Shown here: positions 1 to 64,000 of the stretch, piece after piece
Position numbering within the stretch: the first letter of the stretch is position 1
Layout: the number at the start of each line of letters is the position of its first letter
NCBI GenBank assembly: GCA_028686075.1
Contig: JAQUCT010000001.1
Location: 9,953 to 73,952, forward strand
Origin: Bacillota bacterium
Lineage (GTDB): Bacteria > Bacillota > Clostridia > Ch29
Length of the DNA stretch: 64,000 nt
Reading direction: 5' to 3'
The notes under the pieces: generated by a model
What the model saw: the letters and a program-made list of their open reading frames with translations, nothing else
Told to the model about the DNA's origin: nothing
The model's database searches: none
Translations under genes and position numbers: made by a program

Positions 1-346
1 TAACCGCCAGCACTCCGAAGTTTAAGATTAGGCAAAGCAATAGCCATTTCCGCTGCTGCGATTTTACTAAAGCCCGGTAGGCCTTTCTCTCCTCCCGGGA
101 TAACCGGCCGCTGTTTGCTGCCAGAAATAAGGCCTGGTTTTTTTGAATAGCATCTATTTTAACCGCTACCATGTAAGTTGAAAGGGAGGTAAAAAATATG
201 TACAGCAGGTTTTCCGGCCCCGAAAAGTAATAGAACAGATAGCTGGCCCCAAGGAGCAACTTCCACTGGTGCCTCCTGGGAATCAGATAGTAAACAACAA
301 ACAATACAGTAATAAATAGTATGAATCCGTACGATGCAAAAAGCAT
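1..346 (-). CDS. dltB: MBOAT-family membrane O-acyltransferase (DltB-like), N-terminal portion; gene continues beyond the left edge of the window
   Basis: Reverse-strand translation from ATG (complement of 344..346) gives MLFASYGFILFITVLFVVYYLIPRRHQWKLLLGASYLFYYFSGPENLLYIF... with no stop before position 1. This hydrophobic N-terminus is typical of DltB/AlgI MBOAT proteins. It lies immediately downstream of dltA-like and dltC-like genes. It is absent from the ORF track because it is truncated by the window edge. Confidence 0.7.
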   Translation of the reverse strand, partial: MLFASYGFILFITVLFVVYYLIPRRHQWKLLLGASYLFYYFSGPENLLYIFFTSLSTYMVAVKIDAIQKNQALFLAANSGRLSREERKAYRALVKSQQRKWLLLCLILNFGVLAV

Positions 347-361
347 ATGCTCCCCCTGTTA

Positions 362-595
362 TCATTCGTCGGATAAGCGTTTAATCAAAGCGTACAAGGC
401 TTTGGCGGAATTGAAGTTCTCCGGCACTATTTCCTCCGCCGGTATGTTTACATCATACTCGCTGCTTATCTCAGCTATTATGGTAATTATATCGAAGGAA
501 TCCAGTACGTTGTCATCTATCAGGGTGTCACAGTTTTCAAAGTCCACTTCGGGATGCAGTTCCTTCAGTATTTCCAGCAGGGTTTCCATGTTCAT
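362..595 (-). CDS. dltC: D-alanyl carrier protein (acyl-carrier-like, DltC-type)
   Basis: 77 aa with carrier-protein fold and phosphopantetheine-attachment motif (LDSFD). RBS AAGGAGA is upstream of ATG at 595. The start overlaps the upstream adenylase stop as ATGA (translational coupling). Confidence 0.8.
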   Translation of the reverse strand: MNMETLLEILKELHPEVDFENCDTLIDDNVLDSFDIITIIAEISSEYDVNIPAEEIVPENFNSAKALYALIKRLSDE

Positions 596-2115
596 TTCTC
601 CTTCTTTTTGGCATTTATTTGTTCCTTCAAAGATTTACGGTCAATCTTGCCGTTGGTGGTTAATGGCATAACCTCCAGTACCTCAATTCTGTTTGGCAGC
701 ATATACCTGGGTAGCCTCTCCCTTAAGGTGGCGGCCACTTCCTTTTCGCTTGCCTCGCCCACAAAAAAGAGTACAATCTTTTTGCCTTCCTCGTCGTAAA
801 CGCAGCACGCGCTCTTAATGCCCTCTATCATGTTAACATTAACTTCAATCTCCCCCAGCTCCACGCGGTGACCCATATGCTTTATCTGGTGGTCCTTGCG
901 GGAGACAAATACCAGTTCTCCCCTGTCATTGTACCTGCCAAGGTCTCCGGTCCTGTAAATGTTCTCCGGGTAGGCATTGTTTAAGGGGTTTTGTACAAAA
1001 ACTTCGTACGTCTTGTCAAAGGCCTTGTAATAGCCCAGCGTAAGGGACGTACCCCTTACACAGATCTCTCCTAATTCGCCCCGGGCCGGGACCCTGTTGT
1101 TTTGGTCCAGAAGTATTATTTCGGTATTCTTAAAGGGCCTTCCTATAGGCAGCACCTCACCCTCCTCAAAGGGGCGGTCCACCTTAAAATAACAGCACAT
1201 TCCCGTTGCTTCGGTTGGCCCGTACAAATTTATAAACTGTGCATCCGGCAGTGCCCTTCGCCAGAGGTTGAACTGTTTTATCGGGAACACTTCGCTGCCA
1301 AAGGCTATGGTGCGTAAGCACTCCGGCTTTGTTTTGTCAAGGGTCCCCAAAGCGGATATCATGGTAAGGGCGGGCACCACCCAGCACACCGTATTTATTT
1401 GGTACCGGTTCAAAAACTCCACCAGCTTAACCGGGAACATGAAAAGGTTTTTGGGAATTATGTATGTCGTTGCTCCCGCCTTTATCGTCGAATACAGTTC
1501 TTTAAGGCTTGCATCAAAACAAAAGGGAGTCTGGTTACCAAATACGGTATTTTGGTCAACGCCTAGGACCTCCGACAGACTCTCTATGTAATCAATAACC
1601 GAACGGTGGCATGCCACCACGCCCTTAGGTATCCCAGTAGACCCGGATGTGTATATTACGTATATGGGGTCGGTGTCTATGGCAGTTTCCCGGATACGGC
1701 CAAGGGCATCCTCATCGATGCTTGTTACGACCATTTCGTCGTAAATATAAACCTCACCACCAAAATGGAAGGTATCCATAACTTTTTTTGACGCCTGGTC
1801 ACAGATAATCGCTCTGGGGTTTAGATTATTCAGTATAAGCTGTATACGGAAACGGGGCATCTCCTCTTCGATGGGCACGTAAAAGTCCCCCCCGTACACC
1901 ACTCCAAAAAACGCCGCCACAGCCTCGGGGCACTTGTTCATGAACACCACCACCGGCTGTTTGTATACACCCTTTTTGCTCAAAAAAGTGCCAATCGCCC
2001 TTGCCTGATTATAAACCTCTCTGAAGGTTATACCCGTGCTTTCGTTAGCGTAGGCAATTTTATCGGGAAACTCTTGAACCGTCCGTTCCAGGTATTCCAA
2101 TACGTTGTACTGCAT
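592..2115 (-). CDS. dltA: D-alanine--D-alanyl carrier protein ligase (AMP-binding adenylation enzyme, DltA-like)
   Basis: AMP-binding core motif YTSGSTGIPKGV plus TGD and K motifs; about 507 aa from ATG at 2115 (MQYNVLEYLERT...) preceded by GGAGG. The ORF-track N-terminal extension to 2292 lacks an RBS and is probably not translated. Confidence 0.85.
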   Translation of the reverse strand: MQYNVLEYLERTVQEFPDKIAYANESTGITFREVYNQARAIGTFLSKKGVYKQPVVVFMNKCPEAVAAFFGVVYGGDFYVPIEEEMPRFRIQLILNNLNPRAIICDQASKKVMDTFHFGGEVYIYDEMVVTSIDEDALGRIRETAIDTDPIYVIYTSGSTGIPKGVVACHRSVIDYIESLSEVLGVDQNTVFGNQTPFCFDASLKELYSTIKAGATTYIIPKNLFMFPVKLVEFLNRYQINTVCWVVPALTMISALGTLDKTKPECLRTIAFGSEVFPIKQFNLWRRALPDAQFINLYGPTEATGMCCYFKVDRPFEEGEVLPIGRPFKNTEIILLDQNNRVPARGELGEICVRGTSLTLGYYKAFDKTYEVFVQNPLNNAYPENIYRTGDLGRYNDRGELVFVSRKDHQIKHMGHRVELGEIEVNVNMIEGIKSACCVYDEEGKKIVLFFVGEASEKEVAATLRERLPRYMLPNRIEVLEVMPLTTNGKIDRKSLKEQINAKKKEK

Positions 2116-2206
2116 AGCTACCTCCTTGCTCCAGGGTTTATGGTACTGCGCGGGTACGGCCCATGCCGTCCGGCTTATCACGGCTTGCTTGTATTGCCTG
2201 GCATCC

Positions 2207-3451
2207 CTACTCGGTTGGCGTTGCCGGGTATTTTGTCCTGTCCCACACATGACTGTTGTTATGTTTTTCGGAGTATTTCTCCAGCTCAACATCGGTTAGC
2301 ATGAAGAAATCGCCGCCGCCCCTTCTGGGGGTTGTATCAAAATGGTACCATCCGTCGCCTAAGTTTACCAGGTTCCAGTAATGGCCTCCCCCGGTCTTTG
2401 CAATGCGCTGGTTTTCAATATCTGCCCTTGTAAGCAGTGCCTGGGCCGTTGAATAGTATATAAAGCAGTCTCCCCTCCGGTTCTTAATGCCCTGGTAAGC
2501 TGCGCTCACCCAGTCGCCCATGTCCGGATAGTTAACATAGCCTATCTGGTGTTTGGTCCAGTTGTATATCGCCCTGGCCTTTTCGAGTTGGGTCATGTCT
2601 TCGGATATTATGTCTTTAAGAACCTCATCCAGAAGTGGGTTCAATTCTTCTTTGTCCACGTAATCCTCTGTCTTTTGCGCCACCGTGAACGTAACGGTTT
2701 TGACCGTCGTGTTTCCGGACACATCCGCAGCGGTGTATATGACAGGATAGGAACCTTCTTTTTTTAGGTTTACGGCACTGCTGATAATGTCGAGCTTTAC
2801 ATGCTCGTCCATGTTGTCGGTAACCGAAACGTCCCGCCTGTAGGAAACCCTGTCGCCTATGTAAACGGTCTGGTCATGGGCACCTATTATCCTGGGCGGT
2901 TCATTATCCTCCAGAACCGTGAGCAGAGCATTTTGTTCGGTAATATTGCCGCCTTGGTCCTCCAAAAGCACCGCTATCTCCTGGATGCCTATCCTTTTAA
3001 AATCCGGCTCATTGGCAAAGGATACCGAGACCTCCGTTGAGTCAACAATATCGGTTACAAAGTCCCCGGCCTTGAGAACCCTTCCGGAGGGAACTGTCCT
3101 GTCTACGGGTCGGGCCAAAGGTGCGATGGTATCCGTAATCTCCAGTGTGGATTTATAGGTTCTGCCACCTACCCGCACTTCAATATTATAAACCCCGGGA
3201 ACATTCATATCAACCGTATTCGGGTCGGTAACGAAGTCGCCGGTAATATTTTCATCCCTAATAAACCGGGAAACGTCTGGTATGGGCTCTCCCGCCTCTA
3301 TTGTAACAGTATCATGCAATTTGTTAAGGGAAACCATCCCTGCCAAAACCCCTACCGCCACAAAGACAGCAAACAGTATCATAAGGTGTGCTAATTTAAC
3401 CCCATCCGCCCTTTCCTGCATACGGATTGCGCCCCCTTTTTCAAACCCCAT
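2207..3451 (-). CDS. Membrane-anchored transglutaminase-like cysteine protease domain protein with Ig-like repeats
   Basis: N-terminal TM helix (LMILFAVFVAVGVLAGMV), repeated beta-rich segments, and a C-terminal transglutaminase-like core (GDCF ... H ... D). Alternative start at 3421 (MQERADG). Confidence 0.65.
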   Translation of the reverse strand: MGFEKGGAIRMQERADGVKLAHLMILFAVFVAVGVLAGMVSLNKLHDTVTIEAGEPIPDVSRFIRDENITGDFVTDPNTVDMNVPGVYNIEVRVGGRTYKSTLEITDTIAPLARPVDRTVPSGRVLKAGDFVTDIVDSTEVSVSFANEPDFKRIGIQEIAVLLEDQGGNITEQNALLTVLEDNEPPRIIGAHDQTVYIGDRVSYRRDVSVTDNMDEHVKLDIISSAVNLKKEGSYPVIYTAADVSGNTTVKTVTFTVAQKTEDYVDKEELNPLLDEVLKDIISEDMTQLEKARAIYNWTKHQIGYVNYPDMGDWVSAAYQGIKNRRGDCFIYYSTAQALLTRADIENQRIAKTGGGHYWNLVNLGDGWYHFDTTPRRGGGDFFMLTDVELEKYSEKHNNSHVWDRTKYPATPTE

Positions 3452-3750
3452 GGTCGAAAAATAAGCTGCATGTCTTTGCAGCGTTTTAGACCTTTTTATG
3501 GAAACATTATTTATTACATATTAATACCAATAATAATTAATGTCAAGAGGTGCTTAGTCTGACAATACAATTAACGAATAGAACCATGAAACTCTGGCTG
3601 AAAAGGCTTTTGCATATCTTTTAATTTTTATGCAAAAATGGTGGAGTAAATAGGATAAAATAATTTACATCATAACAACTTATAGTAAAAAGGTGTTTTT
3701 ATACAGGTATCATTAATGCATTTGTTAGGCAAGACGACTTGCTGTACAGC

Positions 3751-4998
3751 TTACTTGTCCATATTCTTTGCGACATACAGCAATCGGTATGGGGGTGTTC
3801 CAGAAACCTTAATAGCACTTGTTCTGCTTGTCTCCCATACATCCCGTATCTTAAATGCATTTAACACATGATAGCCTAAACTGCTGAGTCTCTTTGTGAA
3901 TAAACCGGGATTAAAATATTCGATTGATTTGCTGGATACGTTAGGATGGATCTCTCTCAATGCATTTACATAAGTCTGGTTAGGCATGATTATTACTATC
4001 CCGTGGACACGGGCATTACTATTTAAATATGGTTTAATAAGTTCGGGTAAAAACGAATCCTCTGTTTCATTATGCTCGTTTGAATCTATGTAATCAACCC
4101 ATAAATCAATACTTTTTTTCTTGATAGGGTATTTGTCAGGCTTACACACAAGGAAAAGTGCTTTATGATTAAGGCCCTTTTTTTCGATTTGGGATTTATA
4201 AAACCTAATGACCTCCGGATATCTTTCCGCAATAATAAAATGGTTGTCCTCGTTAAAATATTCTATGTTTTTTAACAAGAAAAACCAGCGCTTAATATTA
4301 GTCTCAAGTATTACTTTATTATGATATTCTTTCTCGGACAGAAGATTTGATAATAGCTGTTTTTCATCTTGTTTCAATACGGTTATCGTCTTTGCATCAT
4401 ATTCTTCAAGAAGCGTATTAGATATATCGAATAATGTTGTATCGTAAATATGGGAAACCGGATCCACAAAAAGAATACCGTCTTGTATCTCAAGCCTATT
4501 CCCACAATTACATAATAATTCACCTGAAATAATCTCTCCGTTTTTAATTGTAGCACCTTTTATAACAAAATCACATTCACAGACAGGACAATTTAAAAGC
4601 TTCAAAAAAGTCAGGGGAATACCAGAAATATCTGTTGGATTACTACTAATATGCTTTGTTTCCAATATTATTTTCTTCAATCGGTCTATTGCTGTATCTA
4701 TACTGTTGCGCTGGGATACAAGGCTATTATATTTATTGCTCAGTAGTTTTACTACCTTTTTCGTTTCTCGCGGCATATTGCTGTACGAAACCCTTTCCAC
4801 TGATAAAATATCATGAATTTCCTTCAGACTAAAATACATATCTTTATAGCTTAATATCAATTTAAGCTCCTCAACATCTTTATCCGTAAAGTGATGGTGA
4901 TAGTTTTTTCGTTCAGGAACTAGAAGTCCTATCTCTATATAGTACCGAATAGTTGCAACAGAAAGACCCAGCAATTTTGAAACTTCACCTATTTTCAC
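3751..4998 (-). CDS. MerR-family HTH transcriptional regulator fused to a Cys4 zinc ribbon and an uncharacterised C-terminal domain
   Basis: N-terminal MerR HTH (KIGEVSKLLGLSVATIRYYIEIGLL), a coiled-coil segment, then CPVCEC...CNCGN zinc ribbon and about 250 aa of unknown domain. Probable start is GTG at 4998 (MKIGEV..., RBS GGTGA); the ORF track extends to 5019. The gene is very AT-rich. Confidence 0.6.
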   Translation of the reverse strand: MKIGEVSKLLGLSVATIRYYIEIGLLVPERKNYHHHFTDKDVEELKLILSYKDMYFSLKEIHDILSVERVSYSNMPRETKKVVKLLSNKYNSLVSQRNSIDTAIDRLKKIILETKHISSNPTDISGIPLTFLKLLNCPVCECDFVIKGATIKNGEIISGELLCNCGNRLEIQDGILFVDPVSHIYDTTLFDISNTLLEEYDAKTITVLKQDEKQLLSNLLSEKEYHNKVILETNIKRWFFLLKNIEYFNEDNHFIIAERYPEVIRFYKSQIEKKGLNHKALFLVCKPDKYPIKKKSIDLWVDYIDSNEHNETEDSFLPELIKPYLNSNARVHGIVIIMPNQTYVNALREIHPNVSSKSIEYFNPGLFTKRLSSLGYHVLNAFKIRDVWETSRTSAIKVSGTPPYRLLYVAKNMDK

Positions 4999-5393
4999 TA
5001 TATACTTCACCCCTTGCACAATTAATGTACGCTCTTGCCAACTTAGAGAGTTTCATAATAAATAAATATAGCCTGGGGTTAACATCTCAACCTTTTATGA
5101 TACCCTCTCACGCTTTCGCTTGCTGCATTCGCAACTCGCGATATGTATTATTATATCATAAAAATGAGCTCAATCCCAGCATTTATAAGGGTTTTGCCCC
5201 TGTTCAGCAAGCCCCTGCTTATAATACAAAACATTTCATGAAAAAGTAAAGTTAACTTGAGTTAAGTGGTAAGGATACCAATTTTACAGTATTGATCTCA
5301 AGCTGAGTTGTAAGTATATAATTCTAAGTAGGAGTAGTAGCAATTATCAATGTATAAGGTCAAAAATTATATTATGAGAGGAGACTAAGAATT

Positions 5394-6818
5394 ATGGGAA
5401 CTTTCTCGTCCGAGGCACTTTTGTTGATAATGTTAAGTACAGTTGTTGTTATCACAATCGGTGGTTTCATTGCAGTTTACTTTAAAAAAAAGACTGTGTC
5501 AAGTGAAGATTGGGCTATTGGTGGGAGAAAACTTCCGCCTTATGTAATCGTTTTTACACAGTTTGCAACTTTGGTTGGCGGAGGCGTACTCGTAGGTCAT
5601 GTTGGAATTGGGTATAATTTTGGACTTGCACCTATTATGTACGGTATATGTGGAGCTGCCGGGTGTTTTTTTATGGCGATCATAGCAAAATGGCTAAGGG
5701 AAAATGAATTTACTACTATTCCTGATATTTTGAAAAAGATTTATGGAGAAGATAACTTTTTATTGGTTTTTGCAGCTTTAATGGCAATGGTGGTTCCTTT
5801 TGGATGGATAGCCTCACAAATAACAGCATTTGGTAAATTGTATTCTTCAATAACCGGAATTGGTATGAATATTATTATTGTTGCTGTGGCATTAATATGT
5901 GTGTTGTTTACATTACCGTCAGGCTTTAACTCAGTTGCCTGGTCAGATTTTGTGTTTGGAGTTGTAATGTTAGGATTATGCGGCATAACAGCTTTCCAAG
6001 CAGTCCATATGGGAGGGGGATGGACTGATATAGTCAGTAACATACAGGACAAAACAATTATATCCTTTCCCGAAGGCCTTTTGTCTGCAGGCTTAACTAC
6101 AACGCTCCTCTGGTTTATTGCAGCAACTCCCGGAATGATGACAAACCAAATGACCCTGCAAAGAGTTTGTGCTGCAGACACAGTCAAAAATGCCCGAAGA
6201 ACATTAATAATCAGCGGAATTCTCATTGCCGCACTGGAAATTTGGGTTGTAGTTATGGGTGTATCTATCCGATCGTTAAATCCTGACTTGACAGGAGAGA
6301 TGGCGATGGGATGGTTTTTAACAACAATCCCTAAATGGACAGTCGCATTATTTGCAGGGTTTATTTCCACAACAATCATTACTACAGCCGATAGTGCTTT
6401 ACAGTCTGTTGCAGTGAATTTCACTCAAGATATCTATAAAAAACACATTAATGTGGGGGCATCAGACAAAAAATTGATGAGCGTTTCTCGAAAGGCAACG
6501 GTTATTGTAGCCATCTTGGCAATAATGTTGGCTATCGCCTTCCCAAGAGTGATGGACTTAATAATTGCCTCATATGCATATTCTGCGTCCGCATTACTTG
6601 TTCCCATTTATGCCGGCTATGCTTACAGCAAAAGAAGAACTCTTACGACAAAGGTGGGGAAGAACAGTATGATCGCGGGCCTTGTTGGATGTTTTATTGC
6701 TCAGATGCTGCACACTAGAATACCATATGCTATATATGGAATCCTAGTATCATATGTTGTTATGATAATAACAATAAAAGCTAATGAAAGTAAAAAACTC
6801 AGTACTGGAGGAAAATAA
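5394..6818 (+). CDS. Sodium:solute symporter (SSS family, PutP/PanF-like) transporter
   Basis: 474 aa, about 13 predicted TM helices, with the conserved SSS N-terminal region (DWAIGGRKLPPYV..., GGGVLVG). RBS GAGGAGA precedes ATG 5394. Confidence 0.8.
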   Translation: MGTFSSEALLLIMLSTVVVITIGGFIAVYFKKKTVSSEDWAIGGRKLPPYVIVFTQFATLVGGGVLVGHVGIGYNFGLAPIMYGICGAAGCFFMAIIAKWLRENEFTTIPDILKKIYGEDNFLLVFAALMAMVVPFGWIASQITAFGKLYSSITGIGMNIIIVAVALICVLFTLPSGFNSVAWSDFVFGVVMLGLCGITAFQAVHMGGGWTDIVSNIQDKTIISFPEGLLSAGLTTTLLWFIAATPGMMTNQMTLQRVCAADTVKNARRTLIISGILIAALEIWVVVMGVSIRSLNPDLTGEMAMGWFLTTIPKWTVALFAGFISTTIITTADSALQSVAVNFTQDIYKKHINVGASDKKLMSVSRKATVIVAILAIMLAIAFPRVMDLIIASYAYSASALLVPIYAGYAYSKRRTLTTKVGKNSMIAGLVGCFIAQMLHTRIPYAIYGILVSYVVMIITIKANESKKLSTGGK

Positions 6819-6819
6819 A

Positions 6820-7827
6820 ATGAAGACCATTCTATTGAGTGAAAAAGATATTAAAAAACTAATTACCATGCGAGAGGCTATTGATATTACCAACAAAACC
6901 TTTGCTGATTTGGGGAAAGGTAATACTCTCAACCCGACTAAGCTTAATCTTAATTTAGGTGACAGTGAACCTACTAAACTTCCCTATAAAGCGTCATTAA
7001 ACGCGATGCCTGCTTATATTGGATGGCAGGATATTGCAGGGATGAAATGGGCAGGGGGTTTCGGCAAAGGAAGGAAAGAAATTAATATGCCGTTTATCAA
7101 TGCCCTTATTTTGCTTGTCGAACCTAACTATGGTGACTTTCTTGCAGTAATGGACGGTACTTGGATAACTAAAGTGCGTACCGGAGCCCAGTCAGCGGCA
7201 ATACTCAGGTATTTATTAAAAGACAAGAAAAAAGCAACCTTTGGTATGTACGGTGCTGGGGTACAAGCCCGTACTCAGACCATGGCACTTACAAGTGAGT
7301 TCTATGTTGAAAAGCTGATTGTCTATGATCCAGTTTTAGAAGCAGCAAATAAGTTTAAGGAAGATATGAATAGTTATGTGCAAGGAGAGATAGTGATTGT
7401 GAATGAACCCAAAGATGTAGTGGAAAGTGATGCTTTCATATCCATAACTCCGGCTGACGATGCTTTTATTAAAGGAGAATGGTTATACAAGGGAAGTATT
7501 TATCTTGCCATGGGTTCGTACCAAGAATGTGATGATGTATGTATTTTAGATTCCGACATTATTATAGTTGACCACATCGGCCAGTGTCTGCATCGGGGGA
7601 ATCTCAAGAAACTCGCTGATCAAGGCAAGATTACAGAAAAAGACATATACTGCACGATCGGCGAACTTGCTGCAGGTTTAAAATCTGTCCAAAACTTAAA
7701 TGACAAAAAAACATTAATAGTCCCAATCGGTATGGGATGCCTAGATGTTGCAGTTGCGGCAGTTGCATATAGAAAAGCGTTGTCTTTAGGCGTGGGCAAT
7801 ACTTTTATGTTTGACCAAGTTGACTAG
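6820..7827 (+). CDS. Ornithine cyclodeaminase / mu-crystallin family NAD(P)-dependent enzyme
   Basis: OCD family signatures (TKVRTGA, Rossmann GMYGAGVQA); about 335 aa from ATG 6820 preceded by GGAGG. The ORF-track start at 6784 overlaps the transporter stop and is unlikely. Confidence 0.8.
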   Translation: MKTILLSEKDIKKLITMREAIDITNKTFADLGKGNTLNPTKLNLNLGDSEPTKLPYKASLNAMPAYIGWQDIAGMKWAGGFGKGRKEINMPFINALILLVEPNYGDFLAVMDGTWITKVRTGAQSAAILRYLLKDKKKATFGMYGAGVQARTQTMALTSEFYVEKLIVYDPVLEAANKFKEDMNSYVQGEIVIVNEPKDVVESDAFISITPADDAFIKGEWLYKGSIYLAMGSYQECDDVCILDSDIIIVDHIGQCLHRGNLKKLADQGKITEKDIYCTIGELAAGLKSVQNLNDKKTLIVPIGMGCLDVAVAAVAYRKALSLGVGNTFMFDQVD

Positions 7828-8098
7828 GAATAAGTTTTTTAATAGTCAGTTAGCCTTGTTAAGCTATGAAGGGTAATGACAAGCCCAGTTGCGGTTATTT
7901 AGAAATAAAGACCATACAGTAATGTGCTTTAAAGGGAGGCCCTAAGACGGAGAAAGATTTTACGCATTCGCTATAGTTGCGATGATTAAACTAGATGCGC
8001 AAAGTACTCAGAATCATTAAATCTTATATAAGGGCCATCCCTTTAAATGCACTGGCTTATGCCTTGTATGAATTCTAAAGGGAGTGGAGTGAATCTTT

Positions 8099-9172
8099 GT
8101 GGGTAAAATGATTTCAATTATTGGAGCAGGTAACGGCGGTCAAGCTTTTGCCGGATATTTGTCTTTGCAAGACTGGAAGGTTAAACTATATGACATATCA
8201 CAAGAAACAGTAGATATATTAAATAAAAAAGGCGGAATTCATATCGAAGGAAGTGCTAATGTAGAAGGTTTTGGAGAAATACTGCTTGCCAGCACCGATA
8301 TTGGTGAAGTAATTAACGGGACAAAAATAATTTTAGTTACTTTACCTTCTATATATCACAAAGAAATTGCCAGAAAAATAGCTCCATATCTAGTTGATGG
8401 GCAATTTATCATGCTCAATCCTTGTACTGCCCTCGGTGCCGTTGAATTTCGCAAAGAATTGAATGATTGTACTTGCACTGCTGATATACTTCTTGGGTGT
8501 ACATCTACTCTGTTGTTTGCCTGTCGTGCAATAGAAATAGGCCGTGTTATAGTTGCCGGGCAGAAAGCAAGCATTACTGCATCAACCTATCCTTCCTGCA
8601 ATAATGCTATTGCAGCTAAAATATTCAAAGATATAATTCCTCAGGCACAGTTTTGTGGTGACATAATACAAATTGGCCTTGATAATATTGGGGCATTGGT
8701 ACACCCCGGCCCAACCATTCTAAACACGGGCAGAATCGAATCGGGAACCGAGTTTGAATATTATTTGGATATTACTCCAACTCAAGGCTTGCTGGTTGAC
8801 AGATTGGATGAAGAACGAATGGCGATTGCCCGGGCATTTGGATTGACTGTAAAATCTTTGGTGGATATATATGAGGCATTATATCAAATTAAAGGAAAAA
8901 ATGTTTATGAAGTACTTACCGGCTGTGATGCATATAATGGTATCAAAGGGCCCACAACACTTCGTACACGTTATCTTCTGGAAGATGTGCCTTATGGTCT
9001 TTGCGCGTTTCAGACTTTGGGAATTATTGCAGGTGTACCAACTCCATGCATTGATGCATTAATTACACTGGCGAGAAAAATAATACCTGAAATGGAGGAA
9101 GGTAGAACCCCAGAAAATCTTGGACTGGAAGGCGTATCAAAAGAAGAGTTCATTAAATCATGCCGTTCCTAA
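8099..9172 (+). CDS. Opine dehydrogenase (NAD/NADP octopine/nopaline dehydrogenase family; N-(1-D-carboxyethyl)-L-norvaline dehydrogenase homologue)
   Basis: Collinear similarity to Arthrobacter opine dehydrogenase over the whole length (IIGAGNGGQAFAGYL, LNPCTALGAVEFRK, HPGPTILNTGRIESGTEFEYYLDITP, DEERMAIARAFGL, GIKGPTTLRTRYLLEDVPYGL, GVPTPCIDALI). GTG start at 8099 with GGAGTGGAG RBS; an alternative ATG lies at 8108. Confidence 0.85.
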   Translation: MGKMISIIGAGNGGQAFAGYLSLQDWKVKLYDISQETVDILNKKGGIHIEGSANVEGFGEILLASTDIGEVINGTKIILVTLPSIYHKEIARKIAPYLVDGQFIMLNPCTALGAVEFRKELNDCTCTADILLGCTSTLLFACRAIEIGRVIVAGQKASITASTYPSCNNAIAAKIFKDIIPQAQFCGDIIQIGLDNIGALVHPGPTILNTGRIESGTEFEYYLDITPTQGLLVDRLDEERMAIARAFGLTVKSLVDIYEALYQIKGKNVYEVLTGCDAYNGIKGPTTLRTRYLLEDVPYGLCAFQTLGIIAGVPTPCIDALITLARKIIPEMEEGRTPENLGLEGVSKEEFIKSCRS

Positions 9173-9368
9173 GAATGTGAAAACAATTTTTGGTGCACCT
9201 TAACGCAGGCCGGATGGAGCTGGCGAGGTGTAGTCCAATACTGGAATGGCAATTATTTCTGCAGATGGTTTTGTGAGATGCGTTAAGGGGTGACCGGTTT
9301 AAACCACCGGCAGACCTGTTCCAGAAGGATTAAATGCATTAAGATTCCCTTCCCCGCCGCCTGTGTCC

Positions 9369-10490
9369 TTAAAAACCCTCCGGCCTTAAGGTAAGAGCCA
9401 CTTTCTTATTTATTACCCTGCCGTCCCTTTTTAGAGATATATCGACCTTCCCTGGCCGGTCAATGCCAAACAGTATGCTCCTCATCTTTACCATTGAATC
9501 AACTGGCTGGCCGTCCAGTTCCAATATAATGTCCCCTTCCCTTATCCCGGCATCGCCAGCGGGAGTATTTTTGTGTACCTTAACTACGTATATTCCTTTT
9601 TGTATGTCAATATCGGTATTATAATAACCGGCTATTTCCCTGTCGTATCCGTCTATGCCCAGGTACATGGGACGGAAAAACCCCTTGTCCACAACCTGTT
9701 TTATTATAGGCTTTGCAATGTTTATGGGCACCGCAAAACCTATGCCCTCAGCGTCCGATGCCTTAGCTGAGTTTATACCAATAACCTGGCCCCTGGCGTT
9801 TAGCAGTGGCCCGCCGCTGTTGCCGGGGTTAATGGAAGCATCGGTCTGAAGCAAGTCCTCCATTATAACCTCCTGGGCTTCCGAGCCAACCGTAAGCGAC
9901 CTGTTCAGGGCACTAACCACGCCGGAGGTTACCGTCCTCTGGAACCTAAGCCCTAAGGGGCTGCCTATGGCTATCGCGATATCCCCGATAGCCACCTCGT
10001 CGGAATCCCCCAGCTCCGCTTTGGGCAACCCAACGGCGTCCACCCTTATTATAGCCAGGTCCAGGGCTGCGTCCTGCCACAGCACCACCGCAGACATTTC
10101 CTGCCCGTTTTCGAAGAGTACGTTAATCTCCCTTGCTTTGTTACCCACAACATGGTCGTTTGTAAGTATGTACCCGTCGGATTGGACAATAACCCCCGAA
10201 CCAATACCCCTTACCTCAGTGGGGTTGAATATCTCGTCTCTTTTTATCTCTACTGTAACGATTGAAACTACCGTTTCAATGTTCTTTTCCGCCACCGCCC
10301 TTACAATACCCGGGCTCTCTCCCTTCGGGTACACGATCCTGTCCGATTGCTGGCCGTCCCCCTGCCTCTCATACTGGATTGGCCTTTGCTGTACCCTTCC
10401 ACTCGTCCCTCCTATGGTCCCGCCCACAGCACCAGCTATCAACGCCACAATTATGTAGGGATATAACCTTGCATTCCATGCCTTTGACAT
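9369..10490 (-). CDS. htrA: HtrA/DegP-family trypsin-like serine protease with PDZ domain (YyxA-like)
   Basis: N-terminal TM, catalytic triad context (TNDHVV, D, GNSGGPLLN) and a C-terminal PDZ domain. The start overlaps the yycJ stop (TGATG). Confidence 0.85.
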   Translation of the reverse strand: MSKAWNARLYPYIIVALIAGAVGGTIGGTSGRVQQRPIQYERQGDGQQSDRIVYPKGESPGIVRAVAEKNIETVVSIVTVEIKRDEIFNPTEVRGIGSGVIVQSDGYILTNDHVVGNKAREINVLFENGQEMSAVVLWQDAALDLAIIRVDAVGLPKAELGDSDEVAIGDIAIAIGSPLGLRFQRTVTSGVVSALNRSLTVGSEAQEVIMEDLLQTDASINPGNSGGPLLNARGQVIGINSAKASDAEGIGFAVPINIAKPIIKQVVDKGFFRPMYLGIDGYDREIAGYYNTDIDIQKGIYVVKVHKNTPAGDAGIREGDIILELDGQPVDSMVKMRSILFGIDRPGKVDISLKRDGRVINKKVALTLRPEGF

Positions 10491-11302
10491 CAGTATACCT
10501 CCTGGTCGGTTATGGTATATATCCTACTTATTTTATCCCTGAAGGACAGGTCAATATTCATTTCCCTCCCCACCTCTATTCCCTGCTGCATCAATATGCC
10601 CTTCACCGTCTCAAGAGCCAGCAGGGGATAATTGTTTTCCTTGCTGAGGTGCCCCAAAAGCACCGCCTTTGTGTTTTGGCCCGCAAGCCTTAATAGGGCG
10701 GCCCCTGCGTCCTCGTTTGAAAGGTGCCCCCTTTCTCCCGCTATCCTCCTTTTGAGATACCATGGATAGGACCCCACCATCAGCATTTCGGTATCGTGGT
10801 TTGATTCTAGCATTATGAAACTACTGCCCTTAAACTCCTTTTCCACAGCAGGGGTTACGCAGCCAAGGTCGTTTGCCACCGCTATCTTTACCCTGCCTGC
10901 ACAAAAAGTAAAACCCACAGGGTCGGCCGCATCGTGGGAAACGGGATAGGGTTTAACACACAAATCAGCTATATTAAACTCCTCGTCGGTATTGAATTCT
11001 CTAATATTTTTCGGGGAAATCTTCCCGATACCCTCCGCCATTGCCTGCCAGGTAAGGGAATTTGCATAGATGGGTATGTCAAACCGGCGGCTTAACACCC
11101 CCACACCGCTTGTATGATCGATATGGTCATGGGTCACAAGAATGGCCGTCACCGACCGGGGCGACTCTTCTATCTGCCCCATTAGCTTTTCTACTCTTTT
11201 GCCACTAAGACCCGCATCCACCAGCACCGATGTTTTCCCCGTCGCCAAAAACAGGCAGTTGCCGCTGCTGCCGCTGGATAATGCGCAAAATTTTATAGTC
11301 AT
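10490..11302 (-). CDS. yycJ: MBL-fold metallo-hydrolase (YycJ/WalJ-like)
   Basis: Metallo-beta-lactamase motif HDHIDHTSG; lies in the wal operon immediately upstream of htrA, as in other Firmicutes. Confidence 0.8.
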   Translation of the reverse strand: MTIKFCALSSGSSGNCLFLATGKTSVLVDAGLSGKRVEKLMGQIEESPRSVTAILVTHDHIDHTSGVGVLSRRFDIPIYANSLTWQAMAEGIGKISPKNIREFNTDEEFNIADLCVKPYPVSHDAADPVGFTFCAGRVKIAVANDLGCVTPAVEKEFKGSSFIMLESNHDTEMLMVGSYPWYLKRRIAGERGHLSNEDAGAALLRLAGQNTKAVLLGHLSKENNYPLLALETVKGILMQQGIEVGREMNIDLSFRDKISRIYTITDQEVY

Positions 11303-11332
11303 AAAAACCCCCAGAATAGCTTTTAAGCCCGG

Positions 11333-12592
11333 TTAATACTTAATCCTTTTTATTTCCGCTCCAAGGGAAGCGAGCTTCCCCTCCAGGTTCTCATAGCCCC
11401 GGTCTATATGGAACAGGTTATTTATTTCCGTCTGCCCCTTAGCCATAAGCCCCGCAATAACTAAAGCTGCGCCGGCCCTCAAATCGGTTGCACTTACATT
11501 GGAGCCGCTTAGGTCCCTAATGCCCTCTATTACCGCGACCCGGCCCTCAACCTTTATATCGGCACCCATCCTCTTTAACTCGTCCACATGCCTGAAGCGG
11601 CCCTCCCAGATGCTCTCGGTAATCATGCTGGTGCCCTCCGCCTGAGTGAGCATGGACGTTATGGGCTGCTGAAGGTCGGTGGGGAACCCCGGATAGGGAA
11701 GGGTCTTTATATCCACGCATTTTGGTCTTCCTTTGCTTATCACCCTTACGGAATCTCCGTTAAACTGCACCTCAACCCCCATTTCAGTCAACTTGGCCGC
11801 AATGGAATCCAGGTGCTTGGGTATTACGTTCTCTATAACTACATCTCCCCCCGGTATGGCCGCTGCTGCTATCATATAAGTTCCGGCCTCAATCTGGTCG
11901 GGTATTACCATATAGGTACTCCCGTGCATACTTTCCACGCCTCTTATTTTGATTACATCGGTACCCGCTCCTTTAACGTCGGCACCCATTGAATTAAGAA
12001 AGTTTGCCACGTCCACCACATGGGGTTCCTTGGCCACGTTTTCCAGTACCGTTGTGCCCTCCGCCATGGTGGCGGCTATCATAAGATTTATGGTGGCCCC
12101 TACACTTACAACGTCTAGGAATATATGGCTGCCGACAAGCCTGTCCGCCTTAAGGTTTATCATTCCATGTTCTATCTCCACCTCCGCCCCCAGGGCCCTA
12201 AAACCTTTTACGTGCTGGTCTATGGGTCGCAAGCCTATATCACAGCCGCCGGGGTACGCCATGGAAACCTCCTTAAAACGAGCAAGAAGTGCCCCCAACA
12301 GGTAATAGGATGCTCTCAGTTCCTTCACCTTGCCGTTGGTGATATGGAGGTGGTTCAAATCAGAGGAATCAATTTCCAGGGTACCGTTCTCGTCCTCCCG
12401 TACCTTGGCACCCATCTGCTCTAGTATCTCCATTAAGACCTTTACATCTCTTATTAAGGGCAGATTCTCCAAAACGCATCTATCATTCGCAAGCAGGGCT
12501 GCCGGTATAAGTGCCACAGTCGCATTTTTTGCTCCACTCACCGACACATGTCCTACCAACGGTTTGCCACCATTAATCAAAAGCTTCTCCAC
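11333..12592 (-). CDS. murA: UDP-N-acetylglucosamine 1-carboxyvinyltransferase MurA
   Basis: Full-length similarity to MurA including the active-site loop PGGCDIG (Cys present). GTG start at 12592 with GGGAG RBS. Confidence 0.9.
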
Positions 12593-12730
12593 ACCGCCGT
12601 AACTCCCTTCTGATTGTCCTGAAATATATTATATCATAAATGCCATGTTAACCAATGAAAATATAGTATTCAACAAATAACAATAAATTCCTGCCAATAT
12701 CATAAAATAGCCTAATTACTAAAATACATA

Positions 12731-12932
12731 AGGCTTCATGAAACGGAAGCGCATGCTCAAAATGGTTTAGCAAGGAAACTCGCTGAAGCTTCGCAGAAAA
12801 ACCGTAGGCCTGGCAGAACGCCAGGCCAGGCTTTTGCGCCATGGAGGGCGCATAAAATGCGTTAGGTTTTTCAAGAAGCAAGGCTAAAGTTTCCTCTAAA
12901 GCATTTTTGCAAAAGCGGGTATTCATGAAGCC
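12731..12932. repeat. Intergenic repeat family 2, long copy (about 200 bp) with 11-bp terminal inverted repeats GGCTTCATGAA / TTCATGAAGCC and an internal hairpin-rich insert
   Basis: The sequence aggcttcatgaaacg-aagcgca-gct-aaaatggtttagcaagg ... ttccctctaaagcatttttgca-aa-cgggtattcatgaagcct is shared with 46357..46451. This copy carries about 105 extra bp containing three short hairpins (gaagcttc, cctggcagaacgccaggcc, gcgccatggagggcgc). Confidence 0.8.
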
Positions 12933-12980
12933 TAATTGCATTTGTCTGCAATATGAAACCTGTTTTTGTAAATAGGCTCC

Positions 12981-13832
12981 TTATTTGCTTATTTGCCCTG
13001 AGAGTGCATTTACATAATACGCTTCCCCGTCGACGCATATACGCCACGCCGGGAACGCCTCCCCTTCCCGGGCTGTCTTCCAATCGAAATAATGCACCAG
13101 CCTTATGCTGTCTATCTCCACCGGCACCCTTTTCAGTATCTCTTTTTGTCCCGCCACCTTTATCAGCGCATCAACGGCGTGGGATATCTTTTTCCTGCTC
13201 CTTTCCGCCTTAACCGGATCAAGCCACAGCATATGCATGGAATTCACGCCACCGGAAGTGACCTCCATTTCCACAACGCTTACCTCCAGCAGTTTGTCCT
13301 TATACTTCTGCAGGAAGGACAGCAAATACCCGTCCCCGTTGGGAACAACGCTGTCAATGGTCATTGTGGGTTTGTATAAGCCGTTCTCCCTAAGATAGTT
13401 CTCGGCTATGTCAACCGCCTGCTCCTCAGTCAGATTCCCCTTAGGCTGATTCCGAAGACTAAGATTATTATAGAATACTTCCCGGTTGTTTTTTATCTCC
13501 AACACTATTCCGTCTTCCGAGTATCTGATCGAATCCCCCTTAGCCCCGGGAAAAACGTCTTTTCCCTGATAGACTGTCTTAATTAACTCTGCCGCGTCTA
13601 TTTCGGTGTACCTAGCGGTGAGTATTTCATCTGTATATATGTCCCTGGGTATAGGGGTATTAACTTGTATGCCTCTTTGTCCGAGTATTTCCACCACTTC
13701 TCTTATGCTGTCGTCGCTTATCCTTTCGTTGCGGTGGCCGTAATACTTAGCCTCCCAGACGTTATACGCCAAAAATATGTTTGTAATTATGAAGGCCACT
13801 ATCAATATGGTCTTTGCCCTGCCCCAGTCCAT
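12981..13832 (-). CDS. yycI: WalK-regulatory membrane protein YycI-like
   Basis: 283 aa, single N-terminal TM (ILIVAFIITNIFLAYNVW), size and position downstream of yycH as in the walRK-yycHIJ operon. Confidence 0.65.
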   Translation of the reverse strand: MDWGRAKTILIVAFIITNIFLAYNVWEAKYYGHRNERISDDSIREVVEILGQRGIQVNTPIPRDIYTDEILTARYTEIDAAELIKTVYQGKDVFPGAKGDSIRYSEDGIVLEIKNNREVFYNNLSLRNQPKGNLTEEQAVDIAENYLRENGLYKPTMTIDSVVPNGDGYLLSFLQKYKDKLLEVSVVEMEVTSGGVNSMHMLWLDPVKAERSRKKISHAVDALIKVAGQKEILKRVPVEIDSIRLVHYFDWKTAREGEAFPAWRICVDGEAYYVNALSGQISK

Positions 13833-13850
13833 AACCTAAACCCCCAGATT

Positions 13851-15254
13851 CTATTCTACCAGTCTTCCCTCATAGGCGTCCACTATAAACGCCCTGTCTT
13901 CGGTCTTAATGTGCCAAACAGGGAACGCCCGGTACTCTTTGGTTCCTTCGGTATCAATACAATATCCCAGGTACATATCCAGAATAACAGGAAGGCTTTT
14001 CGTCTCACTAGCTCCGCCTATGGCCCCCGCCACCACGTCGGCGGCCTCCACGGGGTACAAAAGTGGTTTCTGGACTATCCTTGCCTTGGTTATATGATGG
14101 ATGTTCCGGGTATACTTAACCACTTTCCCTTCCACCACCGTAACCTCAATGGCACTGGTTTCAAGGTCACCCCTGCGGAAAAATGGTAGTCCGTTATAGG
14201 CATAATTAAACTTTAATAGGTGGCCGCGGTAATCGTTTTCAATCACCTCCCGTATTTCCTCCAGGTATGACTGTTCAGGCATGCCACCGTGAACGTTTAT
14301 AAATTTAAGGGCTGCGTCTATGGCACTGTTTATATCCGTACGGTTTTTGTCTCCGCCGGCATAGCTATAAACCATATATTCCATGAATCCGGAGCTGTCT
14401 ATCCTAAGCAGCGCACTCTGGCTGTCGGTATAAATGAAGGAGCCGCTCATTTCGGTTATCTTCCTCACCATGGACATGTCGCTGAAAAAACCGGAGGCCT
14501 GGGCATCCAGAATAGCCTGGGCATCGGTATCCAGTTCCTTCACCGCGGTACCCACCGGCAGATTGAATGAGGACATGTCCAGGGGTACATAAAAGCTGCT
14601 GTCCTCGCTGTAGCCTATTTCCCTCAGACTCCAGTATTTTACCGGGTCCCGCTCCTCAAGCCGGTCGGCCAGCCGATTCAGCGAGGCATTAACGTAGGGC
14701 CGTTCCGATTTGTAAACCGCTCCTTTTACCCCGTCGTAAATATAAACTGCCCCGTCACGGCCCAACGATACTATAAGGCCTTTTATACCGGCAATGGGGA
14801 TGCCTTCCCGGGCCTTTCCCCTGCCGAATACTTCCCTGAATATGGATAAATCAAACGCCCATCGATAATCCACCTCAATGGATTTACTCTCTCTGGCTGC
14901 GATCCATTCCTCCAACTGTACCTGCGAAAAAGCTATATCCTGTTCGCTTGTGAAAATGTGTTCCAGTATTTTGGATACTTCCTGATATATTTCAATAAAA
15001 ACCCTTCCGTTTGAAGAATCGTTTATCAGCTTGGTATGCGACTGGCCGCCAAAGTTAACCACTATGTATTGGGGTAAAACAAAACTAGACAGGTCATAGT
15101 CTTCTTTACTATCCTGTCCAGAAAAGGCTTGCTCTTCAGGAATTATCTTATCAATTGGAACGCTGAGCCATAGCTGTGTAGTTAAACCGAAACTGAGAAG
15201 CACAAGCCCTATCAAAATCCAGTTTTTTACCTTCTCTTTGTTCATTAAGACCAA
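13851..15254 (-). CDS. yycH: WalK-regulatory membrane protein YycH-like
   Basis: 467 aa, N-terminal TM (WILIGLVLLSFGLTTQLWL) followed by a large extracytoplasmic domain; sits between walK and yycI. Confidence 0.65.
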   Translation of the reverse strand: MVLMNKEKVKNWILIGLVLLSFGLTTQLWLSVPIDKIIPEEQAFSGQDSKEDYDLSSFVLPQYIVVNFGGQSHTKLINDSSNGRVFIEIYQEVSKILEHIFTSEQDIAFSQVQLEEWIAARESKSIEVDYRWAFDLSIFREVFGRGKAREGIPIAGIKGLIVSLGRDGAVYIYDGVKGAVYKSERPYVNASLNRLADRLEERDPVKYWSLREIGYSEDSSFYVPLDMSSFNLPVGTAVKELDTDAQAILDAQASGFFSDMSMVRKITEMSGSFIYTDSQSALLRIDSSGFMEYMVYSYAGGDKNRTDINSAIDAALKFINVHGGMPEQSYLEEIREVIENDYRGHLLKFNYAYNGLPFFRRGDLETSAIEVTVVEGKVVKYTRNIHHITKARIVQKPLLYPVEAADVVAGAIGGASETKSLPVILDMYLGYCIDTEGTKEYRAFPVWHIKTEDRAFIVDAYEGRLVE

Positions 15255-15281
15255 CTCCGAACCGAGATGGGGACTAACCTT

Positions 15282-15758
15282 TTATTTTATTATCTCTTTT
15301 ATTATATCAAGGAAATTAAAGTTAAGTAGGTTCTGCACCGCTTCCCTTACCTCTTCTTTGCTGGACAGCGTAACCATTCCCTCTATAATCTCCTCTTCAT
15401 CTTCCGGGTTAACCGCCTTTATTACAACCTTGTTGGTACCGTTCTTAAGCTCCACTTCCCGTGCAAAAAAGCCGGTGGGTCCAACCACCAGCCCGGCCTC
15501 CTTACCCGGCTGTATGTATTCCTCCCAATTGTAAACCTCTTCCCCTTCAACCTTTTGCGACACTCTGCTGTAAACCCTCACTTCAATGGAGGTGTCAGCC
15601 TCGGCCCAGCCGGATATTATAATGTTTTTGTTTACCGTCTTAATATCGGTAATAGGCTTAATAAGCTCTACTATGCCGGGGGCTGCCAACACCGGTGTAA
15701 GCATGTTTAATACAAGTATTAAGCTGAGAATAATAACTGGATATACCTTCCTAATCAT
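15282..15758 (-). CDS. Small secreted protein of unknown function embedded in the wal operon
   Basis: 158 aa with a signal peptide (MIRKVYPVIILSLILVLNMLTPVLAAPG) and an acidic C-terminal half; lies in the walK-yycH intergenic gap on the same strand. Confidence 0.5.
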   Translation of the reverse strand: MIRKVYPVIILSLILVLNMLTPVLAAPGIVELIKPITDIKTVNKNIIISGWAEADTSIEVRVYSRVSQKVEGEEVYNWEEYIQPGKEAGLVVGPTGFFAREVELKNGTNKVVIKAVNPEDEEEIIEGMVTLSSKEEVREAVQNLLNFNFLDIIKEIIK

Positions 15759-15885
15759 AGGTCATCCTCCCGGATTGTTGTAACAGGGTAAGTATTTCGA
15801 TACAATACCTCTTGTAAAATTATATCCTAAGTATATTACAGCCGTGTTACAGAAAAATTAAGATATCCTTACAAAAACAGGGCAT

Positions 15886-17664
15886 TTAAGCGGGCAACAG
15901 TATTGTAACCGTTGTACCTTCGCCATGCCGACTGCTTATGCTTATTTCTCCCCCATGGGCCTCTATTATCTGTCGGGCTATCGAAAGCCCCAAGCCGGTG
16001 CCCCCAAGCTCCCTCGCCCTTGACTTGTCTACCCTGTAAAACCTCTCAAAGACTCTGATCATATCGGTCTCGGGAATACCTATTCCGTTATCCCGGACGG
16101 CTATACTTGCCTTTCCGTCGGAATACCCGGTAATTACTTCTATCCTTCCGTTGTCCTTAGTGTATTTAATTGCATTGCTCAGTATATTTAGTACAACCTG
16201 TTCTATTTTATCCTTATCCCCTTCAAAGGGTGGCAGAGGAGCCGTCTTTTTAACGGCAAGGGTATGTCCTTTCTGTTTGATTGGTATGTCCAGCTTTCTA
16301 ACCGTCTCGTCTATTACCTTTTCCAGGTCAAACCAGGTCTTGTTCCACTGGGTCTGCTGATAGTCAAGCTTGGACAAAAGCAGGAGGTCTTTTACCAGCC
16401 GTGTCATGCGCTCTGTCTCGCTGTTAACCACTGACAGAAATTCGGTGGCCAGTTCCCTTTGGTCGATAACCCCCTCCAGCAGTGTCTCCACATAGCTACG
16501 TATGGTGGTAAGGGGAGTCCGGAGTTCGTGGGAAACGTTGGCTACGTACTCCCTCCTCATTGTCTCCAGCCTATGCTGCTCGGTTATGTCCTGGAACACC
16601 AAAATATAGCCCAGGGTTTTCCTTTGCTCGCTCTTGAACGCGGCAGTCTCCATCCTCAGTATTGTGTCCTTTTGGGGAATAATGCTTTCCTGATTGGGCG
16701 GACGTTCTTTAATCCGCTTTATATCCAGGTCTATACCCATCCCGGCAAACATTTTCTCAAGCTTTGTTCCCTGGATATTGCCCTTAATACCCAAAAGTCT
16801 CATAGCGGCAGGATTTATGTGGATTATTTCTCCGTCCACGTTCACCGCTATTACGCCGTCGGTCATATAGGAAAGGATGGATTCCATCTTTCCTTTTTCG
16901 TTTGCTATCTCCCCGAGAGTTATTTTCAGTTTCTGGGTAAGGTAATTGAACATCTGGGTGAGCTGCCCTATTTCATCGGTGGATTTTACCTCCAGCCTGT
17001 GGTCAAAGTCCCCTTCCGCCATCTTTTCCGCCTTCGAGGTAACCTCCTTTATTGGCCCGGTAATGCTCCTTGCCAACAGCGATCCCAGTATAACAGTTAT
17101 AATAAGTGCCAATAGAGTCGCCGATGTCAGAATATTTTTAGCCTTGTCAAGGGTGGCAACCACCCCTGCCATTCCGGCCCTCATATATATTATTTTTTCC
17201 ACCTGTTCCGAATTGTTCTTGACCGGGAAGGCATAATCCATAATATACATCTGCCCGCCTTCGTTTCTTAAAACCTCCGTCTCCTTCCTTCCGGTCAGCG
17301 ACGAATGCAGAACGGTGGGCGGGTCTGTTCCCAAAATATCCGCTATTAAACTTCCGTTTGTCCCCTGGACGTTACTTCCTATAACCAGTCTTTCAGTATT
17401 AAGTACATAGACCTCCCTTATATGGGGGGAAAGGCTTACCTCGTACCATCTTTCTATAATCCTCTGTATGTCCGGAGCACCCACAACGCTTATGCCCCTT
17501 ATCTGAACCGAAAGAATTTGTGCCTCCTTGTCCAGGGTTTCAACAAGGTTTTCCTGGAGGTACTGCTCCATCTGCGTTATTATAATAGCTCCAACTATAA
17601 CCATAGCCAGAAAGACAAGCAGAAAATATATTATTACTATCTTCCATTGAATGCTCTTGAACAT
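15886..17664 (-). CDS. walK: Cell-wall homeostasis sensor histidine kinase WalK (VicK/YycG-like)
   Basis: Two TM helices flanking an extracytoplasmic domain of about 145 aa, then HAMP, PAS, HisKA (SHELRTPLT) and HATPase_c (DNGIGIP, GGTGLGLSI). Lies directly downstream of walR. Confidence 0.85.
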   Translation of the reverse strand: MFKSIQWKIVIIYFLLVFLAMVIVGAIIITQMEQYLQENLVETLDKEAQILSVQIRGISVVGAPDIQRIIERWYEVSLSPHIREVYVLNTERLVIGSNVQGTNGSLIADILGTDPPTVLHSSLTGRKETEVLRNEGGQMYIMDYAFPVKNNSEQVEKIIYMRAGMAGVVATLDKAKNILTSATLLALIITVILGSLLARSITGPIKEVTSKAEKMAEGDFDHRLEVKSTDEIGQLTQMFNYLTQKLKITLGEIANEKGKMESILSYMTDGVIAVNVDGEIIHINPAAMRLLGIKGNIQGTKLEKMFAGMGIDLDIKRIKERPPNQESIIPQKDTILRMETAAFKSEQRKTLGYILVFQDITEQHRLETMRREYVANVSHELRTPLTTIRSYVETLLEGVIDQRELATEFLSVVNSETERMTRLVKDLLLLSKLDYQQTQWNKTWFDLEKVIDETVRKLDIPIKQKGHTLAVKKTAPLPPFEGDKDKIEQVVLNILSNAIKYTKDNGRIEVITGYSDGKASIAVRDNGIGIPETDMIRVFERFYRVDKSRARELGGTGLGLSIARQIIEAHGGEISISSRHGEGTTVTILLPA

Positions 17665-17668
17665 TCAG

Positions 17669-18364
17669 CTAAACCCTCCTGAAATAGTAACCTACACCAC
17701 GCTTTGTAATGATGTATTTGGGATTGCTGGAATCGTCCTCAATCTTTTCCCTGAGGCGGCGTATGGTGACGTCCACCGTCCTTACATCTCCATAATACTC
17801 GTAGCCCCATACGTCCTCAAGCAGGGTTTCCCGTGTGAAAACCTGCTCGGTCTGAGAGGCCAGGTATTTTATCAGTTCAAACTCCCTCAGCGTAAGCTCT
17901 ACGGACTTCCCTTCCTTCCTCACTTCATATTTCGCAAAGTCTATAATAAGATTACCGGATTTGATGCAGTTGTCCAAACCGGGCTCGCTGCCCACGGGTA
18001 TCTCCGCCCTTCTTAAGTTAGCCTTCACCCGCGCCAGAAGTTCCCTGATCCCGAAGGGTTTTGTTATATAGTCATCGGCACCTAACTCCAGGCCCAGGAC
18101 CTTGTCCACTTCCTCTTCCTTTGCCGTAAGCATAATAATTGGCGTCTGAATGCTCTGCCTTATCTTCTTGCATACCGAAAACCCGTCAATTTTAGGCAGC
18201 ATAATGTCCAAAAGAATCAAATCGGGGTTTTCCCTCTGGGTCTTCTCGATGGCCTCCTGGCCATCGTAGGCCAATTCAACCGTATAACCCTCCTTTTCAA
18301 GGTTGAACTTCAGAATGTCGGCTATTGGCTTTTCATCGTCCACAACCAGTATTTTTTTATTCAT
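17669..18364 (-). CDS. walR: OmpR-family response regulator WalR (VicR/YycF-like)
   Basis: Receiver domain (VVDDE...D...LDIMLP...K) and a winged-helix OmpR/PhoB C-terminal domain; first gene of the wal operon. Confidence 0.85.
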
Positions 18365-18654
18365 AATAGCATCACCTCAAAAGGTTATTATTTAGTAATT
18401 ATACCTGCAAAGCCTTTTTCCTCCCTGTTCGGACTAATTATAACAGAATCGGGAGGTTTGTCCCATGCTTTTTAGGACGTGTGCCCCGATAAAAATAAAC
18501 CGCAATTCCTATAGACTTTTGTCACATTTTGGTTAAAATAGTAGCTAGATGAGGCCATTTGTTGGCTGACATCGAACAGTGCAAGTGGAATCAGTAAGAT
18601 CCCCCAATCAATCCCCAATTTTGATATGCACGGGTCCCCCAACCCTTGCATACT

Positions 18655-19485
18655 TCATTTTTCGGGTAACTGACCGGCAAAGCCGTAAAGGTCCTCAGGC
18701 AAATAACCAAACACCTTTCTAAAGGCCTCATCAAAGGGCGTGTTTTCCTTGAGGGCTTGGAACAATTCCAGGGTTTTATCCCTACCCTCCCTCTCAACCA
18801 GCGTTTTTACCAGCAAAAAAGACTGTTTGTACGCCAGGTACTGGTCCAAACCGGCGAAGTTGTCGGTTAGCTCGTCTAGAGAATAGGGCATCCGCCGGAA
18901 AATGTATTCCTTGCCCCATTCAAAACCTGTATTTAAGTACTCTTGGTATAAAGCCATACCTTCGGTGAACCACATCGGATAATTGCCACCGGCCATATCC
19001 GCCATAATAAGATGGGTAAGCTCATGTATATACAGGCCCTCCTCCGCTTCGTCCCCCTCGTCTCCCCATACGTTTGGCGATAAAACGCTTATTGTGCCGG
19101 CGTAATAAGCTCCTAGCGTGGTGCCCCGACAGGGAAGTCTCAACCCTTTTTGCAAATAGTCCCTGTCATGGTACACAGTCAAATAAATCTTTTTCCCCGG
19201 TTTATATCCAAAATATTCGGATACCTGATTGAGCTGTCTTTTTGCCTGGTCCTCCACCCTGCCAACCACCCCGACATCCCCGGCAGAAAACCGAATAACA
19301 AAGTCCTCGGTCTCCTTTACGGTGTAGCCGGTTGTCAGCCTTTGAAGCCTCATCCTTTCAGCCCCTTCAACCAACACGGTTACGGTGGGTTTAATGGCCT
19401 CAATTCCAAAAAGTATCAACATTAAGGCCAGCACCGCCAAAACAGCTGACAGACCCCTTTTAAACCCCCTCATAACAGGCATCAC
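18655..19485 (-). CDS. Membrane-anchored zinc metallopeptidase-like protein (peptidase MA clan, HExxH)
   Basis: N-terminal TM helix and HELTH zinc-binding motif with a downstream Glu (FTEGMALYQEY). Confidence 0.55.
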   Translation of the reverse strand: MMPVMRGFKRGLSAVLAVLALMLILFGIEAIKPTVTVLVEGAERMRLQRLTTGYTVKETEDFVIRFSAGDVGVVGRVEDQAKRQLNQVSEYFGYKPGKKIYLTVYHDRDYLQKGLRLPCRGTTLGAYYAGTISVLSPNVWGDEGDEAEEGLYIHELTHLIMADMAGGNYPMWFTEGMALYQEYLNTGFEWGKEYIFRRMPYSLDELTDNFAGLDQYLAYKQSFLLVKTLVEREGRDKTLELFQALKENTPFDEAFRKVFGYLPEDLYGFAGQLPEK

Positions 19486-19535
19486 CTCTAATTGATTATA
19501 CCAAAACCCAATATAAACTTCATAGGTAATATATC

Positions 19536-20648
19536 CTATATTCCTCTAAGTACCGTCCCTTGTTCCTCCCTCTGGGCCGACGTGCCCAGGGCCTCGCTTA
19601 GCTTTTCGATTCTGTTAAGTATTGTTTCTTTTTTCGAATCGTCGGGTATCCTGGGCTGGTGCTTGTCGTGTATTTGTATGGGATAGACCGCCACTTCGAT
19701 TATTTCTCCATCCTTAAGTTCTATATCAAGAATAATGCTCTGGTTGTTGTTATCGCCGTTTTGGTCGAAAATAAAATTCCCGAGACTGTATACTATCAGT
19801 TTGTCATTGTAGAACTCGATTCCCTGCAGAACATGGGGATGATGCCCGAGGACTATATCGGCACCCCAGTCTATTATTTTATGCCCAAGCTGTTGCTGCG
19901 CCGGGGTTATTCGGTTGCTGTTCTCTATACCCCAATGAAGCGACACCACCACCACATCGCATAAGTCTTTTAGCTTCTCTACGTCTTCCCTTATAAGCTC
20001 TTCCTTCATTGGCGCGGTACCTGCCATATCTTCGGTGGCCTCAAAGGTTCTTCTGTAGGAATAGCTCCAGAAATAATTGTAAAACTCGTTATAGGCCAGA
20101 AAGCCCACCCTCACTCCGTTCTTCACCACCACAAGAGGTCTTCTTGCCTGCTCAAGATTTTCCCCCGCACCCACATAACCAATACCCGCCTGTTGGAGGT
20201 TTTGTACGGTTTCTATAAGGGCCGGGGTATCGTAGTCCAGGGTATGGTTATTGGCCAGGGACAAAACGTCGAATCCTGCCTCCTTCAAGCCCTCGGTAAC
20301 CTCCGGTGCCGCCCTGAACCATATACCCTTTCCCGGAAGCTGTGTGCCGCTAGTTGCAATGGTGGTCTCAAGGTTTCCAAACACTATGTCTCCTGTTTCA
20401 AGTATATGTCTTACCCCGTCAAAGGGAGCATGTACCGAGCTTCTTCTAATCCTTGCTCCCACTCCCCGTGTAAGCATCATATCCCCGACCGCTATAAGCC
20501 TAAACTTTTGCGGTTGGGGCTGTGCAACCGCTTCCTCCGATGGCTCTTCTTCGATTGGGGCGGGCACTTCCGATCGGTCAGCGGCGACTCCGGCACACCC
20601 TGCCAGTAGCAGTATTATCAAACCGATTATCCCTGCATTCTTAAACAT
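19536..20648 (-). CDS. CapA/PgsA-family metallophosphatase-like lipoprotein (poly-gamma-glutamate/capsule biosynthesis family)
   Basis: Lipobox LLAGC, CapA motifs (FRLIAVGDMMLTRGV, GNLETTIA, SLANNHTLDYD, HPH). Confidence 0.75.
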   Translation of the reverse strand: MFKNAGIIGLIILLLAGCAGVAADRSEVPAPIEEEPSEEAVAQPQPQKFRLIAVGDMMLTRGVGARIRRSSVHAPFDGVRHILETGDIVFGNLETTIATSGTQLPGKGIWFRAAPEVTEGLKEAGFDVLSLANNHTLDYDTPALIETVQNLQQAGIGYVGAGENLEQARRPLVVVKNGVRVGFLAYNEFYNYFWSYSYRRTFEATEDMAGTAPMKEELIREDVEKLKDLCDVVVVSLHWGIENSNRITPAQQQLGHKIIDWGADIVLGHHPHVLQGIEFYNDKLIVYSLGNFIFDQNGDNNNQSIILDIELKDGEIIEVAVYPIQIHDKHQPRIPDDSKKETILNRIEKLSEALGTSAQREEQGTVLRGI

Positions 20649-20774
20649 TTTATAATCCCTTTCTTAAAATGTGATTATCTTAATTTAACAACAAACTAAC
20701 TGTCATGTCAATTAACCATTTGGGGTGCTGCTGCATAGAATGTATATATGGGTTAATTATCCGGGAGTGATTTT

Positions 20775-22022
20775 ATGGGTTCTGTCAATCATCCATTAAA
20801 CAAAACACTGTTTAAACATCGGCTGGACCCGGCCTTAAAGAACATGGCTTCCGCAAAAAAAACGCGGTGGCTTTCAGTCATAGTCCAGTCGGTGAACGGT
20901 ATTGACGAAAGGATTAAAAAACATATAAAAAAACACAGTGGCAGGATAACGAAGGATTATCCATTTATAAAAGCATGCAATGTTTTGCTACCGCCCTCCG
21001 CGATTAAACCGCTGGAGACTTTGAGCCAGGTTCACTACCTGTCTTTTAACCGTCCGGTTGCCGCCCATCTTAACAACCTCAAAACTGTTATGGCATCGGG
21101 CACCGCCCATAACCAGGGCCTTTCCGGGAGAGACATAAATGTAGCACTGTTGGACACAGGTACATACCCACACCCGGACCTAATCCGGCCGGCAAACCGT
21201 ATCCTTTGTTTCAAGGACTTCGTTAACGATCGTGAATTTGCCTACGACGACAACGGCCACGGAACATTTATCGCGGGTATTATTGCGGGAAACGGTTCCA
21301 TGTCAAAGGGGGAGTACGCCGGCACCGCTCTCGGGGCAGGGCTCATAAGCCTTAAGGTTTTAAACCAAAGCGGAAACGGCTGGACGTCCACCGTCCTGTC
21401 CGGAATGCAGTGGGTATACGACAACCGGGAAAAGTATAGAATAAAGCTGGCCTGCCTGCCCCTTGGCTGCTCCGGTTCCCTGGCCGCCGAAAACGACCCG
21501 CTGTCAAGGGCTGCCCAGGCCCTGTGGGATTTAGGTGTCGTCGTTTGTACTTCTGCAGGCAATAACGGGCCGGAGGTCTCCTGGATATCCTCGCCGGGCA
21601 TTAACCCAAACATTATAACCGTAGGTGCCCTTCAGAGTTTCGGAGGAACCGTTTCCCGCGACAATCCCCTTGCCCTCTTTTCCAGCAGGGGGTATACCGC
21701 CGACGGAAACCCGGGACCGGATTTCGTCGCCCCCGGCACAGCGATAACGTCCCTAAACTCGGACCCGTGTTTTATGCCCAAGTCTCCTCTTTCCCACAGG
21801 AGTACACGGCTGGATAATTATTATTGCCAGGGCACCGGCACTTCCGCAGCCTGTGCTGCCGTCGCCGGTACCATCTGCCTTTTGCTTGAAAAGCACAGGG
21901 ACCTTACCCCCGACGAAGTAAAGTCCCTTTTAAAACACAGCTGCAAAAGTTTAAACCTGCTTAAGGAGCAGCAGGGCTACGGCCTGCCGGACATAAACAA
22001 ATTATTATATATAACGCATTAA
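20775..22022 (+). CDS. Subtilisin-like serine protease (peptidase S8)
   Basis: Catalytic triad contexts LLDTGT (Asp), HGTFIAGIIAG (His), GTSAACAAVAG (Ser). The last 6 codons and stop lie in the head of repeat family 1. Confidence 0.8.
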   Translation: MGSVNHPLNKTLFKHRLDPALKNMASAKKTRWLSVIVQSVNGIDERIKKHIKKHSGRITKDYPFIKACNVLLPPSAIKPLETLSQVHYLSFNRPVAAHLNNLKTVMASGTAHNQGLSGRDINVALLDTGTYPHPDLIRPANRILCFKDFVNDREFAYDDNGHGTFIAGIIAGNGSMSKGEYAGTALGAGLISLKVLNQSGNGWTSTVLSGMQWVYDNREKYRIKLACLPLGCSGSLAAENDPLSRAAQALWDLGVVVCTSAGNNGPEVSWISSPGINPNIITVGALQSFGGTVSRDNPLALFSSRGYTADGNPGPDFVAPGTAITSLNSDPCFMPKSPLSHRSTRLDNYYCQGTGTSAACAAVAGTICLLLEKHRDLTPDEVKSLLKHSCKSLNLLKEQQGYGLPDINKLLYITH

Positions 22023-22209
22023 TAATATTACATTCCTTTATCTGTCATTCCGAAGAAGCGAAGCCCGAATAATCCAACTCTGTCGCTTAAGAGGGCGAAG
22101 CCTGAAGAATCTTGCTTAGGGGTAGACCCTTCACTATTGCAAGATCCTTCGCTACCGCTCAGGATGACAACCATTACGCTCAGGATGACACGTTATAAGA
22201 TGTAAAGTC
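22004..22209. repeat. Intergenic repeat family 1, copy 1: mosaic of inverted sub-repeats (module gtcattcYgaRGRGcgaagcccgaaRaatc and its complement tccttcgctNcgctcaggatgaca)
   Basis: Shares head (ttatatataaYgcattaataRtattacatt), internal modules and tail (gatgacaNgNtagaagatgtaaagtc) with 29269..29456 and 29791..29959. The tail module cgctcaggatgaca is tandemly duplicated. Confidence 0.85.
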
Positions 22210-22234
22210 TTAAGCACATTATTTATAGAATTAA

Positions 22235-22258
22235 AAAGGGCCGCTAAGCCCTTTTTTA
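22235..22258. terminator. Bidirectional Rho-independent terminator between convergent subtilisin and LysM-M23 genes
   Basis: aaaAAGGGCcgctaaGCCCTTttttat: 6-bp GC-rich stem flanked by an A-run and a T-run. Confidence 0.7.
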
Positions 22259-23680
22259 TCACTTCAGATAGTTTGTGGGATTGACCGGTGCGCCGAATTT
22301 CCTTACCTCAAAGTGCAGGTGGGGCCCGGTACTCCTGCCGGTGTTCCCAGACATTGCTATTGTCTGTCCTTTGTGTACCTTATCTCCCTTGGACACCAGA
22401 TTTTGCGAATTATGTCCGTAGTAGGTGGTAAATCCTTCCCCATGGTCTATTATAACCAGGTTACCATAGGTGCCCATCCTACCGGAGAATTGCACCGTGC
22501 CTCCATCCGCCGCCTTAACCGGGGTACCTATGGGGATTCCTATATCTATGCCGTTGTGCATTCGTCCCCCCCTCCGTCCGAAACCGGAGGTTATTTTCCC
22601 CCTTGCCGGATACGCAAAGGTTCCGGTACCCTGCCTTGGGGGCGGCGGCTTCGTGCCTACGGCAACCATCCTTGTAACCGGGTCCTTTATAACCTTTTCG
22701 TCCAATATTTCCCGGCCGGCCTCTGTGCCGTTTTCCCTTATTATCCTGGCGGTAATTTTCCTCTCGCCGTACCTTCCAGATATTTTTACTATCGATTCTC
22801 CCTTGTAGAACTCACTACTTTCCCTGTACTCGGTATCATAGGGTATATTCTCCTTGAGGGTGACTATTTCCTCGGTAACCACCGTTACAAAGGGTTTGGG
22901 TACAATCATGCTGAGCTGCTGCCCAATCTGCAGCTTTTTGGGGTCCACCTCGGGGTTCGCTTTTTCCAGGTCCTCTACAGTAATGTTGTGGTTTCGGGAT
23001 ATTCCCCAAAGGCTGTCCCCCCTGGAAACGGTATACACTTTACTCTCGATGGTACCGTTTAACAGGTATTTATAGGCATCCTCCGGGTCCATTATATCCT
23101 CAGGTTCTACCGGGCTGTCAACAAGCTCCACCCTTTCCTTTATGTCTATACCACAGAGGTCCACATCCTGCTCCTTCTGAGCAAAGACCTCCTTTACCCT
23201 TTCAAGAAGGTTCTGGGCCTTATCCATACCTACAACCGATAATACGGGTCTTCCGTCAATACAGAGGGTGATTGCTTTTTTTCTCAATTCAATATTTCTT
23301 TCAAGTTCTTTTTTTAGGCTTTCCTCATCCAATATGTTGTCTAACCTTTTATCTATTTTAATCTTTTTCACATTAAGTTCTGCAGTCAATACAAGGCCAT
23401 CGTCCCCCGCCAGAATTTCATCGTCCAGACGGTCCAGCACTTCCATGGCCATTTCTTGCTCCTTCACAATTCCTATGGGGGTACCGTTTAAGGATACCAT
23501 ATACCCGGTGCGGGATATCTCCGTATAAGCGTATACTGCTGCCAGCAGTACCACAATACAAACAACGGTTACAACAGCTTTTTTCTTCCCATGACCCGTC
23601 TTTTCTAAAAATCGTGCAACAAACTCCCTTACATGGTTTTCGTTAGACGGTTTATCCATTGTTCGTCCCCTTTCCTCCAT
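22259..23680 (-). CDS. Membrane-anchored LysM-domain M23 family peptidoglycan metalloendopeptidase
   Basis: N-terminal TM, LysM (YTVSRGDSLWGISRNHNITVEDLEKANP) and M23 core (HNGIDIG...GNLVIIDHGEGFTTYYGHNS...GPHLHFEV). Alternative start at 23659. Confidence 0.8.
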   Translation of the reverse strand: MEERGRTMDKPSNENHVREFVARFLEKTGHGKKKAVVTVVCIVVLLAAVYAYTEISRTGYMVSLNGTPIGIVKEQEMAMEVLDRLDDEILAGDDGLVLTAELNVKKIKIDKRLDNILDEESLKKELERNIELRKKAITLCIDGRPVLSVVGMDKAQNLLERVKEVFAQKEQDVDLCGIDIKERVELVDSPVEPEDIMDPEDAYKYLLNGTIESKVYTVSRGDSLWGISRNHNITVEDLEKANPEVDPKKLQIGQQLSMIVPKPFVTVVTEEIVTLKENIPYDTEYRESSEFYKGESIVKISGRYGERKITARIIRENGTEAGREILDEKVIKDPVTRMVAVGTKPPPPRQGTGTFAYPARGKITSGFGRRGGRMHNGIDIGIPIGTPVKAADGGTVQFSGRMGTYGNLVIIDHGEGFTTYYGHNSQNLVSKGDKVHKGQTIAMSGNTGRSTGPHLHFEVRKFGAPVNPTNYLK

Positions 23681-23793
23681 TACTTTAAATCAGTTTTTCC
23701 GTAATGTGGGAGGCGTTCCTTCTTATGTACATTTGTAATCATAACATAGTTATCTGCTTATAAATGTTTTTTATGCATTTTTCCAAAAAAGGC

Positions 23794-25278
23794 TTAAAAC
23801 CCCATCACAAGCCATTCCCGAATCCGTTCACCCAGGCTATTATCGCCCATGTTCTCAATGATTCGGATAAAGTCTTCCGCTGTCGCGTTCTGGAAGGCAT
23901 AGTTCCTGTAATAGACTTCCAAAACCCTGAAGAATTTCTCGTCCCCCATTATATCCCTTAAGTTCTGGAATATCAAAGCCCCTCCGCAATATACAAGGGT
24001 ATGGTACTGCTCCGAATCCCGGTATTCCTCAAGGGTGCCCTGTATATTTGCGCCGGGCCCTTCCTCTGCCGCCGCCACATATTCATAATACCTTTTTTTG
24101 ATAAGGTTCTCAAACAGCCCCTTAGCGGTATCGGGTCCATACTTCTTTTCAAAATAGAGTATCGTGGAATACTCGGTCAGGCCTTCGTCCAACCATGCCT
24201 CCCCGACTTGGTTGCTACCAACTATGCCGTACCACCATTGGTGCGCCGTTTCATGTACAGTTATATATTCCAGCGTAAACAACCTTTCAATATTATATAA
24301 CTCTTTGCTAATTAAAACAAGATTTGGATACTCCATTCCCCCCACAAAAAAATCTGCCGCAACCACCGAATAATTTTTGTAGGGGTATTTACCAAAGCAT
24401 TCGTTAAATATGGAAACCGCATCAACAGCGTATTCAAGGGCCTTTTTGCCAGTCCCCTTGTCAAAATAATAGGACCTTACCGTTGTACCGTCGGTCTTTT
24501 TACTGCCCACCGAAAAGTCCTCTGCGGCGATCCACGCAAAGTCCCTTACCTTTTCTGCCTGCATGGTCCATTCCCTGTTTTCTCCATAGTGCCTGCGGTT
24601 CTTTAAGACCTCCCCCGTTGACGCCACCGTATAACCCTTTGGCAGAACAAGGCTCACCCTATAGTCCGCAACATCGCTGTAGAAGGGGTCTCCTATTTCG
24701 TGGTAAGGGTCAAGGTTCCATCCGTTATGGTCAAACACCGCCGCAATGGGATACCAGTTGGCGGCCTTTACGGTGTTTTCCCCGTATCCGAACCGCCCGA
24801 AGCAGTGAGGAAACTTTACTGTGAAGCATATATCAACCTCAACGGATTCTCCCGGTCCTATGGGATCAGACAACCTTATTATTAATACCTCCCTGTCACT
24901 GCTTTTATATTCCCAGTCCCCTCGCTGCCCCTCTACCCGGACATTGTCTATATTGATAAACCCGGTATTAAACCCCTCCGGATATGCGCTGCCCTGCTCA
25001 AAGGGTTCGAAGGGTGCTGCGTCTTCCTTTTCAAAGGCGTTGGGATAAAGATGCATATATAAGTCTTCTAGGATGGTCTCCTCATTGTTATAGTATGTAA
25101 GATGCTGATAACCCTTGAGCAGTTTTTCTACTTGGTCAAAATAGCAGCTAATATTGTACCGGTTAACCCTTATCTCCTCCGCTGGGAATCCCGATGTAGG
25201 AGAATATTCCTCCCGGAAATGGCTGCAGGATATCATAAGAACTACAGCCAGAATTATTATTATAACAACCCTTTTCAT
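23794..25278 (-). CDS. Peptidase M1 family (aminopeptidase N-like) lipoprotein
   Basis: HEXXH-E gluzincin signature (HETAHQWWYG ... WLDEGLTEYS), lipobox LMISCS. ATG at 25278 is preceded by the strong RBS GGGGAGGG; the ORF-track start at 25296 lacks an RBS. Confidence 0.75.
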   Translation of the reverse strand: MKRVVIIIILAVVLMISCSHFREEYSPTSGFPAEEIRVNRYNISCYFDQVEKLLKGYQHLTYYNNEETILEDLYMHLYPNAFEKEDAAPFEPFEQGSAYPEGFNTGFINIDNVRVEGQRGDWEYKSSDREVLIIRLSDPIGPGESVEVDICFTVKFPHCFGRFGYGENTVKAANWYPIAAVFDHNGWNLDPYHEIGDPFYSDVADYRVSLVLPKGYTVASTGEVLKNRRHYGENREWTMQAEKVRDFAWIAAEDFSVGSKKTDGTTVRSYYFDKGTGKKALEYAVDAVSIFNECFGKYPYKNYSVVAADFFVGGMEYPNLVLISKELYNIERLFTLEYITVHETAHQWWYGIVGSNQVGEAWLDEGLTEYSTILYFEKKYGPDTAKGLFENLIKKRYYEYVAAAEEGPGANIQGTLEEYRDSEQYHTLVYCGGALIFQNLRDIMGDEKFFRVLEVYYRNYAFQNATAEDFIRIIENMGDNSLGERIREWLVMGF

Positions 25279-25420
25279 GCCCGACCCTCCCCGCAAACAA
25301 ATGAGGCATTCAGTAGGAGTACCCCTATCCTATATAATATTTTTATGCCCCGCTAGGAAGGGTAATAACTAATATGTTATAATGTAGAAAAGGGTACAGA
25401 ATATTCTTTGGAGTGATAAT

Positions 25421-26449
25421 ATGCAATTCATTAAGGGGAAACCTGGAATAGATATTGAGGATACACCTGTTGAAAACATATTTATTGATGCTTTTATGCC
25501 CTCCGCAGAGGGTAACTTCGTTAAGGTATACCTGCTTGGGTATAAGTACGCCTGCAGTCCGGGCCACTCCTCGGTTTTTTCCAACGAAACCATTAGCCGG
25601 GCGTTGGATATACCGATATCGACTGTTTTAAAGGCATGGGACTACTGGGAGCAAAGGGGCATAATTAAAAAGCACTGTACAAGGGACGGAAAATCAAACT
25701 TTTCCGTGGAGTTTTTAAGCCTTAAACAACTGTACATAGACAACTACCGCAGCGTACCCGGCAATTCCCCCGAAGAAGCGGGGAGGGCCTATACCCCTTC
25801 GGACCTGATGCAAGCCATGGGTGATACAAGGATTAGGGATATGTTCAACAAAATACAAAAAATTATATGCCGGCCCCTAACCCCAAGCGAGAGCCTGCAG
25901 TGCTTGGAATGGCTGTACGATTTAAAAATGGTGCCGGAGATTATAGAGGAAGCCTTCCGGTATTCCGTCGAAAAAAGAGGGGTCAAAAATATAAGATACA
26001 TAAATACAATTATAAATAACTGGTACGATAATAATATAAACACCCTGGAGAAACTTTCCGAGCACCTGGAAGTCACCGACGCCAGGTACACCCGGTACAA
26101 TAGGGTGATGAGGGCCCTGGGAAGGCCCAAGAACCCGACAAAAATTGAGAAGCAGTATATGGATAAATGGCTGGATGAATACAGCATGCCCGTAGAAGTA
26201 ATCCTTAAGGCCTGTGATACGGCCGTTATACAGACGCCAAGCCCCTCCCTCAATTATGTGGACGGAATAATAATAAAATGGTACAAGGACGGGGTGAAAA
26301 CTCTTGCCGATATACCGGCCGGCAAAAAGGAACCCAAACCCCAAAGGCGCAAAAGCGCAAAAGGTAAATTTCACAGCTTTGAACAATCAGCCCTTAAACT
26401 GACAAATGAACAGCTTAAGGAAATACTAAATAAACATAAGGATGCATAA
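25421..26449 (+). CDS. DnaD-domain replication initiation/membrane attachment protein (DnaD/DnaB-like primosomal protein)
   Basis: Two DnaD-like (DDBH2) repeats with the conserved YxxxIxxxW signature (IRYINTIINNWYDN and LNYVDGIIIKWYKDG); lies immediately upstream of dnaI as in the Bacillus dnaB-dnaI operon. Confidence 0.7.
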   Translation: MQFIKGKPGIDIEDTPVENIFIDAFMPSAEGNFVKVYLLGYKYACSPGHSSVFSNETISRALDIPISTVLKAWDYWEQRGIIKKHCTRDGKSNFSVEFLSLKQLYIDNYRSVPGNSPEEAGRAYTPSDLMQAMGDTRIRDMFNKIQKIICRPLTPSESLQCLEWLYDLKMVPEIIEEAFRYSVEKRGVKNIRYINTIINNWYDNNINTLEKLSEHLEVTDARYTRYNRVMRALGRPKNPTKIEKQYMDKWLDEYSMPVEVILKACDTAVIQTPSPSLNYVDGIIIKWYKDGVKTLADIPAGKKEPKPQRRKSAKGKFHSFEQSALKLTNEQLKEILNKHKDA

Positions 26450-26460
26450 TTTGCGGGAGA

Positions 26461-27444
26461 GTGTTATATATGGATAAAAAGGTACGCGATATATTAAAGG
26501 AATATGAGGCTTTGCAGTCCCGGGCGGACAAGGAAAGGAAGGAAAGGGTAGGGGAAATCCATCGAAGGATACCGCGGATAAGGGATATTGACGACACCAT
26601 AAGCAGGCTTGGGCTGGAATGCGCCTCCTATTCAATAGGTCTTAAACCTTCTGAACAAAAGGAATACCTGGAGGCCTTTGCCGGGAAAGTGGAAAAGCTT
26701 AAGGGGGAAAAACTTGCCCTTCTTAAAGAGCACGGTTATCCACCGGACTATACGGAAATAAAACACAAATGCAGTAACTGTAATGATACCGGATACGTAG
26801 GGCAAAAAAAATGCTCCTGCTTCCGGCAAAAGCTTATTGACAGGGCATATAGTCAATCAAACCTCAGCGGTATTCTATCGAGGGAAAACTTTAGTACCTT
26901 TGATATTAATCTTTTTTCCGCCAAAAAGTTGCAGGGCTATTCAAAGACGCCCAGGCAAAACATGCTGGATATACTAAGCCGCTGCGAAAGCTTTGTGCAT
27001 AACTTCGAAAACAATGAAGAAAAGAACCTGCTTTTTTACGGCGGAACAGGACTGGGAAAAACCTTTATGTGCAACTGCATCGCAAAAAAACTGCTGGACA
27101 AGGGAAAACCGGTGCTGTACCTTACCGCCTTCAAGCTATTTAAAATACTGGAGGAATACCGTTTCCGGCCAAAGGATACAGCGCCGGACCAAGATACGCT
27201 GGATTTTATTCTAACCTGCGACCTTTTGATAATAGACGACCTGGGCACGGAGCTTACAAACAGCTTTACTAAATCTGAGCTGTTTAACATTATAAATACA
27301 CGGCTTCTGGAAAGGAAAAAAACCATTATTTCCACAAACTTTCAACCGGATGAGCTTTTAGAAACCTATGGTCAACGGGTATTCTCAAGGCTGTCAGAGC
27401 CGTACAGAGCACTGGAATTCTACGGCCATGACCTCAGGATGTAA
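26461..27444 (+). CDS. dnaI: Primosomal helicase loader DnaI (AAA+)
   Basis: N-terminal Cys4 zinc module (CSNCNDTGY...CSC), Walker A GGTGLGKT and Walker B LLIIDDLG. Alternative start at 26470 (MDKKVRD). Confidence 0.85.
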   Translation: MLYMDKKVRDILKEYEALQSRADKERKERVGEIHRRIPRIRDIDDTISRLGLECASYSIGLKPSEQKEYLEAFAGKVEKLKGEKLALLKEHGYPPDYTEIKHKCSNCNDTGYVGQKKCSCFRQKLIDRAYSQSNLSGILSRENFSTFDINLFSAKKLQGYSKTPRQNMLDILSRCESFVHNFENNEEKNLLFYGGTGLGKTFMCNCIAKKLLDKGKPVLYLTAFKLFKILEEYRFRPKDTAPDQDTLDFILTCDLLIIDDLGTELTNSFTKSELFNIINTRLLERKKTIISTNFQPDELLETYGQRVFSRLSEPYRALEFYGHDLRM

Positions 27445-27458
27445 GAGGAATAATATTT

Positions 27459-27486
27459 AAAAAAACACTGCTTTAAATGCAGTGTT
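27459..27486. terminator. Rho-independent terminator downstream of tRNA-Lys (also usable for dnaI on the opposite strand)
   Basis: aaaaaaACACTGCtttaaaTGCAGTGTttgaattt; on the minus strand the hairpin is followed by a run of seven T. Confidence 0.65.
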
Positions 27487-27501
27487 TGAATTTAATGGAG
27501 C

Positions 27502-27577
27502 TGGTGACCCATCAGGGACTCGAACCCTGGACACCCTGATTAAGAGTCAGGTGCTCTACCGACTGAGCTAATGGGTC
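27502..27577 (-). tRNA. tRNA-Lys (anticodon CTT)
   Basis: 76-nt cloverleaf on the minus strand: GACCCAT-TA-GCTC-AGTCGGTAG-AGC-A-CCTGA-CTCTTAA-TCAGG-GTGTC-CAGGG-TTCGAGT-CCCTG-ATGGGTC-A-CCA, with an encoded CCA end and the conserved TTCGA T-loop. Confidence 0.9.
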
Positions 27578-27594
27578 ATGCGTTACTAGAATAT

Positions 27595-27623
27595 ATTAAA
27601 CCAAAACCGATCCTTTGTCAATA
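27595..27623 (-). promoter_or_regulatory. Putative sigma-A promoter for tRNA-Lys
   Basis: On the minus strand: TTGACA - 17 nt - TAATAT, positioned about 20 nt upstream of the tRNA 5' end. Confidence 0.5.
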
Positions 27624-27851
27624 TACCTATTCAGGGAACCGACCGGTAATTTATCCAAAAAGGCTTAGTTTCTGCCTTTACCCGATGAATAACCGCCATT
27701 AAGTCTCCCGATTCTAACTTTGCACTGGTATTTCTTTTCTTCTTCCACTGGCACCACACCCCGCGGTTCCGGATAAAAATCCGGCCATATGAATTATCCG
27801 ATTATTGTCGCCTATAATGCCTCCATCCCTTCGGCCGGCAGAAAATAAGGC

Positions 27852-29252
27852 TCAGCCGGCTATTTCCCTTGCCACTATTATTCCGGTCACCGATGCCTGC
27901 ATAAGGCCCCTTGTTATTCCCGCTCCGTCGCCTATGGTATACAAACCTTTAACAGCAGTCTGAAATCTGTTGTCAACCTCAACCTTGCTGCTGTAAAATT
28001 TGACTTCGCATCCGTAGAGCAGAGTGTTCCTCGAATAAAGATTGGGTGCCAACTTGTCAAAGGCCCGTAGTGCCTCCACGATGGATGTTAGATGCCGGTC
28101 TGGAAGTACAAAGCTTAAGTCCCCCGGAACGGCACTTTTTAGCGTAGGTACGGTGGTAGACTTCTTCAACCTGTCCGGGCTTGTTCTCCTGCCCTTTAGC
28201 AGGTCCCCCAGCCTTTGGACCATAATACCTCCGCCCGTCAACATGTTTGCAAGCTTTGCTATATATTTCCCGTATTCTATCGGCTGATTGAAGGGTTCGG
28301 TGAAGGTGGTGGATATAAGCAGAGCAAAGTTTGTATTGCCCGTCCGTAAACCTGGGTCTGAATAGCTGTGGCCGTTTACCACCACAAGCCCCTCCTCGTA
28401 ATGTTCCTCCGATACCATTCCGCCGGGATTCATACAAAATGTCCTGGCCTTGTTCTCAAAGGTGTCGGAATAGTAAATAAGCTTTGCCTCATAGAGGTCC
28501 CGGGTAAGATGGTCCATAACCGAATTGGGAACCTCCACCCTGACGCCTATATCCACGGCGTTGTTCCTTATGCCTATACCCAGCCTGACAGCCTGTTCCG
28601 AAAGCCAGAGAGATCCTCCTCTGCCCGGGGCCACCACCACATGGTTTGCCCCTATTTCCGTAACTTCGCCGTTTTTGTACCTTGCCCTTACCCCGGTTGC
28701 CTCACCGTCCGAAACAAGGACTTCCTCCACGGTTGTAAGGCCCCTAAACTCCACTCCCTTGTCTATCAGGTATTCATACATGGCCTTAAGCACATGGAAG
28801 GCTCTGTCGGTGCCAAGATGCCGAACCGGGCAGGGAACCAGTTTAATCCCATACCTTGACGCCTCATACACCAATTCCTCTATCCTTCTTTCATTAAGCC
28901 CGTATACCTCCGGCCCGGCACCAAACTTAAGATAAATATCATCGGCATATCCTATCAGTTCCTCCGCCTCCTCAGCGGATATATAATCGGTTATATTGCC
29001 GCCGACTTCCGGGCTCAGCGAAAGCTTACCGTCGCTGAAAGCTCCCGCCCCCGCCCAGCCGGTTATTATTGAGCAGGGGTCGCAGTTTACACATTTCCCT
29101 TCCCGGGCGGGACACTTTCTGCTGCTTATCTTCCTGCCCTTATCCAGCATAAGTATATCACAGTTCCCGTGCCCCGTAAGCTCCAAGGCGGTAAATATGC
29201 CGGCAGGCCCGGAACCTACAATTATTACATCATATTTATCCTTAAGTGCCAT
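27852..29252 (-). CDS. FAD-dependent oxidoreductase (uncharacterised FAD-dependent dehydrogenase family, COG2509-like)
   Basis: N-terminal dinucleotide-binding motif DVIIVGSGPAGIFTALEL, 466 aa, second GxGxxG-like region near the C-terminus (TIGDGAGITRG). Confidence 0.7.
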   Translation of the reverse strand: MALKDKYDVIIVGSGPAGIFTALELTGHGNCDILMLDKGRKISSRKCPAREGKCVNCDPCSIITGWAGAGAFSDGKLSLSPEVGGNITDYISAEEAEELIGYADDIYLKFGAGPEVYGLNERRIEELVYEASRYGIKLVPCPVRHLGTDRAFHVLKAMYEYLIDKGVEFRGLTTVEEVLVSDGEATGVRARYKNGEVTEIGANHVVVAPGRGGSLWLSEQAVRLGIGIRNNAVDIGVRVEVPNSVMDHLTRDLYEAKLIYYSDTFENKARTFCMNPGGMVSEEHYEEGLVVVNGHSYSDPGLRTGNTNFALLISTTFTEPFNQPIEYGKYIAKLANMLTGGGIMVQRLGDLLKGRRTSPDRLKKSTTVPTLKSAVPGDLSFVLPDRHLTSIVEALRAFDKLAPNLYSRNTLLYGCEVKFYSSKVEVDNRFQTAVKGLYTIGDGAGITRGLMQASVTGIIVAREIAG

Positions 29253-29268
29253 AGTAGCCCTCCTTACC

Positions 29269-29456
29269 TATATATAACGCATTAATAGTATTACATTCCC
29301 TTATATGTCATTCTGAGGGCGAAACCCAAAGAATCCTACTTTGTCGTTCTGAAGAAGCGAAGCCCGAAGAATCTTTCTTGAAATTTACATAAGGTCCTTC
29401 GCTTCGCTCAGCATGACAAAAAGGTCGCTCAGCATGACACGCAAGACGATATAAAG
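29269..29456. repeat. Intergenic repeat family 1, copy 2
   Basis: tatatataacgcattaatagtattacattcc...tgtcattctgagggcgaaacccaaagaatc...tgtcgttctgaagaagcgaagcccgaagaatc...tccttcgcttcgctcagcatgaca(x2)...gatataaag; same orientation as copies 1 and 3. Confidence 0.85.
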
Positions 29457-29560
29457 CCATAAATACGTTATATATATCATAATCCTAAGATATAGTACCA
29501 GAGTATATCCTTTCAGTCAAATTGTGAATGACGGTAAAATAAAACAGCCCTGAGGCTGTC

Positions 29561-29767
29561 CTATTTCTTTTCGAAGTATTCGTTTAGGTCCCGCAAAAGG
29601 TCGTCGGCGTTTATTCCGTGGACCGCACTGGCCTCCTCTATACTTTCCCCCGAAGAGGCAGGGCATCCGATACAGTGCATACCGTGCTTCATGAATATTG
29701 AAGCGGTACTCCTGTCCATCATAAGCACCTGGGCAATGGTCATATCATTGGTAACTTTTTTCGACAT
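29561..29767 (-). CDS. DUF1858 domain protein (hybrid-cluster-protein-associated redox disulfide family)
   Basis: 68 aa with CIGCPAS motif; RBS AAGGGAGGG upstream of ATG 29767; bracketed by two copies of repeat family 1. Confidence 0.7.
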   Translation of the reverse strand: MSKKVTNDMTIAQVLMMDRSTASIFMKHGMHCIGCPASSGESIEEASAVHGINADDLLRDLNEYFEKK

Positions 29768-29790
29768 TTTAGGTTCCCTCCCTTTAGTTA

Positions 29791-29959
29791 TTATATATAA
29801 TGCATTAATAATATTACATTACTTGTCATTATGACTTTTGTCTGTCATTCTGAGGGCGAAGCCCGAAGAATCCGACTTTGTCGTTCTGAACGTAGTGAAG
29901 AATCTTCTTGGATAGATCCTTCGCTTCGCTCAGGATGACATGCTAGAAGATGTAAAGTC
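29791..29959. repeat. Intergenic repeat family 1, copy 3
   Basis: ttatatataatgcattaataatattacatt...tgtcattctgagggcgaagcccgaagaatc...tgtcgttctgaacgtagtgaagaatc...tccttcgcttcgctcaggatgaca...tagaagatgtaaagtc. Confidence 0.85.
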
Positions 29960-30135
29960 TTTATCATGTTATATATAGCATTACCAATATTGTTAATATT
30001 AATATCCCTCAAAACCCTTTACAAACAAAAACCGACCATATATCACGGACTTTTGTTATCAACAGTAGGTGTATAGATATCCACATTTATCCACACTATC
30101 CACAGAGATATACACAAACACACATTCTTATTTCG

Positions 30136-31470
30136 CTATTCTTCCTTAAATTTCGCCATGTCCGCAAACTTTGTAAACTTGTCCAGCCATACCAGCTCCA
30201 CCATACCGGTAGGGCCGTTCCTCTGTTTTGCCAGCAATATTTCGGCGATACCTTTTTTTTCTGTATCGGGATTATAGTATTCATCTCTGTACAGGAACAT
30301 CACCACATCGGCGTCCTGCTCTATTGCCCCGGATTCCCTTAAGTCGGACAGCATTGGACGGTGCTCCGATCGCATTTCCGGTGCCCTGCTAAGCTGTGAC
30401 ATGGCCAGAACAGGGCAGTCCATCTCCCTGGCCAGGGCTTTAAGCGACCTGGATATTTCGGATATTTCCTGCTGTCTGCTTTCAGACCTACCGCTTCCCT
30501 GCATAAGCTGAAGGTAATCGATAAGCACCAGCTCCAGACCTCTCTCAAGCTTGAGCCTTCTGCACTTGGAACGCATCTCCGCCACCGTTATCCCCGGCGT
30601 ATCATCTATATAGATATTTGCCTCCGAAAGCCTGCTCACTGCAGCAGCAAGCTTGGGCCAGTCGTCGTCCCCGAGATTTCCCGTACGAAGCTTATGGCTG
30701 TCTATATTAGCCTCGGCACAAATCATACGGTTTACCAGCTGCTCCTTTGACATCTCAAGACTGAATATGGCCACCGAAACCTTGGCTTTCAGGGCTGCGT
30801 ACTGGGCAATATTAAGTGCAAAGGCGGTCTTTCCCATGGAAGGCCTTGCGGCCACCAGTACCAAATCACTTCTTTGCAACCCGGAGGTCTTACTGTCAAT
30901 GTCCATGAAACCGGTAGGAACCCCGGTGAGCCTGCCCTTGGTATTGTACAGTTCCTCTATCCTGTTAAAGCTGGAAACAAGTATATCCTTAAGTAGAATA
31001 AACCCCTTGGAGGTCCTCCTCTGGGAAATATCAAATATCCCCTTTTCTGCAAACTCTATTATATCCGCCGCTTCCTTCGCCGCTTCAAAACTCATATCGG
31101 ATATTTCTCCACAGGCTCTAATAAGCCTTCTCAATAAAGCCTTTTCCTGGATAATCCTGGCGTAATGGTCTACATTGGCTATGGTGGGGACGCTAGAGGA
31201 CAGATCGGTCAAAAAAGCCACACCTCCGACGGCTTCAAGGGTATCCCTCTGTCTAAGCTGCTCCGAAAGAGTTACAAGGTCAACCGGCTCACCCTTTTCA
31301 AAGAGCTCCACCACCGCCTCAAAGACTTCCCTGTGGCTGTCCTTGTAAAAATCCTCCGGCTTTATATGCTCGGAAACGGTTATTATTGCATCCCTGTCAA
31401 GCAGCATAGCACCTAAAACTGACTGCTCTGCTTCTATGCTGTGGGGAGGTATTTTTCCTATGGCCTTCAT
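30136..31470 (-). CDS. dnaB: Replicative DNA helicase DnaB (DnaC in Bacillus nomenclature)
   Basis: N-terminal domain (SIEAEQSVLGAMLLD), Walker A ARPSMGKT, RecA-like C-domain. ATG at 31470 (MKAIGK) is preceded by AGGTGGTGG; the ORF-track GTG start at 31482 lies inside that RBS. Confidence 0.9.
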   Translation of the reverse strand: MKAIGKIPPHSIEAEQSVLGAMLLDRDAIITVSEHIKPEDFYKDSHREVFEAVVELFEKGEPVDLVTLSEQLRQRDTLEAVGGVAFLTDLSSSVPTIANVDHYARIIQEKALLRRLIRACGEISDMSFEAAKEAADIIEFAEKGIFDISQRRTSKGFILLKDILVSSFNRIEELYNTKGRLTGVPTGFMDIDSKTSGLQRSDLVLVAARPSMGKTAFALNIAQYAALKAKVSVAIFSLEMSKEQLVNRMICAEANIDSHKLRTGNLGDDDWPKLAAAVSRLSEANIYIDDTPGITVAEMRSKCRRLKLERGLELVLIDYLQLMQGSGRSESRQQEISEISRSLKALAREMDCPVLAMSQLSRAPEMRSEHRPMLSDLRESGAIEQDADVVMFLYRDEYYNPDTEKKGIAEILLAKQRNGPTGMVELVWLDKFTKFADMAKFKEE

Positions 31471-31482
31471 ATTATCCACCAC

Positions 31483-33393
31483 CTAATTATCCGAAAAGAG
31501 TATTTCTAGCACCTCTTCCGCCCTTTTCACTGCATAAACCTCTATACCCGACAGGTCAGCAGGCACTTCTTTTGAGTTCTTAGCAGGAATTATTACCGCT
31601 GACATATCGTTTTGTTTTGCTCCATATATCTTTTCGATTATTCCCCCTACCGGTTTTACCTCTCCCTGTATGGAAATCTCTCCCGTCACCGCTATGTCCT
31701 GCCTTACGGGCCTTTGGGTAATGGCACTGGCAAGGGCGGTAAGAATCGCTATTCCTGCCGAGGGCCCGTCAACCCTTCCCCCTCCTATGCAGTTTACATG
31801 GACGTCATAATCGCTAACAAATTCACCGGATATTTTTCTTATTACCGCCGCCGCATTAAACACCGAATCCTTTGTCATGGAACCGGCGGTATCGTTAATC
31901 CTTATGGTTCCCTCTCCCTTTTTGAGTGCCGGAAAGGCTATCGCTTCTATCTCCAAGACCGAACCGATATATCCTGCCACTCCCAAGGCCAGTACCCTGC
32001 CGATTCTTGAGTGAATCTTATCGGTAAGCCTGACACAGGGAGCAAGCCGGCTGTTCTGTATAACGGTGTATACGTCACTGCAACTTATACGCACCTCTTC
32101 AGGGGCACAATCCGCACTTGTAATTGCTATATTATACGCATCCGCCAAAATATTGACAGCTTTCCGCCCTTCTATTGTATACTGACTTATAATCTCTGCG
32201 CAACCCTTTTCAATTTGTACCCCCAGTTTATCAATTGCATTATTTATTATTATTACAATATCCGCAGGGGTTAAAGGGTCGAAGAATACCTCGGTACATC
32301 TTGAGCGGAACGCCGGGTTTATACTTTCCGGCTGTCGGGTGGTGGCCCCTATCAGTATGAAATCCGCCGGTGCTCCCTCTTCAAAGAGCTTTTGTATATA
32401 AAGGGGAATATTTTTGTTGGAATCATCGTAGTATATGGATTCGAAACTAATCCTTTTGTCCTCCAACACCTTCAGAAGTTTGTTCTGCAGTACCGGGTCC
32501 ATCTCACCTATTTCGTCTATAAACAGTATCCCTCCGTGGGCCTGGGTCACAAGCCCTGTCTTAGGCTCGGGAATACCCGTCTCGGACAGCTCCTTGTTGC
32601 TTCCCTGGTATATGGGGTCGTGTACTGACCCAAGAAGGGGATTTGCTATTTCCCTTGTATCCCACCTCAGAGTGGTTCCGTCCACCTCGATAAAGCTGGA
32701 ATCCCCGGTAAAGGGGGAATGCTTCTTGGTCTTTGCCACCTTCAGCGCCAGCCGTGCTACGGAGGTCTTCCCCACTCCCGGGGGGCCATAGAGCAGTACA
32801 TGCTGGGGATAGGGAGAACCAATCTTTGCCATAAGTGCCTTTATGGCCCTCTGCTGGCCAACTATCTCGTCAACGGTCGAAGGCCTGAGCACCTCCATTA
32901 TGGACTTGCCCAGGCTTCTTCGCTCCAGTTCCTGCAGACTGGCGTATTTTTTGAGCGTGGTTGGATTCTCCGGCCCCGAGTGTTTTTTCAGAATGGCCAG
33001 TTTAAGTTCCTGCATGTATTGGTCCTGTCGCTGCTGAATCCTGTCCTGGAGTTCCTTGTTTATCCTTTCCTTTACCACCCTTTGGGCCAGCATATCGATA
33101 ATTCTGGTACGCAACTCCTTAACCGCAACAAGACAGTCCTCCGGCTGGGGAGGTTTAGCTTCCGGGCCAAGGGCAATTCTCTGTAAAGCATGTATTTTCA
33201 GAACCACATCGTTCCCCTGTAATGTCTCCTCAAGCCTGAATTCCCTGACTTTTTCGTTGTAGGCCTTTACCCCCATACTGTCAATAAGCATTTCTCCAAG
33301 GACCGATACCTGTCTTTCCAGCATCCTTTTATCCGGTTTATGCTCAGAACCGACTGACTTGGCTATGTATTTTTCTGCGTTTCCCTCCAACAT
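31483..33393 (-). CDS. Lon-family ATP-dependent protease (AAA+ plus S16 protease domain; LonB/LonC-like)
   Basis: Walker A GPPGVGKTS, and a C-terminal Lon proteolytic domain with catalytic Ser context DGPSAGIA and a downstream Lys (KQND). Confidence 0.75.
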   Translation of the reverse strand: MLEGNAEKYIAKSVGSEHKPDKRMLERQVSVLGEMLIDSMGVKAYNEKVREFRLEETLQGNDVVLKIHALQRIALGPEAKPPQPEDCLVAVKELRTRIIDMLAQRVVKERINKELQDRIQQRQDQYMQELKLAILKKHSGPENPTTLKKYASLQELERRSLGKSIMEVLRPSTVDEIVGQQRAIKALMAKIGSPYPQHVLLYGPPGVGKTSVARLALKVAKTKKHSPFTGDSSFIEVDGTTLRWDTREIANPLLGSVHDPIYQGSNKELSETGIPEPKTGLVTQAHGGILFIDEIGEMDPVLQNKLLKVLEDKRISFESIYYDDSNKNIPLYIQKLFEEGAPADFILIGATTRQPESINPAFRSRCTEVFFDPLTPADIVIIINNAIDKLGVQIEKGCAEIISQYTIEGRKAVNILADAYNIAITSADCAPEEVRISCSDVYTVIQNSRLAPCVRLTDKIHSRIGRVLALGVAGYIGSVLEIEAIAFPALKKGEGTIRINDTAGSMTKDSVFNAAAVIRKISGEFVSDYDVHVNCIGGGRVDGPSAGIAILTALASAITQRPVRQDIAVTGEISIQGEVKPVGGIIEKIYGAKQNDMSAVIIPAKNSKEVPADLSGIEVYAVKRAEEVLEILFSDN

Positions 33394-33406
33394 GAACTCC
33401 CCTTTT

Positions 33407-33856
33407 CTATTCTTGCGCTATTATAACTTCCAGCATAGCTGATATCTCTGGATATACCTTTATTTCTACTTTGAATTCACCGGTGTTTTTAATGGGCTCA
33501 GGCAGTACAACTTTTTTCTTGTCCACCTTTATACCGTGCTGGGCTTTAAGCCCCTCAGCTATATCCTTCCCGGTCACCGAGCCGAAGAGCTTACCGTTTT
33601 CGCCGGCTTTGACCATAAGCTCCACCTTAAGGGACGATATCTTTTCCGCCCGTTCTTTAGCCATCGCCTCTTCGGTCTGCATTTTCTTACGCATCATTGC
33701 ATTTTGCTCACTTATCTTTTTTTTACCCTTTTCGGTGGCCATAACTGCGTATCCCTTAGGCAGCAGGAAGTTCCTGGCATACCCGTTGCTTACCTTTATC
33801 ACCTCCCCCTTTTTGCCCTGTCCCTTTACATCCTTAAGGAGTATAACTTCCATCAT
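33407..33856 (-). CDS. rplI: 50S ribosomal protein L9
   Basis: [32 protein letters not shown] is the canonical L9 N-domain. The start ATG overlaps the gdpP stop as ATGA. Confidence 0.9.
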
Positions 33857-35853
33857 ACATCACCTTCCTCTATATATTGGTTAAGAGCTTCCTCCAGCAT
33901 TACCCGGGCCTCTTCCACCTCCACCCCTGTAAGTTGAACCCCCGCCACCGTCATATGTCCTCCTCCGCCGAGGCTTTCCATAATAAGCTGAACGTTTATT
34001 TCTCCCAACGACCTGCCGCTTATAAATATGTTCTGGTTATATTTACAAAGTACAAAAGCGGCCTTTACACCCCGTATATCCAAAAGGGAATTGGCTGCCT
34101 GGGCGGTAACAAGAAGCGGACTTTCAATACCCTCGGGACATACGGATATGGCTATGGACCCGTGTACCATCCGTGCGTTTTTTACCGTTTCAGCCCTGGC
34201 CACAAAGGTATCCATATCATCCTGGAAGAGCTGTTTGACAGCTGTTGTGTCTGCCCCCATACGCCGCAGGAATGAGGCTGCCTCAAAGGTTTTTACCCCG
34301 GTTTTGTATGTAAAGTTTTTCGTGTCTATAATAATCCCGGCCAAAAGGGCTTCAGCCTCGATGGGTCGTATTCTTATTCCCTCGCTAATGTATTGAAGTA
34401 TCTCGGTGACCAACTCGCAGGTAGAGGAGGCATAGGTCTCCTGGTATACCAGGGCCGCATCCTCAATAAAGTCGGGGCTTCTCCTATGATGGTCAATCAC
34501 CACAACGTTGCCCGCCCTTGGCAACACCTCCGGGCACTCAGAAAATCCCGGCCTGTGGGTATCAACAATAATCAAAAGGGTCTCCCCATTCACAATGCTC
34601 TGGGCTTCCCTGCAGCCTATGAACAGGGACGAGTATTCTTCGTCCTCCATAATCCGGGAATATATTGTTTTTATTGACGGGTTAGTCCCGTTCATTATAA
34701 TCTTTGCATTTTTACCAAGGGATTTTATCCCCCTGTACATTCCTACCGCGGCACCGAGAGTATCGGGGTCCGCAAACCGGTGGGTCATAATGAGTACGCT
34801 GCCGCTCTGGAGTATTAGATGACGAAGGGCATGGGCAATTACCCGGGACTTAAGCTTTGTTTTCTTTTCCACTTCCCTGGTCTTACCACCGTAAAAATAC
34901 AGCCTGTCCTCCACCTTAACCACCGCCTGGTCGCCGCCCCTTCCCTGTGCCAAATCCATAGCAGCATTAGCAAACTGTATCAGCCGGGCCGGGTCTCCGC
35001 CATTGGTCCCTATCCCGATGCTTAAGGTCGGGGGTATAGGATTTCCAAGATTTATGTCCCTTATTTCATCCAGTATGGCAAATTTCTTCTGCTGCTGCCT
35101 TGTAAGCCATTCCTTCTCAAACACCAGTATGTATTTGCCGTCGTCATACTTTTGTATGGCTCCCTTTATATCCTCCGCCCATCTGTACAATCTCTTGTCT
35201 ATCTCCGACTCCAGCGACGAGATAATATCGGCGTCGATACCCGATATTATCTCGTCAAGGCTGTCCACCTGTATAAGGGCAATCACGGTACTCCTGCTTT
35301 TCATCTCTTGCTGGGCTTTCACACAATCGGTTATGTCCACAAAGTATATCATGCCGGTCTTCCTTTTGCGTCCTTTAACTCCTGATGTCTCTACTATATT
35401 ATAGATAACCCTGTAATGTCTATCTGCATTTGTTACCTGTATTTCCATGTCCTTTTTATGCTGCATTATCAAGTTAATATCAATATCCTTTATATGCTCT
35501 TTGATGCTGCTGCCCAGCAAGTCCTCTGCCTGTACCATTTCGGCAAACCGTGAATTATACCAGTTGATGCTGCCCTTTTCGTCCACCATTGCCATGGGTA
35601 GGGGCAGCCCTATAAGAGTACTGCTTATGGCGTTGTCTATGTCAAAGGACAGGTTTTCCACGTATTCGGTCAACTGCTCCTTTTGGCTGTGCATTACCGA
35701 GCGGCTGTAATAAACAAGATAAACCAACAGTAGGGCTCCTATAAATCCAAGGTATGCATTATAATAAGCCAAAGGAAGGACCAGCACAAGAACGCTCCAC
35801 AGGTATATGGCAGTATTCGGTTTTACCAGTTTAATAAAACTGATGCTTTTCAT
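33853..35853 (-). CDS. gdpP: Cyclic-di-AMP phosphodiesterase GdpP (YybT): 2 TM, PAS, degenerate GGDEF, DHH/DHHA1
   Basis: Two N-terminal TM helices, PAS-like region, degenerate GGDEF region, DHH motif (VVIDHHRRS) and DHHA1 with the GGGH motif ([11 protein letters not shown]). Confidence 0.85.
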
Positions 35854-35885
35854 CCTTTTACTCCTTAACCAGCCGCGGCCCGTAC

Positions 35886-36842
35886 TTAACTGCCGCCTTT
35901 TTGGGTAAATCTTTTCCTAAAATCAAACAAAACATCCAGAATCCCGGCGAACATAGCCGCCAGTGCCAGGGGCTGGTTGAACAGTATTAGTACTATAAGC
36001 AGTATCCTAAGAATTTTGTTTACACCCCGGCGCAGCAAAAAAAAGTATGCCACCGAAACGCCCTGGACCAGAAAAACCATTTGAAACAAAAGCAGTATAT
36101 TGCCCATTATCACGTCGATGTTTCCCAATCCGAGATAGCCGCCTGCTATGGACAGCACCATAAGCAGCAGGAACCCTACCGTCAGGTTGCCGGGAGCCCT
36201 CCATTCCGCAAAGGGCGGGAGCGCATCCAGTGTAAGGCCCAGCCTCTTAAGCACAATCCGGGCCACCGTATAGTTAAGATAGGAGTCCATTATCGCAACT
36301 ATTATCAGAAGAGCCGGCAGCGTAATCTTCAGCAGCTCAAAGGATGAAAACAGTGCCTCCCTCATTTCCTCCGGCACATCAAGGCCCATTCTGCCGTAAA
36401 AACCCATGGAAAGCTCCAACCCCTTCTCCATGGATTCAATCTGCACCTCCAGGGGGTTTACTCCCATAATCCGGGTTACGGCGTACATTAAAAGCAGCTT
36501 GGACAACAGTGATACAACTGAAGTTATGGTTAGTATCCTGCCCGCCCTGTAGTCTTTGTGTACACCGTAGCCTATGGATAGCCCCAGGGCACCATAGGAG
36601 AGTATTACGTAAGCTGCATATATGGGCTCCGAAATCATGCCGACAATAAGGCCGGAGGCTATTGTGGAATAGACCCCGTACCGTAGCCCGTACCTTTTGA
36701 CTATTACTATTACCGGGACCGGCCAAAGCAGTGAAGCAAGGGCCAAAACCGGAACAAACAAACCTACAATTGCTATTATTACCGCCAACGCCGTTGCCAA
36801 TGCGGTATTCGCCAGTGCCTTTACATTGCTATCCCTGTCCAT
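35886..36842 (-). CDS. yybS: YybS-like polytopic membrane protein (DUF2232)
   Basis: 318 aa, multiple TM helices; conserved position immediately upstream of gdpP. Confidence 0.7.
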
Positions 36843-36845
36843 CCG

Positions 36846-37178
36846 TCATACCTGCCTTCTGTTTCTATTCAAATAACCCGCCAACTCTGACAGGTCTTTG
36901 TACCTTTTCTCCACTTCGTGGTCCTCGGTGATTCCCAGTTTAATCTTGTTTTGTATCTTCAGGTCGATCGCGGCATAGGTCATTCCCAGTCTCCGTGCAA
37001 GCAGGTAAGCCACCAGTATTATATTGGCTATAACATCCGATACGGCCTCCTGATTCTCCCTGCCATCCCTGTGCATAAGCTGGTAAAAGGACGCCACCCC
37101 CGACAGCATTTCACATTTCAGCCACTCAACCAACCCCATGTCCCTGATTACTTCCATCTTATCCTCAGTAGACGCCAT
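36846..37178 (-). CDS. MazG-like nucleotide pyrophosphohydrolase domain protein
   Basis: About 110 aa from ATG 37178 (MASTEDKMEV..., strong RBS GGGGGAG) with an EExxE-type MazG helix (LVEWLKCEM...); the ORF-track GTG start at 37232 lacks an RBS. Confidence 0.5.
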   Translation of the reverse strand: MASTEDKMEVIRDMGLVEWLKCEMLSGVASFYQLMHRDGRENQEAVSDVIANIILVAYLLARRLGMTYAAIDLKIQNKIKLGITEDHEVEKRYKDLSELAGYLNRNRRQV

Positions 37179-37327
37179 CCCCTGCTCCCCCCTTAAACTC
37201 CATTGCGACGAAAACATTTTTAGTCCTACCACAATATTATAACTCTTTTTAACTAAACAATTTGTAAAAATATAGTCTCAATTCCATTTGTTTAGTCAGA
37301 GTAATAAAAAGAGAGCATATAGCTCTC

Positions 37328-37555
37328 TTAGTCGGCCGTAAAGGGCAGGAGCGCAATGTTCCTGGCTCTTTTTATTGCTATAGTAAGCTGCCTTTGGTGT
37401 CTGGCACAGTTCCCGCTTATCCTCCTGGGAATTATCTTTCCCCTTTCGGTAATGTACTTTCGGAGCTTACTTACATCTTTATAATCAATTTTGTCGATGC
37501 CGTCAATACAAAAATTGCACACCCGCTTTTTGCCTTTTCGGGTTTTGCGTTTCAC
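37328..37555 (-). CDS. rpsR: 30S ribosomal protein S18
   Basis: 75 aa, conserved S18 motif ([36 protein letters not shown]). Confidence 0.92.
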
Positions 37556-37572
37556 TAATATCCCTCCCTTTG

Positions 37573-37998
37573 CTAGAACGGCAGGTCCGAATCCTCTTCT
37601 ATAGGATAGAAGTCATCGTCGGAACCGTCCTTATCCCTATTGTATTCCTTGGATTCTCCGGCTCCACCGGTACCGGGCGCTTTATCGAGGAAAACAACCT
37701 CGTCCGCCACCACTTCGGTAATGGACCTTCTTTGACCACTGTCGTCCTCCCAGCTTCTTGTCTGTATCCTGCCCGTTACCCCTGCCAGTCTGCCCTTTCC
37801 GAGGTAAGTAGCGCACAACTCGGCCAGCTTTCTCCAGGTAACGATACGAATAAAATCCGTTTCCCTCTCGCCCTGCCTATTTTTATAGTTCCTACCCACG
37901 GCCAGCGTGAAGGTTGCTACCTGGGTACCGGTCCCCGGTGTAACACGCAATTCAGGGTCCCTTGTGAGTCTTCCCACAAGACATACTTTGTTCATCAT
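37573..37998 (-). CDS. ssb: Single-stranded DNA-binding protein
   Basis: OB-fold N-terminus [19 protein letters not shown], acidic C-terminal tail [15 protein letters not shown]; ATG 37998 with RBS AGGGTGGTGA. Confidence 0.92.
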
Positions 37999-38016
37999 TT
38001 TATTCACCACCCTGAT

Positions 38017-38301
38017 TTATTCATCCTCATTAACAATAAGATGTCTTATAACGCTCTCGGTAATCCTGAAAACCCTGGTAAGCTCTCTGGGAATTTCGTT
38101 CCCAGCCGTAAAGTTCATCTTTACGTAATAGCCTTCATTTTTCTTGTTGATTTCATAGGCAAGCTTCCTGGTACCCCATTCGTCAACAGCCTCTATTTCG
38201 CCGTCCTGCTGAACAATACCCTTAATCCTTTCGATAAAGGATTTCCTTGTCTCCTCTTCAAGCTCCGGGTCAAGAATGAAAAGCAATTCATATTTACTCA
38301 T
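38017..38301 (-). CDS. rpsF: 30S ribosomal protein S6
   Basis: MSKYELLFILDPELEEE... is the canonical S6 N-terminus; rpsF-ssb-rpsR operon order. Confidence 0.92.
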   Translation of the reverse strand: MSKYELLFILDPELEEETRKSFIERIKGIVQQDGEIEAVDEWGTRKLAYEINKKNEGYYVKMNFTAGNEIPRELTRVFRITESVIRHLIVNEDE

Positions 38302-38396
38302 CTGTTCACCTCCTTTTGGACTAACGGCCCTACAAACGGTAGAGCAAGGATGTACTATAGTATTCTACCACAGCGCATTTTTCAATGCAACAATAT

Positions 38397-38597
38397 TTAC
38401 CTTTCATCGGTGTCGGCTTTCAAGACCCTTTTGACCCTTTTTTCAAAAATCTCCCGGGGCATTAGAACCTGTCTTCCGCATTTTTGACATTTAATCCTTA
38501 TATCCATCCCGGTTCTTACCACCTCCCACAGGTCGTTCCCGCAGGGGTGCTTCTTTTTCATTTGGGCAACGTCTCCCAGTTCAATCCTAAGAGGCAT
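38397..38597 (-). CDS. DUF951 family small protein (YyzM-like)
   Basis: 66 aa with a CxxxxxW...CxxCGR zinc-ribbon-like pattern; conserved neighbour of rpsF in Firmicutes. Confidence 0.6.
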   Translation of the reverse strand: MPLRIELGDVAQMKKKHPCGNDLWEVVRTGMDIRIKCQKCGRQVLMPREIFEKRVKRVLKADTDER

Positions 38598-38611
38598 AGG
38601 TCCTCTCCCTC

Positions 38612-39448
38612 CTATTTGTTTAGTATTACCCTTCTGGGATATGGTATTTCTATGCCCTCTTTGTCAAGGGTTTCCTTTATTCCCTTTTTGAGTTCCCTTT
38701 CTACCCTCCACTGCTCCATAGCCTTTGTTTTTGCCCAAATTTTAAGCACCACCGAGGAATCCCCCAGGTCTGAAACCCCCAGCACTTTTGGTCCCTGCGT
38801 TAACTGGGGTTCGTTCTTCCTATACTCCCCAAAATACCCCTCTATGGCCTTAATGGCTTTGTCTATATCCTCCTCGTAGGCAACGCTTACGTCGAACAGC
38901 ACCCTCATATCGCCCCTGCTGTGGTTGGTTACATAGGACACGTTTCCATTGGGCACTATATGCAGGTCCCCGTTAAAACCCCTTATTTGGGTAATTCTTA
39001 TGCCTATATCCTCCACCACGCCTGAGTGCTTGTCCAGCGAAATATAGTCCCCTACGGCATATTGGTCCTCAAAGAGTATAAAAAATCCGGTTATTACATC
39101 TCGCACCAGGTTTTGCGCTCCAAACCCGATAGCAAGGCCTCCAATCCCGGCGGTAGCAAGGATGGAAGAAGCCGGTATCCCCATAATCGTAATTATCATT
39201 GTAAGCCCAATAAAATATAGGGTATAGGTAATTATGCTCCTTGTAAGGGCACTCATTGTCTTTATTTTCTTTATATCGTCAGCGAAACGGCTTTCTGCCT
39301 GTTTTTGATAAAATTTGTCCGAAAAAGCCCCTAAAATCCTAATGGAAGCTTTTACGGCAAATACCACGAGTATTATTTTTATTATATTCTGTCCAATGGC
39401 AATGAAAGAGACCCCATCAAAGTTTATGCTCTGTAAAAACTCAGACAT
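38612..39448 (-). CDS. Small-conductance mechanosensitive channel (MscS family)
   Basis: Three TM helices followed by an MscS beta-domain (VGDYISLDKHSGVVEDIGIRITQIR). Confidence 0.8.
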   Translation of the reverse strand: MSEFLQSINFDGVSFIAIGQNIIKIILVVFAVKASIRILGAFSDKFYQKQAESRFADDIKKIKTMSALTRSIITYTLYFIGLTMIITIMGIPASSILATAGIGGLAIGFGAQNLVRDVITGFFILFEDQYAVGDYISLDKHSGVVEDIGIRITQIRGFNGDLHIVPNGNVSYVTNHSRGDMRVLFDVSVAYEEDIDKAIKAIEGYFGEYRKNEPQLTQGPKVLGVSDLGDSSVVLKIWAKTKAMEQWRVERELKKGIKETLDKEGIEIPYPRRVILNK

Positions 39449-39465
39449 TTTCTTTTACTCCCCCT

Positions 39466-39732
39466 TTACAGCTCCTGCTCGATATAAACAGCCTTTCCCC
39501 CGACGCCGTCCACCCTGTACAGCCTTACCCTGTTTTTGGAAGAATCCACCAGGTCCCTAACCAGTTCAAGATTGCGTTCCAAGAACCTTATGGACAGCCC
39601 GCAGCTTGCATCTATATCCCTGGGGGTTGGGACCATCTCTCCCCCCAGTTCCCTTTGTTTCAACTGTTCCTCGACCCTTATGGCATGGTGCGTGGAATCA
39701 AACGCCAGAATATAGTATCCGTTTGTTTTCAT
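39466..39732 (-). CDS. DUF3343 family protein (putative Se/S carrier partner of YedF)
   Basis: 88 aa, conserved DUF3343 core (YYILAFDSTHHAIRVEEQL...PTPRDIDASCGLSIRF) with the invariant Cys. Confidence 0.7.
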   Translation of the reverse strand: MKTNGYYILAFDSTHHAIRVEEQLKQRELGGEMVPTPRDIDASCGLSIRFLERNLELVRDLVDSSKNRVRLYRVDGVGGKAVYIEQEL

Positions 39733-39744
39733 ATATACGCCTTT

Positions 39745-40374
39745 CTACAAAGCTATTGTATTTACTCCGTTGTTTAGTTTTTCGGCTATAGTATACATAT
39801 TGGAGACCTGGCCTACCGCAAGCCTTTCCTTTATACTGTAATAGTCAAGACAGGTCCCGCAGGATAATATTTCAACTCCCATTTTTTCCAATTCGAGAAG
39901 CGGTTTTAGGGCTTCGGAGCCTTCTATCGACAGGTTTACACCGCTGTTTATTAGTATTATTGTTTCGGGCAGCGGGCACACCTCTACCAACGTTTTAATA
40001 TACGCATTCATCAGTATCCGGCCCAGGGTTTTATCCCCCGTTCCAAGAATATCGCTGCCTATAAGGACTATAAGCCCATTTTTGCCCGCTACGTTTTCAA
40101 ACTGCGGGCCTTCAAGACCCTTCTCCTTTAATATGCTTATATGGTATTCGCCGCCGACCTCCTGCACGTCCACGCTGCAGGTCATGCTGGCCGCCAGTTT
40201 TTTTATGTTCTCCCGGGCGGTCTCGGAATTCACTATGGTTGTCACCCGTCCCTCCTCAATCTCGTCAAGGGCTTTTTTAGTAAGTATTACCGGCTGCGGA
40301 CAGTTTAATCCCCTTGCGTCTATCTGTTTTTCCAAAAGAAAACACCTCCTTATTTTTACGTTGACTATGGGCAA
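39745..40374 (-). CDS. yedF: Selenium-metabolism protein YedF (TusA-like domain fused to DsrE/YchN-like domain)
   Basis: TusA CPxP motif (RGLNCPQPVILTKKAL) followed by a DsrE-like domain. Confidence 0.7.
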   Translation of the reverse strand: MPIVNVKIRRCFLLEKQIDARGLNCPQPVILTKKALDEIEEGRVTTIVNSETARENIKKLAASMTCSVDVQEVGGEYHISILKEKGLEGPQFENVAGKNGLIVLIGSDILGTGDKTLGRILMNAYIKTLVEVCPLPETIILINSGVNLSIEGSEALKPLLELEKMGVEILSCGTCLDYYSIKERLAVGQVSNMYTIAEKLNNGVNTIAL

Positions 40375-41052
40375 CTATATATAGATTATCCTTGATACTA
40401 TTTCCATTGCCCATGGTACAATAAAATTATACCTGTAGAATAATACCGCTGTGGCCGATCCTTCTATGCCCTTCAAAAGCCATTGGGCGGGGAAAACAGC
40501 CGTTACCGGAATTATTAGTGCAAAGGTCAGCATCAGCCCCAGGACGCCCTTTAAAAAGCCCACCATAATACCTCCCAGCTTGTTGAACTGTTTCAACACC
40601 GGCAGAGCGGTTATGGAGTTCAAAAAGGCTATAATCAATATGAATGCCAGTCTTACGGCTAAGAATATTAATATAATGCTTAAAAGGGAGATTATTATGC
40701 CGCTTATTGCCTGAGCGATGCCCGCCATCACCGCATCACCTGTAACCGGTGCTGCATTGATAAACGGAAAAAGCTCTCCCAACTCCACGGGCAGTTCCCA
40801 ACCACCGGAACCGGTGTCCCGCAGCATGGGACTGCTCCCCTCCAGTCCTTTTAAAACGGCAATGTATATCCTTTCATACAGCACGGTACTGTCCCTCAGG
40901 TAACCGGCGAGGTCAACAAAATACAGCCGGGCAGCAATAATAGCCGTAACCAGCCCTACTATGTTCATAAGCGACAGTACAAACCCCTCCGAATATCCCC
41001 TTACAGTGGACACTATAAGAATCGCTATAATTACGCCATCTACCCAATTCAT
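40375..41052 (-). CDS. cvpA: CvpA-family membrane protein
   Basis: Multiple TM helices with the CvpA N-terminus (MNWVDGVIIAILIVSTVRGYSEG). ATG at 41052 follows RBS GGGGGGTG; the ORF-track start at 41070 reads through the RBS. Confidence 0.7.
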   Translation of the reverse strand: MNWVDGVIIAILIVSTVRGYSEGFVLSLMNIVGLVTAIIAARLYFVDLAGYLRDSTVLYERIYIAVLKGLEGSSPMLRDTGSGGWELPVELGELFPFINAAPVTGDAVMAGIAQAISGIIISLLSIILIFLAVRLAFILIIAFLNSITALPVLKQFNKLGGIMVGFLKGVLGLMLTFALIIPVTAVFPAQWLLKGIEGSATAVLFYRYNFIVPWAMEIVSRIIYI

Positions 41053-41066
41053 GCCTGCACCCCCCA

Positions 41067-42197
41067 TCATAACACGGATTCAAAGTATAATTTATCCGCC
41101 GAAATGTATGCAATAAAATTGTTCTCCAATAAATATACCGCCATCAGGTCACCGTCAAACTCTTTATCCGATGCTTCCCTGCCGTCTAAGGGCACTTTCT
41201 TAAGCCGCCTGCCCGAATAAATACCTATGCAGTACTGACCCTCCGTAAGTCCTGTAATCCTTTCATTGTGCCGGAACCGTCCCAATTGGTTACCTTCTCT
41301 GTCATACAGCACCGTTTCATCGGTACCACTCCCGGGTACACCGTTTCGGTAGTCATCGCTTAAATTAATCGCCGTTACGCCCTTATCGGTTAACAGAAGC
41401 CTTGTTATATACCCCTCAATCTCCCTCTGCCAGCGTATGTCCCCCCCTGTACTCAAACTCATAAGTGTTTCTTCCGTAAGAATAATAAGAGAATGCTCAT
41501 CGGCAAACCCTATTCCCATAACCAGACTGTCCCTGTAGCTTTTCGCCCATAGTATGGCACCGTCACTGTTATACAGAATAACGCTGCCGGTTATGCTTCC
41601 ATCCTTTACGCTGGCAGTAGACACCGCTGTAAAGGCCCCTTCGCGGGATACCGAAACCCCCGTCAATTCCGCGCCGTCTATTTGAAGATATGATATTTTA
41701 ATACCGCTTTGGTTAAAAACCTCCACTACCGCCTGTTCCCGCTGTCGTGATATTACCCATATATGCCTGCCGTCGGTGCCCATCCTTATAATACCGCTTG
41801 CCGGCGCAGTCTGCCACAAGTCTTGGCCCTGACCGTCAATTCCGTAAATAATCCCCTTTTCCATATCCGCTACTGCAATTATATCCTCAAGGGCCGCAAT
41901 AAAGGGCTCCTTTATGTCCATCCGCCTTTCCCATAACGTATCGCCGTCTCCGGCCTGGAGCTTAAGGGTTGTTCCCTGAAAACTCGCCAGTTTGCCGGAA
42001 AACACCGCAAACCCTTCCCGGGTTTCCCCGTTCGACTTGAAATCCGAAACCCTTATTAGATTGTTCGGGTTGAATTCCTTTTTTAACAAGGCCGAGTAGA
42101 AAAAGGGATAAGCCAAACATGTTATGACCACCGCTGCCAGTATAAGGAGAGCCAAGTATCCTCCTTTTTTTTCTCCCTTAAACCTTTTATATCTCAT
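41067..42197 (-). CDS. Membrane-anchored protein of unknown function with repeated beta-propeller-like segments
   Basis: N-terminal TM (YLALLILAAVVITCLAYPFF) then repeated D-G...LW/IW segments; start at 42197 (MRYKRFKG) has RBS AAAGGGG. No recognisable catalytic motif. Confidence 0.5.
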   Translation of the reverse strand: MRYKRFKGEKKGGYLALLILAAVVITCLAYPFFYSALLKKEFNPNNLIRVSDFKSNGETREGFAVFSGKLASFQGTTLKLQAGDGDTLWERRMDIKEPFIAALEDIIAVADMEKGIIYGIDGQGQDLWQTAPASGIIRMGTDGRHIWVISRQREQAVVEVFNQSGIKISYLQIDGAELTGVSVSREGAFTAVSTASVKDGSITGSVILYNSDGAILWAKSYRDSLVMGIGFADEHSLIILTEETLMSLSTGGDIRWQREIEGYITRLLLTDKGVTAINLSDDYRNGVPGSGTDETVLYDREGNQLGRFRHNERITGLTEGQYCIGIYSGRRLKKVPLDGREASDKEFDGDLMAVYLLENNFIAYISADKLYFESVL

Positions 42198-42398
42198 AAG
42201 GAAAAACCCCTTTAGTTCTTTCCTCATTTATTCTTTAACACCGCTGGAATTCCTTCCCCCTAAGGCAAATAGTACATAAATTTATATAGAGAATATTACC
42301 ATGTATTATTAACCTGCCTGCGGAAAAACTGTAGACTGTAATATTGCCGACCACTGCTAAATAAACTGTTATTAACAAAACTGACGGAGGATTAAACC

Positions 42399-43016
42399 AT
42401 GGCATTTCCCCCCCGAACTTACTATGCAACCGTTGATATAAGCACCGCCCTCCCCCTGTCCCGGTTCTCGGAGACCTTTTCCGACTGCTTCGGTTTGTGC
42501 TATAAAAGTGACAGGGACCCCGTTATTGTACTGTGTATCGGAACGGACAGGTCTACCGGCGACTGCCTTGGTCCCCTTGTAGGACATAAGCTTTCAGCGA
42601 TGCACAACAATAACCGTTTCCTTGTTTACGGAACCCTGGACAACCCGGTACACGCCAAGAACCTTAAGGAAACCCTTGCAGAAATCCGGGACCTTTATAC
42701 TAATCCCTTTACCATCGCTGTTGACGCGAGCCTAGGAACAATGGAAAGAATAGGACATATCACTATAGCTGAGGGCCCTTTAAGACCCGGTGCAGGAGTA
42801 AAAAAAACACTCCCCAGCGTTGGGGATATGCATGTAAGCGGAATTGTTAACTTTGGAGGTTTTATGGAATACCTTATTCTGCAGAACACACGATTAAGCC
42901 TTGTTATGAAAATGGCAAATATCATTTCTTCCGGTATACACTACAGCTTCCGGAAAACAACAAGCGGGTCCTCACCGGCCCGGTTTGTGCCGCAGGACAG
43001 ATGCGGCAGGGTATAA
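42399..43016 (+). CDS. yyaC: Sporulation protein YyaC (germination-protease-like)
   Basis: GPR/YyaC-type motif (LCIGTDRSTGDCLGPLVG); conserved location next to spo0J-soj in Bacillus. Confidence 0.7.
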   Translation: MAFPPRTYYATVDISTALPLSRFSETFSDCFGLCYKSDRDPVIVLCIGTDRSTGDCLGPLVGHKLSAMHNNNRFLVYGTLDNPVHAKNLKETLAEIRDLYTNPFTIAVDASLGTMERIGHITIAEGPLRPGAGVKKTLPSVGDMHVSGIVNFGGFMEYLILQNTRLSLVMKMANIISSGIHYSFRKTTSGSSPARFVPQDRCGRV

Positions 43017-43033
43017 ACTCAATCCGCCGTCCC

Positions 43034-43657
43034 TTATCTGTTAAACAGTTCCATAACTTCCTTGTCGGAGGTTTGATGAAAGTCCTCATAAAACATGCCG
43101 ACCGCATAAAAGGGATAGGGGCTTTCAAGGCATACAACACTGTCCACTATCTCCAGCAGTCCCTCCACGACATCGTCTGGGGCCACCGGTACCGCGATAA
43201 TTATCTCCGAGGCTCCCGATTTCTGAATAGATTTAATGGCCGCCTTTATTGTAAAACCTGTGGCTATACCGTCGTCCACCAGTATAACCCTTTTACCCTT
43301 TATTGATACCGGGGACCTGTCTCCCATATAAAGTTTCATTCTTCTTTTTATTTCGTTTATCTGGGCTTTCTTCTCCCTCTCTATGTATTCCTTGCTGACG
43401 TTAAGGTACATAACCATCTCCTCGTCCAGCAGCAGAGTTCCGTCCTGGGTAACCGCACCAATGGCAATCTCTCTATTAAAGGGAGCACCTAGTTTTTTTG
43501 GTATTATCAAATCCCACTCGCACTTTAATTCTTCCCTTATCGCATTGGCAACCAGTGCCCCTCCCCTTGGTACCGCCAGTATTACCACGCCTTCTCCCCG
43601 GTACTCTTTAAGGAAACCGGCCAGTTTAAGGCCTGCCGTCCTTCGGTTTTTAAACAT
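43034..43657 (-). CDS. Phosphoribosyltransferase family protein
   Basis: PRPP-binding motif VILVDDGIATGFT, 207 aa. Confidence 0.7.
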   Translation of the reverse strand: MFKNRRTAGLKLAGFLKEYRGEGVVILAVPRGGALVANAIREELKCEWDLIIPKKLGAPFNREIAIGAVTQDGTLLLDEEMVMYLNVSKEYIEREKKAQINEIKRRMKLYMGDRSPVSIKGKRVILVDDGIATGFTIKAAIKSIQKSGASEIIIAVPVAPDDVVEGLLEIVDSVVCLESPYPFYAVGMFYEDFHQTSDKEVMELFNR

Positions 43658-43667
43658 TATATACCCC

Positions 43668-43922
43668 CTAAAAAAGAGAACTGTAAACTCCCCTTTGTAA
43701 TATAGCTTCTATGTCTTCAACCGTCCTGCCCTTCCCGTCTATCATAAGCACTGCGGTATTATCGGAAAAATCCGCGTTGTGAAAGTCCCTGATACCGGTG
43801 TAGTATATACAAGCACTCACTCCGGTATGCGGCCTATAAAGGTCCACAACCTCATACCCTCTTTCCCTAAGACCCTCTATAAGGCTTTGAAACCTGCCGT
43901 CCACTGCAATGGTCTTTGCCAT
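43668..43922 (-). CDS. YkuS-like small protein (UPF0180)
   Basis: 84 aa, resembles YkuS family (…LRERGYEVVDL…). Confidence 0.5.
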   Translation of the reverse strand: MAKTIAVDGRFQSLIEGLRERGYEVVDLYRPHTGVSACIYYTGIRDFHNADFSDNTAVLMIDGKGRTVEDIEAILQRGVYSSLF

Positions 43923-43969
43923 AGCGACACCTCCAGGAGTATTTTCCTCCTGATGCGCCGCTTTTATTC

Positions 43970-44839
43970 TTAGGGTACTATAACAACTAGGCCTCCGGCT
44001 TGCAGTACCATATCCGCCGGACAGGGACCAATAATTTCTCCGTCAGAGTTTATATATCCACCCAGACATTCTATCCGTATTCTGGTTGTTCTGAAGTATT
44101 TCACCTCTGGCCGCAAAAGGTGCCTGCCCGAGTATATAATGGGGAAGAGTCTTAGTATCCTCAGCCTTCGCATGTCCTCCACCAGGCATACGTCAAACAG
44201 CCCGTCGTCCACCACGGCCCTGGGGGCTATTTTCATACCACCGCCGTAAAACATGCCGTTAGCCACCGCCACCAGTGCCGCCCGTTTCCTTATTATATTG
44301 TCCTTGGTCTCCAGCTCTATATCAAAGGCTTTATAACCGGTCAAAGCCTTAAAAACACCAAGGACATAGGCCAGGGGTCCCGGTATCCTTTTTTTAATTC
44401 TATTGGTTTCCATAACTACCTGAGTATCAAATCCGATACTGGCCACATTAACAAAGCGTTTTCCGTTCACTGTGCCGACATCCACCGTCCTGGTCCTGCC
44501 CTTAAGTATACAGTCCAGGGCCCCTTCAAAGTCCTGCGGTATCCGCAGAGTCCTAGAAAAGTCATTCCCCGAACCCGCCGGAATCACGCCCATAACAACG
44601 CTGATGCCGTCTAAACCGTTAACCACTTCATTGACTGTCCCGTCCCCTCCAACAGCTACCACAACATCACAGCCCTCCCGGACTGCCTCGGCGGTCTTTT
44701 CTACAGCGTCTCCCGGTCTATCGGTTATGTATATGGCGGCCTCATAACCCATGTCCTTTGTAGTCTGCTCTATCCGGGGAACATGTCTGGCGGCATTCTT
44801 TTTGCCCGCTACAGGATTTACAATATACCCAATCTTCAT
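43970..44839 (-). CDS. Diacylglycerol kinase catalytic-domain lipid kinase (YegS/DagK family)
   Basis: GGDGTVNEVVNGL and IPAGSGNDF motifs; ATG at 44839 (MKIGYIVNP) with a GGGG RBS. The ORF-track N-terminal extension is basic and low-complexity. Confidence 0.75.
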   Translation of the reverse strand: MKIGYIVNPVAGKKNAARHVPRIEQTTKDMGYEAAIYITDRPGDAVEKTAEAVREGCDVVVAVGGDGTVNEVVNGLDGISVVMGVIPAGSGNDFSRTLRIPQDFEGALDCILKGRTRTVDVGTVNGKRFVNVASIGFDTQVVMETNRIKKRIPGPLAYVLGVFKALTGYKAFDIELETKDNIIRKRAALVAVANGMFYGGGMKIAPRAVVDDGLFDVCLVEDMRRLRILRLFPIIYSGRHLLRPEVKYFRTTRIRIECLGGYINSDGEIIGPCPADMVLQAGGLVVIVP

Positions 44840-45255
44840 TAAGATACCCCCTACTGAATAGTTTTTTCCCCGCTTCCTCCTCTTCCTGCGGAGGGGGATA
44901 TCGGTTTTGGCCATTTTGTTTTTACGACATTAAGGCCGAACAAAAAAATAAGGCTACTATCCCGACGGCGCAAAGGACTATAATGGGAAGTGATTTGTCT
45001 GTATACATATTCTACACCGATAGACAATTTCCTTCTAACCTTCACCGGGTGGCCGCCAAAAATTATCCGCACTATTCATCCTCGTATTACCCGAAACCAT
45101 CTCCGGCACTTCATCAATTAGGAATATATAAGGGGTTTCGGCTGGAAATTGCGTATGCCTGGTATATACTTTGCCATATTATTATGCTAAACTATTATTA
45201 ATTACAGTAAATCGAACCATAATTGATATATAAAGTTCAACAAGGAGGGTGGATT

Positions 45256-46332
45256 GTGCAGCAGTACCAGAAATATACTGTATACTTTTTCAAGACCCTA
45301 TTCGTAATCGGAATAATACTTATTATATACCTGCTCATTAAAGAGCTGTTTGCCTATATTTTACCCTTTATAATAGCCTGGATAGTTGCTATGCTGATAA
45401 ACCCGGCTGTGGACCTCCTTAAAAAAAAGGCAAAGCTACCCCGGGGTTTTATTTCCATATGCTTTGTGCTTTTGTTTTACGCCCTTTTTACGCTTCTTGT
45501 TATTGTCGGAACCACGCGGCTTATTGTGGAGCTAAGCAATATGCTTGAACGTCTCCCGCAGTACGCCCTCACCCTAAGAGCTGCTGCTGAGGATATGATT
45601 TCCTACGGACAAAATATTTATATAAACCTACCACCGGAGACCACCGAACTGGTTAAATCCGGTATCATAAACCTGATAAATTCGTTAACGTCGGCAATTA
45701 GCGTGACAATTGGCAGGTCAATGAGCCTGCTGGCTATTTTCCCAAAAACTTTTCTGTTTGTAATAGTAATGATAATCTCTTCGTATATGATGAGCAAAGA
45801 CATGTATGAAATACGCGAGTTTTTTGTTTCACAGATTCCGGAGCCTGTATTAAACAGAATAAAAAGTGTCTATGACGACCTTTTGAAGGCACTGGGAGGG
45901 TTTATCCGGGCTCAGCTCACCATTATGGGCATAACATTCTTGATAACGATAACCGGCCTTCATCTCATAGGCGTTAACTACGCCCTAACAATGGCAATAT
46001 TCATCGGTGTGGTAGACGCTCTGCCCATTTTAGGCACGGGGTCTGTAATAATACCCTGGGCGATTATAAACATGTTCATGAACAACTACCCCATGACAAT
46101 TGCGCTACTGATACTCTACGGCGTTATAGTAGTAACAAGACAGATAATAGAGCCAAAAATAATGGGCAAAAACATAGGACTGCATCCGCTGGCAACGCTT
46201 ATATCACTGTATCTTGGAATGCGGATATTTGGCGTAATAGGACTGCTGCTAGGGCCACTCACTCTTATAATAATAAAGGCCCTACAGAAGACTATGATAC
46301 TCCCGAGGTGGAAAGAAAAAAAACAGTCCTAA
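45256..46332 (+). CDS. AI-2E family transporter (sporulation integral membrane protein YtvI-like)
   Basis: Eight TM helices with the AI-2E/PF01594 topology; GTG start at 45256 follows RBS AAGGAGGG. Confidence 0.7.
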   Translation: MQQYQKYTVYFFKTLFVIGIILIIYLLIKELFAYILPFIIAWIVAMLINPAVDLLKKKAKLPRGFISICFVLLFYALFTLLVIVGTTRLIVELSNMLERLPQYALTLRAAAEDMISYGQNIYINLPPETTELVKSGIINLINSLTSAISVTIGRSMSLLAIFPKTFLFVIVMIISSYMMSKDMYEIREFFVSQIPEPVLNRIKSVYDDLLKALGGFIRAQLTIMGITFLITITGLHLIGVNYALTMAIFIGVVDALPILGTGSVIIPWAIINMFMNNYPMTIALLILYGVIVVTRQIIEPKIMGKNIGLHPLATLISLYLGMRIFGVIGLLLGPLTLIIIKALQKTMILPRWKEKKQS

Positions 46333-46356
46333 TAGGCTTTGGTAAAAACCATCATC

Positions 46357-46451
46357 AGGCTTCATGAAACGAAAGCGCAAGCTTAAAATGGTTTAGCAAG
46401 GCACAAGTTCCCTCTAAAGCATTTTTGCATAAACGGGTATTCATGAAGCCT
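46357..46451. repeat. Intergenic repeat family 2, short copy (about 95 bp) between convergent genes
   Basis: aggcttcatgaaacgaaagcgcaagcttaaaatggtttagcaaggcacaagttccctctaaagcatttttgcataaacgggtattcatgaagcct; the terminal inverted repeats are identical to those of 12731..12932. Confidence 0.8.
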
Positions 46452-46461
46452 AATCTAAAAA

Positions 46462-47607
46462 TCACCTTAATTCCGAAGCAATCTCCTCCACTGCCTTAAT
46501 AGCGGCTTCAATATCCTCCCTGGTATTAAAAACCCCTACGCTAAACCTTATAGTTCCCTGTTCAAAAGTCCCTATCGTTCTGTGGGCAAGGGGAGCGCAG
46601 TGCAGCCCTGCACGGGTTGCAATATCGTAGGATTTGTCCAGTATATAACTTATCTCTCCAGAATCCCCGTCCAAAATATTTATAGAAACCACCCCGGCCT
46701 TAAGTTTTGAGTTTTTTGGCCCATATATTTTAACTCCGTCAATTTCCCCAAAACCCTCCAGCAGCATACCCGTCAGTTTCTCTTCGTGTTCTCTAACCGC
46801 GGCCGTCCCCCTGTCCAGTATAAAACCGACGCCTTCCCCAAGACCGACTATACCCGGCGTATTTGGCGTACCGCTTTCATACCTGTCCGGTGCTATGGCC
46901 GGCTGCACCAAATTTTCAGAATTGCTTCCGGTGCCACCTTCCTTCATCTGCATTACATCCAGCTCTTCGCTTATATACAGCCCCCCTGTTCCCTGGGGTC
47001 CCAATAGCCCTTTATGCCCGGGGAAGGCAAGCATATCTATATTCATTTCCTTCACGTCTAAATCATACACCCCCGCCGTTTGGGCAACATCCACCATAAA
47101 GGGTATTCCTTTTTTTTTGGCAACGGCTCCTATGTCCTTAATGGGCATAAGAGTCCCTGTTACATTGGAAGCATGAGTTACAACAATTAGGGCCGTGTTC
47201 TTTTTTATGGTCTTCTCAATATCCTCCGGGTCCAGTATCCCCCGAAAATCGCACCGAATGAAGGTGGTGTCTATTCCCTTTTCCTTAAGTGCCGTCAGAG
47301 GCCTTGCCACCGAGTTGTGCTCCATTGAACTGGTTATAACGTGGTCCCCGTACTTAAGCAGCCCCTTTATACCGAGGTTTAGGGATTCGGTGGCGTTGGA
47401 GGTAAACACTATCTGCATGGGATTGTCTATATTGAAAAGCATGCACAACCTCTCTCTGGTTCGGTAAAGGGCTCTTCCCGCCTCGAGGGCGAGCCTGTGT
47501 CCCGACCTGCCGGGATTGGCTCCGTACTGTCTCATGCACTTGTCCATTTCCACATAAACTCTTTCGGGTTTCGGGAAGCTAGTAGCTGCGTTATCAAGAT
47601 ATATCAT
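46462..47607 (-). CDS. Cysteine desulfurase family protein (aminotransferase class V, PLP-dependent)
   Basis: MIYLDNAATSFPKP N-terminus, PLP-lysine region (SAHKLGAP / FPGHKGLLGPQG), 381 aa from ATG 47607 with RBS AAGGAGAA. Confidence 0.8.
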   Translation of the reverse strand: MIYLDNAATSFPKPERVYVEMDKCMRQYGANPGRSGHRLALEAGRALYRTRERLCMLFNIDNPMQIVFTSNATESLNLGIKGLLKYGDHVITSSMEHNSVARPLTALKEKGIDTTFIRCDFRGILDPEDIEKTIKKNTALIVVTHASNVTGTLMPIKDIGAVAKKKGIPFMVDVAQTAGVYDLDVKEMNIDMLAFPGHKGLLGPQGTGGLYISEELDVMQMKEGGTGSNSENLVQPAIAPDRYESGTPNTPGIVGLGEGVGFILDRGTAAVREHEEKLTGMLLEGFGEIDGVKIYGPKNSKLKAGVVSINILDGDSGEISYILDKSYDIATRAGLHCAPLAHRTIGTFEQGTIRFSVGVFNTREDIEAAIKAVEEIASELR

Positions 47608-47889
47608 ATTTCGTTCTCCTTTCAGCGTTTCCCGGGGGAGTGTTTTGCATAAAACACTCCCCCAGTTTTCACATTGACACAATATATATTATGTCGCAGG
47701 CGAATAAATATCAACCCTCGCGTCGAACCCTTTGGTTGAGTTTTGCGGGCAATTCATACTGGCACATCCTTTGTGCATATTATAGATGCTTTACCCCCTA
47801 CCCTGATGCCCTCCGGCCCTATCCTTACATACACCGCCGAGGGCCTTCCCATACCAAACCCCTGTTCGTACGCAACCTCTCCCCTTTAA

Positions 47890-47905
47890 TGTTTCACGTG
47901 AAACA
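47890..47905. promoter_or_regulatory. parS centromere-like site (perfect palindrome TGTTTCACGTGAAACA)
   Basis: Exact 16-bp match to the Firmicutes parS consensus TGTTNCACGTGAAACA, located 1 bp downstream of the spo0J/parB stop codon. Confidence 0.85.
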
Positions 47906-48742
47906 TTATCCTTTTAACAGCTCCAGAATTCTTTCCAGGTCCTCGGCATTATAGTACTCAATTTCTATCTTTCCCTTTTTCTTTCCCTGGACTATTTGAA
48001 CCTTTGTGCCTAGAAATTCTCCCATAATCCCTTCCATTTCCATAACCCAGGGGTTTTTGGCTTTAGCTTCTGTTTTGCTCCGTTTTTCTTTTGCCATACT
48101 GCTAATAACTTTTTCGGTTTCCCGTACGCTTAAGTCCTCTTTTAATATCCTTTCAATCACTTCTTTTTGTTTATTCCCTTCAAGGGTAATCAGAGCTCTG
48201 GCGTGGCCGGCGGTTAGCAGGTTATCCCTAACCATCCTTTGAATATCGGCAGAAAGGCTTAAAAGCCTCAAAGTATTGGCTATTGCCGGTCTGCTCTTCC
48301 CAACAGCCGCCGATATGTCGTCCTGGGTCAGCTCAAATTCCTCCATAAGAGTTTTATAGGCCTCCGCCTCTTCTATGGGATTTAGATCTTCCCTCTGCAG
48401 GTTCTCCACTAAAGCTATCTCCACAATCTGCCTTTCATCCAGTTCCATAACAACGGCGGGTACTGTTTTTAACCCCGCCATCCTGGCGGCCCTCCACCTT
48501 CTTTCCCCGGCCACTATTTCAAACCCCTGGTCTATTTTTCTTACTGCAATAGGCTGAACAACCCCATGTTTTGAAATGGATTCAGCAAGTCCTTCCATTT
48601 TTTCCGCATCAAACTGCTGCCTTGGCTGGTTTCTGTTAGGTGCTATGTCGTTAACCGGCACCTCCTGTATTCCTTGGTCTTCTATCTGCGGCAGTTCCGG
48701 GATTAGCGCGTTAAGCCCCTTACCCAGTCTTTTTTTTGCCAT
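47906..48742 (-). CDS. spo0J: Chromosome partitioning protein ParB/Spo0J
   Basis: ParB N-terminal box (GLNALIPE, VPVNDIAPNRNQPR), HTH, 278 aa. Confidence 0.9.
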   Translation of the reverse strand: MAKKRLGKGLNALIPELPQIEDQGIQEVPVNDIAPNRNQPRQQFDAEKMEGLAESISKHGVVQPIAVRKIDQGFEIVAGERRWRAARMAGLKTVPAVVMELDERQIVEIALVENLQREDLNPIEEAEAYKTLMEEFELTQDDISAAVGKSRPAIANTLRLLSLSADIQRMVRDNLLTAGHARALITLEGNKQKEVIERILKEDLSVRETEKVISSMAKEKRSKTEAKAKNPWVMEMEGIMGEFLGTKVQIVQGKKKGKIEIEYYNAEDLERILELLKG

Positions 48743-48747
48743 CTATT

Positions 48748-49518
48748 CTATTCCTCCTTACTGTATTCTATAAACTCCTCCGCCAATTCCACATAGGCCT
48801 CGGCCCCCTTTGATTTGGGGTCGTACATAAGTATAGGCACACCGTAGCTAGGGGCCTCCGCCAACCTTATGTTTCTCGGTATTATTGTTGTATAAACCTT
48901 GCTCTTGAAATATTTCTTTACTTCGTCCACAACCTGTATGGATAGGTTTGTGCGCCCGTCAAACATGCTCAGCACTACACCCTCAACCTTCAGGTCAGGA
49001 TTTAGTCCCCTTTGAACCAGCCATATGGTATTCATCAGCTGGCTTACGCCCTCAAGTGCATAGTATTCGCATTGAATGGGTATCAATACACTATCCGCCG
49101 CCGTCAGGGCATTTATTGTAAGCAATCCCAGGGAAGGAGGACAGTCTATAAAGACATAGTCGTAATTGTCCCTTACCTCCTTAAGAGCTTTCTTCAGCAT
49201 CTTTTCCCTTGCCTCAAACTCGGTCAACTCTATTTCCGCCCCCGCCAGTTGTACGCTTGAAGGCATTATGTACAGGTTTTCCACCGCTGTTTTAAAAATC
49301 ACCTGCTCCGCTTTGATATCGCCAATCAATACTTCGTATATGGTTTTTTTCAATGCCTTTTTATCTATGCCCAACCCGCTGGTGGTGTTGCCCTGAGGGT
49401 CTATATCAACCACCAACACCTTTTTGCCCCTAACAGCTATACATGAACTTAAGTTTACATTGGTGGTGGTCTTCCCTACACCACCTTTCTGGTTAAATAC
49501 CGCAATAACTCTGGACAC
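48748..49518 (-). CDS. soj: Chromosome partitioning ATPase ParA/Soj
   Basis: Deviant Walker A (FNQKGGVGKTTT). GTG at 49518 (MSRVIAVFNQ) is preceded by AGAGGTGA; the ORF-track start at 49527 is also GTG but without an RBS. Confidence 0.9.
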   Translation of the reverse strand: MSRVIAVFNQKGGVGKTTTNVNLSSCIAVRGKKVLVVDIDPQGNTTSGLGIDKKALKKTIYEVLIGDIKAEQVIFKTAVENLYIMPSSVQLAGAEIELTEFEAREKMLKKALKEVRDNYDYVFIDCPPSLGLLTINALTAADSVLIPIQCEYYALEGVSQLMNTIWLVQRGLNPDLKVEGVVLSMFDGRTNLSIQVVDEVKKYFKSKVYTTIIPRNIRLAEAPSYGVPILMYDPKSKGAEAYVELAEEFIEYSKEE

Positions 49519-49590
49519 CCAATTCACCTCTTAAACTATTTATTCTCCTACTGTTAATTTCTTTATTGTAACATAAGTTCCTTCTTATAA

Positions 49591-49619
49591 AAGAAAAAAT
49601 CTGCCGAAGGAGGCAGATT
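49591..49619 (-). terminator. Rho-independent terminator after noc
   Basis: On the minus strand: GGCAGAT...ATCTGCC 7-bp stem followed by TTTTTCTTTT. Confidence 0.65.
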
Positions 49620-49749
49620 CGTCTTTTAAAATTACTTGTATGGATTTTTGGCAATAGGCTTTCTGTTATCTGTGACCTATCACCCATAAACATCACCCTG
49701 ACGCCTAGTACCTAGCACCCAGTAGCTAGTACCTGTAATCTAATTTACA

Positions 49750-50577
49750 TCAACCTGAGGAAACGGCCCTGGATTTGGGTATCTTAACCACCACTTCAAC
49801 GTATTCCCCCGAATCCTTCTGGCTGAATTCGGCCTGTATTCCCGACTGTATTATAGCCCTGTATGCATTCCTGATCGTATTAACGTATATTCTATAATTT
49901 ATGGCTCCCCGAATGTTTTTGTTTACTTCCTCCCTGGCCGTATCTACCTTGTCGGCAGTGAGCTTGTCCAATATCCTTTCCACCAACTCTTCGGTTTCCT
50001 TTACCCGCAGATTTTTCTCAGCAATCCTGCTCAATAGGTTCATTTGAATTTCCTGTTCCGGTATCTTTAAAAGTGCTCTGGCATGCCTTTCGGTAAGTCC
50101 GTTCTGTATGATGTAATCCTTTACCTCCTTTGGCAGCCTTAAAAGCCGTATCTTATTGGCTACGGTGGATTGGTTCTTTCCGACCTTTTTAGCCACCTGC
50201 TCCTGCGTAAGCCCGTAATCATTCATTAGCGAAGCATACCCTTCTGCCTCTTCAAAAAAATTCAGGTCCTCCCTCTGCAGGTTCTCTATAAGGGCAATAA
50301 CTGCGGAATCCTCATCAAGAATCTCCATAACTATCGCCGGAATAGTTGTTAGCCCGGCCAACTTTGCAGCCTTCACCCTTCTTTCACCTGCAATCAATTC
50401 AAAATACCCGTCGTTCATCCTTTTAACCGCTATGGGCTGCAACACTCCGTACTCTTTAATGGATAAAGCTAATTCTTCTATAGTTATCTTATTAAACTTT
50501 TTTCTGGGTTGATACGGATTGGGTCTAATCCTTTCTATTTCTATCTGTCCTATTACTGTCCCGAACCCTTCTGTCAT
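49750..50577 (-). CDS. noc: ParB-like nucleoid occlusion protein Noc
   Basis: ParB-family N-domain (RIRPNPYQPRKKF) and HTH; second ParB paralogue next to rsmG as in Bacillus. Start taken at ATG 50577 (MTEGFG); the ORF-track extension to 50850 overlaps the rsmG 3' end by 139 nt in another frame. Confidence 0.8.
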   Translation of the reverse strand: MTEGFGTVIGQIEIERIRPNPYQPRKKFNKITIEELALSIKEYGVLQPIAVKRMNDGYFELIAGERRVKAAKLAGLTTIPAIVMEILDEDSAVIALIENLQREDLNFFEEAEGYASLMNDYGLTQEQVAKKVGKNQSTVANKIRLLRLPKEVKDYIIQNGLTERHARALLKIPEQEIQMNLLSRIAEKNLRVKETEELVERILDKLTADKVDTAREEVNKNIRGAINYRIYVNTIRNAYRAIIQSGIQAEFSQKDSGEYVEVVVKIPKSRAVSSG

Positions 50578-50711
50578 ATCAGCCACCCCTTTATCCGAAA
50601 CTATTTGCGCCAAACATCCCCTGTTTTGCCTTTTCCTATCTATTTCTTTGCCCAACCCTTTGTTCCTTCTGTCCTTTTCAAGAATCGTTCTACACTTACC
50701 GCTACGTTTCT

Positions 50712-51434
50712 TCAGCTTAAAGGCTTTTTCGCTGGTCTTCCTGCTTTTCTTGGGTATTCCGACCCGGTGGCTGTTAACTTTTCTATTATTATTATATAAT
50801 GGGTAATATCTGTAAAGGGCAGGCGGAAGTCCCGGACCTGGGACATACACCCCCCTAAAATGCCTATTGCCCTATCGGCTTGGTCTATCTCTTCAATATA
50901 TCCTGGCCCTTTCATCGCAAGAAAAACTCCCCCTGTTTCAACGAAGGGCAGACAGTATTCCGATACCACCGACATATGAGCCACCGCCCTGGAAAAGCAC
51001 AGCTGATACTTTTCCCTGTGCGCTACATCCCTTGCTAATTCCTCAGCCCTTCCGTGGATGGGAACAGCACCCTTTAGTCCTAGCCTCGCAATCACACACT
51101 CCAGGAACACTACCCTTTTTTTAAGAGAATCCAGTAGCGTAATTTCCAGGTCGGGATACATTATTTTTAAAGGAATTCCGGGAAACCCGGCCCCCGTTCC
51201 CACATCAATAGCTTTAAGTCCATCGTTCACATATCCTGTTGCGGCACAGGTAATGGAATCAAGAAAGTGCTTTATAATAACGTCCCGATCTTCGGTAATT
51301 GCGGTAAGGTTCATTCTTTTGTTCCAATCGGTCAGCATCCTCATATATTCCATCAGTTGGTCAACCTGTTCTCCTGTAACTGTAACCCCCAGTCCGTGTG
51401 CCCCTTTTTTTAAAAGCTCCACACCCACTTTCAT
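50712..51434 (-). CDS. rsmG: 16S rRNA (guanine527-N7)-methyltransferase RsmG (GidB)
   Basis: SAM-binding motif ([16 protein letters not shown]), 240 aa, position downstream of mnmG. Confidence 0.9.
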
Positions 51435-53320
51435 TTCCTTTCCGCCCTTCTTCTCTGTTCGAGGTATACCATAAGTACCGATATATCCGCCGGCGAAACC
51501 CCTGTTATCCTTGAAGCATGGCCTATTGAATCCGGTTTAATCCCGTCTAGTTTCTCCTGGGCCTCCCGCCTCAATCCCTTTATTCCGAAATAATTGATAT
51601 CCGGGTTAAGCTTTTTACCCTCCATCCTTTTAAATTGCTCCACCTGGATAAGCTGTTTTTTGATATAGCCTTCATATTTAATTTCCGTTTCCACCTGTTT
51701 ACCTATGGCCCTCGGCAGGGTCGGCCTTTCCTTATCCAGCACCCCAAGGCTTTCATAGTCGATTTCTGGACGCTTTAAAAGCTCGTACAAGCTTATCCCT
51801 GATTTTATCTCCGAGCTTTCCCTTTCCCTCAAAAAAGCGTTTATTTCCTCTAAAGGGGATACAACCATACTTTTAAGCCTTTTTATTTCCCGTCGGAGTT
51901 TTTGCTGTTTATCTATGAATTTTGCGTACCTTTCTTCGGTAACCAGTCCTATATCATAACCTTTTTGGGTTAACCGGCCATCGGCATTGTCCTGCCTTAG
52001 TATAAGCCTGTATTCCGCCCTCGAGGTCATTATCCTATAGGGCTCCCGGGTTCCCTTTGTAACCAGATCATCTATCAGCACGCCTATATAGGCCTCAGAC
52101 CGGTCAAGTATTACCGGCTTTTGTCCCCTTATTTTTCTAACCGCATTGATTCCCGCCATTATACCCTGGGCCGCCGCCTCCTCGTATCCTGAGCTGCCGT
52201 TTATCTGACCGGCACAGAACAGTCCGTTTATCCCCTTGCACTCCAGCGACAAATTAAGTTGCGTTGGGTCAATACAGTCATATTCTATTGCATAGGCGGT
52301 CCTCATTATATTTACCTTTTCCAACCCCTTTATTGACCGGTAAAACTTCACCTGGACGTCCTCCGGAAGGCTGGTGGACATGCCCTGTACATACATCTCT
52401 TTTGTATCCCTTCCTTCCGGCTCGATAAAAAGCTGGTGTGACTGCTTGTCCGGGAAAACGGTGAGTTTGCTCTCTATCGAAGGACAGTACCTTACCCCAA
52501 CGCCTGTTATTTCCCCTCCGTACAGTGCTGACCTTTCTATATTTTCCATCACTATCCTGTGGGTATCCTCGTTGGTATACCCCAGCCAACAGGAAATCTG
52601 TTCCCGATCCAGGTTTTCGAACTCGTTCAGAAAGGAAAAGGGAACAATATCCCGATCTCCCCTTTGCTCGATCAAAACTGAATAATCAATAGAATCCCTG
52701 TGTACTCTGGCCGGTGTCCCCGTTTTAAACCTCATAAGCTTAAGCCCCGCCTTTTCCAGGTTTCCGGAGAGTTCATTCGCGGCAAAAAGGCCGTAAGGAC
52801 CACCTTCATAGCTAATTTTCCCTATGTGGATTTTGCCCTTTAGATACACTCCTGTGGTAAGTATAACGGCTTTTGCCCTGAAGATCGCCCCGTTCTTGGT
52901 TTTTATACCTCTGCATTCGTCCTGCTCAACAATTATGTCAGTTACCTCGTCCTGCTTAATATCCAGATTGGGCTGGCTTTCTAGGGTCCTTTTCATTTCG
53001 GACTGGTAGTCTGTTTTATCAGCCTGGGCTCTCAGCGAATGAACTGCCGGACCCTTTCCGGTGTTTAGCATTTTTATCTGTATGAAGGTCTTATCTATCA
53101 GTACCCCCATTTCCCCTCCCAGAGCGTCTATCTCCCTCACCAAATGTCCCTTGCCAGTACCCCCTATGGCTGGATTACAGGCCATGAGTGCTATACTATC
53201 AAGATTAAGGGTAACCACCAGGGTCTTGCAGCCCAGCCTTGCGGCGGCAAGGCTCGCTTCACACCCCGCATGCCCGGCACCCACCACTATTACATCATAG
53301 TCTCCTGCGTAATACTCCAT
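51431..53320 (-). CDS. mnmG: tRNA uridine 5-carboxymethylaminomethyl modification enzyme MnmG (GidA)
   Basis: FAD-binding N-terminus [14 protein letters not shown], 629 aa, overlaps rsmG start by 4 nt. Confidence 0.92.
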
Positions 53321-53330
53321 TATACCCCTC

Positions 53331-54722
53331 CTACTTGCCTATGCAGAAGTCCTCAAATATCCTGTCCACAATGTCCTCGGTTATATTGTCCCCGGTTATT
53401 TCCCCCAAGGCTTCCAGGGCTGCCTTTATATCTATCGAAACAAGGTCTATCGGCAGGCCGTTTCCCATTGCCTTTATTGCATCCTCAAGGCTCCTTTTGG
53501 CCCTCCTAAGACAGTCCGCGTGCCTTACCCTGGTAACCATAACTGCATCCCCGCTTGTTATGCCGTCCGAAAATACCAAATTATATATGGTATCCTCAAG
53601 GACATCTAGTCCCATATCCTTTATAAGGGACATGTGTATCACCGGCCATTCATGGTATTTTTTAGTAATTTCCTCTACGTTTAGCTTTATTTCCAGGTCG
53701 GTTTTGTTTATTAACACTATGGCCCTTTTATCCTTAATTATATCCAGTATTTTCCTGTCATCCTGTGAAAGGGGCCTTGCGGCGTCCAGCATTAGCAGCA
53801 CCAAGTCGGCATTTTCCATATATTCCCTAGTTTTTTCAACTCCTATACTTTCCACCAGGTCGTCGGTTTCCCTGATACCCGCCGTATCCATTAACCTTAG
53901 CGGAATACCTTTTAAGTTTATGTACTCCTCTATTACATCCCTGGTGGTCCCCGGTACTTCGGTAACTATCGCCCTGTTCTCCCTAAGCAGCGCATTAAGA
54001 AGGGAGGACTTGCCCACGTTAGGCTTTCCTATAATTGCCGTTTTAAGACCCTCCCGTACTATCCTGCCTCCGGAGGACGTTGACAAAAGCCTTTCCACCA
54101 TATCCTCCGCCTGCCGGGTATCCATAAGCAGTACCTCCCTGGTCTGTTCCTCTATGTCATGTTCGGGGAAATCTATCGAAGCTTCCACTCCGGCCATTAC
54201 CGACAAAAGTTTATCTTTTATTTCATCCAAATACCGGGACAGTCTTCCCTCAAGCTGGCTTACAGCAGTCTTTAAGCCCATCTCAGATTTCGAATGAATA
54301 ATATCCATAACCGCCTCTGCCTGGGACAGGTCAAGTCTTCCGTTTATGAAGGCCCTTTTGGTAAACTCCCCCGGCTCCGCCACCCTTGCTCCAAGGTCTA
54401 CAATTATCTCCAGTATCTTTCTCACCGCCGCGTTTCCACCATGACAGTGAATTTCGACAACGTCTTCCCTCGTATACGTATGCGGTGCTTTCATTGTAGC
54501 CACCAAAACCTCATCAATTATTTCCCCGCTATCGGGATTATATATATGGCCATAGTTCATCCTTCTGCCCGGCAGCTCCTCCAGAGGCTTGCCGGATACC
54601 GCCCTGAAGGCCCTGGCCGCAATCCTTTTCGCCTCGGGACCGCTTATACGCACTATCCCAATGCCGCTTTCCCCCGGGGCAGTGGCTATTGCGGTAATTG
54701 TATCCCCTTCCCTTATTATCAT
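53331..54722 (-). CDS. mnmE: tRNA modification GTPase MnmE (TrmE)
   Basis: N-terminal TIAAIATAPG motif, G-domain ([12 protein letters not shown]), C-terminal CIGK. ATG at 54722 has RBS GAGGTGGTG; the ORF-track N-terminal extension is unsupported. Confidence 0.92.
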
Positions 54723-54839
54723 AGCGCACCACCTCAAATGTATTATACCACTTTCATTATTACCATTGACTGTTTCAATTACTCTTTTAAATGGACTGAA
54801 AAATTTAAAGCAGGTGCATAGCACCTGCTGACAGTTGGT

Positions 54840-55472
54840 CTATCTTAAGCTTACTATTACCTTTCTGTACGGTTCTTCACCTTCACTGTGAGTTGCAACC
54901 CTGTCATCGCCTTGCAATGCGGAATGTATTACCCTTCTTTCATAGGGGTTCATGGGTTCTAAAGCTATATCCTTTCCTATCCTTACCGCCTTATATGCAA
55001 TGTTCTTTGCCAGCTGTATCAGAGTTTCCTCTCTTTTCTTTCTGTAATTCTCGGTGTCCACAATAACACGGTAATAATGCTCAGGATATTTCCTGTTAAC
55101 CACAAGACCCGTTATATACTGTATGGAATCTAAGGTCTGGCCCCTTCTTCCTATCAAAACTCCCATATTGGGCCCCTTAAATTCCGCCCGTATAACGCTG
55201 CCCTCTTCCGGTTTAACCATCACCCTACCCTCAACGCCCATTACATCAAGCAGTTTTTCTAGGAATTCCTTTGCCACATCGGCAGGCGTTACTTTAAGTG
55301 TAACCATAACCTTTCCCGGTTTATTATTAATAAGCCCCAGTAGGCCCTTTTCCGGCTCTTCAAGTATGTCAATCTTGACATCGTTTAAGTCAACACCAAG
55401 TTCTTCTATAGCCAGTTGAACCGCTTCCTGAATCGTCTTGCCCGTTTTTACAACAGTTTTTCCAGTCGTCAA
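54840..55472 (-). CDS. jag: Jag (SpoIIIJ-associated KH/R3H RNA-binding protein)
   Basis: KH and R3H domains (...IHSALQGDDRVATHSEGEEPYRKVIV), 4-nt overlap with yidC. Confidence 0.85.
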   Translation of the reverse strand: MTTGKTVVKTGKTIQEAVQLAIEELGVDLNDVKIDILEEPEKGLLGLINNKPGKVMVTLKVTPADVAKEFLEKLLDVMGVEGRVMVKPEEGSVIRAEFKGPNMGVLIGRRGQTLDSIQYITGLVVNRKYPEHYYRVIVDTENYRKKREETLIQLAKNIAYKAVRIGKDIALEPMNPYERRVIHSALQGDDRVATHSEGEEPYRKVIVSLR

Positions 55473-56161
55473 TTGGATTCCTCCTTAACCGTCCCTCCCC
55501 GGCCCAAACCAAAATACTGCTGCACTATCTGGAATGTATTACTCAGCACCCAATACAGAGTAACTCCGGCGGGAAAACTGAAACTAAAGTACCCAATCAT
55601 GAGGGGCATTATTGTGTTCATGGTGTTCTGAGTGCCCTCAACGTTTTTGGGCGTCACCATCTTTGACTGATAATAAGTGGTACCGGCTGCTAGTATCGGC
55701 AATATCCACTTAATTGGATCTTTATAGTCCTTTAATAAACTTCCTGTTGCCGACAGGTCTTTTATCCATAAAAAACTCTTTCCAACGGCATCATAGGTCT
55801 CGGGAGTAAATACATATGTTTCAGGTAGCCTTAAAACCTGGAATAATGCAAACAGTATAGGAAGCTGTAGTAACAGGGGCAGACAACCGCTGGTAAAAGG
55901 GTTCGCGTTGTGCTGCCTGTACAGCTCCATTGTCTTTTCATTGAGCTTTTGTTTATCGTGGCCATACTTCTTCTGCAGTGCCTTAATCTTCGGATTAAGC
56001 TCCTGCATCTGTTTCATGGACTTTGTCTGTTTAATAGTAAGTGGCATGAGAATGAGTTTTACCAATATTGTAAATATTACTATGGAAAGCCCATAACTGT
56101 TGACCAGGCTATATATATAAAATAGCAGCTTTCCCAAAGGTACAGCAATTGCGTTAAACAT
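55469..56161 (-). CDS. yidC: Membrane protein insertase YidC/OxaA (SpoIIIJ-type)
   Basis: Five TM helices, conserved YidC core, 230 aa. Confidence 0.88.
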   Translation of the reverse strand: MFNAIAVPLGKLLFYIYSLVNSYGLSIVIFTILVKLILMPLTIKQTKSMKQMQELNPKIKALQKKYGHDKQKLNEKTMELYRQHNANPFTSGCLPLLLQLPILFALFQVLRLPETYVFTPETYDAVGKSFLWIKDLSATGSLLKDYKDPIKWILPILAAGTTYYQSKMVTPKNVEGTQNTMNTIMPLMIGYFSFSFPAGVTLYWVLSNTFQIVQQYFGLGRGGTVKEESN

Positions 56162-56182
56162 TTTTCTCCCCCTAATCTGTGG

Positions 56183-56392
56183 TTATTTTACGGGGTCATA
56201 CCCTCCCGGATGGAACGGATGACACTTCAGTATCCTTTTACCAGCCATGAACGTCCCCTTTATTGCTCCATACTTGTCTATGGCTTGAATTGCATATTCT
56301 GAACAGGTCGGATAGAACCTGCACTTTCCTGTCTTAATGGGTGAAATAAACGTTCTATATAAATTTATAATAAAAATGAATACCCTTTTCAT
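56183..56392 (-). CDS. yidD: Membrane protein insertion efficiency factor YidD
   Basis: 69 aa, conserved FYPTCSEYA motif. Confidence 0.85.
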
Positions 56393-56739
56393 TTCAACCC
56401 TTCTTTTTCTGCGAGTTTATGCCTTATTAGTAAATCCGCCATCCACTTTTCTATGTCTTTATATCCCGCCTCTTTTGCCTGTACCCGGGCTATAAATACC
56501 AGGTCATAGCCCTTTGTAATCCTCCCGGAATACCTCCTGTATGTTTCCTTAATAAGTCTTTTAATTCTGTTTCTTACAACGCTCTTTCCGACTTTTCTGC
56601 TAACACTTACGCCGATTCTGTTATACTCTTTCCCGTTTTGAATCACATACATTACCAATACGGGATTGGCCTTACTGCTGCCTCTATTATAGACTTTTGA
56701 GAATTCTTTGCTTTTTCTTATAGAAATTAAATCCGCCAT
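56389..56739 (-). CDS. rnpA: Ribonuclease P protein component RnpA
   Basis: RNR motif ([12 protein letters not shown]); start ATG 56739 (MADLISIRK); an alternative upstream ATG at 56769 has no RBS. Confidence 0.88.
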
Positions 56740-56911
56740 AGGAACCCTTCTTTTGAACTGTTCCCGCATTCAAAATAGGTCTATATAGGTCTATTATTGA
56801 TTCATTATTCCTATAGAACGCACATAGAACAGTATAAATACTTAATCCGTGTTCTGACAGCTATTTTTCCCTCCCCGAAAAAATGTATAAAAAGGCCCCC
56901 TGATAGCGGCC

Positions 56912-57046
56912 TTATGCTGTCAACCTCTTTCTTCCCTTTCTTCTTCTTCTTTTTAACACCCTTCTTCCGGTGCTTGTTTTCATCCTCTTCCTGAAACCAT
57001 GTTCCTTCTTTCTCTGCCTTTTTTTAGGCTGATAAGTCATTTTCAT
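56912..57046 (-). CDS. rpmH: 50S ribosomal protein L34
   Basis: Minus-strand translation [44 protein letters not shown] (44 aa); not in the ORF track because it is under 60 aa. Confidence 0.92.
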
Positions 57047-57139
57047 AGGTCACACCCCCTCTTCCTTGTTTGGGCTTTTAGAGCATATCCCCCCGAATTA
57101 TATATAGATTATAGCCCTATTGAATATTTGTGTCAAGAA

Positions 57140-57410
57140 AATGAAATTGTGGATAATGCAAAAATCGGTGTTATTTTTTGTGGATATGTTGCCGATAATT
57201 ATTGATAACACCGGAATAATTTGTTATCATAAAATAGCATCTTCAGATGCCCGGGGCGATATCCGTAATTATACTAAAATCCTTTATCTGTAGCAATATA
57301 AGGATTACAACCGATAGCTCCGGTACATATAGAAACGGTTCTTATCTTTGTTTATTAATTACCCGGGGGATGAAAAATATTCCTAATCAATGTGGATATT
57401 TGTGGGGACA
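57140..57410. other. oriC upstream module: DnaA-box cluster between rpmH and dnaA
   Basis: TGTGGATAA (57148..57156, perfect), TGTGGATAT (57179..57187), TGTGGATAT (57391..57399), TGTGGGGAC (57401..57409), plus weaker TTATCTGTA/TTATCTTTG boxes, all in an AT-rich spacer. Confidence 0.75.
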
Positions 57411-57432
57411 ACCTATATAAGGAGGCAATACA

Positions 57433-58776
57433 ATGCAGAACGATACGACATCCGTTTGGGAGGATACTCTAAGGCTTATAAAGGACGAGCTGGCGGAGGT
57501 AAGTTTCAATACCTGGTTTAAGGTTACCCAGTTGGTTGAGATTGCCGACGAGAACATAATACTATGTGCCCCTAACGAATTTATAAAGAATATTCTCGAA
57601 ACCCGTTACATAACGCTTATATTCAACGCCTTGGAACAGGTGACTTCCAGGCAGTACGACATACGAATTATTCTACAGGAGGAAAGTAATTCCAAAACCC
57701 ATGACCGCAACAGTAAAAAACAAAGCGGTGAGAGAGATACTCTTAATTCCGATTTGGGTATATTAAATCCGAAATATACATTTGATACCTTTGTAATAGG
57801 AAACAGCAACCGGTTTGCCCATGCCGCCTCGCTGGCGGTTTCCGAGGCACCCGCGAAGTCCTATAACCCACTTTTTATATACGGCGGGGTGGGCCTTGGC
57901 AAAACTCACCTTATGCATGCCATAGGACACTATATACTGAGAAATAATCCAAGAACCCGGGTCGTTTATAGCACCTCGGAGAAATTTACAAACGACCTTA
58001 TTAACTCGATTAGGGATGATAAAAACGTAGAATTCAGAAATCGGTACAGGACCACCGACGTCCTGCTTGTGGACGATATACAGTTTATCGCTGATAAAGA
58101 AAGGACTCAGGAGGAATTTTTCCATACCTTTAATTCGCTGTACGAGTCCAGCAAGCAGATAATTATATCCAGCGACCGGCCTCCGAAGGAAATACCTACC
58201 CTCGAGGACAGGCTCAGGTCAAGGTTTGAGTGGGGCCTTATATGCGATATTCAGCCCCCGGATTTTGAGACCCGTATAGCCATACTCAAGAAAAAAGCAA
58301 ATCTTGAGAATATATCCACTCCCGACGAGGTACTTGTATTTATTGCAAAAAAAATAGAATCAAACATCCGGGAGCTAGAGGGAGCCCTTATTAGGGTCGT
58401 TGCCTATTCATCGCTCACGAACAGGGATATAAATATGGACCTTACCCGGGAAGCCCTTAAGGATTTCTTTTCAAATTCCAAGCCCAAGCCGGTTACGGTG
58501 GATTTGATAAAGCGGGTTATATCCGAATACTATTCTATTAAAATAGAGGACTTTACCTCTAAAAAACGCACCCGGGCAATCGCTTTCCCGCGGCAAGTGG
58601 CTATGTACCTGACCAGGGAACTGACCGACCTTTCACTGCCAAAGATAGGGGATGAATTCGGCGGAAGGGACCATACGACCGTACTGCACGCCTACGATAA
58701 GATTTCCACGGAGCTAAAAAGTGATGAATCCCTTAAAATTGCCATGGGTGAAATACAAAGAAAGCTTAATGGTTAA
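57433..58776 (+). CDS. dnaA: Chromosomal replication initiator protein DnaA
   Basis: AAA+ Walker [11 protein letters not shown], sensor and domain IV HTH (…[12 protein letters not shown]…), 447 aa, RBS AGGAGG. Confidence 0.95.
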
Positions 58777-58797
58777 AACCCCTTTTCTTGGGGATAT

Positions 58798-59012
58798 CCG
58801 GTTGATAACCGGTTGATAACCTGTTAAGTAATCTATATGGAATAAATAACCATAGGCATAATGTGTATAGTGTGGAAAAGGATACACCGATTAATAACAA
58901 TCGGTCAACAGATGAATGCGTTTGTCCCGCTGCAGTCCGGACACTTTTCCACATATCAACACCCCCTACTACTATTACTACTATATATTTATATATTTAT
59001 ATATAAAAAACT
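58798..59012. other. oriC downstream module with DnaA boxes and AT-rich DNA unwinding element
   Basis: Tandem ccggTTGATAACC repeat (58798..58822), inverted pair TGTGGAAAA (58871..58879) / TTTTCCACA (58945..58953), then the 100 percent AT tract atatatttatatatttatatataaaaaa (58983..59010) immediately upstream of dnaN. Confidence 0.7.
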
Positions 59013-59032
59013 TGGTTTTGGAGGTTATTCAC

Positions 59033-60136
59033 ATGAAACTTATTTGTACCAGAGATGAATTACTGGAAGGAATACTTATAGCTCAAAAAGCGGTACCCAC
59101 AAGGACCACCCTTCCAATACTTCAGGGTATACTGCTGGACTGCAGGGACGAATCCCTGAATTTGCGGGCTACAGACCTTGAGATAGGAATAGAGTGCAGT
59201 GTTAATGCCGAGATAGTGGACAGGGGCTGGCTTGTGCTTGATTCAAGGCTTTTGGGGGAGATTGTAAGGAAACTTCCTCCCGAGGACGTTGAAATATCCG
59301 TGGCCGAGGGCAATATAACCGAGATTAAGTGTGCAAACTCTTTTTTTCGTCTGCAGGGACAAAGCGGTGAAGAGTTTCCGCAGCTGCCGCAGGTGGACGG
59401 TGAAAGAAGCCTTACTATGCCCCAGGACCTGCTAAAGAGTGTAATAAGACAGGTGGTTTTTGCCTGCGCTGTGGAGGAAACAAGGCCAATACTGACGGGT
59501 GCGCTGGTGGAATGCAGATCGGAAGATATGGTCATGGCCGCCCTTGACGGATTCAGGCTTGCGGTAAGAAACGTAAAGCTCGAAGGTGTCCGGGAGGATA
59601 TCTGTGCGGTTGTACCTGCCAAGGCCTTAAATGAGATACAAAGGATTTTGAAGGATACTCAGGAGGAGGTTCACATCAAGCTGGCCGGTAACCATATTCT
59701 GTTTGGCATGGAAAGGACAAGGGTCATTTCAAGGCTTTTGGAGGGCGATTTTATAAACTATAAGCAGATTATTCCGGAGGAATACGGTACCCGTATACGG
59801 CTTAAAAATGAAGAACTGCTTGAGAGCTGTGAAAGGGCTTCTTTGCTGGCCAGGGAAGGCAGTAATAATCTTATTAAGTTAAACATAACAAAGAATCAGC
59901 TGGAGATTACTTCAAACGCTGAAATTGGGGATGTGCGGGAGGAAATTTTATCAGAAACCGAGGGACAGGATTTAGAGATTGCATTTAATTCCAAGTACCT
60001 TACCGATGTTTTGAAGGTAATAGAGGATGAATATTTACGGATTGAATTTACAACCAGTATAAGCCCATGCATAATTAAACCTGAGGGCAGTGAAGACTAT
60101 ACCTATCTGTTGCTGCCGGTAAGGGTTATATCCTAA
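59033..60136 (+). CDS. dnaN: DNA polymerase III beta sliding clamp DnaN
   Basis: MKLICTRDELLEGIL... three-domain clamp; ATG 59033 follows GGAGG. The ORF-track extension back to 58916 reads through the DUE. Confidence 0.93.
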   Translation: MKLICTRDELLEGILIAQKAVPTRTTLPILQGILLDCRDESLNLRATDLEIGIECSVNAEIVDRGWLVLDSRLLGEIVRKLPPEDVEISVAEGNITEIKCANSFFRLQGQSGEEFPQLPQVDGERSLTMPQDLLKSVIRQVVFACAVEETRPILTGALVECRSEDMVMAALDGFRLAVRNVKLEGVREDICAVVPAKALNEIQRILKDTQEEVHIKLAGNHILFGMERTRVISRLLEGDFINYKQIIPEEYGTRIRLKNEELLESCERASLLAREGSNNLIKLNITKNQLEITSNAEIGDVREEILSETEGQDLEIAFNSKYLTDVLKVIEDEYLRIEFTTSISPCIIKPEGSEDYTYLLLPVRVIS

Positions 60137-60178
60137 AATAAGCGACAGTGAAATGGATGGTATGCGGGAGATGGTGAT

Positions 60179-60397
60179 GTGGAAAAACTACTTATAAAAG
60201 GGGACTATATAACCCTCGGCCAACTTCTCAAACTGTCTGGTATCGTCCAAACGGGCGGCCAGGCAAAATTTATGATTGCGGACGGAAGGGTTAGGATAAA
60301 TGGCCGTCTAGTCCTTCAAAGGGGTAAAAAGGTTTACCCCGGGGATATAGTGGGTTTAGACGGTAGCGACGTCATGGAAGTGAAGTCCGGGGAGTAG
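60179..60397 (+). CDS. yaaA: S4-domain RNA-binding protein YaaA
   Basis: 72 aa S4 fold (…GQLLKLSGIVQTGGQAKFMIADGRVRINGR…), GTG start with GGGAG RBS; conserved between dnaN and recF. Confidence 0.8.
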   Translation: MEKLLIKGDYITLGQLLKLSGIVQTGGQAKFMIADGRVRINGRLVLQRGKKVYPGDIVGLDGSDVMEVKSGE

Positions 60398-60436
60398 GGG
60401 TAAAAAACCGATGATTGCCTGATTGGAGTGGATGGG

Positions 60437-61549
60437 TTGTACCTTAGGGAACTCAAGTTAAAAAATTTCAGAAATTATAAGGAACAGGCCCTTAATCCTT
60501 CACGGGGATTTAATCTTCTTTTGGGCAACAACGCCCAGGGCAAAACAAACCTTATTGAAGCTATATACCTGCTTTCGTCGGGAAGGTCCTACAGAACACC
60601 AGTAGACAGCGAACTTTTAAGATGGGGTGCCGATACCCTTTATATAAAGGGTGCTGTGGTGGAAGAGGGCGGAGAAAAGTCCATAGAGATAGGCATAAGG
60701 GGGAGCAATAAGAGAGTAAAAGTTAATGGTGTTCAGCTTAGCAAAAGGGGTGAACTTTTCGGGAAGCTTACGACGGTTATTTTTTCCCCCGATGAACTCA
60801 AACTGGTCAAAGAAGGGCCAAACTACAGAAGGAAGTTTATGGACCAGGAAATTATTCAGATAAAACCTGCTTACTACTATGTTTTGACCGGTTACAACAA
60901 GGTATTGTCCCAGAGAAATTCACTGCTTAAGGATTCCATGAAGGGAAGAGCTAATATCGATACTCTTGAGGTATGGGACAAACAATTGACCGAATATGGT
61001 GTACGGCTTATCTATGACAGACAAAGATTTATAAAAAGGCTTTCGGGGTTTGCCAAACAAATGCACAGCAAGATAACCAACGGTCAAGAGGACCTTGAGG
61101 TAACATACCAGTGTTGTGTAGGACCCAAGGAAGAGGAAAGCCTTTCGGACATCAGATCCCGGTTCGGGAAAAGGCTCCAAAGCTTTAGGGGCAGGGACTT
61201 TAAAACGGGAGTAACTAATTTTGGTCCCCACAGAGAGGACCTGAGCGTCAATGTAAACGGTATTGATGTCAGAAAATACGGGTCCCAGGGGCAACAGAGA
61301 ACGGCAGCCTTGTCCATGAAACTTTCAGAGATAGAACTCGTTAAGTCGGAGACCGGCGAATATCCCGTGCTGCTTTTGGACGACGTTATGTCTGAACTTG
61401 ACCTTTTAAGGCAAGAATACATACTGGGAAACCTGGCCCGGGTGCAGACTTTCATCACTTGTACTCACCTTACCGGGGTCATGAAAAAAAGGTGTGACAA
61501 AGGTAAGGTTTTTAATGTGAATAGTGGTATAATAACTACGGAGGGCTAG
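60437..61549 (+). CDS. recF: DNA replication and repair protein RecF
   Basis: Walker A GNNAQGKTNL, signature motif (GSQGQQRT), Walker B (LLLDDV). TTG start at 60437 (MYLRELKLKNFRNY, matching the conserved RecF N-terminus) has a GGAG RBS; the ORF-track GTG at 60428 has none. Confidence 0.9.
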   Translation: MYLRELKLKNFRNYKEQALNPSRGFNLLLGNNAQGKTNLIEAIYLLSSGRSYRTPVDSELLRWGADTLYIKGAVVEEGGEKSIEIGIRGSNKRVKVNGVQLSKRGELFGKLTTVIFSPDELKLVKEGPNYRRKFMDQEIIQIKPAYYYVLTGYNKVLSQRNSLLKDSMKGRANIDTLEVWDKQLTEYGVRLIYDRQRFIKRLSGFAKQMHSKITNGQEDLEVTYQCCVGPKEEESLSDIRSRFGKRLQSFRGRDFKTGVTNFGPHREDLSVNVNGIDVRKYGSQGQQRTAALSMKLSEIELVKSETGEYPVLLLDDVMSELDLLRQEYILGNLARVQTFITCTHLTGVMKKRCDKGKVFNVNSGIITTEG

Positions 61550-61576
61550 CCGGCCCGTTGTCAGGAGGAGATAAAA

Positions 61577-61834
61577 ATGTTTTTACACTTGGGTAAAAAT
61601 GTTATAATACACCTCGGGGATGTAATAGCGGTAATAGACCTATGCTCAGTATCCGAAGCAAAGGATACCGGCGAGTTTATAAGAATAGCCGATGAGGAAG
61701 GTTTTGTAAGGAGAATAGGCAAAGACAAGCCCAAGTCGATGGTTATTTGCGAAAAGGCTGTTTATTTTTCCCCCATATCTTCATCAACTTTGAGCAGGAG
61801 AGCGAGCTTTATGCATAATATTTCTATGTTATAG
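61577..61834 (+). CDS. DUF370 family protein (YaaB/RemB-like)
   Basis: 85 aa; conserved position between recF and gyrB in Firmicutes. Confidence 0.7.
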   Translation: MFLHLGKNVIIHLGDVIAVIDLCSVSEAKDTGEFIRIADEEGFVRRIGKDKPKSMVICEKAVYFSPISSSTLSRRASFMHNISML

Positions 61835-61904
61835 CATTCATAAGTGCCGGCTCTGGGGATTCCTAGAGCCTTTTTTTAAAAAAAGAACTATACAATATAA
61901 TTAA

Positions 61905-63827
<1,923 letters not shown>

Positions 63828-63839
63828 GGGGGAAAGAAC

Positions 63840-64000
63840 ATGACAGAGGTAAAGGACAATATTGTCACGGTAGATATTCAGCAGGAAATGAAAAAATCCT
63901 ATATAGATTATGCCATGAGCGTTATAGTCAGCAGGGCACTTCCCGATGTAAGGGACGGTTTAAAGCCGGTGCACAGGAGGATACTGTATGCTATGAACGA
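63840..64000 (+). CDS. gyrA: DNA gyrase subunit A, N-terminal part (continues beyond the window)
   Basis: [53 protein letters not shown] is the canonical GyrA N-terminus; RBS AAGGGGGAAAG. Confidence 0.9.

Follow-up and report, generated by a model that had tools for sequence, protein, structure and literature searches.

How did four AT-rich genes come to lie near htrA in this Clostridia lineage, about 48 kb from dnaA, and what might they do? A preliminary description of the window (the whole 64-kb stretch of DNA analysed here) had singled out the interval 3452-9368 as accessory metabolic DNA, inserted between a dlt-like gene cluster and htrA and encoding a regulator, a symporter, an ornithine cyclodeaminase (OCD)-family enzyme and an opine dehydrogenase (ODH). 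The ORFs and Pfam matches bear out the four genes as described, and a composition check run across the window found the block strongly atypical. The GC content of the insert was 0.376, versus 0.477 and 0.463 in the flanks, and the GC3 of its four genes was 0.27-0.36, versus 0.42-0.61 in all remaining window genes. The tetranucleotide distance reached z = 10.4 in the block and never exceeded z = 3.2 outside it, making the block the sole strong outlier in the 64 kb, and by a CAI-like index the four genes ranked second to fifth lowest among 50 (z of -2.4 to -4.0). The AT-richness relative to the flanks is well beyond chance.

The closest relative has both flanks directly adjacent and lacks the block. 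In this sister species (L008 and L023), htrA, rlmH, the transglutaminase gene and dltA are contiguous with nothing between them, and window positions 624-3552 and 9227-9341 form one contiguous stretch in which 3552 is joined to 9227-9231. Together with the composition, this alignment places the foreign segment at 3553-9230 (5678 bp, GC 37.6%), with junctions at 3552/3553 and 9230/9231 and ends that are ambiguous by a 6-nt repeat. A 5,678-bp foreign segment is thus present in the window species and absent at the orthologous site of the sister, and the atypical composition and the empty site jointly support the proposed horizontal acquisition of an accessory metabolic block. The interval first proposed contains this block, but 100 bp on its left and 138 bp on its right are native, since the empty site puts the insert further in. 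The placement between the dlt-like cluster and htrA is likewise supported, but the immediate neighbours differ. The insert lies in an intergenic gap, bordered on one side by the end of rlmH, which follows htrA, and on the other by the promoter of the transglutaminase-like/dlt-like gene cluster; its neighbour on the htrA side was originally rlmH, now a stump, and the opposite neighbour, which precedes the dlt-like genes, is a transglutaminase-like gene. A promoter scan found a promoter-like -35 element of the latter gene, TTGACA (3546-3541), 6 nt off the junction, and positions 9231-9368 consist of native intergenic DNA and the 3′ remnant of rlmH. The features of the locus are as follows.

3452-3552, minus strand: native upstream region of the transglutaminase-like gene (84% identity to the sister species up to 3552)
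3547-3552, no strand: left junction repeat GAGGTG, native side (sister alignment)
3547-3568, no strand: left junction region (sister alignment; subsequence test, p about 3e-4)
3553-9230, no strand: inserted DNA, 5678 bp (sister empty-site alignment, composition)
3751-5019, minus strand: long MerR-family regulator, 422 aa (Pfam MerR_1, PF13411, 6.8e-17)
5292-5322, plus strand: candidate MerR-type promoter of the SSS-OCD(-ODH) operon (TTGATC, 19 nt, TATAAT)
5394-6818, plus strand: sodium:solute symporter (SSS), 474 aa (Pfam SSF, 2.7e-32)
6820-7827, plus strand: OCD/mu-crystallin family NAD(P) enzyme, 335 aa (Pfam, 4.4e-42)
7924-8052, plus strand: long imperfect hairpin with a stem of about 20 bp (fold z of -2.1; inverted repeat 7928-7942/8033-8047)
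8099-9172, plus strand: NAD(P)-dependent opine dehydrogenase family protein, 357 aa (Pfam Octopine_DH, 3e-40)
9225-9241, no strand: right junction repeat, made up of GAGGTG (final 6 nt of the insert in the placement used here) and native TAGTCCAATAC
9283-9342, minus strand: rlmH remnant, last 18-19 codons and stop (tblastn with the sister RlmH)

Any acquisition had been taken to be either old or scarless. For this lineage it was not old, because the block post-dates the split from a sister whose flanks are 84-86% identical at the DNA level (HtrA, 87%; host genes, 78-93%) and its GC3 shows no drift toward the host value. The direction of the event, a gain rather than a loss in the sister, rests on the composition, one sister and three outgroups, the genomes compared being MAGs or metagenome contigs throughout. 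The outgroups (L009-L011) contain no counterpart of the block, and their gene order downstream of rlmH differs, leaving the event not strictly polarised. If the block had been ancestral to both species and the sister had lost it by recombination between the direct repeats, with one copy left behind, the same pattern of full and empty sites would result. We consider this highly improbable, since no relative carries the block, its GC3 is 0.2 under that of every host gene, and its best non-self homologues, found on contigs of 33-35% GC, are just 65% (ODH) and 75% (OCD protein) identical, compared with the 78-93% of host genes to the sister. Even then, the GC3 difference would make the block a recent arrival; such a history alters the timing only, and the foreign origin stands. 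The sources are all metagenome assemblies, as would suit an assembly or binning chimera in which the low-GC block has no physical link to htrA, but this has next to no chance of being right, given that six independent assemblies of the same species (two NCBI MAGs, two from ENA, one from JGI and one from Logan; >99.9% identity) cross one or both junctions with identical sequence. The block was present in 6/6 of these contigs, and when metagenomes were scanned for exact matches to the empty junction as predicted, only the sister species came up, with no same-species strain lacking the block.

How the segment entered was examined at its borders. As had been noted, these carry no integrase, transposase or tRNA: the block has four ORFs only and no mobility domain, neither it nor its borders hold an integrase or transposase ORF or remnant, and no coding remnants of mobility genes were found in its spacers. 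No tRNA or tmRNA target lies at the borders; Rfam at the gathering threshold over the 64 kb gave only the tRNA-Lys at 27.5 kb, the sole tRNA of the window, and at E<=1 over 3400-9420 it gave no match. Terminal inverted repeats were not found either. The view that the mechanism left no scar had to be abandoned, as GAGGTG is duplicated at both ends of the insert and the direct repeat spans 17 nt when two small gaps are allowed (subsequence test, p about 3e-4); the insert opens with 16 nt, CTTAGTCTGACAATAC, in which the right-flank 11-mer TAGTCCAATAC recurs as a gapped copy. We also rejected the long inverted repeat described at 9173-9368. Its best arms are short (10 nt perfect, 9198-9207/9279-9288; 14 nt at 86%, from 6-nt seeds), its folding is no better than that of shuffled sequences (z of -0.40 and +0.33 on the two strands), and the 10-nt arms straddle the junction, one in the insert and one in native DNA. 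On the native side, the sister RlmH matched window positions 9342-9289 by tblastn (83% over 18 aa). Compared with all four relatives, the window has lost the remainder of rlmH (about 430-460 bp with the start), and the gene is intact after htrA in L008, L009, L010, L011 and L023.

Searches for a donor found none. The non-coding island ends matched same-species contigs only; a phage origin was rejected for want of any DNA match, and a plasmid origin because the sole match, a homologous cassette in Vescimonas at 65% identity, is no donor. With no donor, integrase, transposase or tRNA, the entry mechanism is inferred from the short repeat only. The four genes would probably have been assembled already within an unsampled low-GC Clostridia donor, whose DNA may have entered by a single illegitimate or microhomology-guided recombination, or by integration through a recombinase acting in trans; most of rlmH may have been lost in that same event or in a deletion of its own. 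The block has neither the integrase or transposase nor the tRNA/tmRNA target of a classical island. It is a product of ordinary horizontal transfer and a typical example among the small islets without mobility genes that arise by illegitimate or homology-facilitated recombination; like them, it deviates in composition, has an exact empty site in a relative and a short direct repeat at its flanks, and lacks integrase, transposase and tRNA.

The regulator comprises a MerR helix-turn-helix (HTH), a long coiled-coil helix (predicted at residues 83-126 with pLDDT above 90; 91 for the AF2 model), a CxxC...CxC zinc ribbon and a class-I methyltransferase-like domain. With the whole protein as query, a word-indexed homologue search saturated on the HTH and gave 3 matches; the C-terminal 293 aa, used in an exhaustive HMMER search, put the family at about 340 clusters at 50% identity. 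The window protein gave a Trm112-like match. In the family Cys144, Cys147 and Cys170 are invariant and Cys172 is nearly so, and the relatives give weak matches to Methyltransf_25/11/31. The top Foldseek matches of the C-terminal domain were all methyltransferases (RlmA(I), MitM and RebM; E about 1e-8, probability 1.00), the best being RlmA(I) (1P91; E of 8e-9, about 10% identity). The SAM motif I (E/DxGxGxG) is lost, with LETNIKRWFF in its place, and it is missing in 34 of 35 relatives, P0286 alone retaining LELGSGRG. The domain is predicted to be a class-I methyltransferase fold with a degenerate SAM loop, and because the glycine-rich loop is lost, we do not class the regulator as an active methyltransferase.

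The spacer of the candidate promoter holds a CTCA(AGC)TGAG dyad. In four independent homologous loci, the best-matching promoter directed at the target operon has a 19-nt spacer; L026, L021 and L024 show this geometry in their best matches. MerR activators act on promoters with 19-20-bp spacers, as stated in PMC8113463, and with its winged HTH, long helix and 19-bp-spacer candidate promoter the protein has, as far as sequence can tell, the marks of a MerR activator. It resembles BmrR, TipAL, EcmrR and CueR in its N-terminal MerR HTH and long dimerisation helix, and its candidate target promoter resembles theirs in the 19-bp spacer with a dyad; it differs in its effector domain, a zinc ribbon and class-I methyltransferase fold without the SAM loop. 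The searched literature held nothing specific on MerR regulators with a methyltransferase-like sensor, an architecture undescribed there.

The nearest named NCBIfam families of the symporter are PanF and PutP, both far under cut-off, and the protein is 66-68% identical to its versions in the L016 and L022 cassettes. The OCD gene begins 1 nt past the symporter stop, an ATG at 6784 being the less likely start. Its product matches at full length the Archaeoglobus fulgidus alanine dehydrogenase (AlaDH; 1OMO, 3.8e-41), a Delta1-pyrroline-2-carboxylate (Pyr2C) reductase (6T3E, 1.6e-38) and SbnB (4M54, 4e-25), but it falls under every NCBIfam equivalog cut-off, the best score being 182 bits to archaeal AlaDH, for which 409 are needed. 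With such scores the protein is not callable as an ornithine cyclodeaminase, an AlaDH or a Pyr2C reductase. Its matches place it nearer to archaeal AlaDH and Pyr2C reductase than to proven cyclodeaminases; it shares a family with ornithine cyclodeaminase proper (EC 4.3.1.12) and no more.

The ODH, with an IIGAGNGG motif and a match to NAD_Gly3P_dh_N (7e-07), combines the Rossmann and Octopine_DH helical (PF02317) domains. It matches the Arthrobacter sp. 1C N-(1-D-carboxyethyl)-L-norvaline dehydrogenase (CENDH; 1BG6) over its full length (E of 3e-73; 357 versus 359 aa), sharing GxGxxG and both domains. The residues aligned with His202, Arg292 and Asp297 of CENDH, which we take to be the catalytic and carboxylate-binding residues of CENDH/OcDH, are H, R and D. 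In contrast to 1BG6, the window ODH is a distant paralogue from an anaerobic Clostridia lineage, in an operon with a transporter and an OCD enzyme.

The unit is self-contained, as had been claimed, but its parts have a mosaic composition. MerR-SSS-OCD occurs in the same arrangement on the Vescimonas fastidiosa plasmid pMM35_02, and MerR is divergent from OCD in L020/L021 and L024; in all of these, an ODH is absent beside MerR and OCD. SSS-OCD-ODH is found in L016-18 and L022 and ODH+TRAP+OCD in Petroclostridium, the usual partners of ODH relatives being TRAP or SSS uptake systems and GntR/FCD regulators. In the clade tree, the window ODH belongs to a clade elsewhere found as tandem pairs and differing from those of the SSS-OCD cassette homologues, such that ODHs from three clades (window, L016/L019 and L022) have been recruited beside this OCD subfamily. 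The OCD-ODH spacer, 271 nt in the window (7828-8098) versus 15 nt in L016, carries the hairpin, which has no Rfam match, and is the seam joining the two parts of a mosaic that consists of a MerR-SSS-OCD trio and an ODH of a different clade.

Overall, a gained foreign segment encoding regulated catabolism of an amino-acid-like or opine compound is the best explanation, and in our judgement a likely one. The gene content suggests that the block probably serves the regulated import of an amino-acid-like compound and its NAD(P)-linked breakdown; the opine version of this reading is put forward tentatively, at a little under an even chance. The MerR-type regulator would bind an inducer via its methyltransferase-like domain and activate the 19-bp-spacer promoter, and the symporter would bring in the substrate with Na+. 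By oxidative cleavage of an N-(1-carboxyalkyl)-amino acid, the ODH may then yield an amino acid and a 2-oxo acid, the OCD-family enzyme deaminating or oxidising an amino or imino acid that is released or co-imported, and the 2-oxo acids and ammonia would pass to fermentation.

The opine version is weakened by the trio without an ODH (Vescimonas, L020 and L024), in which the OCD enzyme can use an imported substrate without an ODH. The module could instead handle an ordinary amino or imino acid, for example alanine, ornithine, proline or pipecolate, imported by the symporter and deaminated, cyclodeaminated or oxidised by the OCD enzyme, with the ODH a later add-on in a loosely related or redundant role. 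This we find somewhat unlikely. It would agree with a conserved core of MerR and OCD in which the symporter is optional and the ODH is absent in Vescimonas, L020/21 and L024, with an ODH from another clade beyond the 271-nt seam, and with PutP and PanF, AlaDH and Pyr2C reductase as the nearest named relatives of the symporter and the OCD protein; the recruitment of ODHs from three clades beside this OCD subfamily argues for a real metabolic coupling and not an accident. In invertebrates, opine dehydrogenases act at the end of glycolysis, as in anaerobic muscle, and a reductive electron sink can be drawn up in which the AlaDH-like OCD enzyme makes alanine from pyruvate and NH3 and the ODH joins alanine and pyruvate into an alanopine-type opine. 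Enzymes of both families are reversible and use NAD(P)H, the host belongs to an anaerobe-type Clostridia lineage and archaeal AlaDH is the OCD protein's best named match, but an importer-type symporter and a ligand-sensing activator suit catabolism better and the ODH relatives lie mostly beside TRAP/SSS uptake systems and GntR/FCD regulators, making this very unlikely.

Agrobacterium Ti-plasmid occ/noc systems comprise an ABC transporter, a flavin opine oxidase (OoxAB/NoxAB), an arginase, an ornithine cyclodeaminase and a LysR regulator. The block shares their logic of a mobile, regulated unit of uptake, a secondary-amine-cleaving enzyme and an OCD-family enzyme, but it has an SSS instead of an ABC transporter, an NAD(P) Octopine_DH-family enzyme instead of a flavin oxidase, a MerR-type instead of a LysR-type regulator and no arginase, and it is chromosomal in a Gram-positive anaerobe. 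Agrobacterium-type opine catabolism was rejected on this gene content, which lacks the ABC transporter and the flavin oxidase. Background on opine catabolism in Agrobacterium is given in PMC4575208. Metallophore synthesis of the staphylopine/pseudopaline (Cnt) type was also rejected, as there is no CntL-type nicotianamine-synthase-like gene among the four ORFs or in the flanks.

The regulator, the OCD-subfamily enzyme and interchangeable ODHs could even represent an undescribed pathway by which strict anaerobes cleave imported N-carboxyalkyl amino acids, a reading we hold to be rather unlikely. Such a pathway may be widespread in Clostridia, Oscillospiraceae and Synergistota of digesters and guts, and its substrates may include Maillard products such as carboxymethyl- or carboxyethyl-lysine. 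Oscillibacter and Cloacibacillus are anaerobic degraders of these two compounds according to work cited in PMC9501902. In the literature searched, we found no genes assigned to this degradation in either genus, and nothing specific on an ODH+OCD catabolic module or on an opine dehydrogenase acting on carboxymethyl compounds in the gut.

The block is a textbook case of a small islet gained horizontally, and its main use as a genome feature lies in having two junctions that are legible to the base. Many uncultured and gut anaerobes share its regulator and its pair of enzymes, which offer a lead, and the regulator family presents an undescribed sensor architecture with a clear promoter prediction. 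Were the pathway cleaving N-carboxyalkyl amino acids real, the regulator would stand for a new class of MerR sensors that use a dead methyltransferase as scaffold, and if the substrate is of the opine type, anaerobic communities would gain a defined gene set for the turnover of secondary-amine dicarboxylates.

The four genes that separate the transglutaminase-like gene from htrA were present and intact, as proposed in the preliminary description:

3751-5019, - strand: MerR-type regulator, 422 aa
5394-6818, + strand: sodium:solute symporter (SSS), 474 aa
6820-7827, + strand: OCD/mu-crystallin protein (OCD), 335 aa, starting 1 nt past the symporter stop
8099-9172, + strand: Octopine_DH-family protein (opine dehydrogenase, ODH), 357 aa

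Their reported AT-richness was confirmed by every compositional check across the window. The GC content of the block was 33 to 41% in 1-kb windows, compared with 43 to 55% in most of the remaining window, and GC3 was 0.27 to 0.36 in the four block genes, compared with 0.42 to 0.61 in all other called window genes. The strand-symmetrised tetranucleotide distance over the 64-kb window peaked at z = 10.4 in the block and was at most 3.2 everywhere outside. On a CAI-like index that took the window's other 46 genes as its reference, the block genes were the second to fifth lowest of 50 (z = -2.4 to -4.0). The lowest codon-adaptation value of the window belonged to a 305-aa ORF at 37570-38487 (+), which had no Pfam match and may not be a genuine gene.

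Outside the block, the window was found to hold origin-proximal core genes, in agreement with its description as otherwise core. These include dnaA-dnaN-recF-gyrB at 57 to 64 kb, rnpA, dnaD/dnaI-like genes, walRK-yycHI-murA-yycJ-htrA, and peptidases; a single tRNA lies at 27.5 kb, and Rfam gave no other match over the window. Judged by dnaA and by the minimum of the cumulative GC skew, oriC lies near 57 kb; replication meets the SSS-OCD-ODH operon (5394-9172) head-on, in contrast to most genes of the same arm.

Among contigs that encode an identical HtrA, the block occurred in 6/6 independent same-species assemblies, with >99.9% identity and the same junctions, and we regard an assembly chimera as extremely improbable. 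A search with HtrA in one genome per GTDB species found four relatives. The closest of these, the sister species L008 (HtrA 87% identical in amino acids, flanks 84 to 86% in nucleotides), has the order walRK-yycHI-murA-yycJ-htrA-rlmH-transglutaminase-like-dltA-like, so its flanks are present with none of the four block genes between them. The central claim of a horizontally acquired block was thus right, and its borders can be given to the base: since window positions 624-3552 and 9227-9341 adjoin directly in L008, the foreign DNA is 3553-9230 (5,678 bp). The insertion within the interval first proposed, 3452-9368, therefore stands, but its borders do not, as the leftmost 100 bp are native promoter region and the rightmost 138 bp are native DNA. 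The three more distant relatives keep htrA-rlmH, followed by unrelated genes, and have no block, and when metagenomes were scanned for the predicted empty junction, it turned up in the sister species only. Deletion of an ancestral block in the sister lineage seems improbable to us.

A GAGGTG hexamer is found at both ends of the insert, where the sister species has a single GGGGTG. At its left end the insert opens with 16 nt, CTTAGTCTGACAATAC, that hold a gapped copy of TAGTCCAATAC, the 11 nt after the right junction, a match expected at a rate of 3e-4 in random 16-mers of island composition. The acquisition, earlier thought to be either old or scarless, thus did leave a scar, a direct repeat of 6 nt (perfect) or 17 nt (gapped). 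The insertion point is a neutral spot with a promoter on one side, where the -35-like TTGACA of the transglutaminase-like gene lies 6 nt downstream of it, and a gene end on the other, where the rlmH stop lies ~50 nt upstream. Ahead of the transglutaminase-like start codon (3451) and past the promoter-like site of that gene (3546-3518), a terminator-like hairpin with a trailing T-run occupies 3465-3482 (-); the sister species conserves it, and it may be a leader or attenuator.

The long inverted repeat described at 9173-9368 was not borne out. The best inverted pairs in 9150-9400 (6-nt seeds) were 10 nt perfect (9198-9207/9279-9288) and 14 nt at 86%, and the 196 nt folded no better than dinucleotide shuffles (z = -0.40 and +0.33 for the two strands). 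This border is a composite of 58 nt of insert, ~50 nt of native intergenic sequence, and the 3′ end of rlmH, of which the last 18 to 19 codons and the stop remain at 9283-9342 (-). The rest of the gene (430 to 460 bp, with the start) is absent from the window and the same-species contigs, and no second copy was found within the 64-kb window. In all four relatives rlmH, which encodes the 23S rRNA pseudouridine methyltransferase, is complete and directly follows htrA (11131-11649 in L008). Within the final 35 nt of the insert, ACCTTAACGCAGGCCGGATGG (9197-9217) repeats the htrA 3′ end, CCCTCCGGCCTTAAGGT (9376-9392), in inverted and imperfect form, which could be chance or the trace of a rearrangement.

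The databases searched contained no close donor; among non-self homologues, the best were 65% (ODH) and 75% (OCD) identical. The closest SSS-OCD pair (66% and 75% in amino acids, 69% in nucleotides) is on a 35%-GC contig (L022) and the closest ODHs (64 to 65%) are on a 33%-GC contig (L012), and both similarities point to an origin in low-GC Clostridia. The Vescimonas fastidiosa plasmid pMM35_02 (142 kb) carries a MerR gene divergent from SSS-OCD, arranged as in the window without the ODH (38%, 57%, and 68% amino acid identity for MerR, SSS, and OCD). A long MerR is likewise divergent from OCD in L020/L021 (MerR 36% and OCD 66% identical) and L024 (48% and 72%). SSS-OCD-ODH cassettes occur in L016 to L018 and L022, with ODHs just 36 to 40% identical to that of the window. 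Elsewhere, ODHs of the window's clade come in tandem ODH-ODH pairs, accompanied by a transporter (SSS or TRAP) and a GntR/FCD regulator (L012, L013, and L014, the last from Oscillibacter). This uncharacterised recurrent module is the usual setting of the clade, and its carriers are Oscillibacter and other gut or digester anaerobes. Petroclostridium has the order ODH-DctQM-OCD-OCD-DctP-serine dehydratase-GntR. These gene orders indicate a conserved core of MerR and OCD, usually with a transporter, beside which ODHs of three clades have been recruited, each independently.

The seam of this mosaic in the window is the 271-nt OCD-ODH spacer (7828-8098), whose counterpart in L016 is 15 nt. It contains a hairpin at 7924-8052 (stem ~20 bp, z = -2.1), a candidate processing or stability element or recombination seam. 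A different hairpin, also with a ~20-bp stem, occupies the same position in L022 (1919-2081) and does not align with it; neither had an Rfam match. Since one junction-repeat pair bounds four equally low-GC genes, the mosaic would most simply have been assembled in the donor and then moved in a single transfer. The block is a foreign, bounded four-gene unit, and its parts co-occur in unrelated anaerobes too.

Of the four proteins, the regulator is the least typical. With its residues 130-422 as query, HMMER gave 339 cluster representatives (50% identity) in an exhaustive search, nearly all of 400 to 420 aa and alike in layout. Three Cys of their zinc ribbon (CxxC...CxC) are invariant and the fourth (Cys172) nearly so, and the relatives show weak Trm112p and Methyltransf_25/11/31 matches. 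The AlphaFold model (pLDDT 91) matched class-I methyltransferases, with RlmA(I) as the top match; that protein likewise combines a zinc domain with a methyltransferase. The glycine-rich SAM loop is lost in the window regulator and 34/35 relatives, with a LETN(I/L)NxYFF-type sequence in its place, and from this loss we infer that the C-terminal, methyltransferase-fold domain is a non-catalytic ligand sensor. The literature searched described neither the architecture of MerR, zinc ribbon, and methyltransferase fold nor this four-gene module.

The best operon-facing promoter match in the divergent intergenic region was TTGATC-N19-TATAAT (5292-5322). A promoter with a 19-nt spacer was also the best match in three homologous loci (L026, ~6793-6823; L021, ~2726-2756; and L024, intergenic 340-492), and the per-locus shuffle probabilities for the four loci were 0.055, <0.0005, <0.0005, and 0.025. 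Such a promoter faces the SSS/OCD operon in 4/4 independent loci with a long-MerR homologue. A 19-nt spacer is a geometry that MerR activators use (PMC8113463).

The ODH aligned over its full length with the Arthrobacter N-(1-D-carboxyethyl)-L-norvaline dehydrogenase (1BG6; E = 3e-73) and has kept the GxGxxG motif along with the aligned counterparts of His202, Arg292, and Asp297. The OCD protein was nearest to an archaeal alanine dehydrogenase (1OMO; 4e-41) and a pyrroline-2-carboxylate reductase (6T3E; 2e-38); because it fell under every NCBIfam equivalog threshold, the name ornithine cyclodeaminase is not warranted. The symporter was nearest to PanF and PutP, both far under the cut-off.

The unit probably serves regulated uptake and NAD(P)-linked catabolism of an amino-acid-like compound. 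The regulator would detect a small molecule and switch on the 19-bp-spacer promoter, the SSS protein would bring the compound into the cell, the ODH would cleave an N-(1-carboxyalkyl) amino acid oxidatively to yield an amino acid plus a 2-oxo acid, and deamination or oxidation of the amino or imino acid would fall to the OCD-family enzyme. That the substrate is specifically of the opine type is a tentative suggestion. The main rival for the function, favored by the trios without an ODH, is that the unit handles a plain amino or imino acid, with the ODH as an add-on; the repeated recruitment of ODHs speaks against this reading, which we find somewhat doubtful. A reductive, opine-forming electron sink fits poorly with an importer and a sensor and is unlikely.

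Uptake and catabolism of an amino-acid-like compound would liken the unit to opine-catabolic operons in how it works. The block has no ABC transporter, flavin oxidase, or LysR regulator, and membership in the Agrobacterium occ/noc type was rejected; nor is it of the Cnt metallophore type, since it lacks CntL. Small genomic islets without mobility genes are a known kind of genome feature, and the block is one of them. PMC9501902 mentions that Oscillibacter and Cloacibacillus degrade carboxymethyl-lysine anaerobically; a link to this degradation, drawn from the taxa that carry ODH relatives, would be speculative. The finding itself is ordinary, and the modest lead it offers is the regulator family and the OCD/ODH pathway.

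Follow-up and report, generated by a model that had tools for sequence, protein, structure and literature searches.

A MerR-type regulator of Bacillota with a Trm112-like zinc ribbon and a putative pseudo-methyltransferase effector domain

MerR regulators are the textbook case of activation by promoter distortion, and their recognised sensor modules are short metal or redox loops, GyrI-like or TipAS drug-binding domains, and B12-binding domains. Distortion of the DNA of promoters with a 19-20 bp spacer is the established way of activation in this family (PMC8113463, PMC7722741, PMC9909328) and has been described for regulators of the BmrR/Mta/TipAL type (PMC7722741, PMC8113463). A methyltransferase-type domain serves as sensor in SahR, a bacterial one-component regulator with an ArsR-type helix-turn-helix (HTH) that responds to SAH and controls a methionine-cycle regulon (PMC4239095). 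Methyltransferases of the RlmA(I) type, which have an N-terminal zinc-binding domain, and Trm112-methyltransferase holoenzymes are catalytically active on RNA or protein; their SAM motifs are intact, and they lack a DNA-binding domain. RlmA has a layout of a zinc domain plus a methyltransferase.

In this study, we analyzed a MerR-type regulator gene in a 64,000-nt stretch of DNA from a Bacillota bacterium (the window). The regulator has an N-terminal HTH closest in sequence to those of BmrR, Mta and TipAL, and like these it carries a large effector module at its C-terminus and has a candidate target promoter with a 19-bp spacer; a long dimerisation helix of their kind is predicted. It differs from them in that the effector module consists of a Trm112-like ribbon and a methyltransferase fold, whereas BmrR carries a GyrI-like and TipAL a TipAS domain, and in that it presumably acts on genes for an uptake transporter and an enzyme of catabolic type, whereas their target is a drug efflux pump. 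Like SahR, it would use a methyltransferase-type domain as sensor; unlike SahR, it has a MerR HTH and a zinc ribbon, its SAM/SAH-binding motifs are degenerate, and its neighbours encode a sodium:solute symporter (SSF) and an OCD/mu-crystallin-family enzyme (OCD) instead of the methionine/SAM cycle. Compared with Trm112 holoenzymes and RlmA(I), the regulator has a MerR HTH fused in front of the zinc-methyltransferase pair and has lost the SAM motifs. We assign the regulator to an uncharacterised MerR subfamily with a predicted pseudo-methyltransferase effector domain. Our literature search on MerR plus methyltransferase-like regulators returned nothing relevant, and a 2021 review of MerR ligand-binding domains mentions a methyltransferase-type domain 0 times; the sequences are already deposited in public databases as "MerR family transcriptional regulator", with no study found.

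Domain architecture of the regulator

The open reading frame listing confirmed an ORF of 422 aa at 3751..5019 on the minus strand, extending to GTG 5019, and residue numbers throughout refer to this ORF. The true start is most likely GTG 4998, giving a gene of 415 aa (3751..4998, minus strand), because relatives begin with MKIGE, the NCBI-called proteins in the regulator's 90% cluster, named 'MerR family transcriptional regulator', are 415 aa long, and a Shine-Dalgarno-like AAGGGGTG precedes GTG 4998. A start elsewhere had been considered a threat to the HTH in the first-pass annotation; with GTG 4998 the HTH is kept. The divergent spacer to the symporter gene consequently measures 395 bp, so that of the AT-rich 375 bp described earlier the composition (34% GC) stands and the length does not.

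The MerR winged HTH comprises aa 9-73 (4801..4995, minus strand). Pfam MerR_1 matched aa 9-73 (E=7e-17, 61.8 bits, cutoff 21.6) and Pfam MerR aa 9-38 (E=1e-11, 44.9 bits, cutoff 28.2), and the PDB sequence matches of the N-terminus were the DNA-binding domains of 3qao, TipA 2vz4, Mta 1jbg, CueR and BmrR. It is followed by a 38-residue helix at aa 85-122 (4654..4767, minus strand), predicted to be a MerR-type coiled-coil dimerisation helix. This helix was seen in the full-length AF2 model, there at low confidence (pLDDT 50-60), and the junction between HTH/coiled coil and sensor was modelled poorly in the same model (pLDDT 38-60). Pfam MerR-DNA-bind matched aa 49-116 below its cutoff (E=5e-4, 21.1 bits, cutoff 25.4); the same model matched 53 of 86 relatives at E<=0.01. 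The earlier description of the protein as a MerR-type regulator whose C-terminal module is atypically large agrees with the MerR_1 and MerR matches and with the ~230 aa that follow the ribbon.

A Cys4 zinc ribbon occupies aa 138-187 (4459..4608, minus strand). The motif CPVCEC-x20-CNCGN named in the first-pass annotation was found exactly so in the translation. Among 86 family members, no variation was seen at C144, C147 and C170, and C172 is at least 90% conserved. C149 is not conserved, therefore the four ligands are C144, C147, C170 and C172. The ribbon is Trm112-like, with Cys4 zinc knuckles on either side of a small beta sheet and sequence similarity to Trm112. NCBIfam Trm112_arch matched aa 139-182 (E=1e-6, 28.8 bits, under the equivalog cutoff of 77), PDB 6zxw_H was matched with E=6e-4 by the single sequence and 3.7e-8 by the family profile, and Pfam Trm112p matched 9 of the 86 family members. 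In a structure model of the C-terminal part, which begins at aa 130, the ribbon forms a three-stranded sheet (aa 152-159, 162-169 and 175-179, i.e. model residues 23-30, 33-40 and 46-50; pLDDT ~97). The ribbon is part of the 415-aa regulator chain itself, as a covalently linked internal domain, and not a separate activator subunit of methyltransferases.

The region behind the ribbon, aa ~190-420 (3760..4452, minus strand), which had been left as an unknown domain, has the fold of class I SAM-dependent methyltransferases, its SAM motifs being degenerate, and presumably binds the effector. Its ~230 aa gave no match to Pfam or NCBIfam with the regulator's single sequence. The full-length AF2 model, built from a 3-sequence alignment (pLDDT 68), was too poor for a fold search; instead, a C-terminal model built from a 29-sequence alignment was used. 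It shows a Rossmann-like seven-stranded methyltransferase fold, and the ribbon and methyltransferase-fold module were modelled together at high confidence (pTM 0.90), resembling a fused Trm112-methyltransferase pair or the layout of RlmA. The Trm112-methyltransferase complex 6f5z was among the matches of both the family profile and the fold comparison. With phmmer, the single C-terminal sequence matched the relative P0047 (E=3e-20, query positions 7-294). P0047-like members match Pfam methyltransferase models, P0098 above the gathering cutoffs; no Pfam methyltransferase model matched the regulator or its clade.

The motif census across the 86 members gave 17 canonical, 7 partial and 62 degenerate cases, the 17 canonical ones having kept GxGxG together with the acidic residue of motif II and the Asp of motif III and matching Pfam methyltransferase models. 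Motif I of the window protein, VILETNIKRWFFL (4276..4314, minus strand), aligns with the canonical (V/I)ILELGSGxGFFL; the window's clade reads ETNIKRW where canonical members carry ELGSGxG, and in its stretch T-N-I-K-R the bulkier residues T, I and R stand in place of all three glycines of GxGxG. At motif III, canonical members have C-D-F, the clade has C-R-P, A-R-P or S-E-G, and the window protein has C-K-P, its Asp being changed to Lys. The acidic residue of motif II is kept as E266, aligned with the Asp of the canonical 'AVDHD', and is not invariant in the clade, as P0006 has Ser. The first-pass annotation had asked whether the domain might be a known enzyme with an intact active site; it matches methyltransferases in its fold, whereas the motifs for SAM binding are no longer intact. 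Since these signatures are replaced, the domain has most likely become a pseudo-methyltransferase without catalytic activity that now serves to bind a small-molecule effector; the motifs point to a loss of both SAM binding and catalysis.

Residues invariant in the clade are concentrated in three places, namely the loop of motif I (E239, T240, N241 and K243), the surroundings of beta-4 (W307, D309, D312 and E318) and the helices that precede beta-1 (E206, Y207 and T211), which are the usual cofactor/substrate pocket regions. The conserved basic residues of the clade's pocket region, K243, usually R244, and K/R292, may suit a carboxylate-bearing amino or imino acid.

The size of the family was determined by an exhaustive HMMER search with the C-terminal part, counted in clusters at 50% identity, and the motif and conservation counts given above cover 86 members. 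With a threshold of E<=1e-3 the C-terminal part matched 343 clusters, and with E<=1e-10 it matched 160. Almost all are proteins of ~405-425 aa matched at ~125-410. A word-indexed full-protein search had returned 3 relatives, suggesting a near-orphan; in view of the 343 clusters this result was discarded as an artefact, MerR-HTH words having saturated the candidate list. The description of the fusion as unusual therefore needs qualifying, its architecture being common to several hundred sequence clusters.

Neighbouring genes and candidate promoters

As described in the first-pass annotation, the regulator is divergent from genes for a sodium:solute symporter (5394..6818, plus strand; Pfam SSF E=3e-32), an OCD/mu-crystallin-family enzyme (6820..7827, plus strand; Pfam OCD_Mu_crystall E=4e-42) and, in the same direction as these, a CENDH-like opine dehydrogenase (8099..9172, plus strand; Pfam Octopine_DH E=3e-40). 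The symporter gene is the first gene of the presumed target operon. The closest solved structures to the OCD-family enzyme are the archaeal alanine dehydrogenase 1omo and the Pyr2C reductase 6t3e, and the opine dehydrogenase matched the N-(1-D-carboxyethyl)-L-norvaline dehydrogenase 1bg6 with E=3e-73.

Related loci were retrieved with an alignment of the window's clade. In four well-separated lineages (L008, L009, L010/L018 and L011) the regulator is divergent from an orthologous OCD gene, and the regulators of these OCD-paired lineages are only 36-48% identical. The window OCD gene product is 70% identical to that of L008 and 67% to that of L009, and orthologues are also present in L010, L011 and L018. 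An SSF gene accompanies the divergent OCD gene in L008, L010 and L018, the SSF protein of L008 being 58% identical to that of the window. The P0008 lineage (L012) has the regulator divergent from an aminotransferase gene instead. For the canonical-motif member P0047, a co-directional MFS transporter gene follows.

The opine dehydrogenase gene is absent from the flanks of L008, L009, L010 and L018 and adjoins the regulator only in the window's own lineage, hence its membership in the regulon is uncertain. An opine-like substrate had been suggested as the signal. This idea rests on the octopine-DH-family gene, whose occurrence is limited to one lineage, and an opine is therefore not specifically supported as the signal; the conserved partner of the regulator is the OCD-family gene.

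On its own strand, the regulator gene is the first of a gene run continuing at 3451..362, which comprises a transglutaminase-like protein and dlt-like acylation genes, with a terminator-like hairpin between the regulator and the next gene. The downstream genes differ in every lineage examined (MatE, 2-hydroxyacid dehydrogenase, AzlD, or a 347-aa protein without Pfam match). For the regulator gene itself, consensus scans gave TTAACC-16-TATTAT (5055..5082, minus strand) as a weak promoter candidate, and no credible Rfam match to a riboswitch or leader RNA was found in 3300-5500.

A candidate MerR-type promoter of the symporter operon, TTGATC-N19-TATAAT, was found at 5292..5322 (plus strand), where a promoter with a 19-20 bp spacer had been proposed to lie in the divergent spacer. 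Its -35 element TTGATC (5292-5297) matches only 4/6 positions, and its -10 element TATAAT (5317-5322) is located 71 nt upstream of ATG 5394. We used an unbiased scan for promoters facing the divergent neighbour, with spacers of 15-21 bp allowed. A 19-bp-spacer promoter was the best neighbour-facing one in 7 of 8 distinct loci (window, L008, L009, L010/L018, L011, L019 and L007), being the top or only candidate in each of L008, L009, L010, L018, L011, L019 and L007; L019 and L007 bear on the spacing and not on the target. In L012, the 19-bp candidate is weak (9/12). Composition-matched shuffles equalled the 19-bp result in 0-5 of 5000 trials (L008-L010). The aligned consensus across loci reads TTGAC.T..AGT..a.T....A...TATAaT. 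A 19-bp spacer in the predicted promoter facing the neighbour is a MerR hallmark. An alternative promoter, TTGCCC-N20-TATAAT (5194-5225), had an equal score and lies 168 nt from the start; because the distance from -10 to start codon in related loci is 56-151 nt, which 5292-5322 fits better, this alternative is disfavoured.

An inverted-repeat operator, which had been expected together with this promoter, could not be clearly defined: no convincing dyad was found in the window spacer by inverted-repeat search, by eye or with a centre-constrained dyad score. Across the loci only a weak AGT-N2-A(C)T core recurs, centred at spacer position 13.5. At this core the window is poor (AGC-TG-AGT), and clear palindromes centred at 13.5 are present in L019 (AGTATACT) and L011 (ATAGT-GA-ACTAT). 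The palindrome TTAACT-TG-AGTTAA (5252-5265) is not proposed as operator, because it is not located within the promoter and the other loci have nothing equivalent.

Proposed mode of action and competing explanations

We propose, with a probability of roughly 0.68, that the regulator is a one-component MerR activator consisting of HTH, coiled coil, Trm112-like ribbon and pseudo-methyltransferase sensor, which switches on the SSF/OCD genes. It would dimerise through the long coiled-coil helix, and the dimer would sit on TTGATC-N19-TATAAT (5292-5322). Upon binding of the ligand, the dimer would distort the over-long spacer by under-twisting or kinking it, which would make the -35 and -10 elements usable by RNA polymerase. 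Thereby the SSF symporter and the OCD-family enzyme, possibly also the opine dehydrogenase behind them, would be switched on. The ligand would probably be an amino- or imino-acid-type compound that is imported by the symporter and converted by the OCD-family enzyme, or its product. The regulator probably activates the symporter/OCD operon, as already suggested by the first-pass annotation for a divergent promoter: the 19-bp promoter and the conserved OCD(+SSF) pairing, as opposed to the changing downstream genes, speak for this.

Four other explanations were weighed. The domain could still bind SAM or SAH or be an active methyltransferase, making the protein a SAM/SAH-responsive or bifunctional enzyme-regulator similar to SahR. 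The class I methyltransferase fold, the 17 of 86 members with complete motifs and Pfam methyltransferase matches, and the retained E266 are in line with this, as is the existence of SahR itself, an ArsR-like HTH joined to a SAM-dependent methyltransferase (bioRxiv 10.1101/2022.10.17.512643). We consider it improbable, as in the window's clade the motif I glycines have become T, I and R and, in the window protein, the motif III Asp has become Lys, no Pfam methyltransferase model matches the regulator or its clade, and transporter and OCD-family enzyme are unrelated to the methionine/SAM cycle. That the divergent operon is not the target, and that control is instead exerted on the regulator's own gene or on the co-directional transglutaminase-like and dlt-like acylation cluster, seems still less probable to us. 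Although the regulator heads the same-strand run and P0047 is followed by a co-directional transporter gene, the genes downstream are different in every lineage examined, a terminator-like hairpin separates the regulator from the next one, and the conserved 19-bp-spacer promoter faces the opposite direction.

Two further explanations concern the ribbon. Trm112 works by binding partner methyltransferases, and the complex 6f5z was matched here; ribbon and pseudo-methyltransferase might accordingly form a protein-protein platform that binds the OCD-family enzyme or another protein. Regulation by sequestration of a partner has a precedent in TnrA/GlnR and glutamine synthetase. However, the ribbon already has a methyltransferase-fold domain of its own in the same chain and is co-modelled with it at pTM 0.90, therefore a Trm112-type interface is most simply filled in cis, and the clade-invariant residues, as far as sequence tells, lie in pocket-forming loops and not in obvious surface patches; such a platform appears about as improbable as continued SAM/SAH binding. 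The Cys4 cluster could also be a metal or redox sensor itself, with the methyltransferase-like domain as a mere scaffold, given that its four cysteines are nearly invariant and that cysteines are the sensing residues for metals or oxidants in many MerR proteins (PMC9909328). This is the least probable of the four: the motif matches the structural zinc-ribbon family Trm112, the metal sites of MerR proteins are placed at the end of the dimerisation helix, a long way from the ribbon, and the conserved targets are a solute transporter and an amino-acid-type enzyme and not metal or redox defence.

Beyond this single locus, we tentatively consider, at slightly less than even odds, that a sizeable MerR subfamily, seen so far in Bacillota, may sense its signal with the fused ribbon-methyltransferase module, the SAM site being rebuilt as a new ligand pocket in most members, the window protein included, and that the window's clade may act as the dedicated inducer switch for a conserved SSF/OCD pathway. 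The finding holds no new regulatory principle. If true, a methyltransferase-derived sensor, in most cases with a dead cofactor site, would give the MerR family a new, enzyme-derived class of effector domain and would be a clean example of an enzyme fold reused as ligand sensor. It would also open a route to the substrate of the SSF/OCD pathway, for which the regulator and its 19-bp promoter would form a ready-made reporter, in this case for a conserved transporter/OCD-family pair of uncultured gut-associated Bacillota. As a side observation, most occurrences of the SSF-transporter/OCD-family pathway were in uncultured Bacillota, among them Vescimonas and an Oscillospiraceae genome of gut origin.

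Domain architecture of the regulator

The regulator is encoded by an ORF of 422 aa on the minus strand (3751..5019; residue numbers follow this version). Since its relatives begin with MKIGE, NCBI-called proteins of the same 90% cluster comprise 415 aa ("MerR family transcriptional regulator [Bacillota bacterium]") and a Shine-Dalgarno-like AAGGGGTG lies upstream of GTG 4998, translation most likely starts at 4998. The helix-turn-helix (HTH), whose loss through a different start the first-pass annotation had named as a possible objection, is intact in the translation from 4998. In Pfam, MerR_1 matches aa 9-73 (E=7e-17) and MerR aa 9-38. A sequence comparison with solved structures places it closest to the DNA-binding domains in 3qao (Listeria MerR-like), TipA, Mta, CueR and BmrR. 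For the coiled-coil dimerisation helix expected after the HTH, AF2 gives a helix at aa 85-122 with low confidence (pLDDT 50-60). The zinc-ribbon motif had been quoted exactly (CPVCEC-x20-CNCGN).

The remainder of the protein, described before as a zinc ribbon plus an unknown domain, is a Trm112-like ribbon followed by a class I methyltransferase fold, as identified by profiles, AF2 and Foldseek. The NCBIfam model Trm112_arch matches aa 139-182 (E=1e-6, under the equivalog cutoff), and a search with the family profile retrieves the PDB chain 6zxw_H of 60 aa (E=3.7e-8), the 16S rRNA methyltransferase NpmA (1.3e-4) and the SAM methyltransferase 3dh0 (1.4e-3). With a 29-sequence alignment as input, AF2 models aa 130-422 (pLDDT 90.5, pTM 0.90) as alternating beta/alpha elements that end in a beta hairpin, the class I methyltransferase pattern; Foldseek assigned the same fold to the model, with the most aligned columns for RlmA(I). 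In RlmA(I), a zinc-binding domain precedes the methyltransferase domain.

A word-indexed homologue search yielded 3 relatives only, because HTH words took up the candidate list. When HMMER was run exhaustively with the query restricted to aa 125-422, 343 clusters (50% identity) passed a threshold of E<=1e-3 and 160 a threshold of E<=1e-10; the matched proteins are nearly all 405-425 aa long and match at positions ~125-410. The MerR, ribbon and C-terminal domain architecture thus is a family and not a one-off. Among 86 matched proteins taken into a family alignment, all carry MerR_1 and share C144, C147 and C170 without exception; C172 is almost invariant. Pfam detects Trm112p in 9/86, Methyltransf_25 in 24/86, Methyltransf_31 in 20/86 and Methyltransf_11 in 19/86, with methyltransferase scores above the gathering cutoffs in the member P0098. 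Named members are Bacillota, including Vescimonas, Oscillospiraceae, Clostridiales and Tissierellaceae.

Degeneration of the SAM motifs

By their motifs I, II and III, the aligned proteins form three groups: a canonical group (ILELGSGxGFFLR, AVDHD, FLCCDF..PL), an intermediate group (ILETHINxYFFL, IVDKFPE, YIAD) and the clade of the window protein (ILETNIKRWFFLLKN, IIAE.YPEV, LFxxC(K/R)P..YP(I/L)). Counted over the 86 sequences, the motifs were canonical in 17, partial in 7 and degenerate in 62. The window protein lacks motifs I and III of an active class I methyltransferase: T, I and R replace the three glycines of motif I, K replaces the Asp of motif III, and the acidic residue of motif II (E266) is all that remains. 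As these positions make up the SAM site in class I methyltransferases, we infer that SAM binding and catalysis were lost. The invariant residues of the clade cluster in three places, the motif I loop, the surroundings of beta-4 with the loop after it (DLW.DY.DS.EH.ETE) and the helices ahead of beta-1, which suggests that the pocket is still under selection, for a different ligand.

Two observations concern members with intact motifs. P0100 (780 aa, intact GxGxG) carries a fused MFS_1 transporter domain, and at loci L015-L017 an MFS transporter gene comes after that of the canonical member P0047. Efflux pumps, the targets of BmrR, may therefore also be controlled by the canonical subgroup.

Divergent neighbours and promoter spacing

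In the window, genes for an SSF symporter (5394-6818), an OCD-family protein (6820-7827) and an opine dehydrogenase (8099-9172) are divergent from the regulator gene. Divergent SSF and OCD genes recur in an Oscillospiraceae MAG (L008; regulator 41% identical to that of the window) and in a Clostridium sp. MAG and a metagenome contig (L010/L018; 39%), whose regulator is identical to P0005, a protein with a Vescimonas sp. sequence in its cluster. A Clostridiales MAG (L009; 36%) has OCD and an EamA transporter, metagenome contig L011 (48%) OCD, and metagenome contig L012 (38%) an aminotransferase. The OCD proteins of L008 and L009 are 70% and 67% identical to that of the window, and the L008 SSF protein is 58% identical to its counterpart; the L011 neighbour is cut by the contig end, and its 113-aa N-terminus was aligned by eye with the window OCD protein. 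Because OCD recurs, each lineage compared has its own genes downstream of the regulator, and the opine dehydrogenase of CENDH type (1bg6, E=3e-73) accompanies the regulator module in the window's own lineage only, the conserved unit is the regulator plus an OCD-family gene, usually with SSF. The earlier proposal of an opine-like signal thereby loses its specific support. Archaeal alanine dehydrogenase and Pyr2C reductase come closest to the window OCD protein, which scores far under every NCBIfam equivalog cutoff. The product of the octopine-DH-family gene at 8099-9172 is closely related to the N-(1-D-carboxyethyl)-L-norvaline dehydrogenase (CENDH; 1bg6) of Arthrobacter, and an opine dehydrogenase of this type was unexpected in a Bacillota MAG.

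MerR-activated promoters are marked by a 19-20 bp spacer (PMC8113463, PMC7722741, PMC9909328). When intergenic regions were scanned for -35/-10 pairs 15-21 bp apart, a 19-bp spacer was the top or only match toward the divergent neighbour in L008 and L010/L018 (TTGACT, TATAAT), L009 (TTGACC, TATAAT) and L011 (TTGACT, TATACT) and, as evidence on the spacing rather than on the target, in L019 (TTGACT, TATACT; a short contig) and L007 of the intermediate group (TTGACA, TATAAT; small ORFs only after the promoter). Such a site occurred in 0-5 of 5000 composition-matched shuffles (L008-L010). The L012 candidate is weak (9/12). In the window, where a promoter of this spacing had been anticipated, a candidate was found at 5292-5322 (TTGATC-19-TATAAT), with 71 nt between it and the symporter ATG. 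A 20-bp-spacer candidate at 5194-5225 reaches the same score; the distance to the start codon favours the site at 5292-5322. For the expected inverted-repeat operator, the loci differ: L019 (AGTATACT) and L011 (ATAGT-GA-ACTAT) have clear dyads, each with its centre at spacer position 13.5, the window core is imperfect, and only TTGAC.T..AGT..a.T....A...TATAaT is conserved across loci.

Proposed mechanism and further intergenic elements

With its HTH and promoter spacing, the regulator is a MerR-family protein. Functionally it resembles BmrR/TipAL-type regulators in having a large ligand-binding domain, but we found no description of an effector module of its type: the word methyltransferase is absent from a 2021 MerR review, and a literature search for MerR plus methyltransferase-like regulators returned nothing relevant. 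The nearest conceptual precedent is SahR, which likewise combines an HTH with a methyltransferase-type sensor, although its DNA-binding family is different.

We propose that a dimeric MerR activator would sit on the 19-bp-spacer promoter, that its ribbon/pseudo-methyltransferase module would take up an amino- or imino-acid-type ligand, and that the ligand-bound regulator would realign the -35 and -10 elements, thereby switching on the symporter and OCD-family enzyme genes. Other readings were considered alongside: the pocket could retain SAM/SAH sensing, as in SahR; the Cys4 ribbon could be a redox or metal sensor; the regulator could work through a protein partner or control the cluster downstream of it. 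The proposed activator is directly testable and involves no new principle.

That downstream cluster (362-3451, minus strand, running past the window start as seen in L001/L002) encodes a transglutaminase-core/Ig-like protein and then a dlt-like set (AMP-binding enzyme, 75-77 aa carrier protein, MBOAT, 362-aa protein); it was not found beside the regulator in the other lineages compared. The 300-bp gap between the regulator stop codon and the transglutaminase-like gene holds a promoter-like TTGACA-17-TAATAT (3546..3518, minus strand) and, within ~40 nt, a terminator-like hairpin with T-run (3482..3465, minus strand). An Rfam search at 3465-3546 gave no match; the element may act as a leader or attenuator, or encode a small RNA.

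At 5252-5265, a perfect palindrome (TTAACT-TG-AGTTAA) precedes the -35 of the window's 19-bp promoter by 27 bp; it has no counterpart in the other loci. On the SSF-gene strand of L010 (7870-7900) and L018 (2925-2960), a direct repeat CGTGTATAAA-N7-CGTGTATAAA directly downstream of the -10 of the 19-bp promoter could bind a second regulator. In L009, a GC-rich leader of ~150 nt (7739-7890) separates the 19-bp promoter from the OCD start codon, a length well beyond that at the other loci. The 272-bp gap between the window OCD and opine dehydrogenase genes (7828-8098) gave no match in a promoter/terminator scan; the two arms of a long-range inverted repeat lie in it, TTTAAAGGGAGGCCC at ~7929 and GGGCCATCCCTTTAAA at ~8033, and may form a structured RNA element.

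Follow-up and report, generated by a model that had tools for sequence, protein, structure and literature searches.

A horizontally acquired island combining predicted opine and OCD-family dehydrogenases with a sodium symporter and a MerR-type regulator in a Bacillota species

We describe a four-gene island in a Bacillota bacterium that most likely comprises a sensor-regulator, an Na+-coupled importer and a pair of NAD-dependent C-N dehydrogenases unrelated to each other, all of these functions being predicted; one of the enzymes belongs to the opine dehydrogenase (ODH) family and the other to the ornithine cyclodeaminase (OCD)/mu-crystallin family. With moderate confidence, we interpret the island as a set of inducible genes for the breakdown of an opine-type compound, i.e., an N-(1-carboxyalkyl) amino acid, an iminodiacid or an N-alkyl amino acid. 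NAD-dependent ODHs are known as synthases in invertebrate muscle, crown gall and metallophore production, and also from one aerobic soil isolate; we found no description of a role for them in strict anaerobes in the literature searched. The features of the island, in coordinates of the window (the whole 64,000-nucleotide stretch of DNA analyzed), are as follows:

3452..9172, no strand assigned: the four-gene island, between the dlt operon/transglutaminase-like gene and htrA-yycJ-murA-yycIH-walK
3751..5019, minus strand: divergently transcribed MerR-family regulator, 422 aa (PF13411, 6.8e-17)
5292..5322, plus strand: promoter-like site TTGATC-19 nt-TATAAT with a MerR-type spacer, facing the SSS gene (motif scan)
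5394..6818, plus strand: sodium:solute symporter (SSS), 474 aa, presumed substrate importer (PF00474)
6820..7827, plus strand: OCD/mu-crystallin family protein, predicted NAD(P) amine/imine dehydrogenase, 335 aa (PF02423)
7913..8070, plus strand: long hairpin (arms at 7924-7942 and 8033-8051) within the 271 nt that separate OCD from ODH (folding)
8099..9172, plus strand: predicted NAD(P)-dependent, CENDH-like opine dehydrogenase, 357 aa (PF02317, catalytic set, atypical T110/G198)

The GC3 values of the four island genes (0.27-0.36, with the minimum in the ODH gene) stand against 0.54-0.58 in eight flanking genes, and within the first 56 kb of the window the low-GC stretch is strongest at the island. 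The identical four-gene set occurs at the same chromosomal site, with 99-100% identity, in three NCBI MAGs and in further JGI/Logan contigs; the island is fixed within one Bacillota species. By their foreign composition, the four genes are evidently an accessory island gained horizontally, which answers the objection, raised in an earlier sequence-only reading of this DNA, that ODH and OCD might be a housekeeping pair found in all relatives. A search of the island for an integrase, a tRNA or flanking repeats found none, and an origin from a plasmid was rejected, plasmid-borne ODHs being at most 35% identical. A patchy accessory distribution is typical of islands for nutrient scavenging. The gene list of the island is confined to the regulator, SSS, OCD and ODH: it lacks the nicotianamine-synthase-like CntL and the CntK racemase of staphylopine-type clusters, as that reading had remarked, and also an exporter and metal-uptake genes. 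Likewise, none of the island genes codes for flavin opine oxidase subunits, an ABC opine permease, a dehydratase, a racemase, a proline reductase, an arginase or an SbnA-like protein.

The 8099..9172 product is by all sequence indications a genuine member of the ODH family with a complete His/Arg/Asp catalytic set. It is recovered by the PF02317 Octopine_DH model (3e-40; 138 bits, cutoff 30), with its N-terminal Rossmann domain also matching PF01210 and PF02558, and a phmmer search against the PDB aligns residues 3-347 with the Arthrobacter CENDH (1bg6; E 3e-73; 39.7% identity over 343 columns). The GAGNGG (9-14), HPGPT (202-206) and ESGT (214-217) motifs and the C-terminal helical domain are all present, bearing out the block-for-block correspondence to this enzyme that had been noticed from the sequence alone. 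H202, R291 and D296 align with H212, R324 and D329 of OcDH, in which the His-Asp dyad (H212/D329) and the Arg "sensor" (R324) have catalytic roles (PMC2924402, PMC10787698). R291 and D296 are conserved in 134/134 relatives and H202 in 133.

In mutagenesis experiments, two positions, 111 and 198 in the numbering of the Arthrobacter enzyme (ArODH), switch the amino-acid preference (PMC10787698). Here the window enzyme carries T110/G198, a pair that among the 120 closest homologues is confined to it and its 99% twin; 112 of these 120 have A/N, and the A111/N198 pair that marks ArODH/CENDH-like action on neutral/hydrophobic L-amino acids is not present. Since both known specificity residues are changed, its substrate probably contains another amino-acid moiety than the substrates of its relatives. 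A further R/G signature is seen in an ODH clade whose genes precede one for a B12-binding protein. The best match to the window ODH among the GTDB representatives scanned, a set that lacks the host species, is 64%.

The 6820..7827 product matches PF02423 over its full length (residues 2-322; 4e-42; 144.7 bits, cutoff 24), so that both enzymes keep their family assignments in the Pfam searches. Based on homologue N-termini (MxTLLLS), its start is the ATG at 6820 and not 6784, placing the start codon 1 nt past the SSS stop. The suggestion that it cyclizes ornithine to proline did not survive: it is evidently not an ornithine cyclodeaminase, since the equivalent of the catalytic Asp228 is missing and its nearest characterized relatives are archaeal alanine dehydrogenase (AlaDH) and delta1-pyrroline-2-carboxylate (Pyr2C) reductase. 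In the PDB it matches the Archaeoglobus fulgidus AlaDH (AfAlaDH, 1omo; 4e-41) and the Pyr2C reductase 6t3e (2e-38), followed by SbnB (4e-25) and CRYM (7e-22), vs E 0.25 for the Pseudomonas putida OCD (PpOCD, 1u7h). Asp228 in P. putida numbering, which corresponds to Asp219 in AfAlaDH and lies in a G-x-D motif, is catalytic in the cyclodeaminase (PMC4141209); at this position the window protein has a 3-residue gap or Ser233 (MGS---YQECDD vs IGADGPGKQELD). The curated OCD models score far below their cutoffs (PRK07589, 43 bits vs 350; PRK06407, 75 bits vs 337), and the top-scoring model, ala_DH_arch TIGR02371, at 182 bits is also under its cutoff of 409, as is the SbnB model TIGR03944 (138 bits, cutoff 327).

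The OCD/CRYM superfamily includes alanine and N-methylalanine dehydrogenases, the sponge tauropine and strombine dehydrogenases and SbnB, and the catalytic Asp of the cyclodeaminases is missing from TlLhpI-type enzymes and CRYM (PMC4141209). The clade of the window protein shows invariant K41, K76 and R120, which are the carboxylate-binding Lys/Lys/Arg positions, together with a GSYQE motif and a conserved insertion of its own at around residues 46-56. The idea that this protein is a mere AlaDH substitute is weakened by a related locus (L171), which has both an OCD and a classical AlaDH, so that the OCD is there not simply an alanine dehydrogenase.

The ORF coordinates of the sequence-only reading hold, and its dedicated regulator and Na+/solute symporter are both confirmed by their profiles. 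The SSS is recovered by PF00474 (2.7e-32; 112.6 bits, cutoff 22.8), and its best named models, PanF (pantothenate) and PutP (proline), are, like ActP, well under their equivalog cutoffs (PutP, 93 bits vs 515). It is 57-68% identical to the SSS of SSS-OCD(-ODH) cassettes vs 36-40% to most of those in SSS-ODH cassettes. The regulator (PF13411, 61.8 bits) combines a MerR HTH, a coiled coil, a CxxC...CxC zinc ribbon with a Trm112-like match and a class-I methyltransferase-like fold without the Gly-rich SAM loop. This C-terminal domain has no Pfam match; in the AF2 model of the protein (pLDDT 68) the best Foldseek hits are RlmA(I) (1p91, 8e-10) and other SAM methyltransferases. A metal-sensing MerR was considered and rejected, as the CueR, ZntR and PRK09514 Zn-responsive models score 38-44 bits vs cutoffs of 143-168, and the C-terminus is a 290-aa zinc-ribbon and methyltransferase-like part, not a short metal-binding loop. 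Orthologues with 36-41% identity are divergently transcribed from SSS-OCD or OCD genes (loci L091/92, L100, L103-104 and L107-112). Whereas a word-index search gave three matches, an exhaustive search recovered ~340 representatives, nearly all of ~410 aa; this would be a sizeable addition to the MerR family, with a putative methyltransferase-like sensor domain.

The promoter motif facing the SSS gene has two matches in the 64 kb window vs 0.12 expected, and the TTGAYN-19 nt-TATAAT layout recurs in 7/7 orthologous regulator-SSS/OCD intergenic regions examined. Thus, with an N-terminal HTH and an over-long promoter spacer of the 19-20 nt kind, the regulator has the predicted hallmarks of a MerR activator. 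The hairpin in the OCD-ODH spacer (MFE -51.1 kcal/mol, z = -4.56) is present in one copy in the window, and homologous copies were found only in contigs of the same species, where all are identical. The spacers have no Rfam match at E<=1, including to riboswitches or other known RNAs, and neither a terminator-like nor a promoter-like site was found in the OCD-ODH spacer.

In metagenomes, an ODH gene accompanies the OCD clade in 29 of 42 informative loci, in support of the functional link between the two families proposed from the sequence alone. In the 12 loci with near-clade OCDs, an orthologous SSS is always present and an ODH gene is found in seven (within 200 nt in six), and deeper-clade OCDs have an ODH in 22 of 30 loci. 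Five of the 12 near-clade loci are MerR-SSS-OCD cassettes devoid of an ODH, suggesting that OCD and SSS can function without it; cassettes of this form are among L100, L103-104 and L107-112. At least three distinct ODH clades are represented next to this OCD clade, which points to functional coupling rather than shared ancestry, and the association is evidently not a chance pairing. OCD-ODH loci of other anaerobes usually have SSS or TRAP importers, uptake being the established role of TRAP systems that use a DctP binding protein, and often an L-serine dehydratase. In many of the TRAP modules, the ODH and OCD genes flank an L-serine ammonia-lyase with an alpha part that exceeds the equivalog cutoff.

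The MerR-SSS-OCD(-ODH) cassettes hold orthologues of the window regulator, SSS and OCD, but the window ODH comes from a separate clade, that of regulator-importer-ODH cassettes. The window cassette is therefore best described, from these affinities, as a mosaic in which a separately acquired ODH of another clade takes the place of the usual OCD-linked ODH. Close relatives of this ODH (52-65% identity) are found in minimal cassettes of a GntR or other regulator, an SSS or TRAP system and one to three ODHs, which hold no biosynthetic genes, and a Cytobacillus plasmid bears a likewise minimal regulator-importer-ODH cassette; ODHs of the window clade nearly always adjoin an SSS of the same family. 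Culturable species with genes of this kind include Paraclostridium bifermentans (SSS-ODH-ODH-GntR, L002), Anaerotignum propionicum, which has an ODH with 61% identity, and Lutispora saccharofermentans (TRAP-ODH-SDH-OCD-OCD, L093, SDH being the serine dehydratase). Bona fide alanine dehydrogenases (TIGR00518, 511-515 bits, cutoff 392) occur in L008 and L014, both of which are cassettes with an ODH of the window clade, and a third is that of L171. Related cassettes also have GntR/FCD regulators of the catabolic type and, in several cases, EamA-type exporters. Some ODHs have enolase-superfamily neighbours with cis-3-hydroxyproline dehydratase as a sub-threshold second-best model, which may indicate that those ODH clades handle cyclic imines. 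As judged from gene neighbourhoods, related cassettes are widespread and common in gut and digester Clostridia, and the window arrangement is not unique.

While gene content and its conservation are what we observe, every biochemical step of the following scheme is predicted. The host, presumably an anaerobic Firmicute, most likely imports an opine-type amino acid and splits it to pyruvate-like acids and ammonia. The regulator would sense the compound or a product via its methyltransferase-like domain and switch on the 19-nt-spacer promoter at 5292-5322, and the SSS would take up the compound with Na+. With NAD(P)+, the ODH would then oxidize the bond between nitrogen and the D-configured carboxyalkyl carbon, yielding an L-amino acid and a 2-oxo acid, most likely pyruvate. 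The OCD-family enzyme, as a second NAD(P)-dependent amine dehydrogenase, would either convert the freed L-amino acid to a 2-oxo acid and NH4+ in the manner of AfAlaDH or, in the manner of SbnB and the strombine and tauropine dehydrogenases, act on an L-configured secondary-amine bond out of reach of the ODH. The net outcome would be the entry of pyruvate-type acids and ammonia into central metabolism without O2 or flavin oxidases.

Counting for the catabolic reading are the 1-nt SSS-OCD spacing and the conservation of the MerR-type promoter in orthologous cassettes; counting against it are the hairpin spacer before the ODH and the separate acquisition of the latter, the EamA exporters of relatives, the lean of ODH equilibria toward synthesis, the ODH-less near-clade cassettes, the joint presence of OCD and AlaDH in L171, and the enolase neighbours.

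A rather unlikely alternative is a cyclic imino-acid route, with the OCD-family enzyme as a Pyr2C/piperideine-2-carboxylate reductase, the ODH acting on a cyclic imine or imino acid (e.g., D-imino acid oxidation), and the SSS bringing in proline-, hydroxyproline- or pipecolate-type compounds. Among solved structures, a Pyr2C reductase is indeed second only to AfAlaDH as a match to the OCD, the absent catalytic Asp is shared with TlLhpI-type enzymes (PMC4141209), PanF and PutP head the (sub-threshold) SSS models, the pairing of serine dehydratase with OCD recalls the dehydratase/imine-reductase logic of BhcB/BhcD and LhpH/LhpI, and the enolase-family neighbours point the same way. However, the island has no dehydratase, racemase or proline reductase gene, the PutP score is far below its equivalog cutoff, and the ODH shares 40% identity and the full set of active-site residues with an enzyme that joins acyclic amino acids to pyruvate by condensation; moreover, the AlaDH and L-serine dehydratase of relatives suggest acyclic small amino acids.

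It is similarly improbable that MerR-SSS-OCD forms a self-contained amino-acid uptake and dehydrogenase unit next to an independent ODH with another substrate and transporter. This would accord with the existence of ODH-less cassettes, with a 271-nt hairpin spacer before the window ODH vs 16-164 nt at other loci, and with an ODH of another clade that has the lowest GC3 in the island. Nevertheless, several ODH clades independently came to adjoin this OCD clade, ODHs of the window clade nearly always sit beside an SSS of the same family, the spacer has no detected terminator-like or promoter-like site, and all four genes have the foreign composition and insertion site in common.

The sequence-only reading had allowed for uptake and catabolism or for synthesis of an opine; the SSS/TRAP importers and the GntR regulators, L-serine dehydratase and AlaDH of relatives favour the former, leaving opine synthesis as a minority possibility that we consider quite unlikely. 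In that case the ODH would join pyruvate to an amino acid by reductive condensation, with the OCD-family enzyme as an aminating AlaDH; the product, made under stress-type MerR control, would bind metal, act as an osmolyte or provide a sink for NADH. ODH equilibria favour synthesis, and opines are fermentation end products in invertebrates. AfAlaDH is far more efficient when aminating (PMC4141209), several related cassettes have EamA exporters, and MerR regulators often respond to stress. Against this, the sole transporter of the island is an importer, nicotianamine-synthase-like and racemase genes are absent, the relatives come with TRAP importers, catabolic-type GntR/FCD regulators and the irreversible L-serine dehydratase, and the patchy accessory distribution fits nutrient-scavenging islands. 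Finally, an Agrobacterium-like route, in which the ODH cleaves an arginine/ornithine opine (octopine or carboxyethyl-ornithine type) and a true OCD feeds ornithine via proline to Stickland reduction, shares its family names with the Agrobacterium pathway and has the precedent of ornithine cyclodeaminase in Clostridia such as C. sporogenes (PMC4141209), but is very improbable given the missing Asp228 equivalent, the negligible PpOCD match, the low PRK07589/PRK06407 scores and the lack of an arginase or proline reductase gene.

Returning to the catabolic reading, we tentatively extend it beyond the window: the combination of ODH, this OCD clade and SSS/TRAP might be a widespread, unrecognized, O2-independent system for harvesting N-carboxyalkyl amino acids in gut and digester Clostridia, Synergistetes and relatives, in which two unrelated NAD-dependent enzymes act on two stereochemically different C-N bonds, with the products passing to a Grd-type selenoprotein reductase in some lineages and a new MerR/pseudo-methyltransferase ligand sensor in the window lineage. 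Sources could be microbial, invertebrate and plant opines as well as diet-derived carboxyethyl and carboxymethyl amino acids. Carboxymethyl-lysine, brought to mind by the Oscillibacter and Pyramidobacter hosts, is kept only as one of many candidate substrates; we found no paper linking ODHs to it in the literature searched, and Cloacibacillus keeps the carboxymethyl group. If catabolic, the cassettes would define a secondary-amine dicarboxylate niche for abundant gut and digester bacteria and offer candidate enzymes against dietary N-carboxyalkyl amino acids. The natural A/N, R/G and T/G specificity variants of ODH may be useful for biocatalytic reductive amination.

Among known systems, CENDH/ArODH of Arthrobacter sp. 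1C shares with the window ODH the family, the full-length fold, the Rossmann loop and the His-Asp dyad with its Arg, but differs in having A111/N198 in place of T110/G198. Its source bacterium reportedly grows on secondary-amine dicarboxylates, in which its role is said to be likewise catabolic. ArODH is compared here as a protein alone, whereas the window ODH is encoded beside an importer, an OCD-family enzyme and a regulator. The bacterial hot-spring mODHs, with ~40% identity to ArODH, resemble the window ODH in having G198; however, they combine it with R111 and prefer acidic amino acids (PMC10787698), in contrast to the Thr of the window enzyme.

Octopine/nopaline catabolism in Agrobacterium follows a like logic of opine import, C-N splitting and OCD-family processing of the amino acid. 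There, cleavage is by the membrane-associated flavin oxidases OoxAB/NoxAB (PMC4575208), uptake is by ABC systems, an arginase is present and the OCD has the catalytic Asp of a true cyclodeaminase; the window instead has a predicted NAD-dependent ODH, an SSS and an OCD-family protein without that Asp. The staphylopine/pseudopaline clusters (CntKLM) also include a PF02317 opine dehydrogenase, CntM, but surround it with CntL, a racemase, an exporter and metal uptake, in place of which the window has an SSS importer. By sequence, the closest relatives of the window OCD are the A. fulgidus AlaDH, the T. litoralis LhpI (a Pyr2C reductase, AlaDH and N-methyl-Ala dehydrogenase) and the S. aureus SbnB; for these and the sponge tauropine and strombine dehydrogenases no linkage to SSS, TRAP or ODH has been described, in contrast to the OCD clade of the window, which has it.

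The island consists of four genes in the window:

3751..5019, minus strand: MerR-type regulator gene, divergent from the other three (Pfam MerR_1, 6.8e-17)
5394..6818, plus strand: SSF sodium:solute symporter (SSS) gene (Pfam, 2.7e-32)
6820..7827, plus strand: ornithine cyclodeaminase/mu-crystallin (OCD) family gene (Pfam OCD_Mu_crystall, 4e-42)
8099..9172, plus strand: opine dehydrogenase (ODH) gene (Pfam Octopine_DH, 3e-40, plus a Rossmann N-terminal domain)

They are bordered by a dlt-type operon and a transglutaminase-like gene on one side and by htrA-yycJ-murA-yycIH-walK on the other. Their GC3 is 0.33 (regulator), 0.33 (SSS), 0.36 (OCD) and 0.27 (ODH), with 0.54-0.58 in eight flanking genes. 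They occur at the same site, with 99-100% identity, in three NCBI MAGs named 'Bacillota bacterium' and in several contigs from JGI and Logan, and searches of the borders for an integrase, a tRNA or flanking repeats found none. Together they form a foreign island that is fixed in a single species. That the ODH and OCD might be a housekeeping proline/ornithine pair, which the sequence-only reading had named as the case against itself, does not agree with a low-GC3 accessory island. The chromosomal origin region lies at ~51000-64000 (mnmG, mnmE ... dnaA at 57433-58776, dnaN, gyrB), with a sign change in GC skew and a flip in gene orientation near 57 kb; oriC is ~50 kb away from the island.

The identification of the ODH by that reading is borne out, because the alignment, the sequence blocks and the catalytic residues all hold. 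The protein matches Arthrobacter N-(1-D-carboxyethyl)-L-norvaline dehydrogenase (CENDH or ArODH; 1bg6) over residues 3-347 with E 3e-73 and 39.7% identity, and the GAGNGG, HPGPT and ESGT blocks are all found. Its H202, R291 and D296 align to H212, R324 and D329 of octopine dehydrogenase (OcDH; numbering checked in the alignment), for which catalytic roles are described (PMC2924402). Across every genomic context R291 and D296 are invariant in 134 ODH relatives and H202 is retained in 133, so the absence of catalytic residues, which would have refuted the sequence-only reading, is not seen. Mutagenesis showed that ArODH positions 111 and 198 together set the amino-acid preference, with A/N directing it to hydrophobic and R/G to acidic substrates (PMC10787698). 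A/N is present in 112 of the 120 database homologues most similar to the window ODH, and T/G occurs only in the window ODH itself and its 99% twin; given this departure, the enzyme probably takes an amino-acid moiety other than that of its relatives. R/G is fixed in a separate clade (24/24 ODHs), seen at loci L041-L079 (e.g. L064:10001-12756) from Thermoanaerobacterales, Tissierellia, Tepidanaerobacter and [Clostridium] ultunense, where each ODH directly precedes a protein of 550 aa that begins with a B12-binding domain and whose remaining part has no family assignment; the same pair specifies acidic amino acids in hot-spring mODHs (PMC10787698).

An ODH profile search of genomes gave 79 loci. 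The close relatives (52-65% identity) come from Sedimentibacter, Paraclostridium bifermentans, Pyramidobacter, Anaerotignum, Oscillospiraceae and Lachnospiraceae, in minimal cassettes combining a GntR/FCD regulator, a TRAP system or an SSS of the same family (36-40% identical to the window SSS in most loci), 1-3 tandem ODH paralogues and sometimes EamA-type transporters; among them no OCD gene adjoins the ODH. The regulator-SSS-ODH arrangement is also found on plasmid p1 of Cytobacillus firmus (L183; NZ_CP107028.1, 383 kb), there with a sugar-diacid-type regulator, and since this host is an aerobe related to Bacillus, the minimal combination of regulator, importer and ODH is not restricted to anaerobes. 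Two loci of the window ODH clade, L008 and L014, hold a true alanine dehydrogenase inside the cassette (TIGR00518, 511-515 bits vs a cutoff of 392). Classical alanine dehydrogenases above this cutoff in ODH cassettes are:

L008:4553-5662
L014:1676-2788
L171:9665-10603

L009, L024, L027, L028, L030, L035, L037, L038 and L050 have a gene of the enolase superfamily immediately before ODH or SSS-then-ODH; in L053 it comes after ODH-SSS. For the L009 representative the top-scoring models, neither of which reaches its threshold, are those for the muconate cycloisomerase subfamily and for cis-3-hydroxy-L-proline dehydratase; such neighbours could be opine epimerases or dehydratases.

A profile search of metagenomes with the OCD clade recovered 80 loci, counted here only where at least 1.5 kb was available on both sides. 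In the near clade (at least 60% identity) an orthologous SSS (56-66% identity) is present in 12/12 loci and an ODH in seven, within 200 nt in six of those; the other five have a long MerR-type regulator instead. In the deeper clade (47-59% identity) 22/30 loci have an ODH, the typical module being DctQ-DctM-ODH-SDH-OCD(-OCD)-DctP with a GntR regulator, where SDH is a fused iron-sulfur L-serine ammonia-lyase (alpha part 278.6 vs an equivalog cutoff of 243.2, beta part just under cutoff). From these counts, the ODH-OCD association is recurrent and real, and specific to the window OCD clade, not to the ODH family at large. Several TRAP-ODH-SDH-OCD modules (L121, L125, L130-L132, L139, L165, L174) run on into GrdE/GrdB-type (selenoprotein B) genes, whose products are nearest to sarcosine reductase GrdG/GrdF, far under cutoff; reduction of a glycine-type or N-substituted-glycine product is suggested by this arrangement. 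In the human-gut contigs L098-L102, SSS-OCD-ODH is followed by a sigma-54 activator, a PALP-family PLP enzyme, RidA and a membrane protein of roughly 490 aa (NhaC-type transporter by sequence impression), which could form a further amino-acid deamination unit.

The window regulator (36-41% identity), SSS (57-68%) and OCD (64-75%) have their orthologues in MerR-SSS-OCD and SSS-OCD-ODH cassettes. The window ODH does not follow this pattern: it shares only 34-39% identity with the ODHs found there, even with that of the closest cassette, L180 (OCD 75% identical), and it clusters instead with an importer-linked, OCD-free clade. The cassette is a mosaic. ODHs of yet other clades also adjoin the OCD clade (L118, L122, L170). 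That one OCD clade has acquired different ODHs as partners, repeatedly and independently, speaks more strongly than any other finding here for cooperation of the two enzymes; two independent functions side by side are an unlikely explanation. The 271-nt OCD-ODH spacer contains a very stable long hairpin (7913-8070, arms 7924-7942 / 8033-8051; MFE -51.1 kcal/mol, z = -4.56) that is single-copy in the window, has homology only in same-species contigs and has no Rfam match; no promoter-like or terminator-like site was found in the spacer. The hairpin may serve as a leader or in processing, or it may be a scar of recombination where the foreign ODH was joined on.

The regulator combines a MerR HTH, a coiled coil, a CxxC...CxC zinc ribbon and a C-terminal domain of roughly 230 aa (sensor ~130-422 of 3751-5019 (-)) for which no Pfam match was found. 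Its model (pLDDT 68, moderate confidence) has a class-I methyltransferase fold, with RlmA(I) as top Foldseek hit (8e-10) followed by many SAM methyltransferases; the glycine-rich SAM loop is missing from the sequence. The sensor region, and with it the architecture of MerR, ribbon and pseudo-methyltransferase, is common to about 340 cluster representatives, nearly all about 410 aa long. A promoter-like TTGATC-19 nt-TATAAT (5292-5322) is oriented toward the SSS gene. TTGAY-19 nt-TATAAT matches number 2 in 64 kb vs 0.12 expected, and the 19-nt spacer is kept in 7/7 orthologous regulator-SSS/OCD intergenic regions examined; over-long spacers typify MerR-activated promoters. The sole other match, 23091-23121 (-), could be a further MerR-type promoter.

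We favour, at about even confidence, a reading in which an opine-type compound is taken up on induction and split oxidatively with NAD(P)+, the biochemical steps all being inferred from gene content, conservation and residue patterns. The ODH would yield an L-amino acid together with a 2-oxo acid; the OCD-family enzyme would deaminate the amino acid, as in A. fulgidus alanine dehydrogenase (AfAlaDH), or alternatively attack an L-configured secondary-amine bond in the manner of SbnB or strombine dehydrogenase. Catabolism is favoured by the presence of importers and of catabolic-type regulators, and by two enzymes encoded alongside, alanine dehydrogenase and L-serine dehydratase, both of which make pyruvate from small amino acids. 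The PDB matches of the window OCD are AfAlaDH (1omo, E 4e-41), Pyr2C reductase (6t3e, 2e-38), SbnB (4e-25), mu-crystallin (7e-22) and P. putida OCD (1u7h, 0.25). All NCBIfam equivalogs score far under cutoff, the best being archaeal AlaDH (182 bits vs 409). Its presumed carboxylate-binding K41, K76 and R120 are conserved. The superfamily includes alanine and N-methylalanine dehydrogenases, Pyr2C reductases, SbnB and sponge tauropine/strombine dehydrogenases (PMC4141209), the last two being opine dehydrogenases in their own right. Cyclic imino-acid metabolism, to which the Pyr2C reductase match would be congenial, has a small chance of being correct. Synthesis of an opine, whether to dispose of reductant or to make a metabolite, is slightly less probable still, given the importers and regulators. 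True ornithine cyclodeaminase logic is very improbable: Asp228 of the P. putida enzyme (Asp219 of AfAlaDH), important in every cyclodeamination step (PMC4141209), falls in a gap of the window OCD ('MGS---YQECDD' aligned to 'IGADGPGKQELD'), beside G232, Y234 and E236, which are invariant in its clade. With the P. putida match at only E 0.25 and the equivalogs sub-cutoff, we reject conversion of ornithine to proline, which the sequence-only reading had entertained.

Database names for the cassette proteins are generic, and the literature searched held no paper linking PF02317 enzymes to OCD-family partners, SSS/TRAP importers or anaerobic Firmicutes. Finding that its substrate comes from the diet or the host would raise the significance of the cassette. 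Since its components belong to known families and its logic resembles that of Agrobacterium opine catabolism and Arthrobacter CENDH, we regard it as a variant of known families.

Follow-up and report, generated by a model that had tools for sequence, protein, structure and literature searches.

Class C group II introns insert just downstream of the hairpins of intrinsic terminators. REP/REPIN and IS200/IS605 systems have neither terminal inverted repeats nor a target duplication, and carry a conserved tetranucleotide at the cleavage site. We know of no report that ERIC/IRU, Correia, RUP or BOX repeats target and duplicate terminators. All four are families of structured MITEs that bacteria carry in intergenic sequence which is transcribed (PMC2229807, PMC3184786, PMC10969869). 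IS1630, a member of the IS30 family, is reported to produce 16-26-bp duplications of inverted repeats (PMC3317919, PMC2853133). A further motif, TwoAYGGAY, was introduced by Weinberg et al. in 2010 and taken for a probable RNA that is not cis-regulatory and whose P1 stem is often very long (PMC2864571), and Gardner and Eldai later proposed that its GGA loops bind CsrA (PMC4333381).

Here we describe a repeat that occurs twice in the window, by which we mean the whole 64-kb stretch of DNA analysed. The first-pass annotation had placed two copies with exact terminal inverted repeats at 12731-12932 and 46357-46451, and this is borne out by the end sequence GGCTTCATGAA, which matches exactly four times in the window, at both ends of each copy (six matches with at most one mismatch, compared to 1.16 expected). 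The true inverted repeat is 12 bp long (AGGCTTCATGAA) and includes the self-palindrome TTCATGAA. The inverted-repeat-bounded unit of copy A, the long form, spans 201 bp (12732..12932, minus strand). Copy B, the short form, spans 93 bp (46358..46450, minus strand) and sits where ytvI and a class-V aminotransferase gene converge, between their two stop codons. The terminal repeat of copy A reads AGGCTTCATGAA on the minus strand at the yycI side (12922..12933) and on the plus strand at the murA side (12731..12742). We refer to the orientation in which the end reading GGCTTCATGAATACCCGC comes first as forward; forward for copy A is the minus strand, as for yycI and murA. The two copies were registered by repeat finding and manual alignment (MAFFT misaligned them), and have ~93 bp in common at 92% identity, in shared arms of 49 nt and 60 nt (repeat families D6 and D3). 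No third copy was found in the 64-kb window with the nhmmer family profile. An unrelated repeat family with ~230-bp units has three copies in the window (22006-22233, 29269-29482 and 29792-29983; families D1, D2, D4 and D5); this family is presumably the "family 1" of the first-pass annotation.

Copy A resides in the neighbourhood of the wal genes. The gene order on the minus strand is walR (17669-18364), walK (15886-17664), a 158-aa ORF, yycH (13851-15254), yycI (12981-13832), the element, murA (11333-12592), a yycJ-like gene of the metallo-beta-lactamase fold and htrA. The 158-aa ORF between walK and yycH (15282-15758, minus strand) has no Pfam or NCBIfam match, and its position and size (158-175 aa) are kept in relatives. 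In each of the five species compared (the window species and those of L053-L056), murA has yycI on one side and the yycJ-like gene on the other.

The long form exceeds the short one by 108 bp (201 vs 93 bp between the GGC...GCC ends). The additional 108 bp, missing from copy B, are bracketed by two copies of a 7-bp direct repeat, AGCAAGG (12769..12775 and 12877..12883), and contain two GC-rich hairpins on an 8-bp closing stem, GAAAAACC/GGTTTTTC. The predicted fold of the copy A sense-strand RNA (-87.4 kcal/mol, z = -8.0) is a single long imperfect hairpin tipped by these two hairpins. Apical hairpin 1 (12807..12827) is GGCCTGGC-AGAAC-GCCAGGCC, with the loop AGGAC in the remaining long copies; read on the minus strand, this hairpin precedes TACGGTTTTT and is thereby terminator-like. 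Apical hairpin 2 (12830..12861) has the core GCGCC-ATGGAG-GGCGC at 12836-12851, and the loop AYGGAT in the remaining long copies.

The first-pass annotation had regarded the ORFs predicted inside the element as artefacts, and we concur. The 97-aa ORF at 12648-12941 (minus strand) is a spurious product of the repeat, because it has no family match and its frame is broken by stop codons or frameshifts in five of the five other long copies. This ORF is annotated as a gene in three public assemblies of the same species (L002-L004). The consequence for annotation is that the 97-aa gene listed publicly for this species is spurious.

To analyze the distribution of the repeat, we scanned one genome per species for both inverted repeats separated by a 56-86-nt gap. 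Homologous 86-93-bp elements were identified in three other Clostridia bins, each just after a terminator-like hairpin; an additional candidate, L007, turned out to be a chance coding match. These three copies and the window copies share the asymmetric end GGCTTCATGAAWACCCGYTT. A metagenome scan with this pattern returned 41 loci, comprising ~30 real copies at ~25 distinct sites, mostly from anaerobic-digester assemblies, and ~10 chance matches inside genes. The family is dispersed among uncultured Clostridia of anaerobic digesters. The description of the repeat as a MITE-like dispersed element thus stands, given ~25 other insertion sites, exact inverted repeats and non-coding sequence. In the terms used for MITEs, the family shows exact 12-bp inverted repeats, units of 55-335 bp, no conserved ORF, dispersed copies (two in the window and ~25 sites elsewhere) and presence/absence at orthologous sites. 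Against a mobile element speaks the number of copies, only two in 64 kb.

The family is modular, with units of 55, 72, 86, 93, 156-159, 197, 201-203 and 335 bp. The architecture of copy A is repeated exactly at five independent loci (L018, L034, L036, L039 and L045). A different module occupies the interior of the 197-bp forms, and the 335-bp copy in L024 has a Clostridiales-2 RNA (Rfam RF02937) nested in its tip at 6840-6920 on the minus strand (80 bits, gathering score 58.6). Judging by this copy, the Clostridiales-2 "sRNA" motif also behaves like an inserted repeat.

The conserved sequence around copy A extends beyond the boundaries first assigned to it, to ~12697-12955, and the nhmmer family-profile match at this copy spans 12702-12954. 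The full element of ~260 bp consists of a 22-nt left flank hairpin, the inverted-repeat unit folded as one long rod, and a right flank of ~33 nt. The left flank (~22 nt) is a small hairpin with the loop GACAAA and the motif TTGCAGRCAAA, common to many copies at unrelated loci; the right flank (~33 nt), ...GGTAATTGGGTTTTTCTTAAG, is likewise common to many family copies. Copy A carries both of them. Its left outer flank (12933..12955, minus strand) is CATATTGCAGACAAATGCAATTA, with the small hairpin ATTGCA/TGCAAT and the loop GACAAA, and its right outer flank (12714..12731, minus strand) is TTATGTATTTTAGTAATT, for which the family consensus is TTAnnnnnnTGGGTAATTGGGTTTTTCTTAAG. The outer ends of the element, ...TTGCAGACAAA... 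and ...TTTTTCTTAAG..., are weakly inverted (TTGCAGACAAA vs TTAAGAAAAAC). We looked for outer flanks that occur apart from the inner unit and found none. At L050 (2126-2194), the usual right outer flank is joined to the otherwise left arm (TACCCGC side), which suggests arm conversion or inversion via the palindromic ends.

One explanation of the long and short forms takes the 95-bp MITE as the basic unit and proposes that copy A gained a nested 105-bp hairpin element with a 7-bp target duplication, AGCAAGG. The extra segment is indeed bracketed by a 7-bp direct repeat, at which the junction of the 93-bp form sits (CCTTGCT on the other strand); however, the right-hand repeat reads CCTTGCT in the window copy only. 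The imperfect inverted ends of the segment, GCTTC..GAAAAACC and GGTTTTTC..GAAGC, would suit an independent element, yet the segment is self-paired and prolongs the one rod, and it was never seen standing alone outside an inverted-repeat unit at any locus found with the family profile. Although the family offers precedents for such nesting, namely the Clostridiales-2 RNA in L024 and the inner module of the 197-bp forms, the distal 28 nt of the copy A "insert" (GCGAAGCTTCAGCGAGTTTCCTTGC) have their homologue in the core of the 86-bp L010 form and so are not foreign. Moreover, the orthologous loci L010 (7686-7771, 86 bp) and L014 (5462-5533, 72 bp), from two related organisms, hold one inherited element with different internal deletions, and these deletions therefore arose by decay in place. 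We consider a nested insertion quite unlikely. Short forms such as copy B are probably internal-deletion derivatives that arose between CCTTGCT repeats. Thus, of the first-pass view of the two variants, the additional segment in copy A stands and the direction of change is reversed, the short form being more simply read as the deleted one, as in L010 and L014.

A consensus fold was built from the six long copies (window copy A, L018, L034, L036, L039 and L045). All six form a single rod of 74 pairs, with 95.5% of cells paired, that ends in two adjacent hairpins above an outer stem of ~53 pairs. Ten pairs have changed on both sides, compared to 4.3 +/- 1.4 in shuffled alignments (0 of 500 reach 10) and at most two in slid controls. 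Most of these compensatory changes fall within the helices of the tip, namely the closing stem GAAAAACC/GGTTTTTC and both apical hairpins. They imply selection on the structure beyond the needs of a passive transposon remnant, which counts against a mobile-element origin.

An Rfam scan of the whole window at the gathering score returned a tRNA gene (27505-27577, minus strand) as the sole match. At the E-value threshold, the segment 12768..12915 on the plus strand, opposite to the one that encodes the wal genes and murA, matches TwoAYGGAY (RF01731) over the full length of the model (positions 1-168), with a sub-threshold score of 33.2 bits (E = 0.001; gathering score 43 bits). Six of the six long copies match TwoAYGGAY full length and on the same relative strand. 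L034 reaches the gathering score (44.5 bits), while L045, L039, L018 and L036 score 34.7, 34.1, 31.9 and 31.7 bits. The family has the TwoAYGGAY layout of two adjacent hairpins on a long P1-like stem. The loops of the other long copies, AGGAC and AYGGAU, are one shortened and one canonical; since AGAAC and AUGGAG, neither of them canonical, replace these in the window, we call the window copy degenerate. The hairpin-rich middle of copy A is, as far as covariance matching can tell, a diverged TwoAYGGAY copy and not a foreign insert. What had been taken for a 105-bp insert is instead the apex of the same hairpin, with compensatory changes in the five other long copies and a match to TwoAYGGAY.

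Such a match invites the reading that copy A is a working TwoAYGGAY-class small-RNA gene on the plus strand, antisense to yycI and murA, whose GGA loops titrate CsrA as in the proposal of Gardner and Eldai. On the TwoAYGGAY strand, each of the six long copies has a full-length match and one of these exceeds the gathering score, but the window copy falls 10 bits under the threshold and has the loop AGAAC (vs AGGAC) next to AUGGAG. Compensatory changes in both loop-bearing hairpins fit a functional RNA, and the TwoAYGGAY strand has a more stable fold than the opposite strand in 7 of 7 long copies (by 4.5-17 kcal/mol); however, the upstream gene is co-directional with the TACCCGC-first strand, opposite to the TwoAYGGAY strand, in 15 of 19 copies, and the G-U vs A-C counts favour neither strand. 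Gene orientation, fold energies and G-U/A-C counts hence disagree on the strand of any functional RNA. Neither flank contains a conserved promoter, the hexamers being weak and inconsistently spaced, and no convincing one was found in the right flank. The CsrA-site proposal is published (PMC4333381), although CsrA binding of TwoAYGGAY is not shown in the literature consulted; a tblastn search of 532 kb of sequence gave no match to csrA, but the CsrA queries were approximate and the result is uninformative. Taken together, we regard a working small-RNA gene as unlikely.

Comparison with relatives bears directly on the origin of copy A. It is missing between yycI and murA in four of four related species with identical gene order, walK-yycH-yycI-murA-yycJ (YycI identity 82, 69, 64 and 61%). 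The yycI-murA spacer is 388 bp in the window vs 127-141 bp in the four relatives, where it holds only the yycI terminator hairpin and the conserved murA promoter. In the relatives, a hairpin and T-run follow directly after the yycI stop codon (for example CCTGTTTATCAAAACAGGTTTTTT in L053 and AAAAAGCCTGTTATTGGAAACAGGCTTTTT in L054; -10 to -15 kcal/mol). The window retains one target copy, the yycI terminator hairpin at 12956..12980 on the minus strand (GGAGCCTATTTACAAAAACAGGTTT; L053 orthologue AGGGCCTGTTTATCAAAACAGGTTTTTT), in which a mismatch weakens the stem and the T-run is lost, three T's remaining. On the other side of the element, AGGCTATTTTATGATAT at 12697..12713 (minus strand) is a probable second target copy in a decayed state that lacks the 3' half of its hairpin. 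The window aligns with the relatives' empty site again from TTTTATGATAT on, and murA keeps its own promoter downstream of and outside the element, an extended -10 (TGATATAAT, 12628..12636, minus strand) that is invariant in the five species. The spacer is 100% identical in six same-species bins, and the insertion is therefore considered fixed. Likewise, the copy B site has a spacer of 129 nt in the window vs 18-30 nt with a shared hairpin in two relatives, both without copy B. From these alignments we conclude that copy A is inserted onto the yycI terminator, in this species only. The comparison with relatives suggested in the first-pass annotation thus favours mobility, with the element absent from the copy A position in four species and present at many unrelated loci.

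These empty sites also decide against a conserved cis-regulatory leader, attenuator or processing site of a wal-murA operon. Such a role was suggested by the position between two co-directional genes of essential function, by a sense-strand terminator-like hairpin with a T-run and by the very stable fold. However, the junction is empty in four relatives, which already have the terminator and the murA promoter, and the element occurs at ~25 unrelated loci. A role as murA leader is excluded because the relatives' sites are empty, and a cis-regulatory leader, effectively refuted already by this comparison, is left with hardly any probability. The position between yycI and murA given in the first-pass annotation is right, whereas an uninterrupted wal operon at this point is contradicted by the relatives' yycI terminator and the invariant murA promoter. 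In our interpretation of the alignments, the yycI-murA junction is an operon boundary struck by a mobile element and not a conserved regulatory leader.

Elsewhere in the family, the insertion has left a clearer signature. In eight copies, direct repeats of 18-30+ nt lie just outside the outer flanks, at constant offsets from the unit. The duplication score is reached by 0 of 100 shuffles for L010, L013, L018, L024, L034, L039 and L047, and by 2 of 100 for L033. Seven of these eight flanking repeats fold as terminator-like hairpins, and the long T-run is mostly kept by the downstream hairpin copy only. This T-run asymmetry also implies that, once inserted, the element belongs to the 3' untranslated region of the gene upstream of it. 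The shuffle test detected no significant hairpin duplication at copy A or copy B; for copy A, the duplication rests on a resemblance of ~10 nt and an assumed later deletion. A search for target-site duplications, as the first-pass annotation advised, was hence rewarded by 18-30-nt repeats at eight relatives' copies and by none that is significant at either window copy. The flank-less copies (copy B, L016, L032, L045 and L041) showed no duplication of any kind, the short classical type included, and for this reason we may be dealing with two elements, one nested in the other: the inverted-repeat unit and the flanked element.

The glutamate dehydrogenase locus allows such a duplication to be compared between relatives. 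In L024, two hairpin copies bracket the element, while L061 and L062 have one copy. In the species of L024, the downstream spacing of the dehydrogenase gene is equal in seven of eight contigs, and 12 nt shorter in L064. From ~2860 in L061 and L062, the glutamate dehydrogenase terminator is directly followed by what resembles a group II intron, with an ORF (3275-4254 in L062) that carries the domains RVT_1 and GIIM. This one terminator site seems to be used by two terminator-seeking elements of different kinds.

The palindromic architecture raises a further explanation, in which the repeat is a REP/REPIN-like or IS200/IS605-derived palindrome that a hairpin-recognising Y1 (HUH) transposase mobilises in single-stranded form. 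The strong palindromes, the selection for hairpins, the association with terminator hairpins and the lack of a short target duplication of fixed length would agree with this. All copies nevertheless have exact inverted repeats, eight of them have duplications of 18-30 nt, and no conserved target tetranucleotide precedes the left end. We judge single-stranded transposition of this kind to be very unlikely. As to an autonomous partner with matching ends, none was found in the neighbourhoods of truncated copies or in plasmid and phage collections: the ORFs beside the truncated copies L043, L051, L023 and L050, inspected by eye from their N-terminal sequences, include no transposase and are housekeeping-like only, and the full element has no blastn match in the plasmid and phage collections.

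We then propose a model for the origin of copy A. In this model, the element would insert at the hairpins of intrinsic terminators just after stop codons, and the hairpin would be duplicated on both sides. The simplest mechanism, which we infer from the structure of the insertion sites, would be cutting on either side of the inverted-repeat target by a trans-acting transposase, as in the case reported for IS1630. In the window, the insertion would have hit the yycI terminator, upstream of a pre-existing murA promoter, after which the upstream hairpin copy would have lost its T-run and the downstream copy would have decayed. With the upstream T-run lost and the downstream copy decayed, read-through from yycI into the element is to be expected. 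The read-through transcript would then run into the sense strand of the element, a long duplex and a GC hairpin with U-rich sequence after it. Together, our results indicate that copy A likely arose when a small, non-autonomous MITE-like palindrome inserted in this lineage and became fixed; such an element would target terminator hairpins with their duplication, most simply by means of a trans-acting transposase.

What the element does at this locus today may be modest. In the window, the sense strand is a long duplex with GGCCUGGCGUUCUGCCAGGCC followed by UACGGUUUUU. The minus strand has GGCCTGGCGTTCTGCCAGGCC followed by TACGGTTTTT; the U-run starts 5 nt past the stem and belongs to the paired sequence of the rod. 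Any present effect on termination or processing is one that we infer from these features, and at present the element probably does no more than stand in as a 3'-end or termination structure of the wal transcript, if it has any role. The yycI gene would in this respect represent a natural case in which the terminator of a gene is replaced by an element-borne structure.

The results tie the orphan motif TwoAYGGAY of 2010 to a repeat family with clear presence/absence polymorphism and a rare mark of insertion, in which entire terminator hairpins are duplicated. In the part of the published alignment (TwoAYGGAY.sto) consulted, multi-copy members with conserved flanks are found in Psychromonas ingrahamii, and members on human-gut contigs share long palindromic arms (PMC2864571). 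Within the limits of this part of the alignment, the Psychromonas and gut members are consistent with a repeat-element nature of the whole Rfam TwoAYGGAY family, while the GGCTTCATGAA and GGCUUCAUGAA ends and the TTGCAGACAAA flank are absent from the portions of the 2010 alignments covered (PMC2864571). It is tempting to speculate that the TwoAYGGAY "orphan RNAs" are not free-standing small-RNA genes and form the apical domain of a terminator-seeking mobile element, which would cut on both sides of a terminator hairpin, duplicate the hairpin and enter the 3' untranslated region of the upstream gene; we put this forward as a tentative possibility only. If it is true, the GGA/UCC loops would serve the element, through binding of a transposase or a CsrA-type host protein or through RNA stability, and the same terminators would also be contested by group II introns. 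If the link is general, the conservation of TwoAYGGAY would reflect selection for transposition or persistence and not host regulation, and the repertoire of bacterial MITEs would gain a non-autonomous terminator-targeting class.

In comparison with the known systems, the element reported here resembles ERIC/IRU, Correia, RUP and BOX in being shorter than 300 bp and non-coding, with terminal inverted repeats and long hairpins, in its long and short variants, distinguished by internal segments, and in its intergenic location, from which such repeats can influence termination or RNA processing. Those repeats differ from it in that their duplications, if any, are short and of fixed length (TA for Correia and RUP), and they share no sequence similarity with it. 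With class C group II introns the element shares the terminator sites, the intron of L061/L062 occupying a terminator that bears the element in L024. The introns, however, encode a reverse transcriptase, move by an RNA-mediated route and do not duplicate the hairpin, whereas the element has neither ribozyme domains nor an ORF. Like TwoAYGGAY (RF01731), the family has two adjacent hairpins, an unusually long outer stem and, in most long copies, one AYGGAU loop, and it is multi-copy with no consistent gene association. It departs from the motif in its first loop, AGGAC (5 nt) instead of AYGGAY, and in its mobility and terminator duplication, which are not described for TwoAYGGAY in the literature consulted. 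IS1630 is also reported to have long target duplications of variable length (16-26 bp vs 18-30+ nt here), a resemblance of outcome only; IS1630, at 1.2-1.4 kb, is autonomous, with a transposase of its own and unrelated hosts, and the element here is non-coding with ~260 bp. The element is thus a MITE-like repeat with a divergent TwoAYGGAY core and an IS1630-like habit of duplicating terminators, and each of these kinds is already known.
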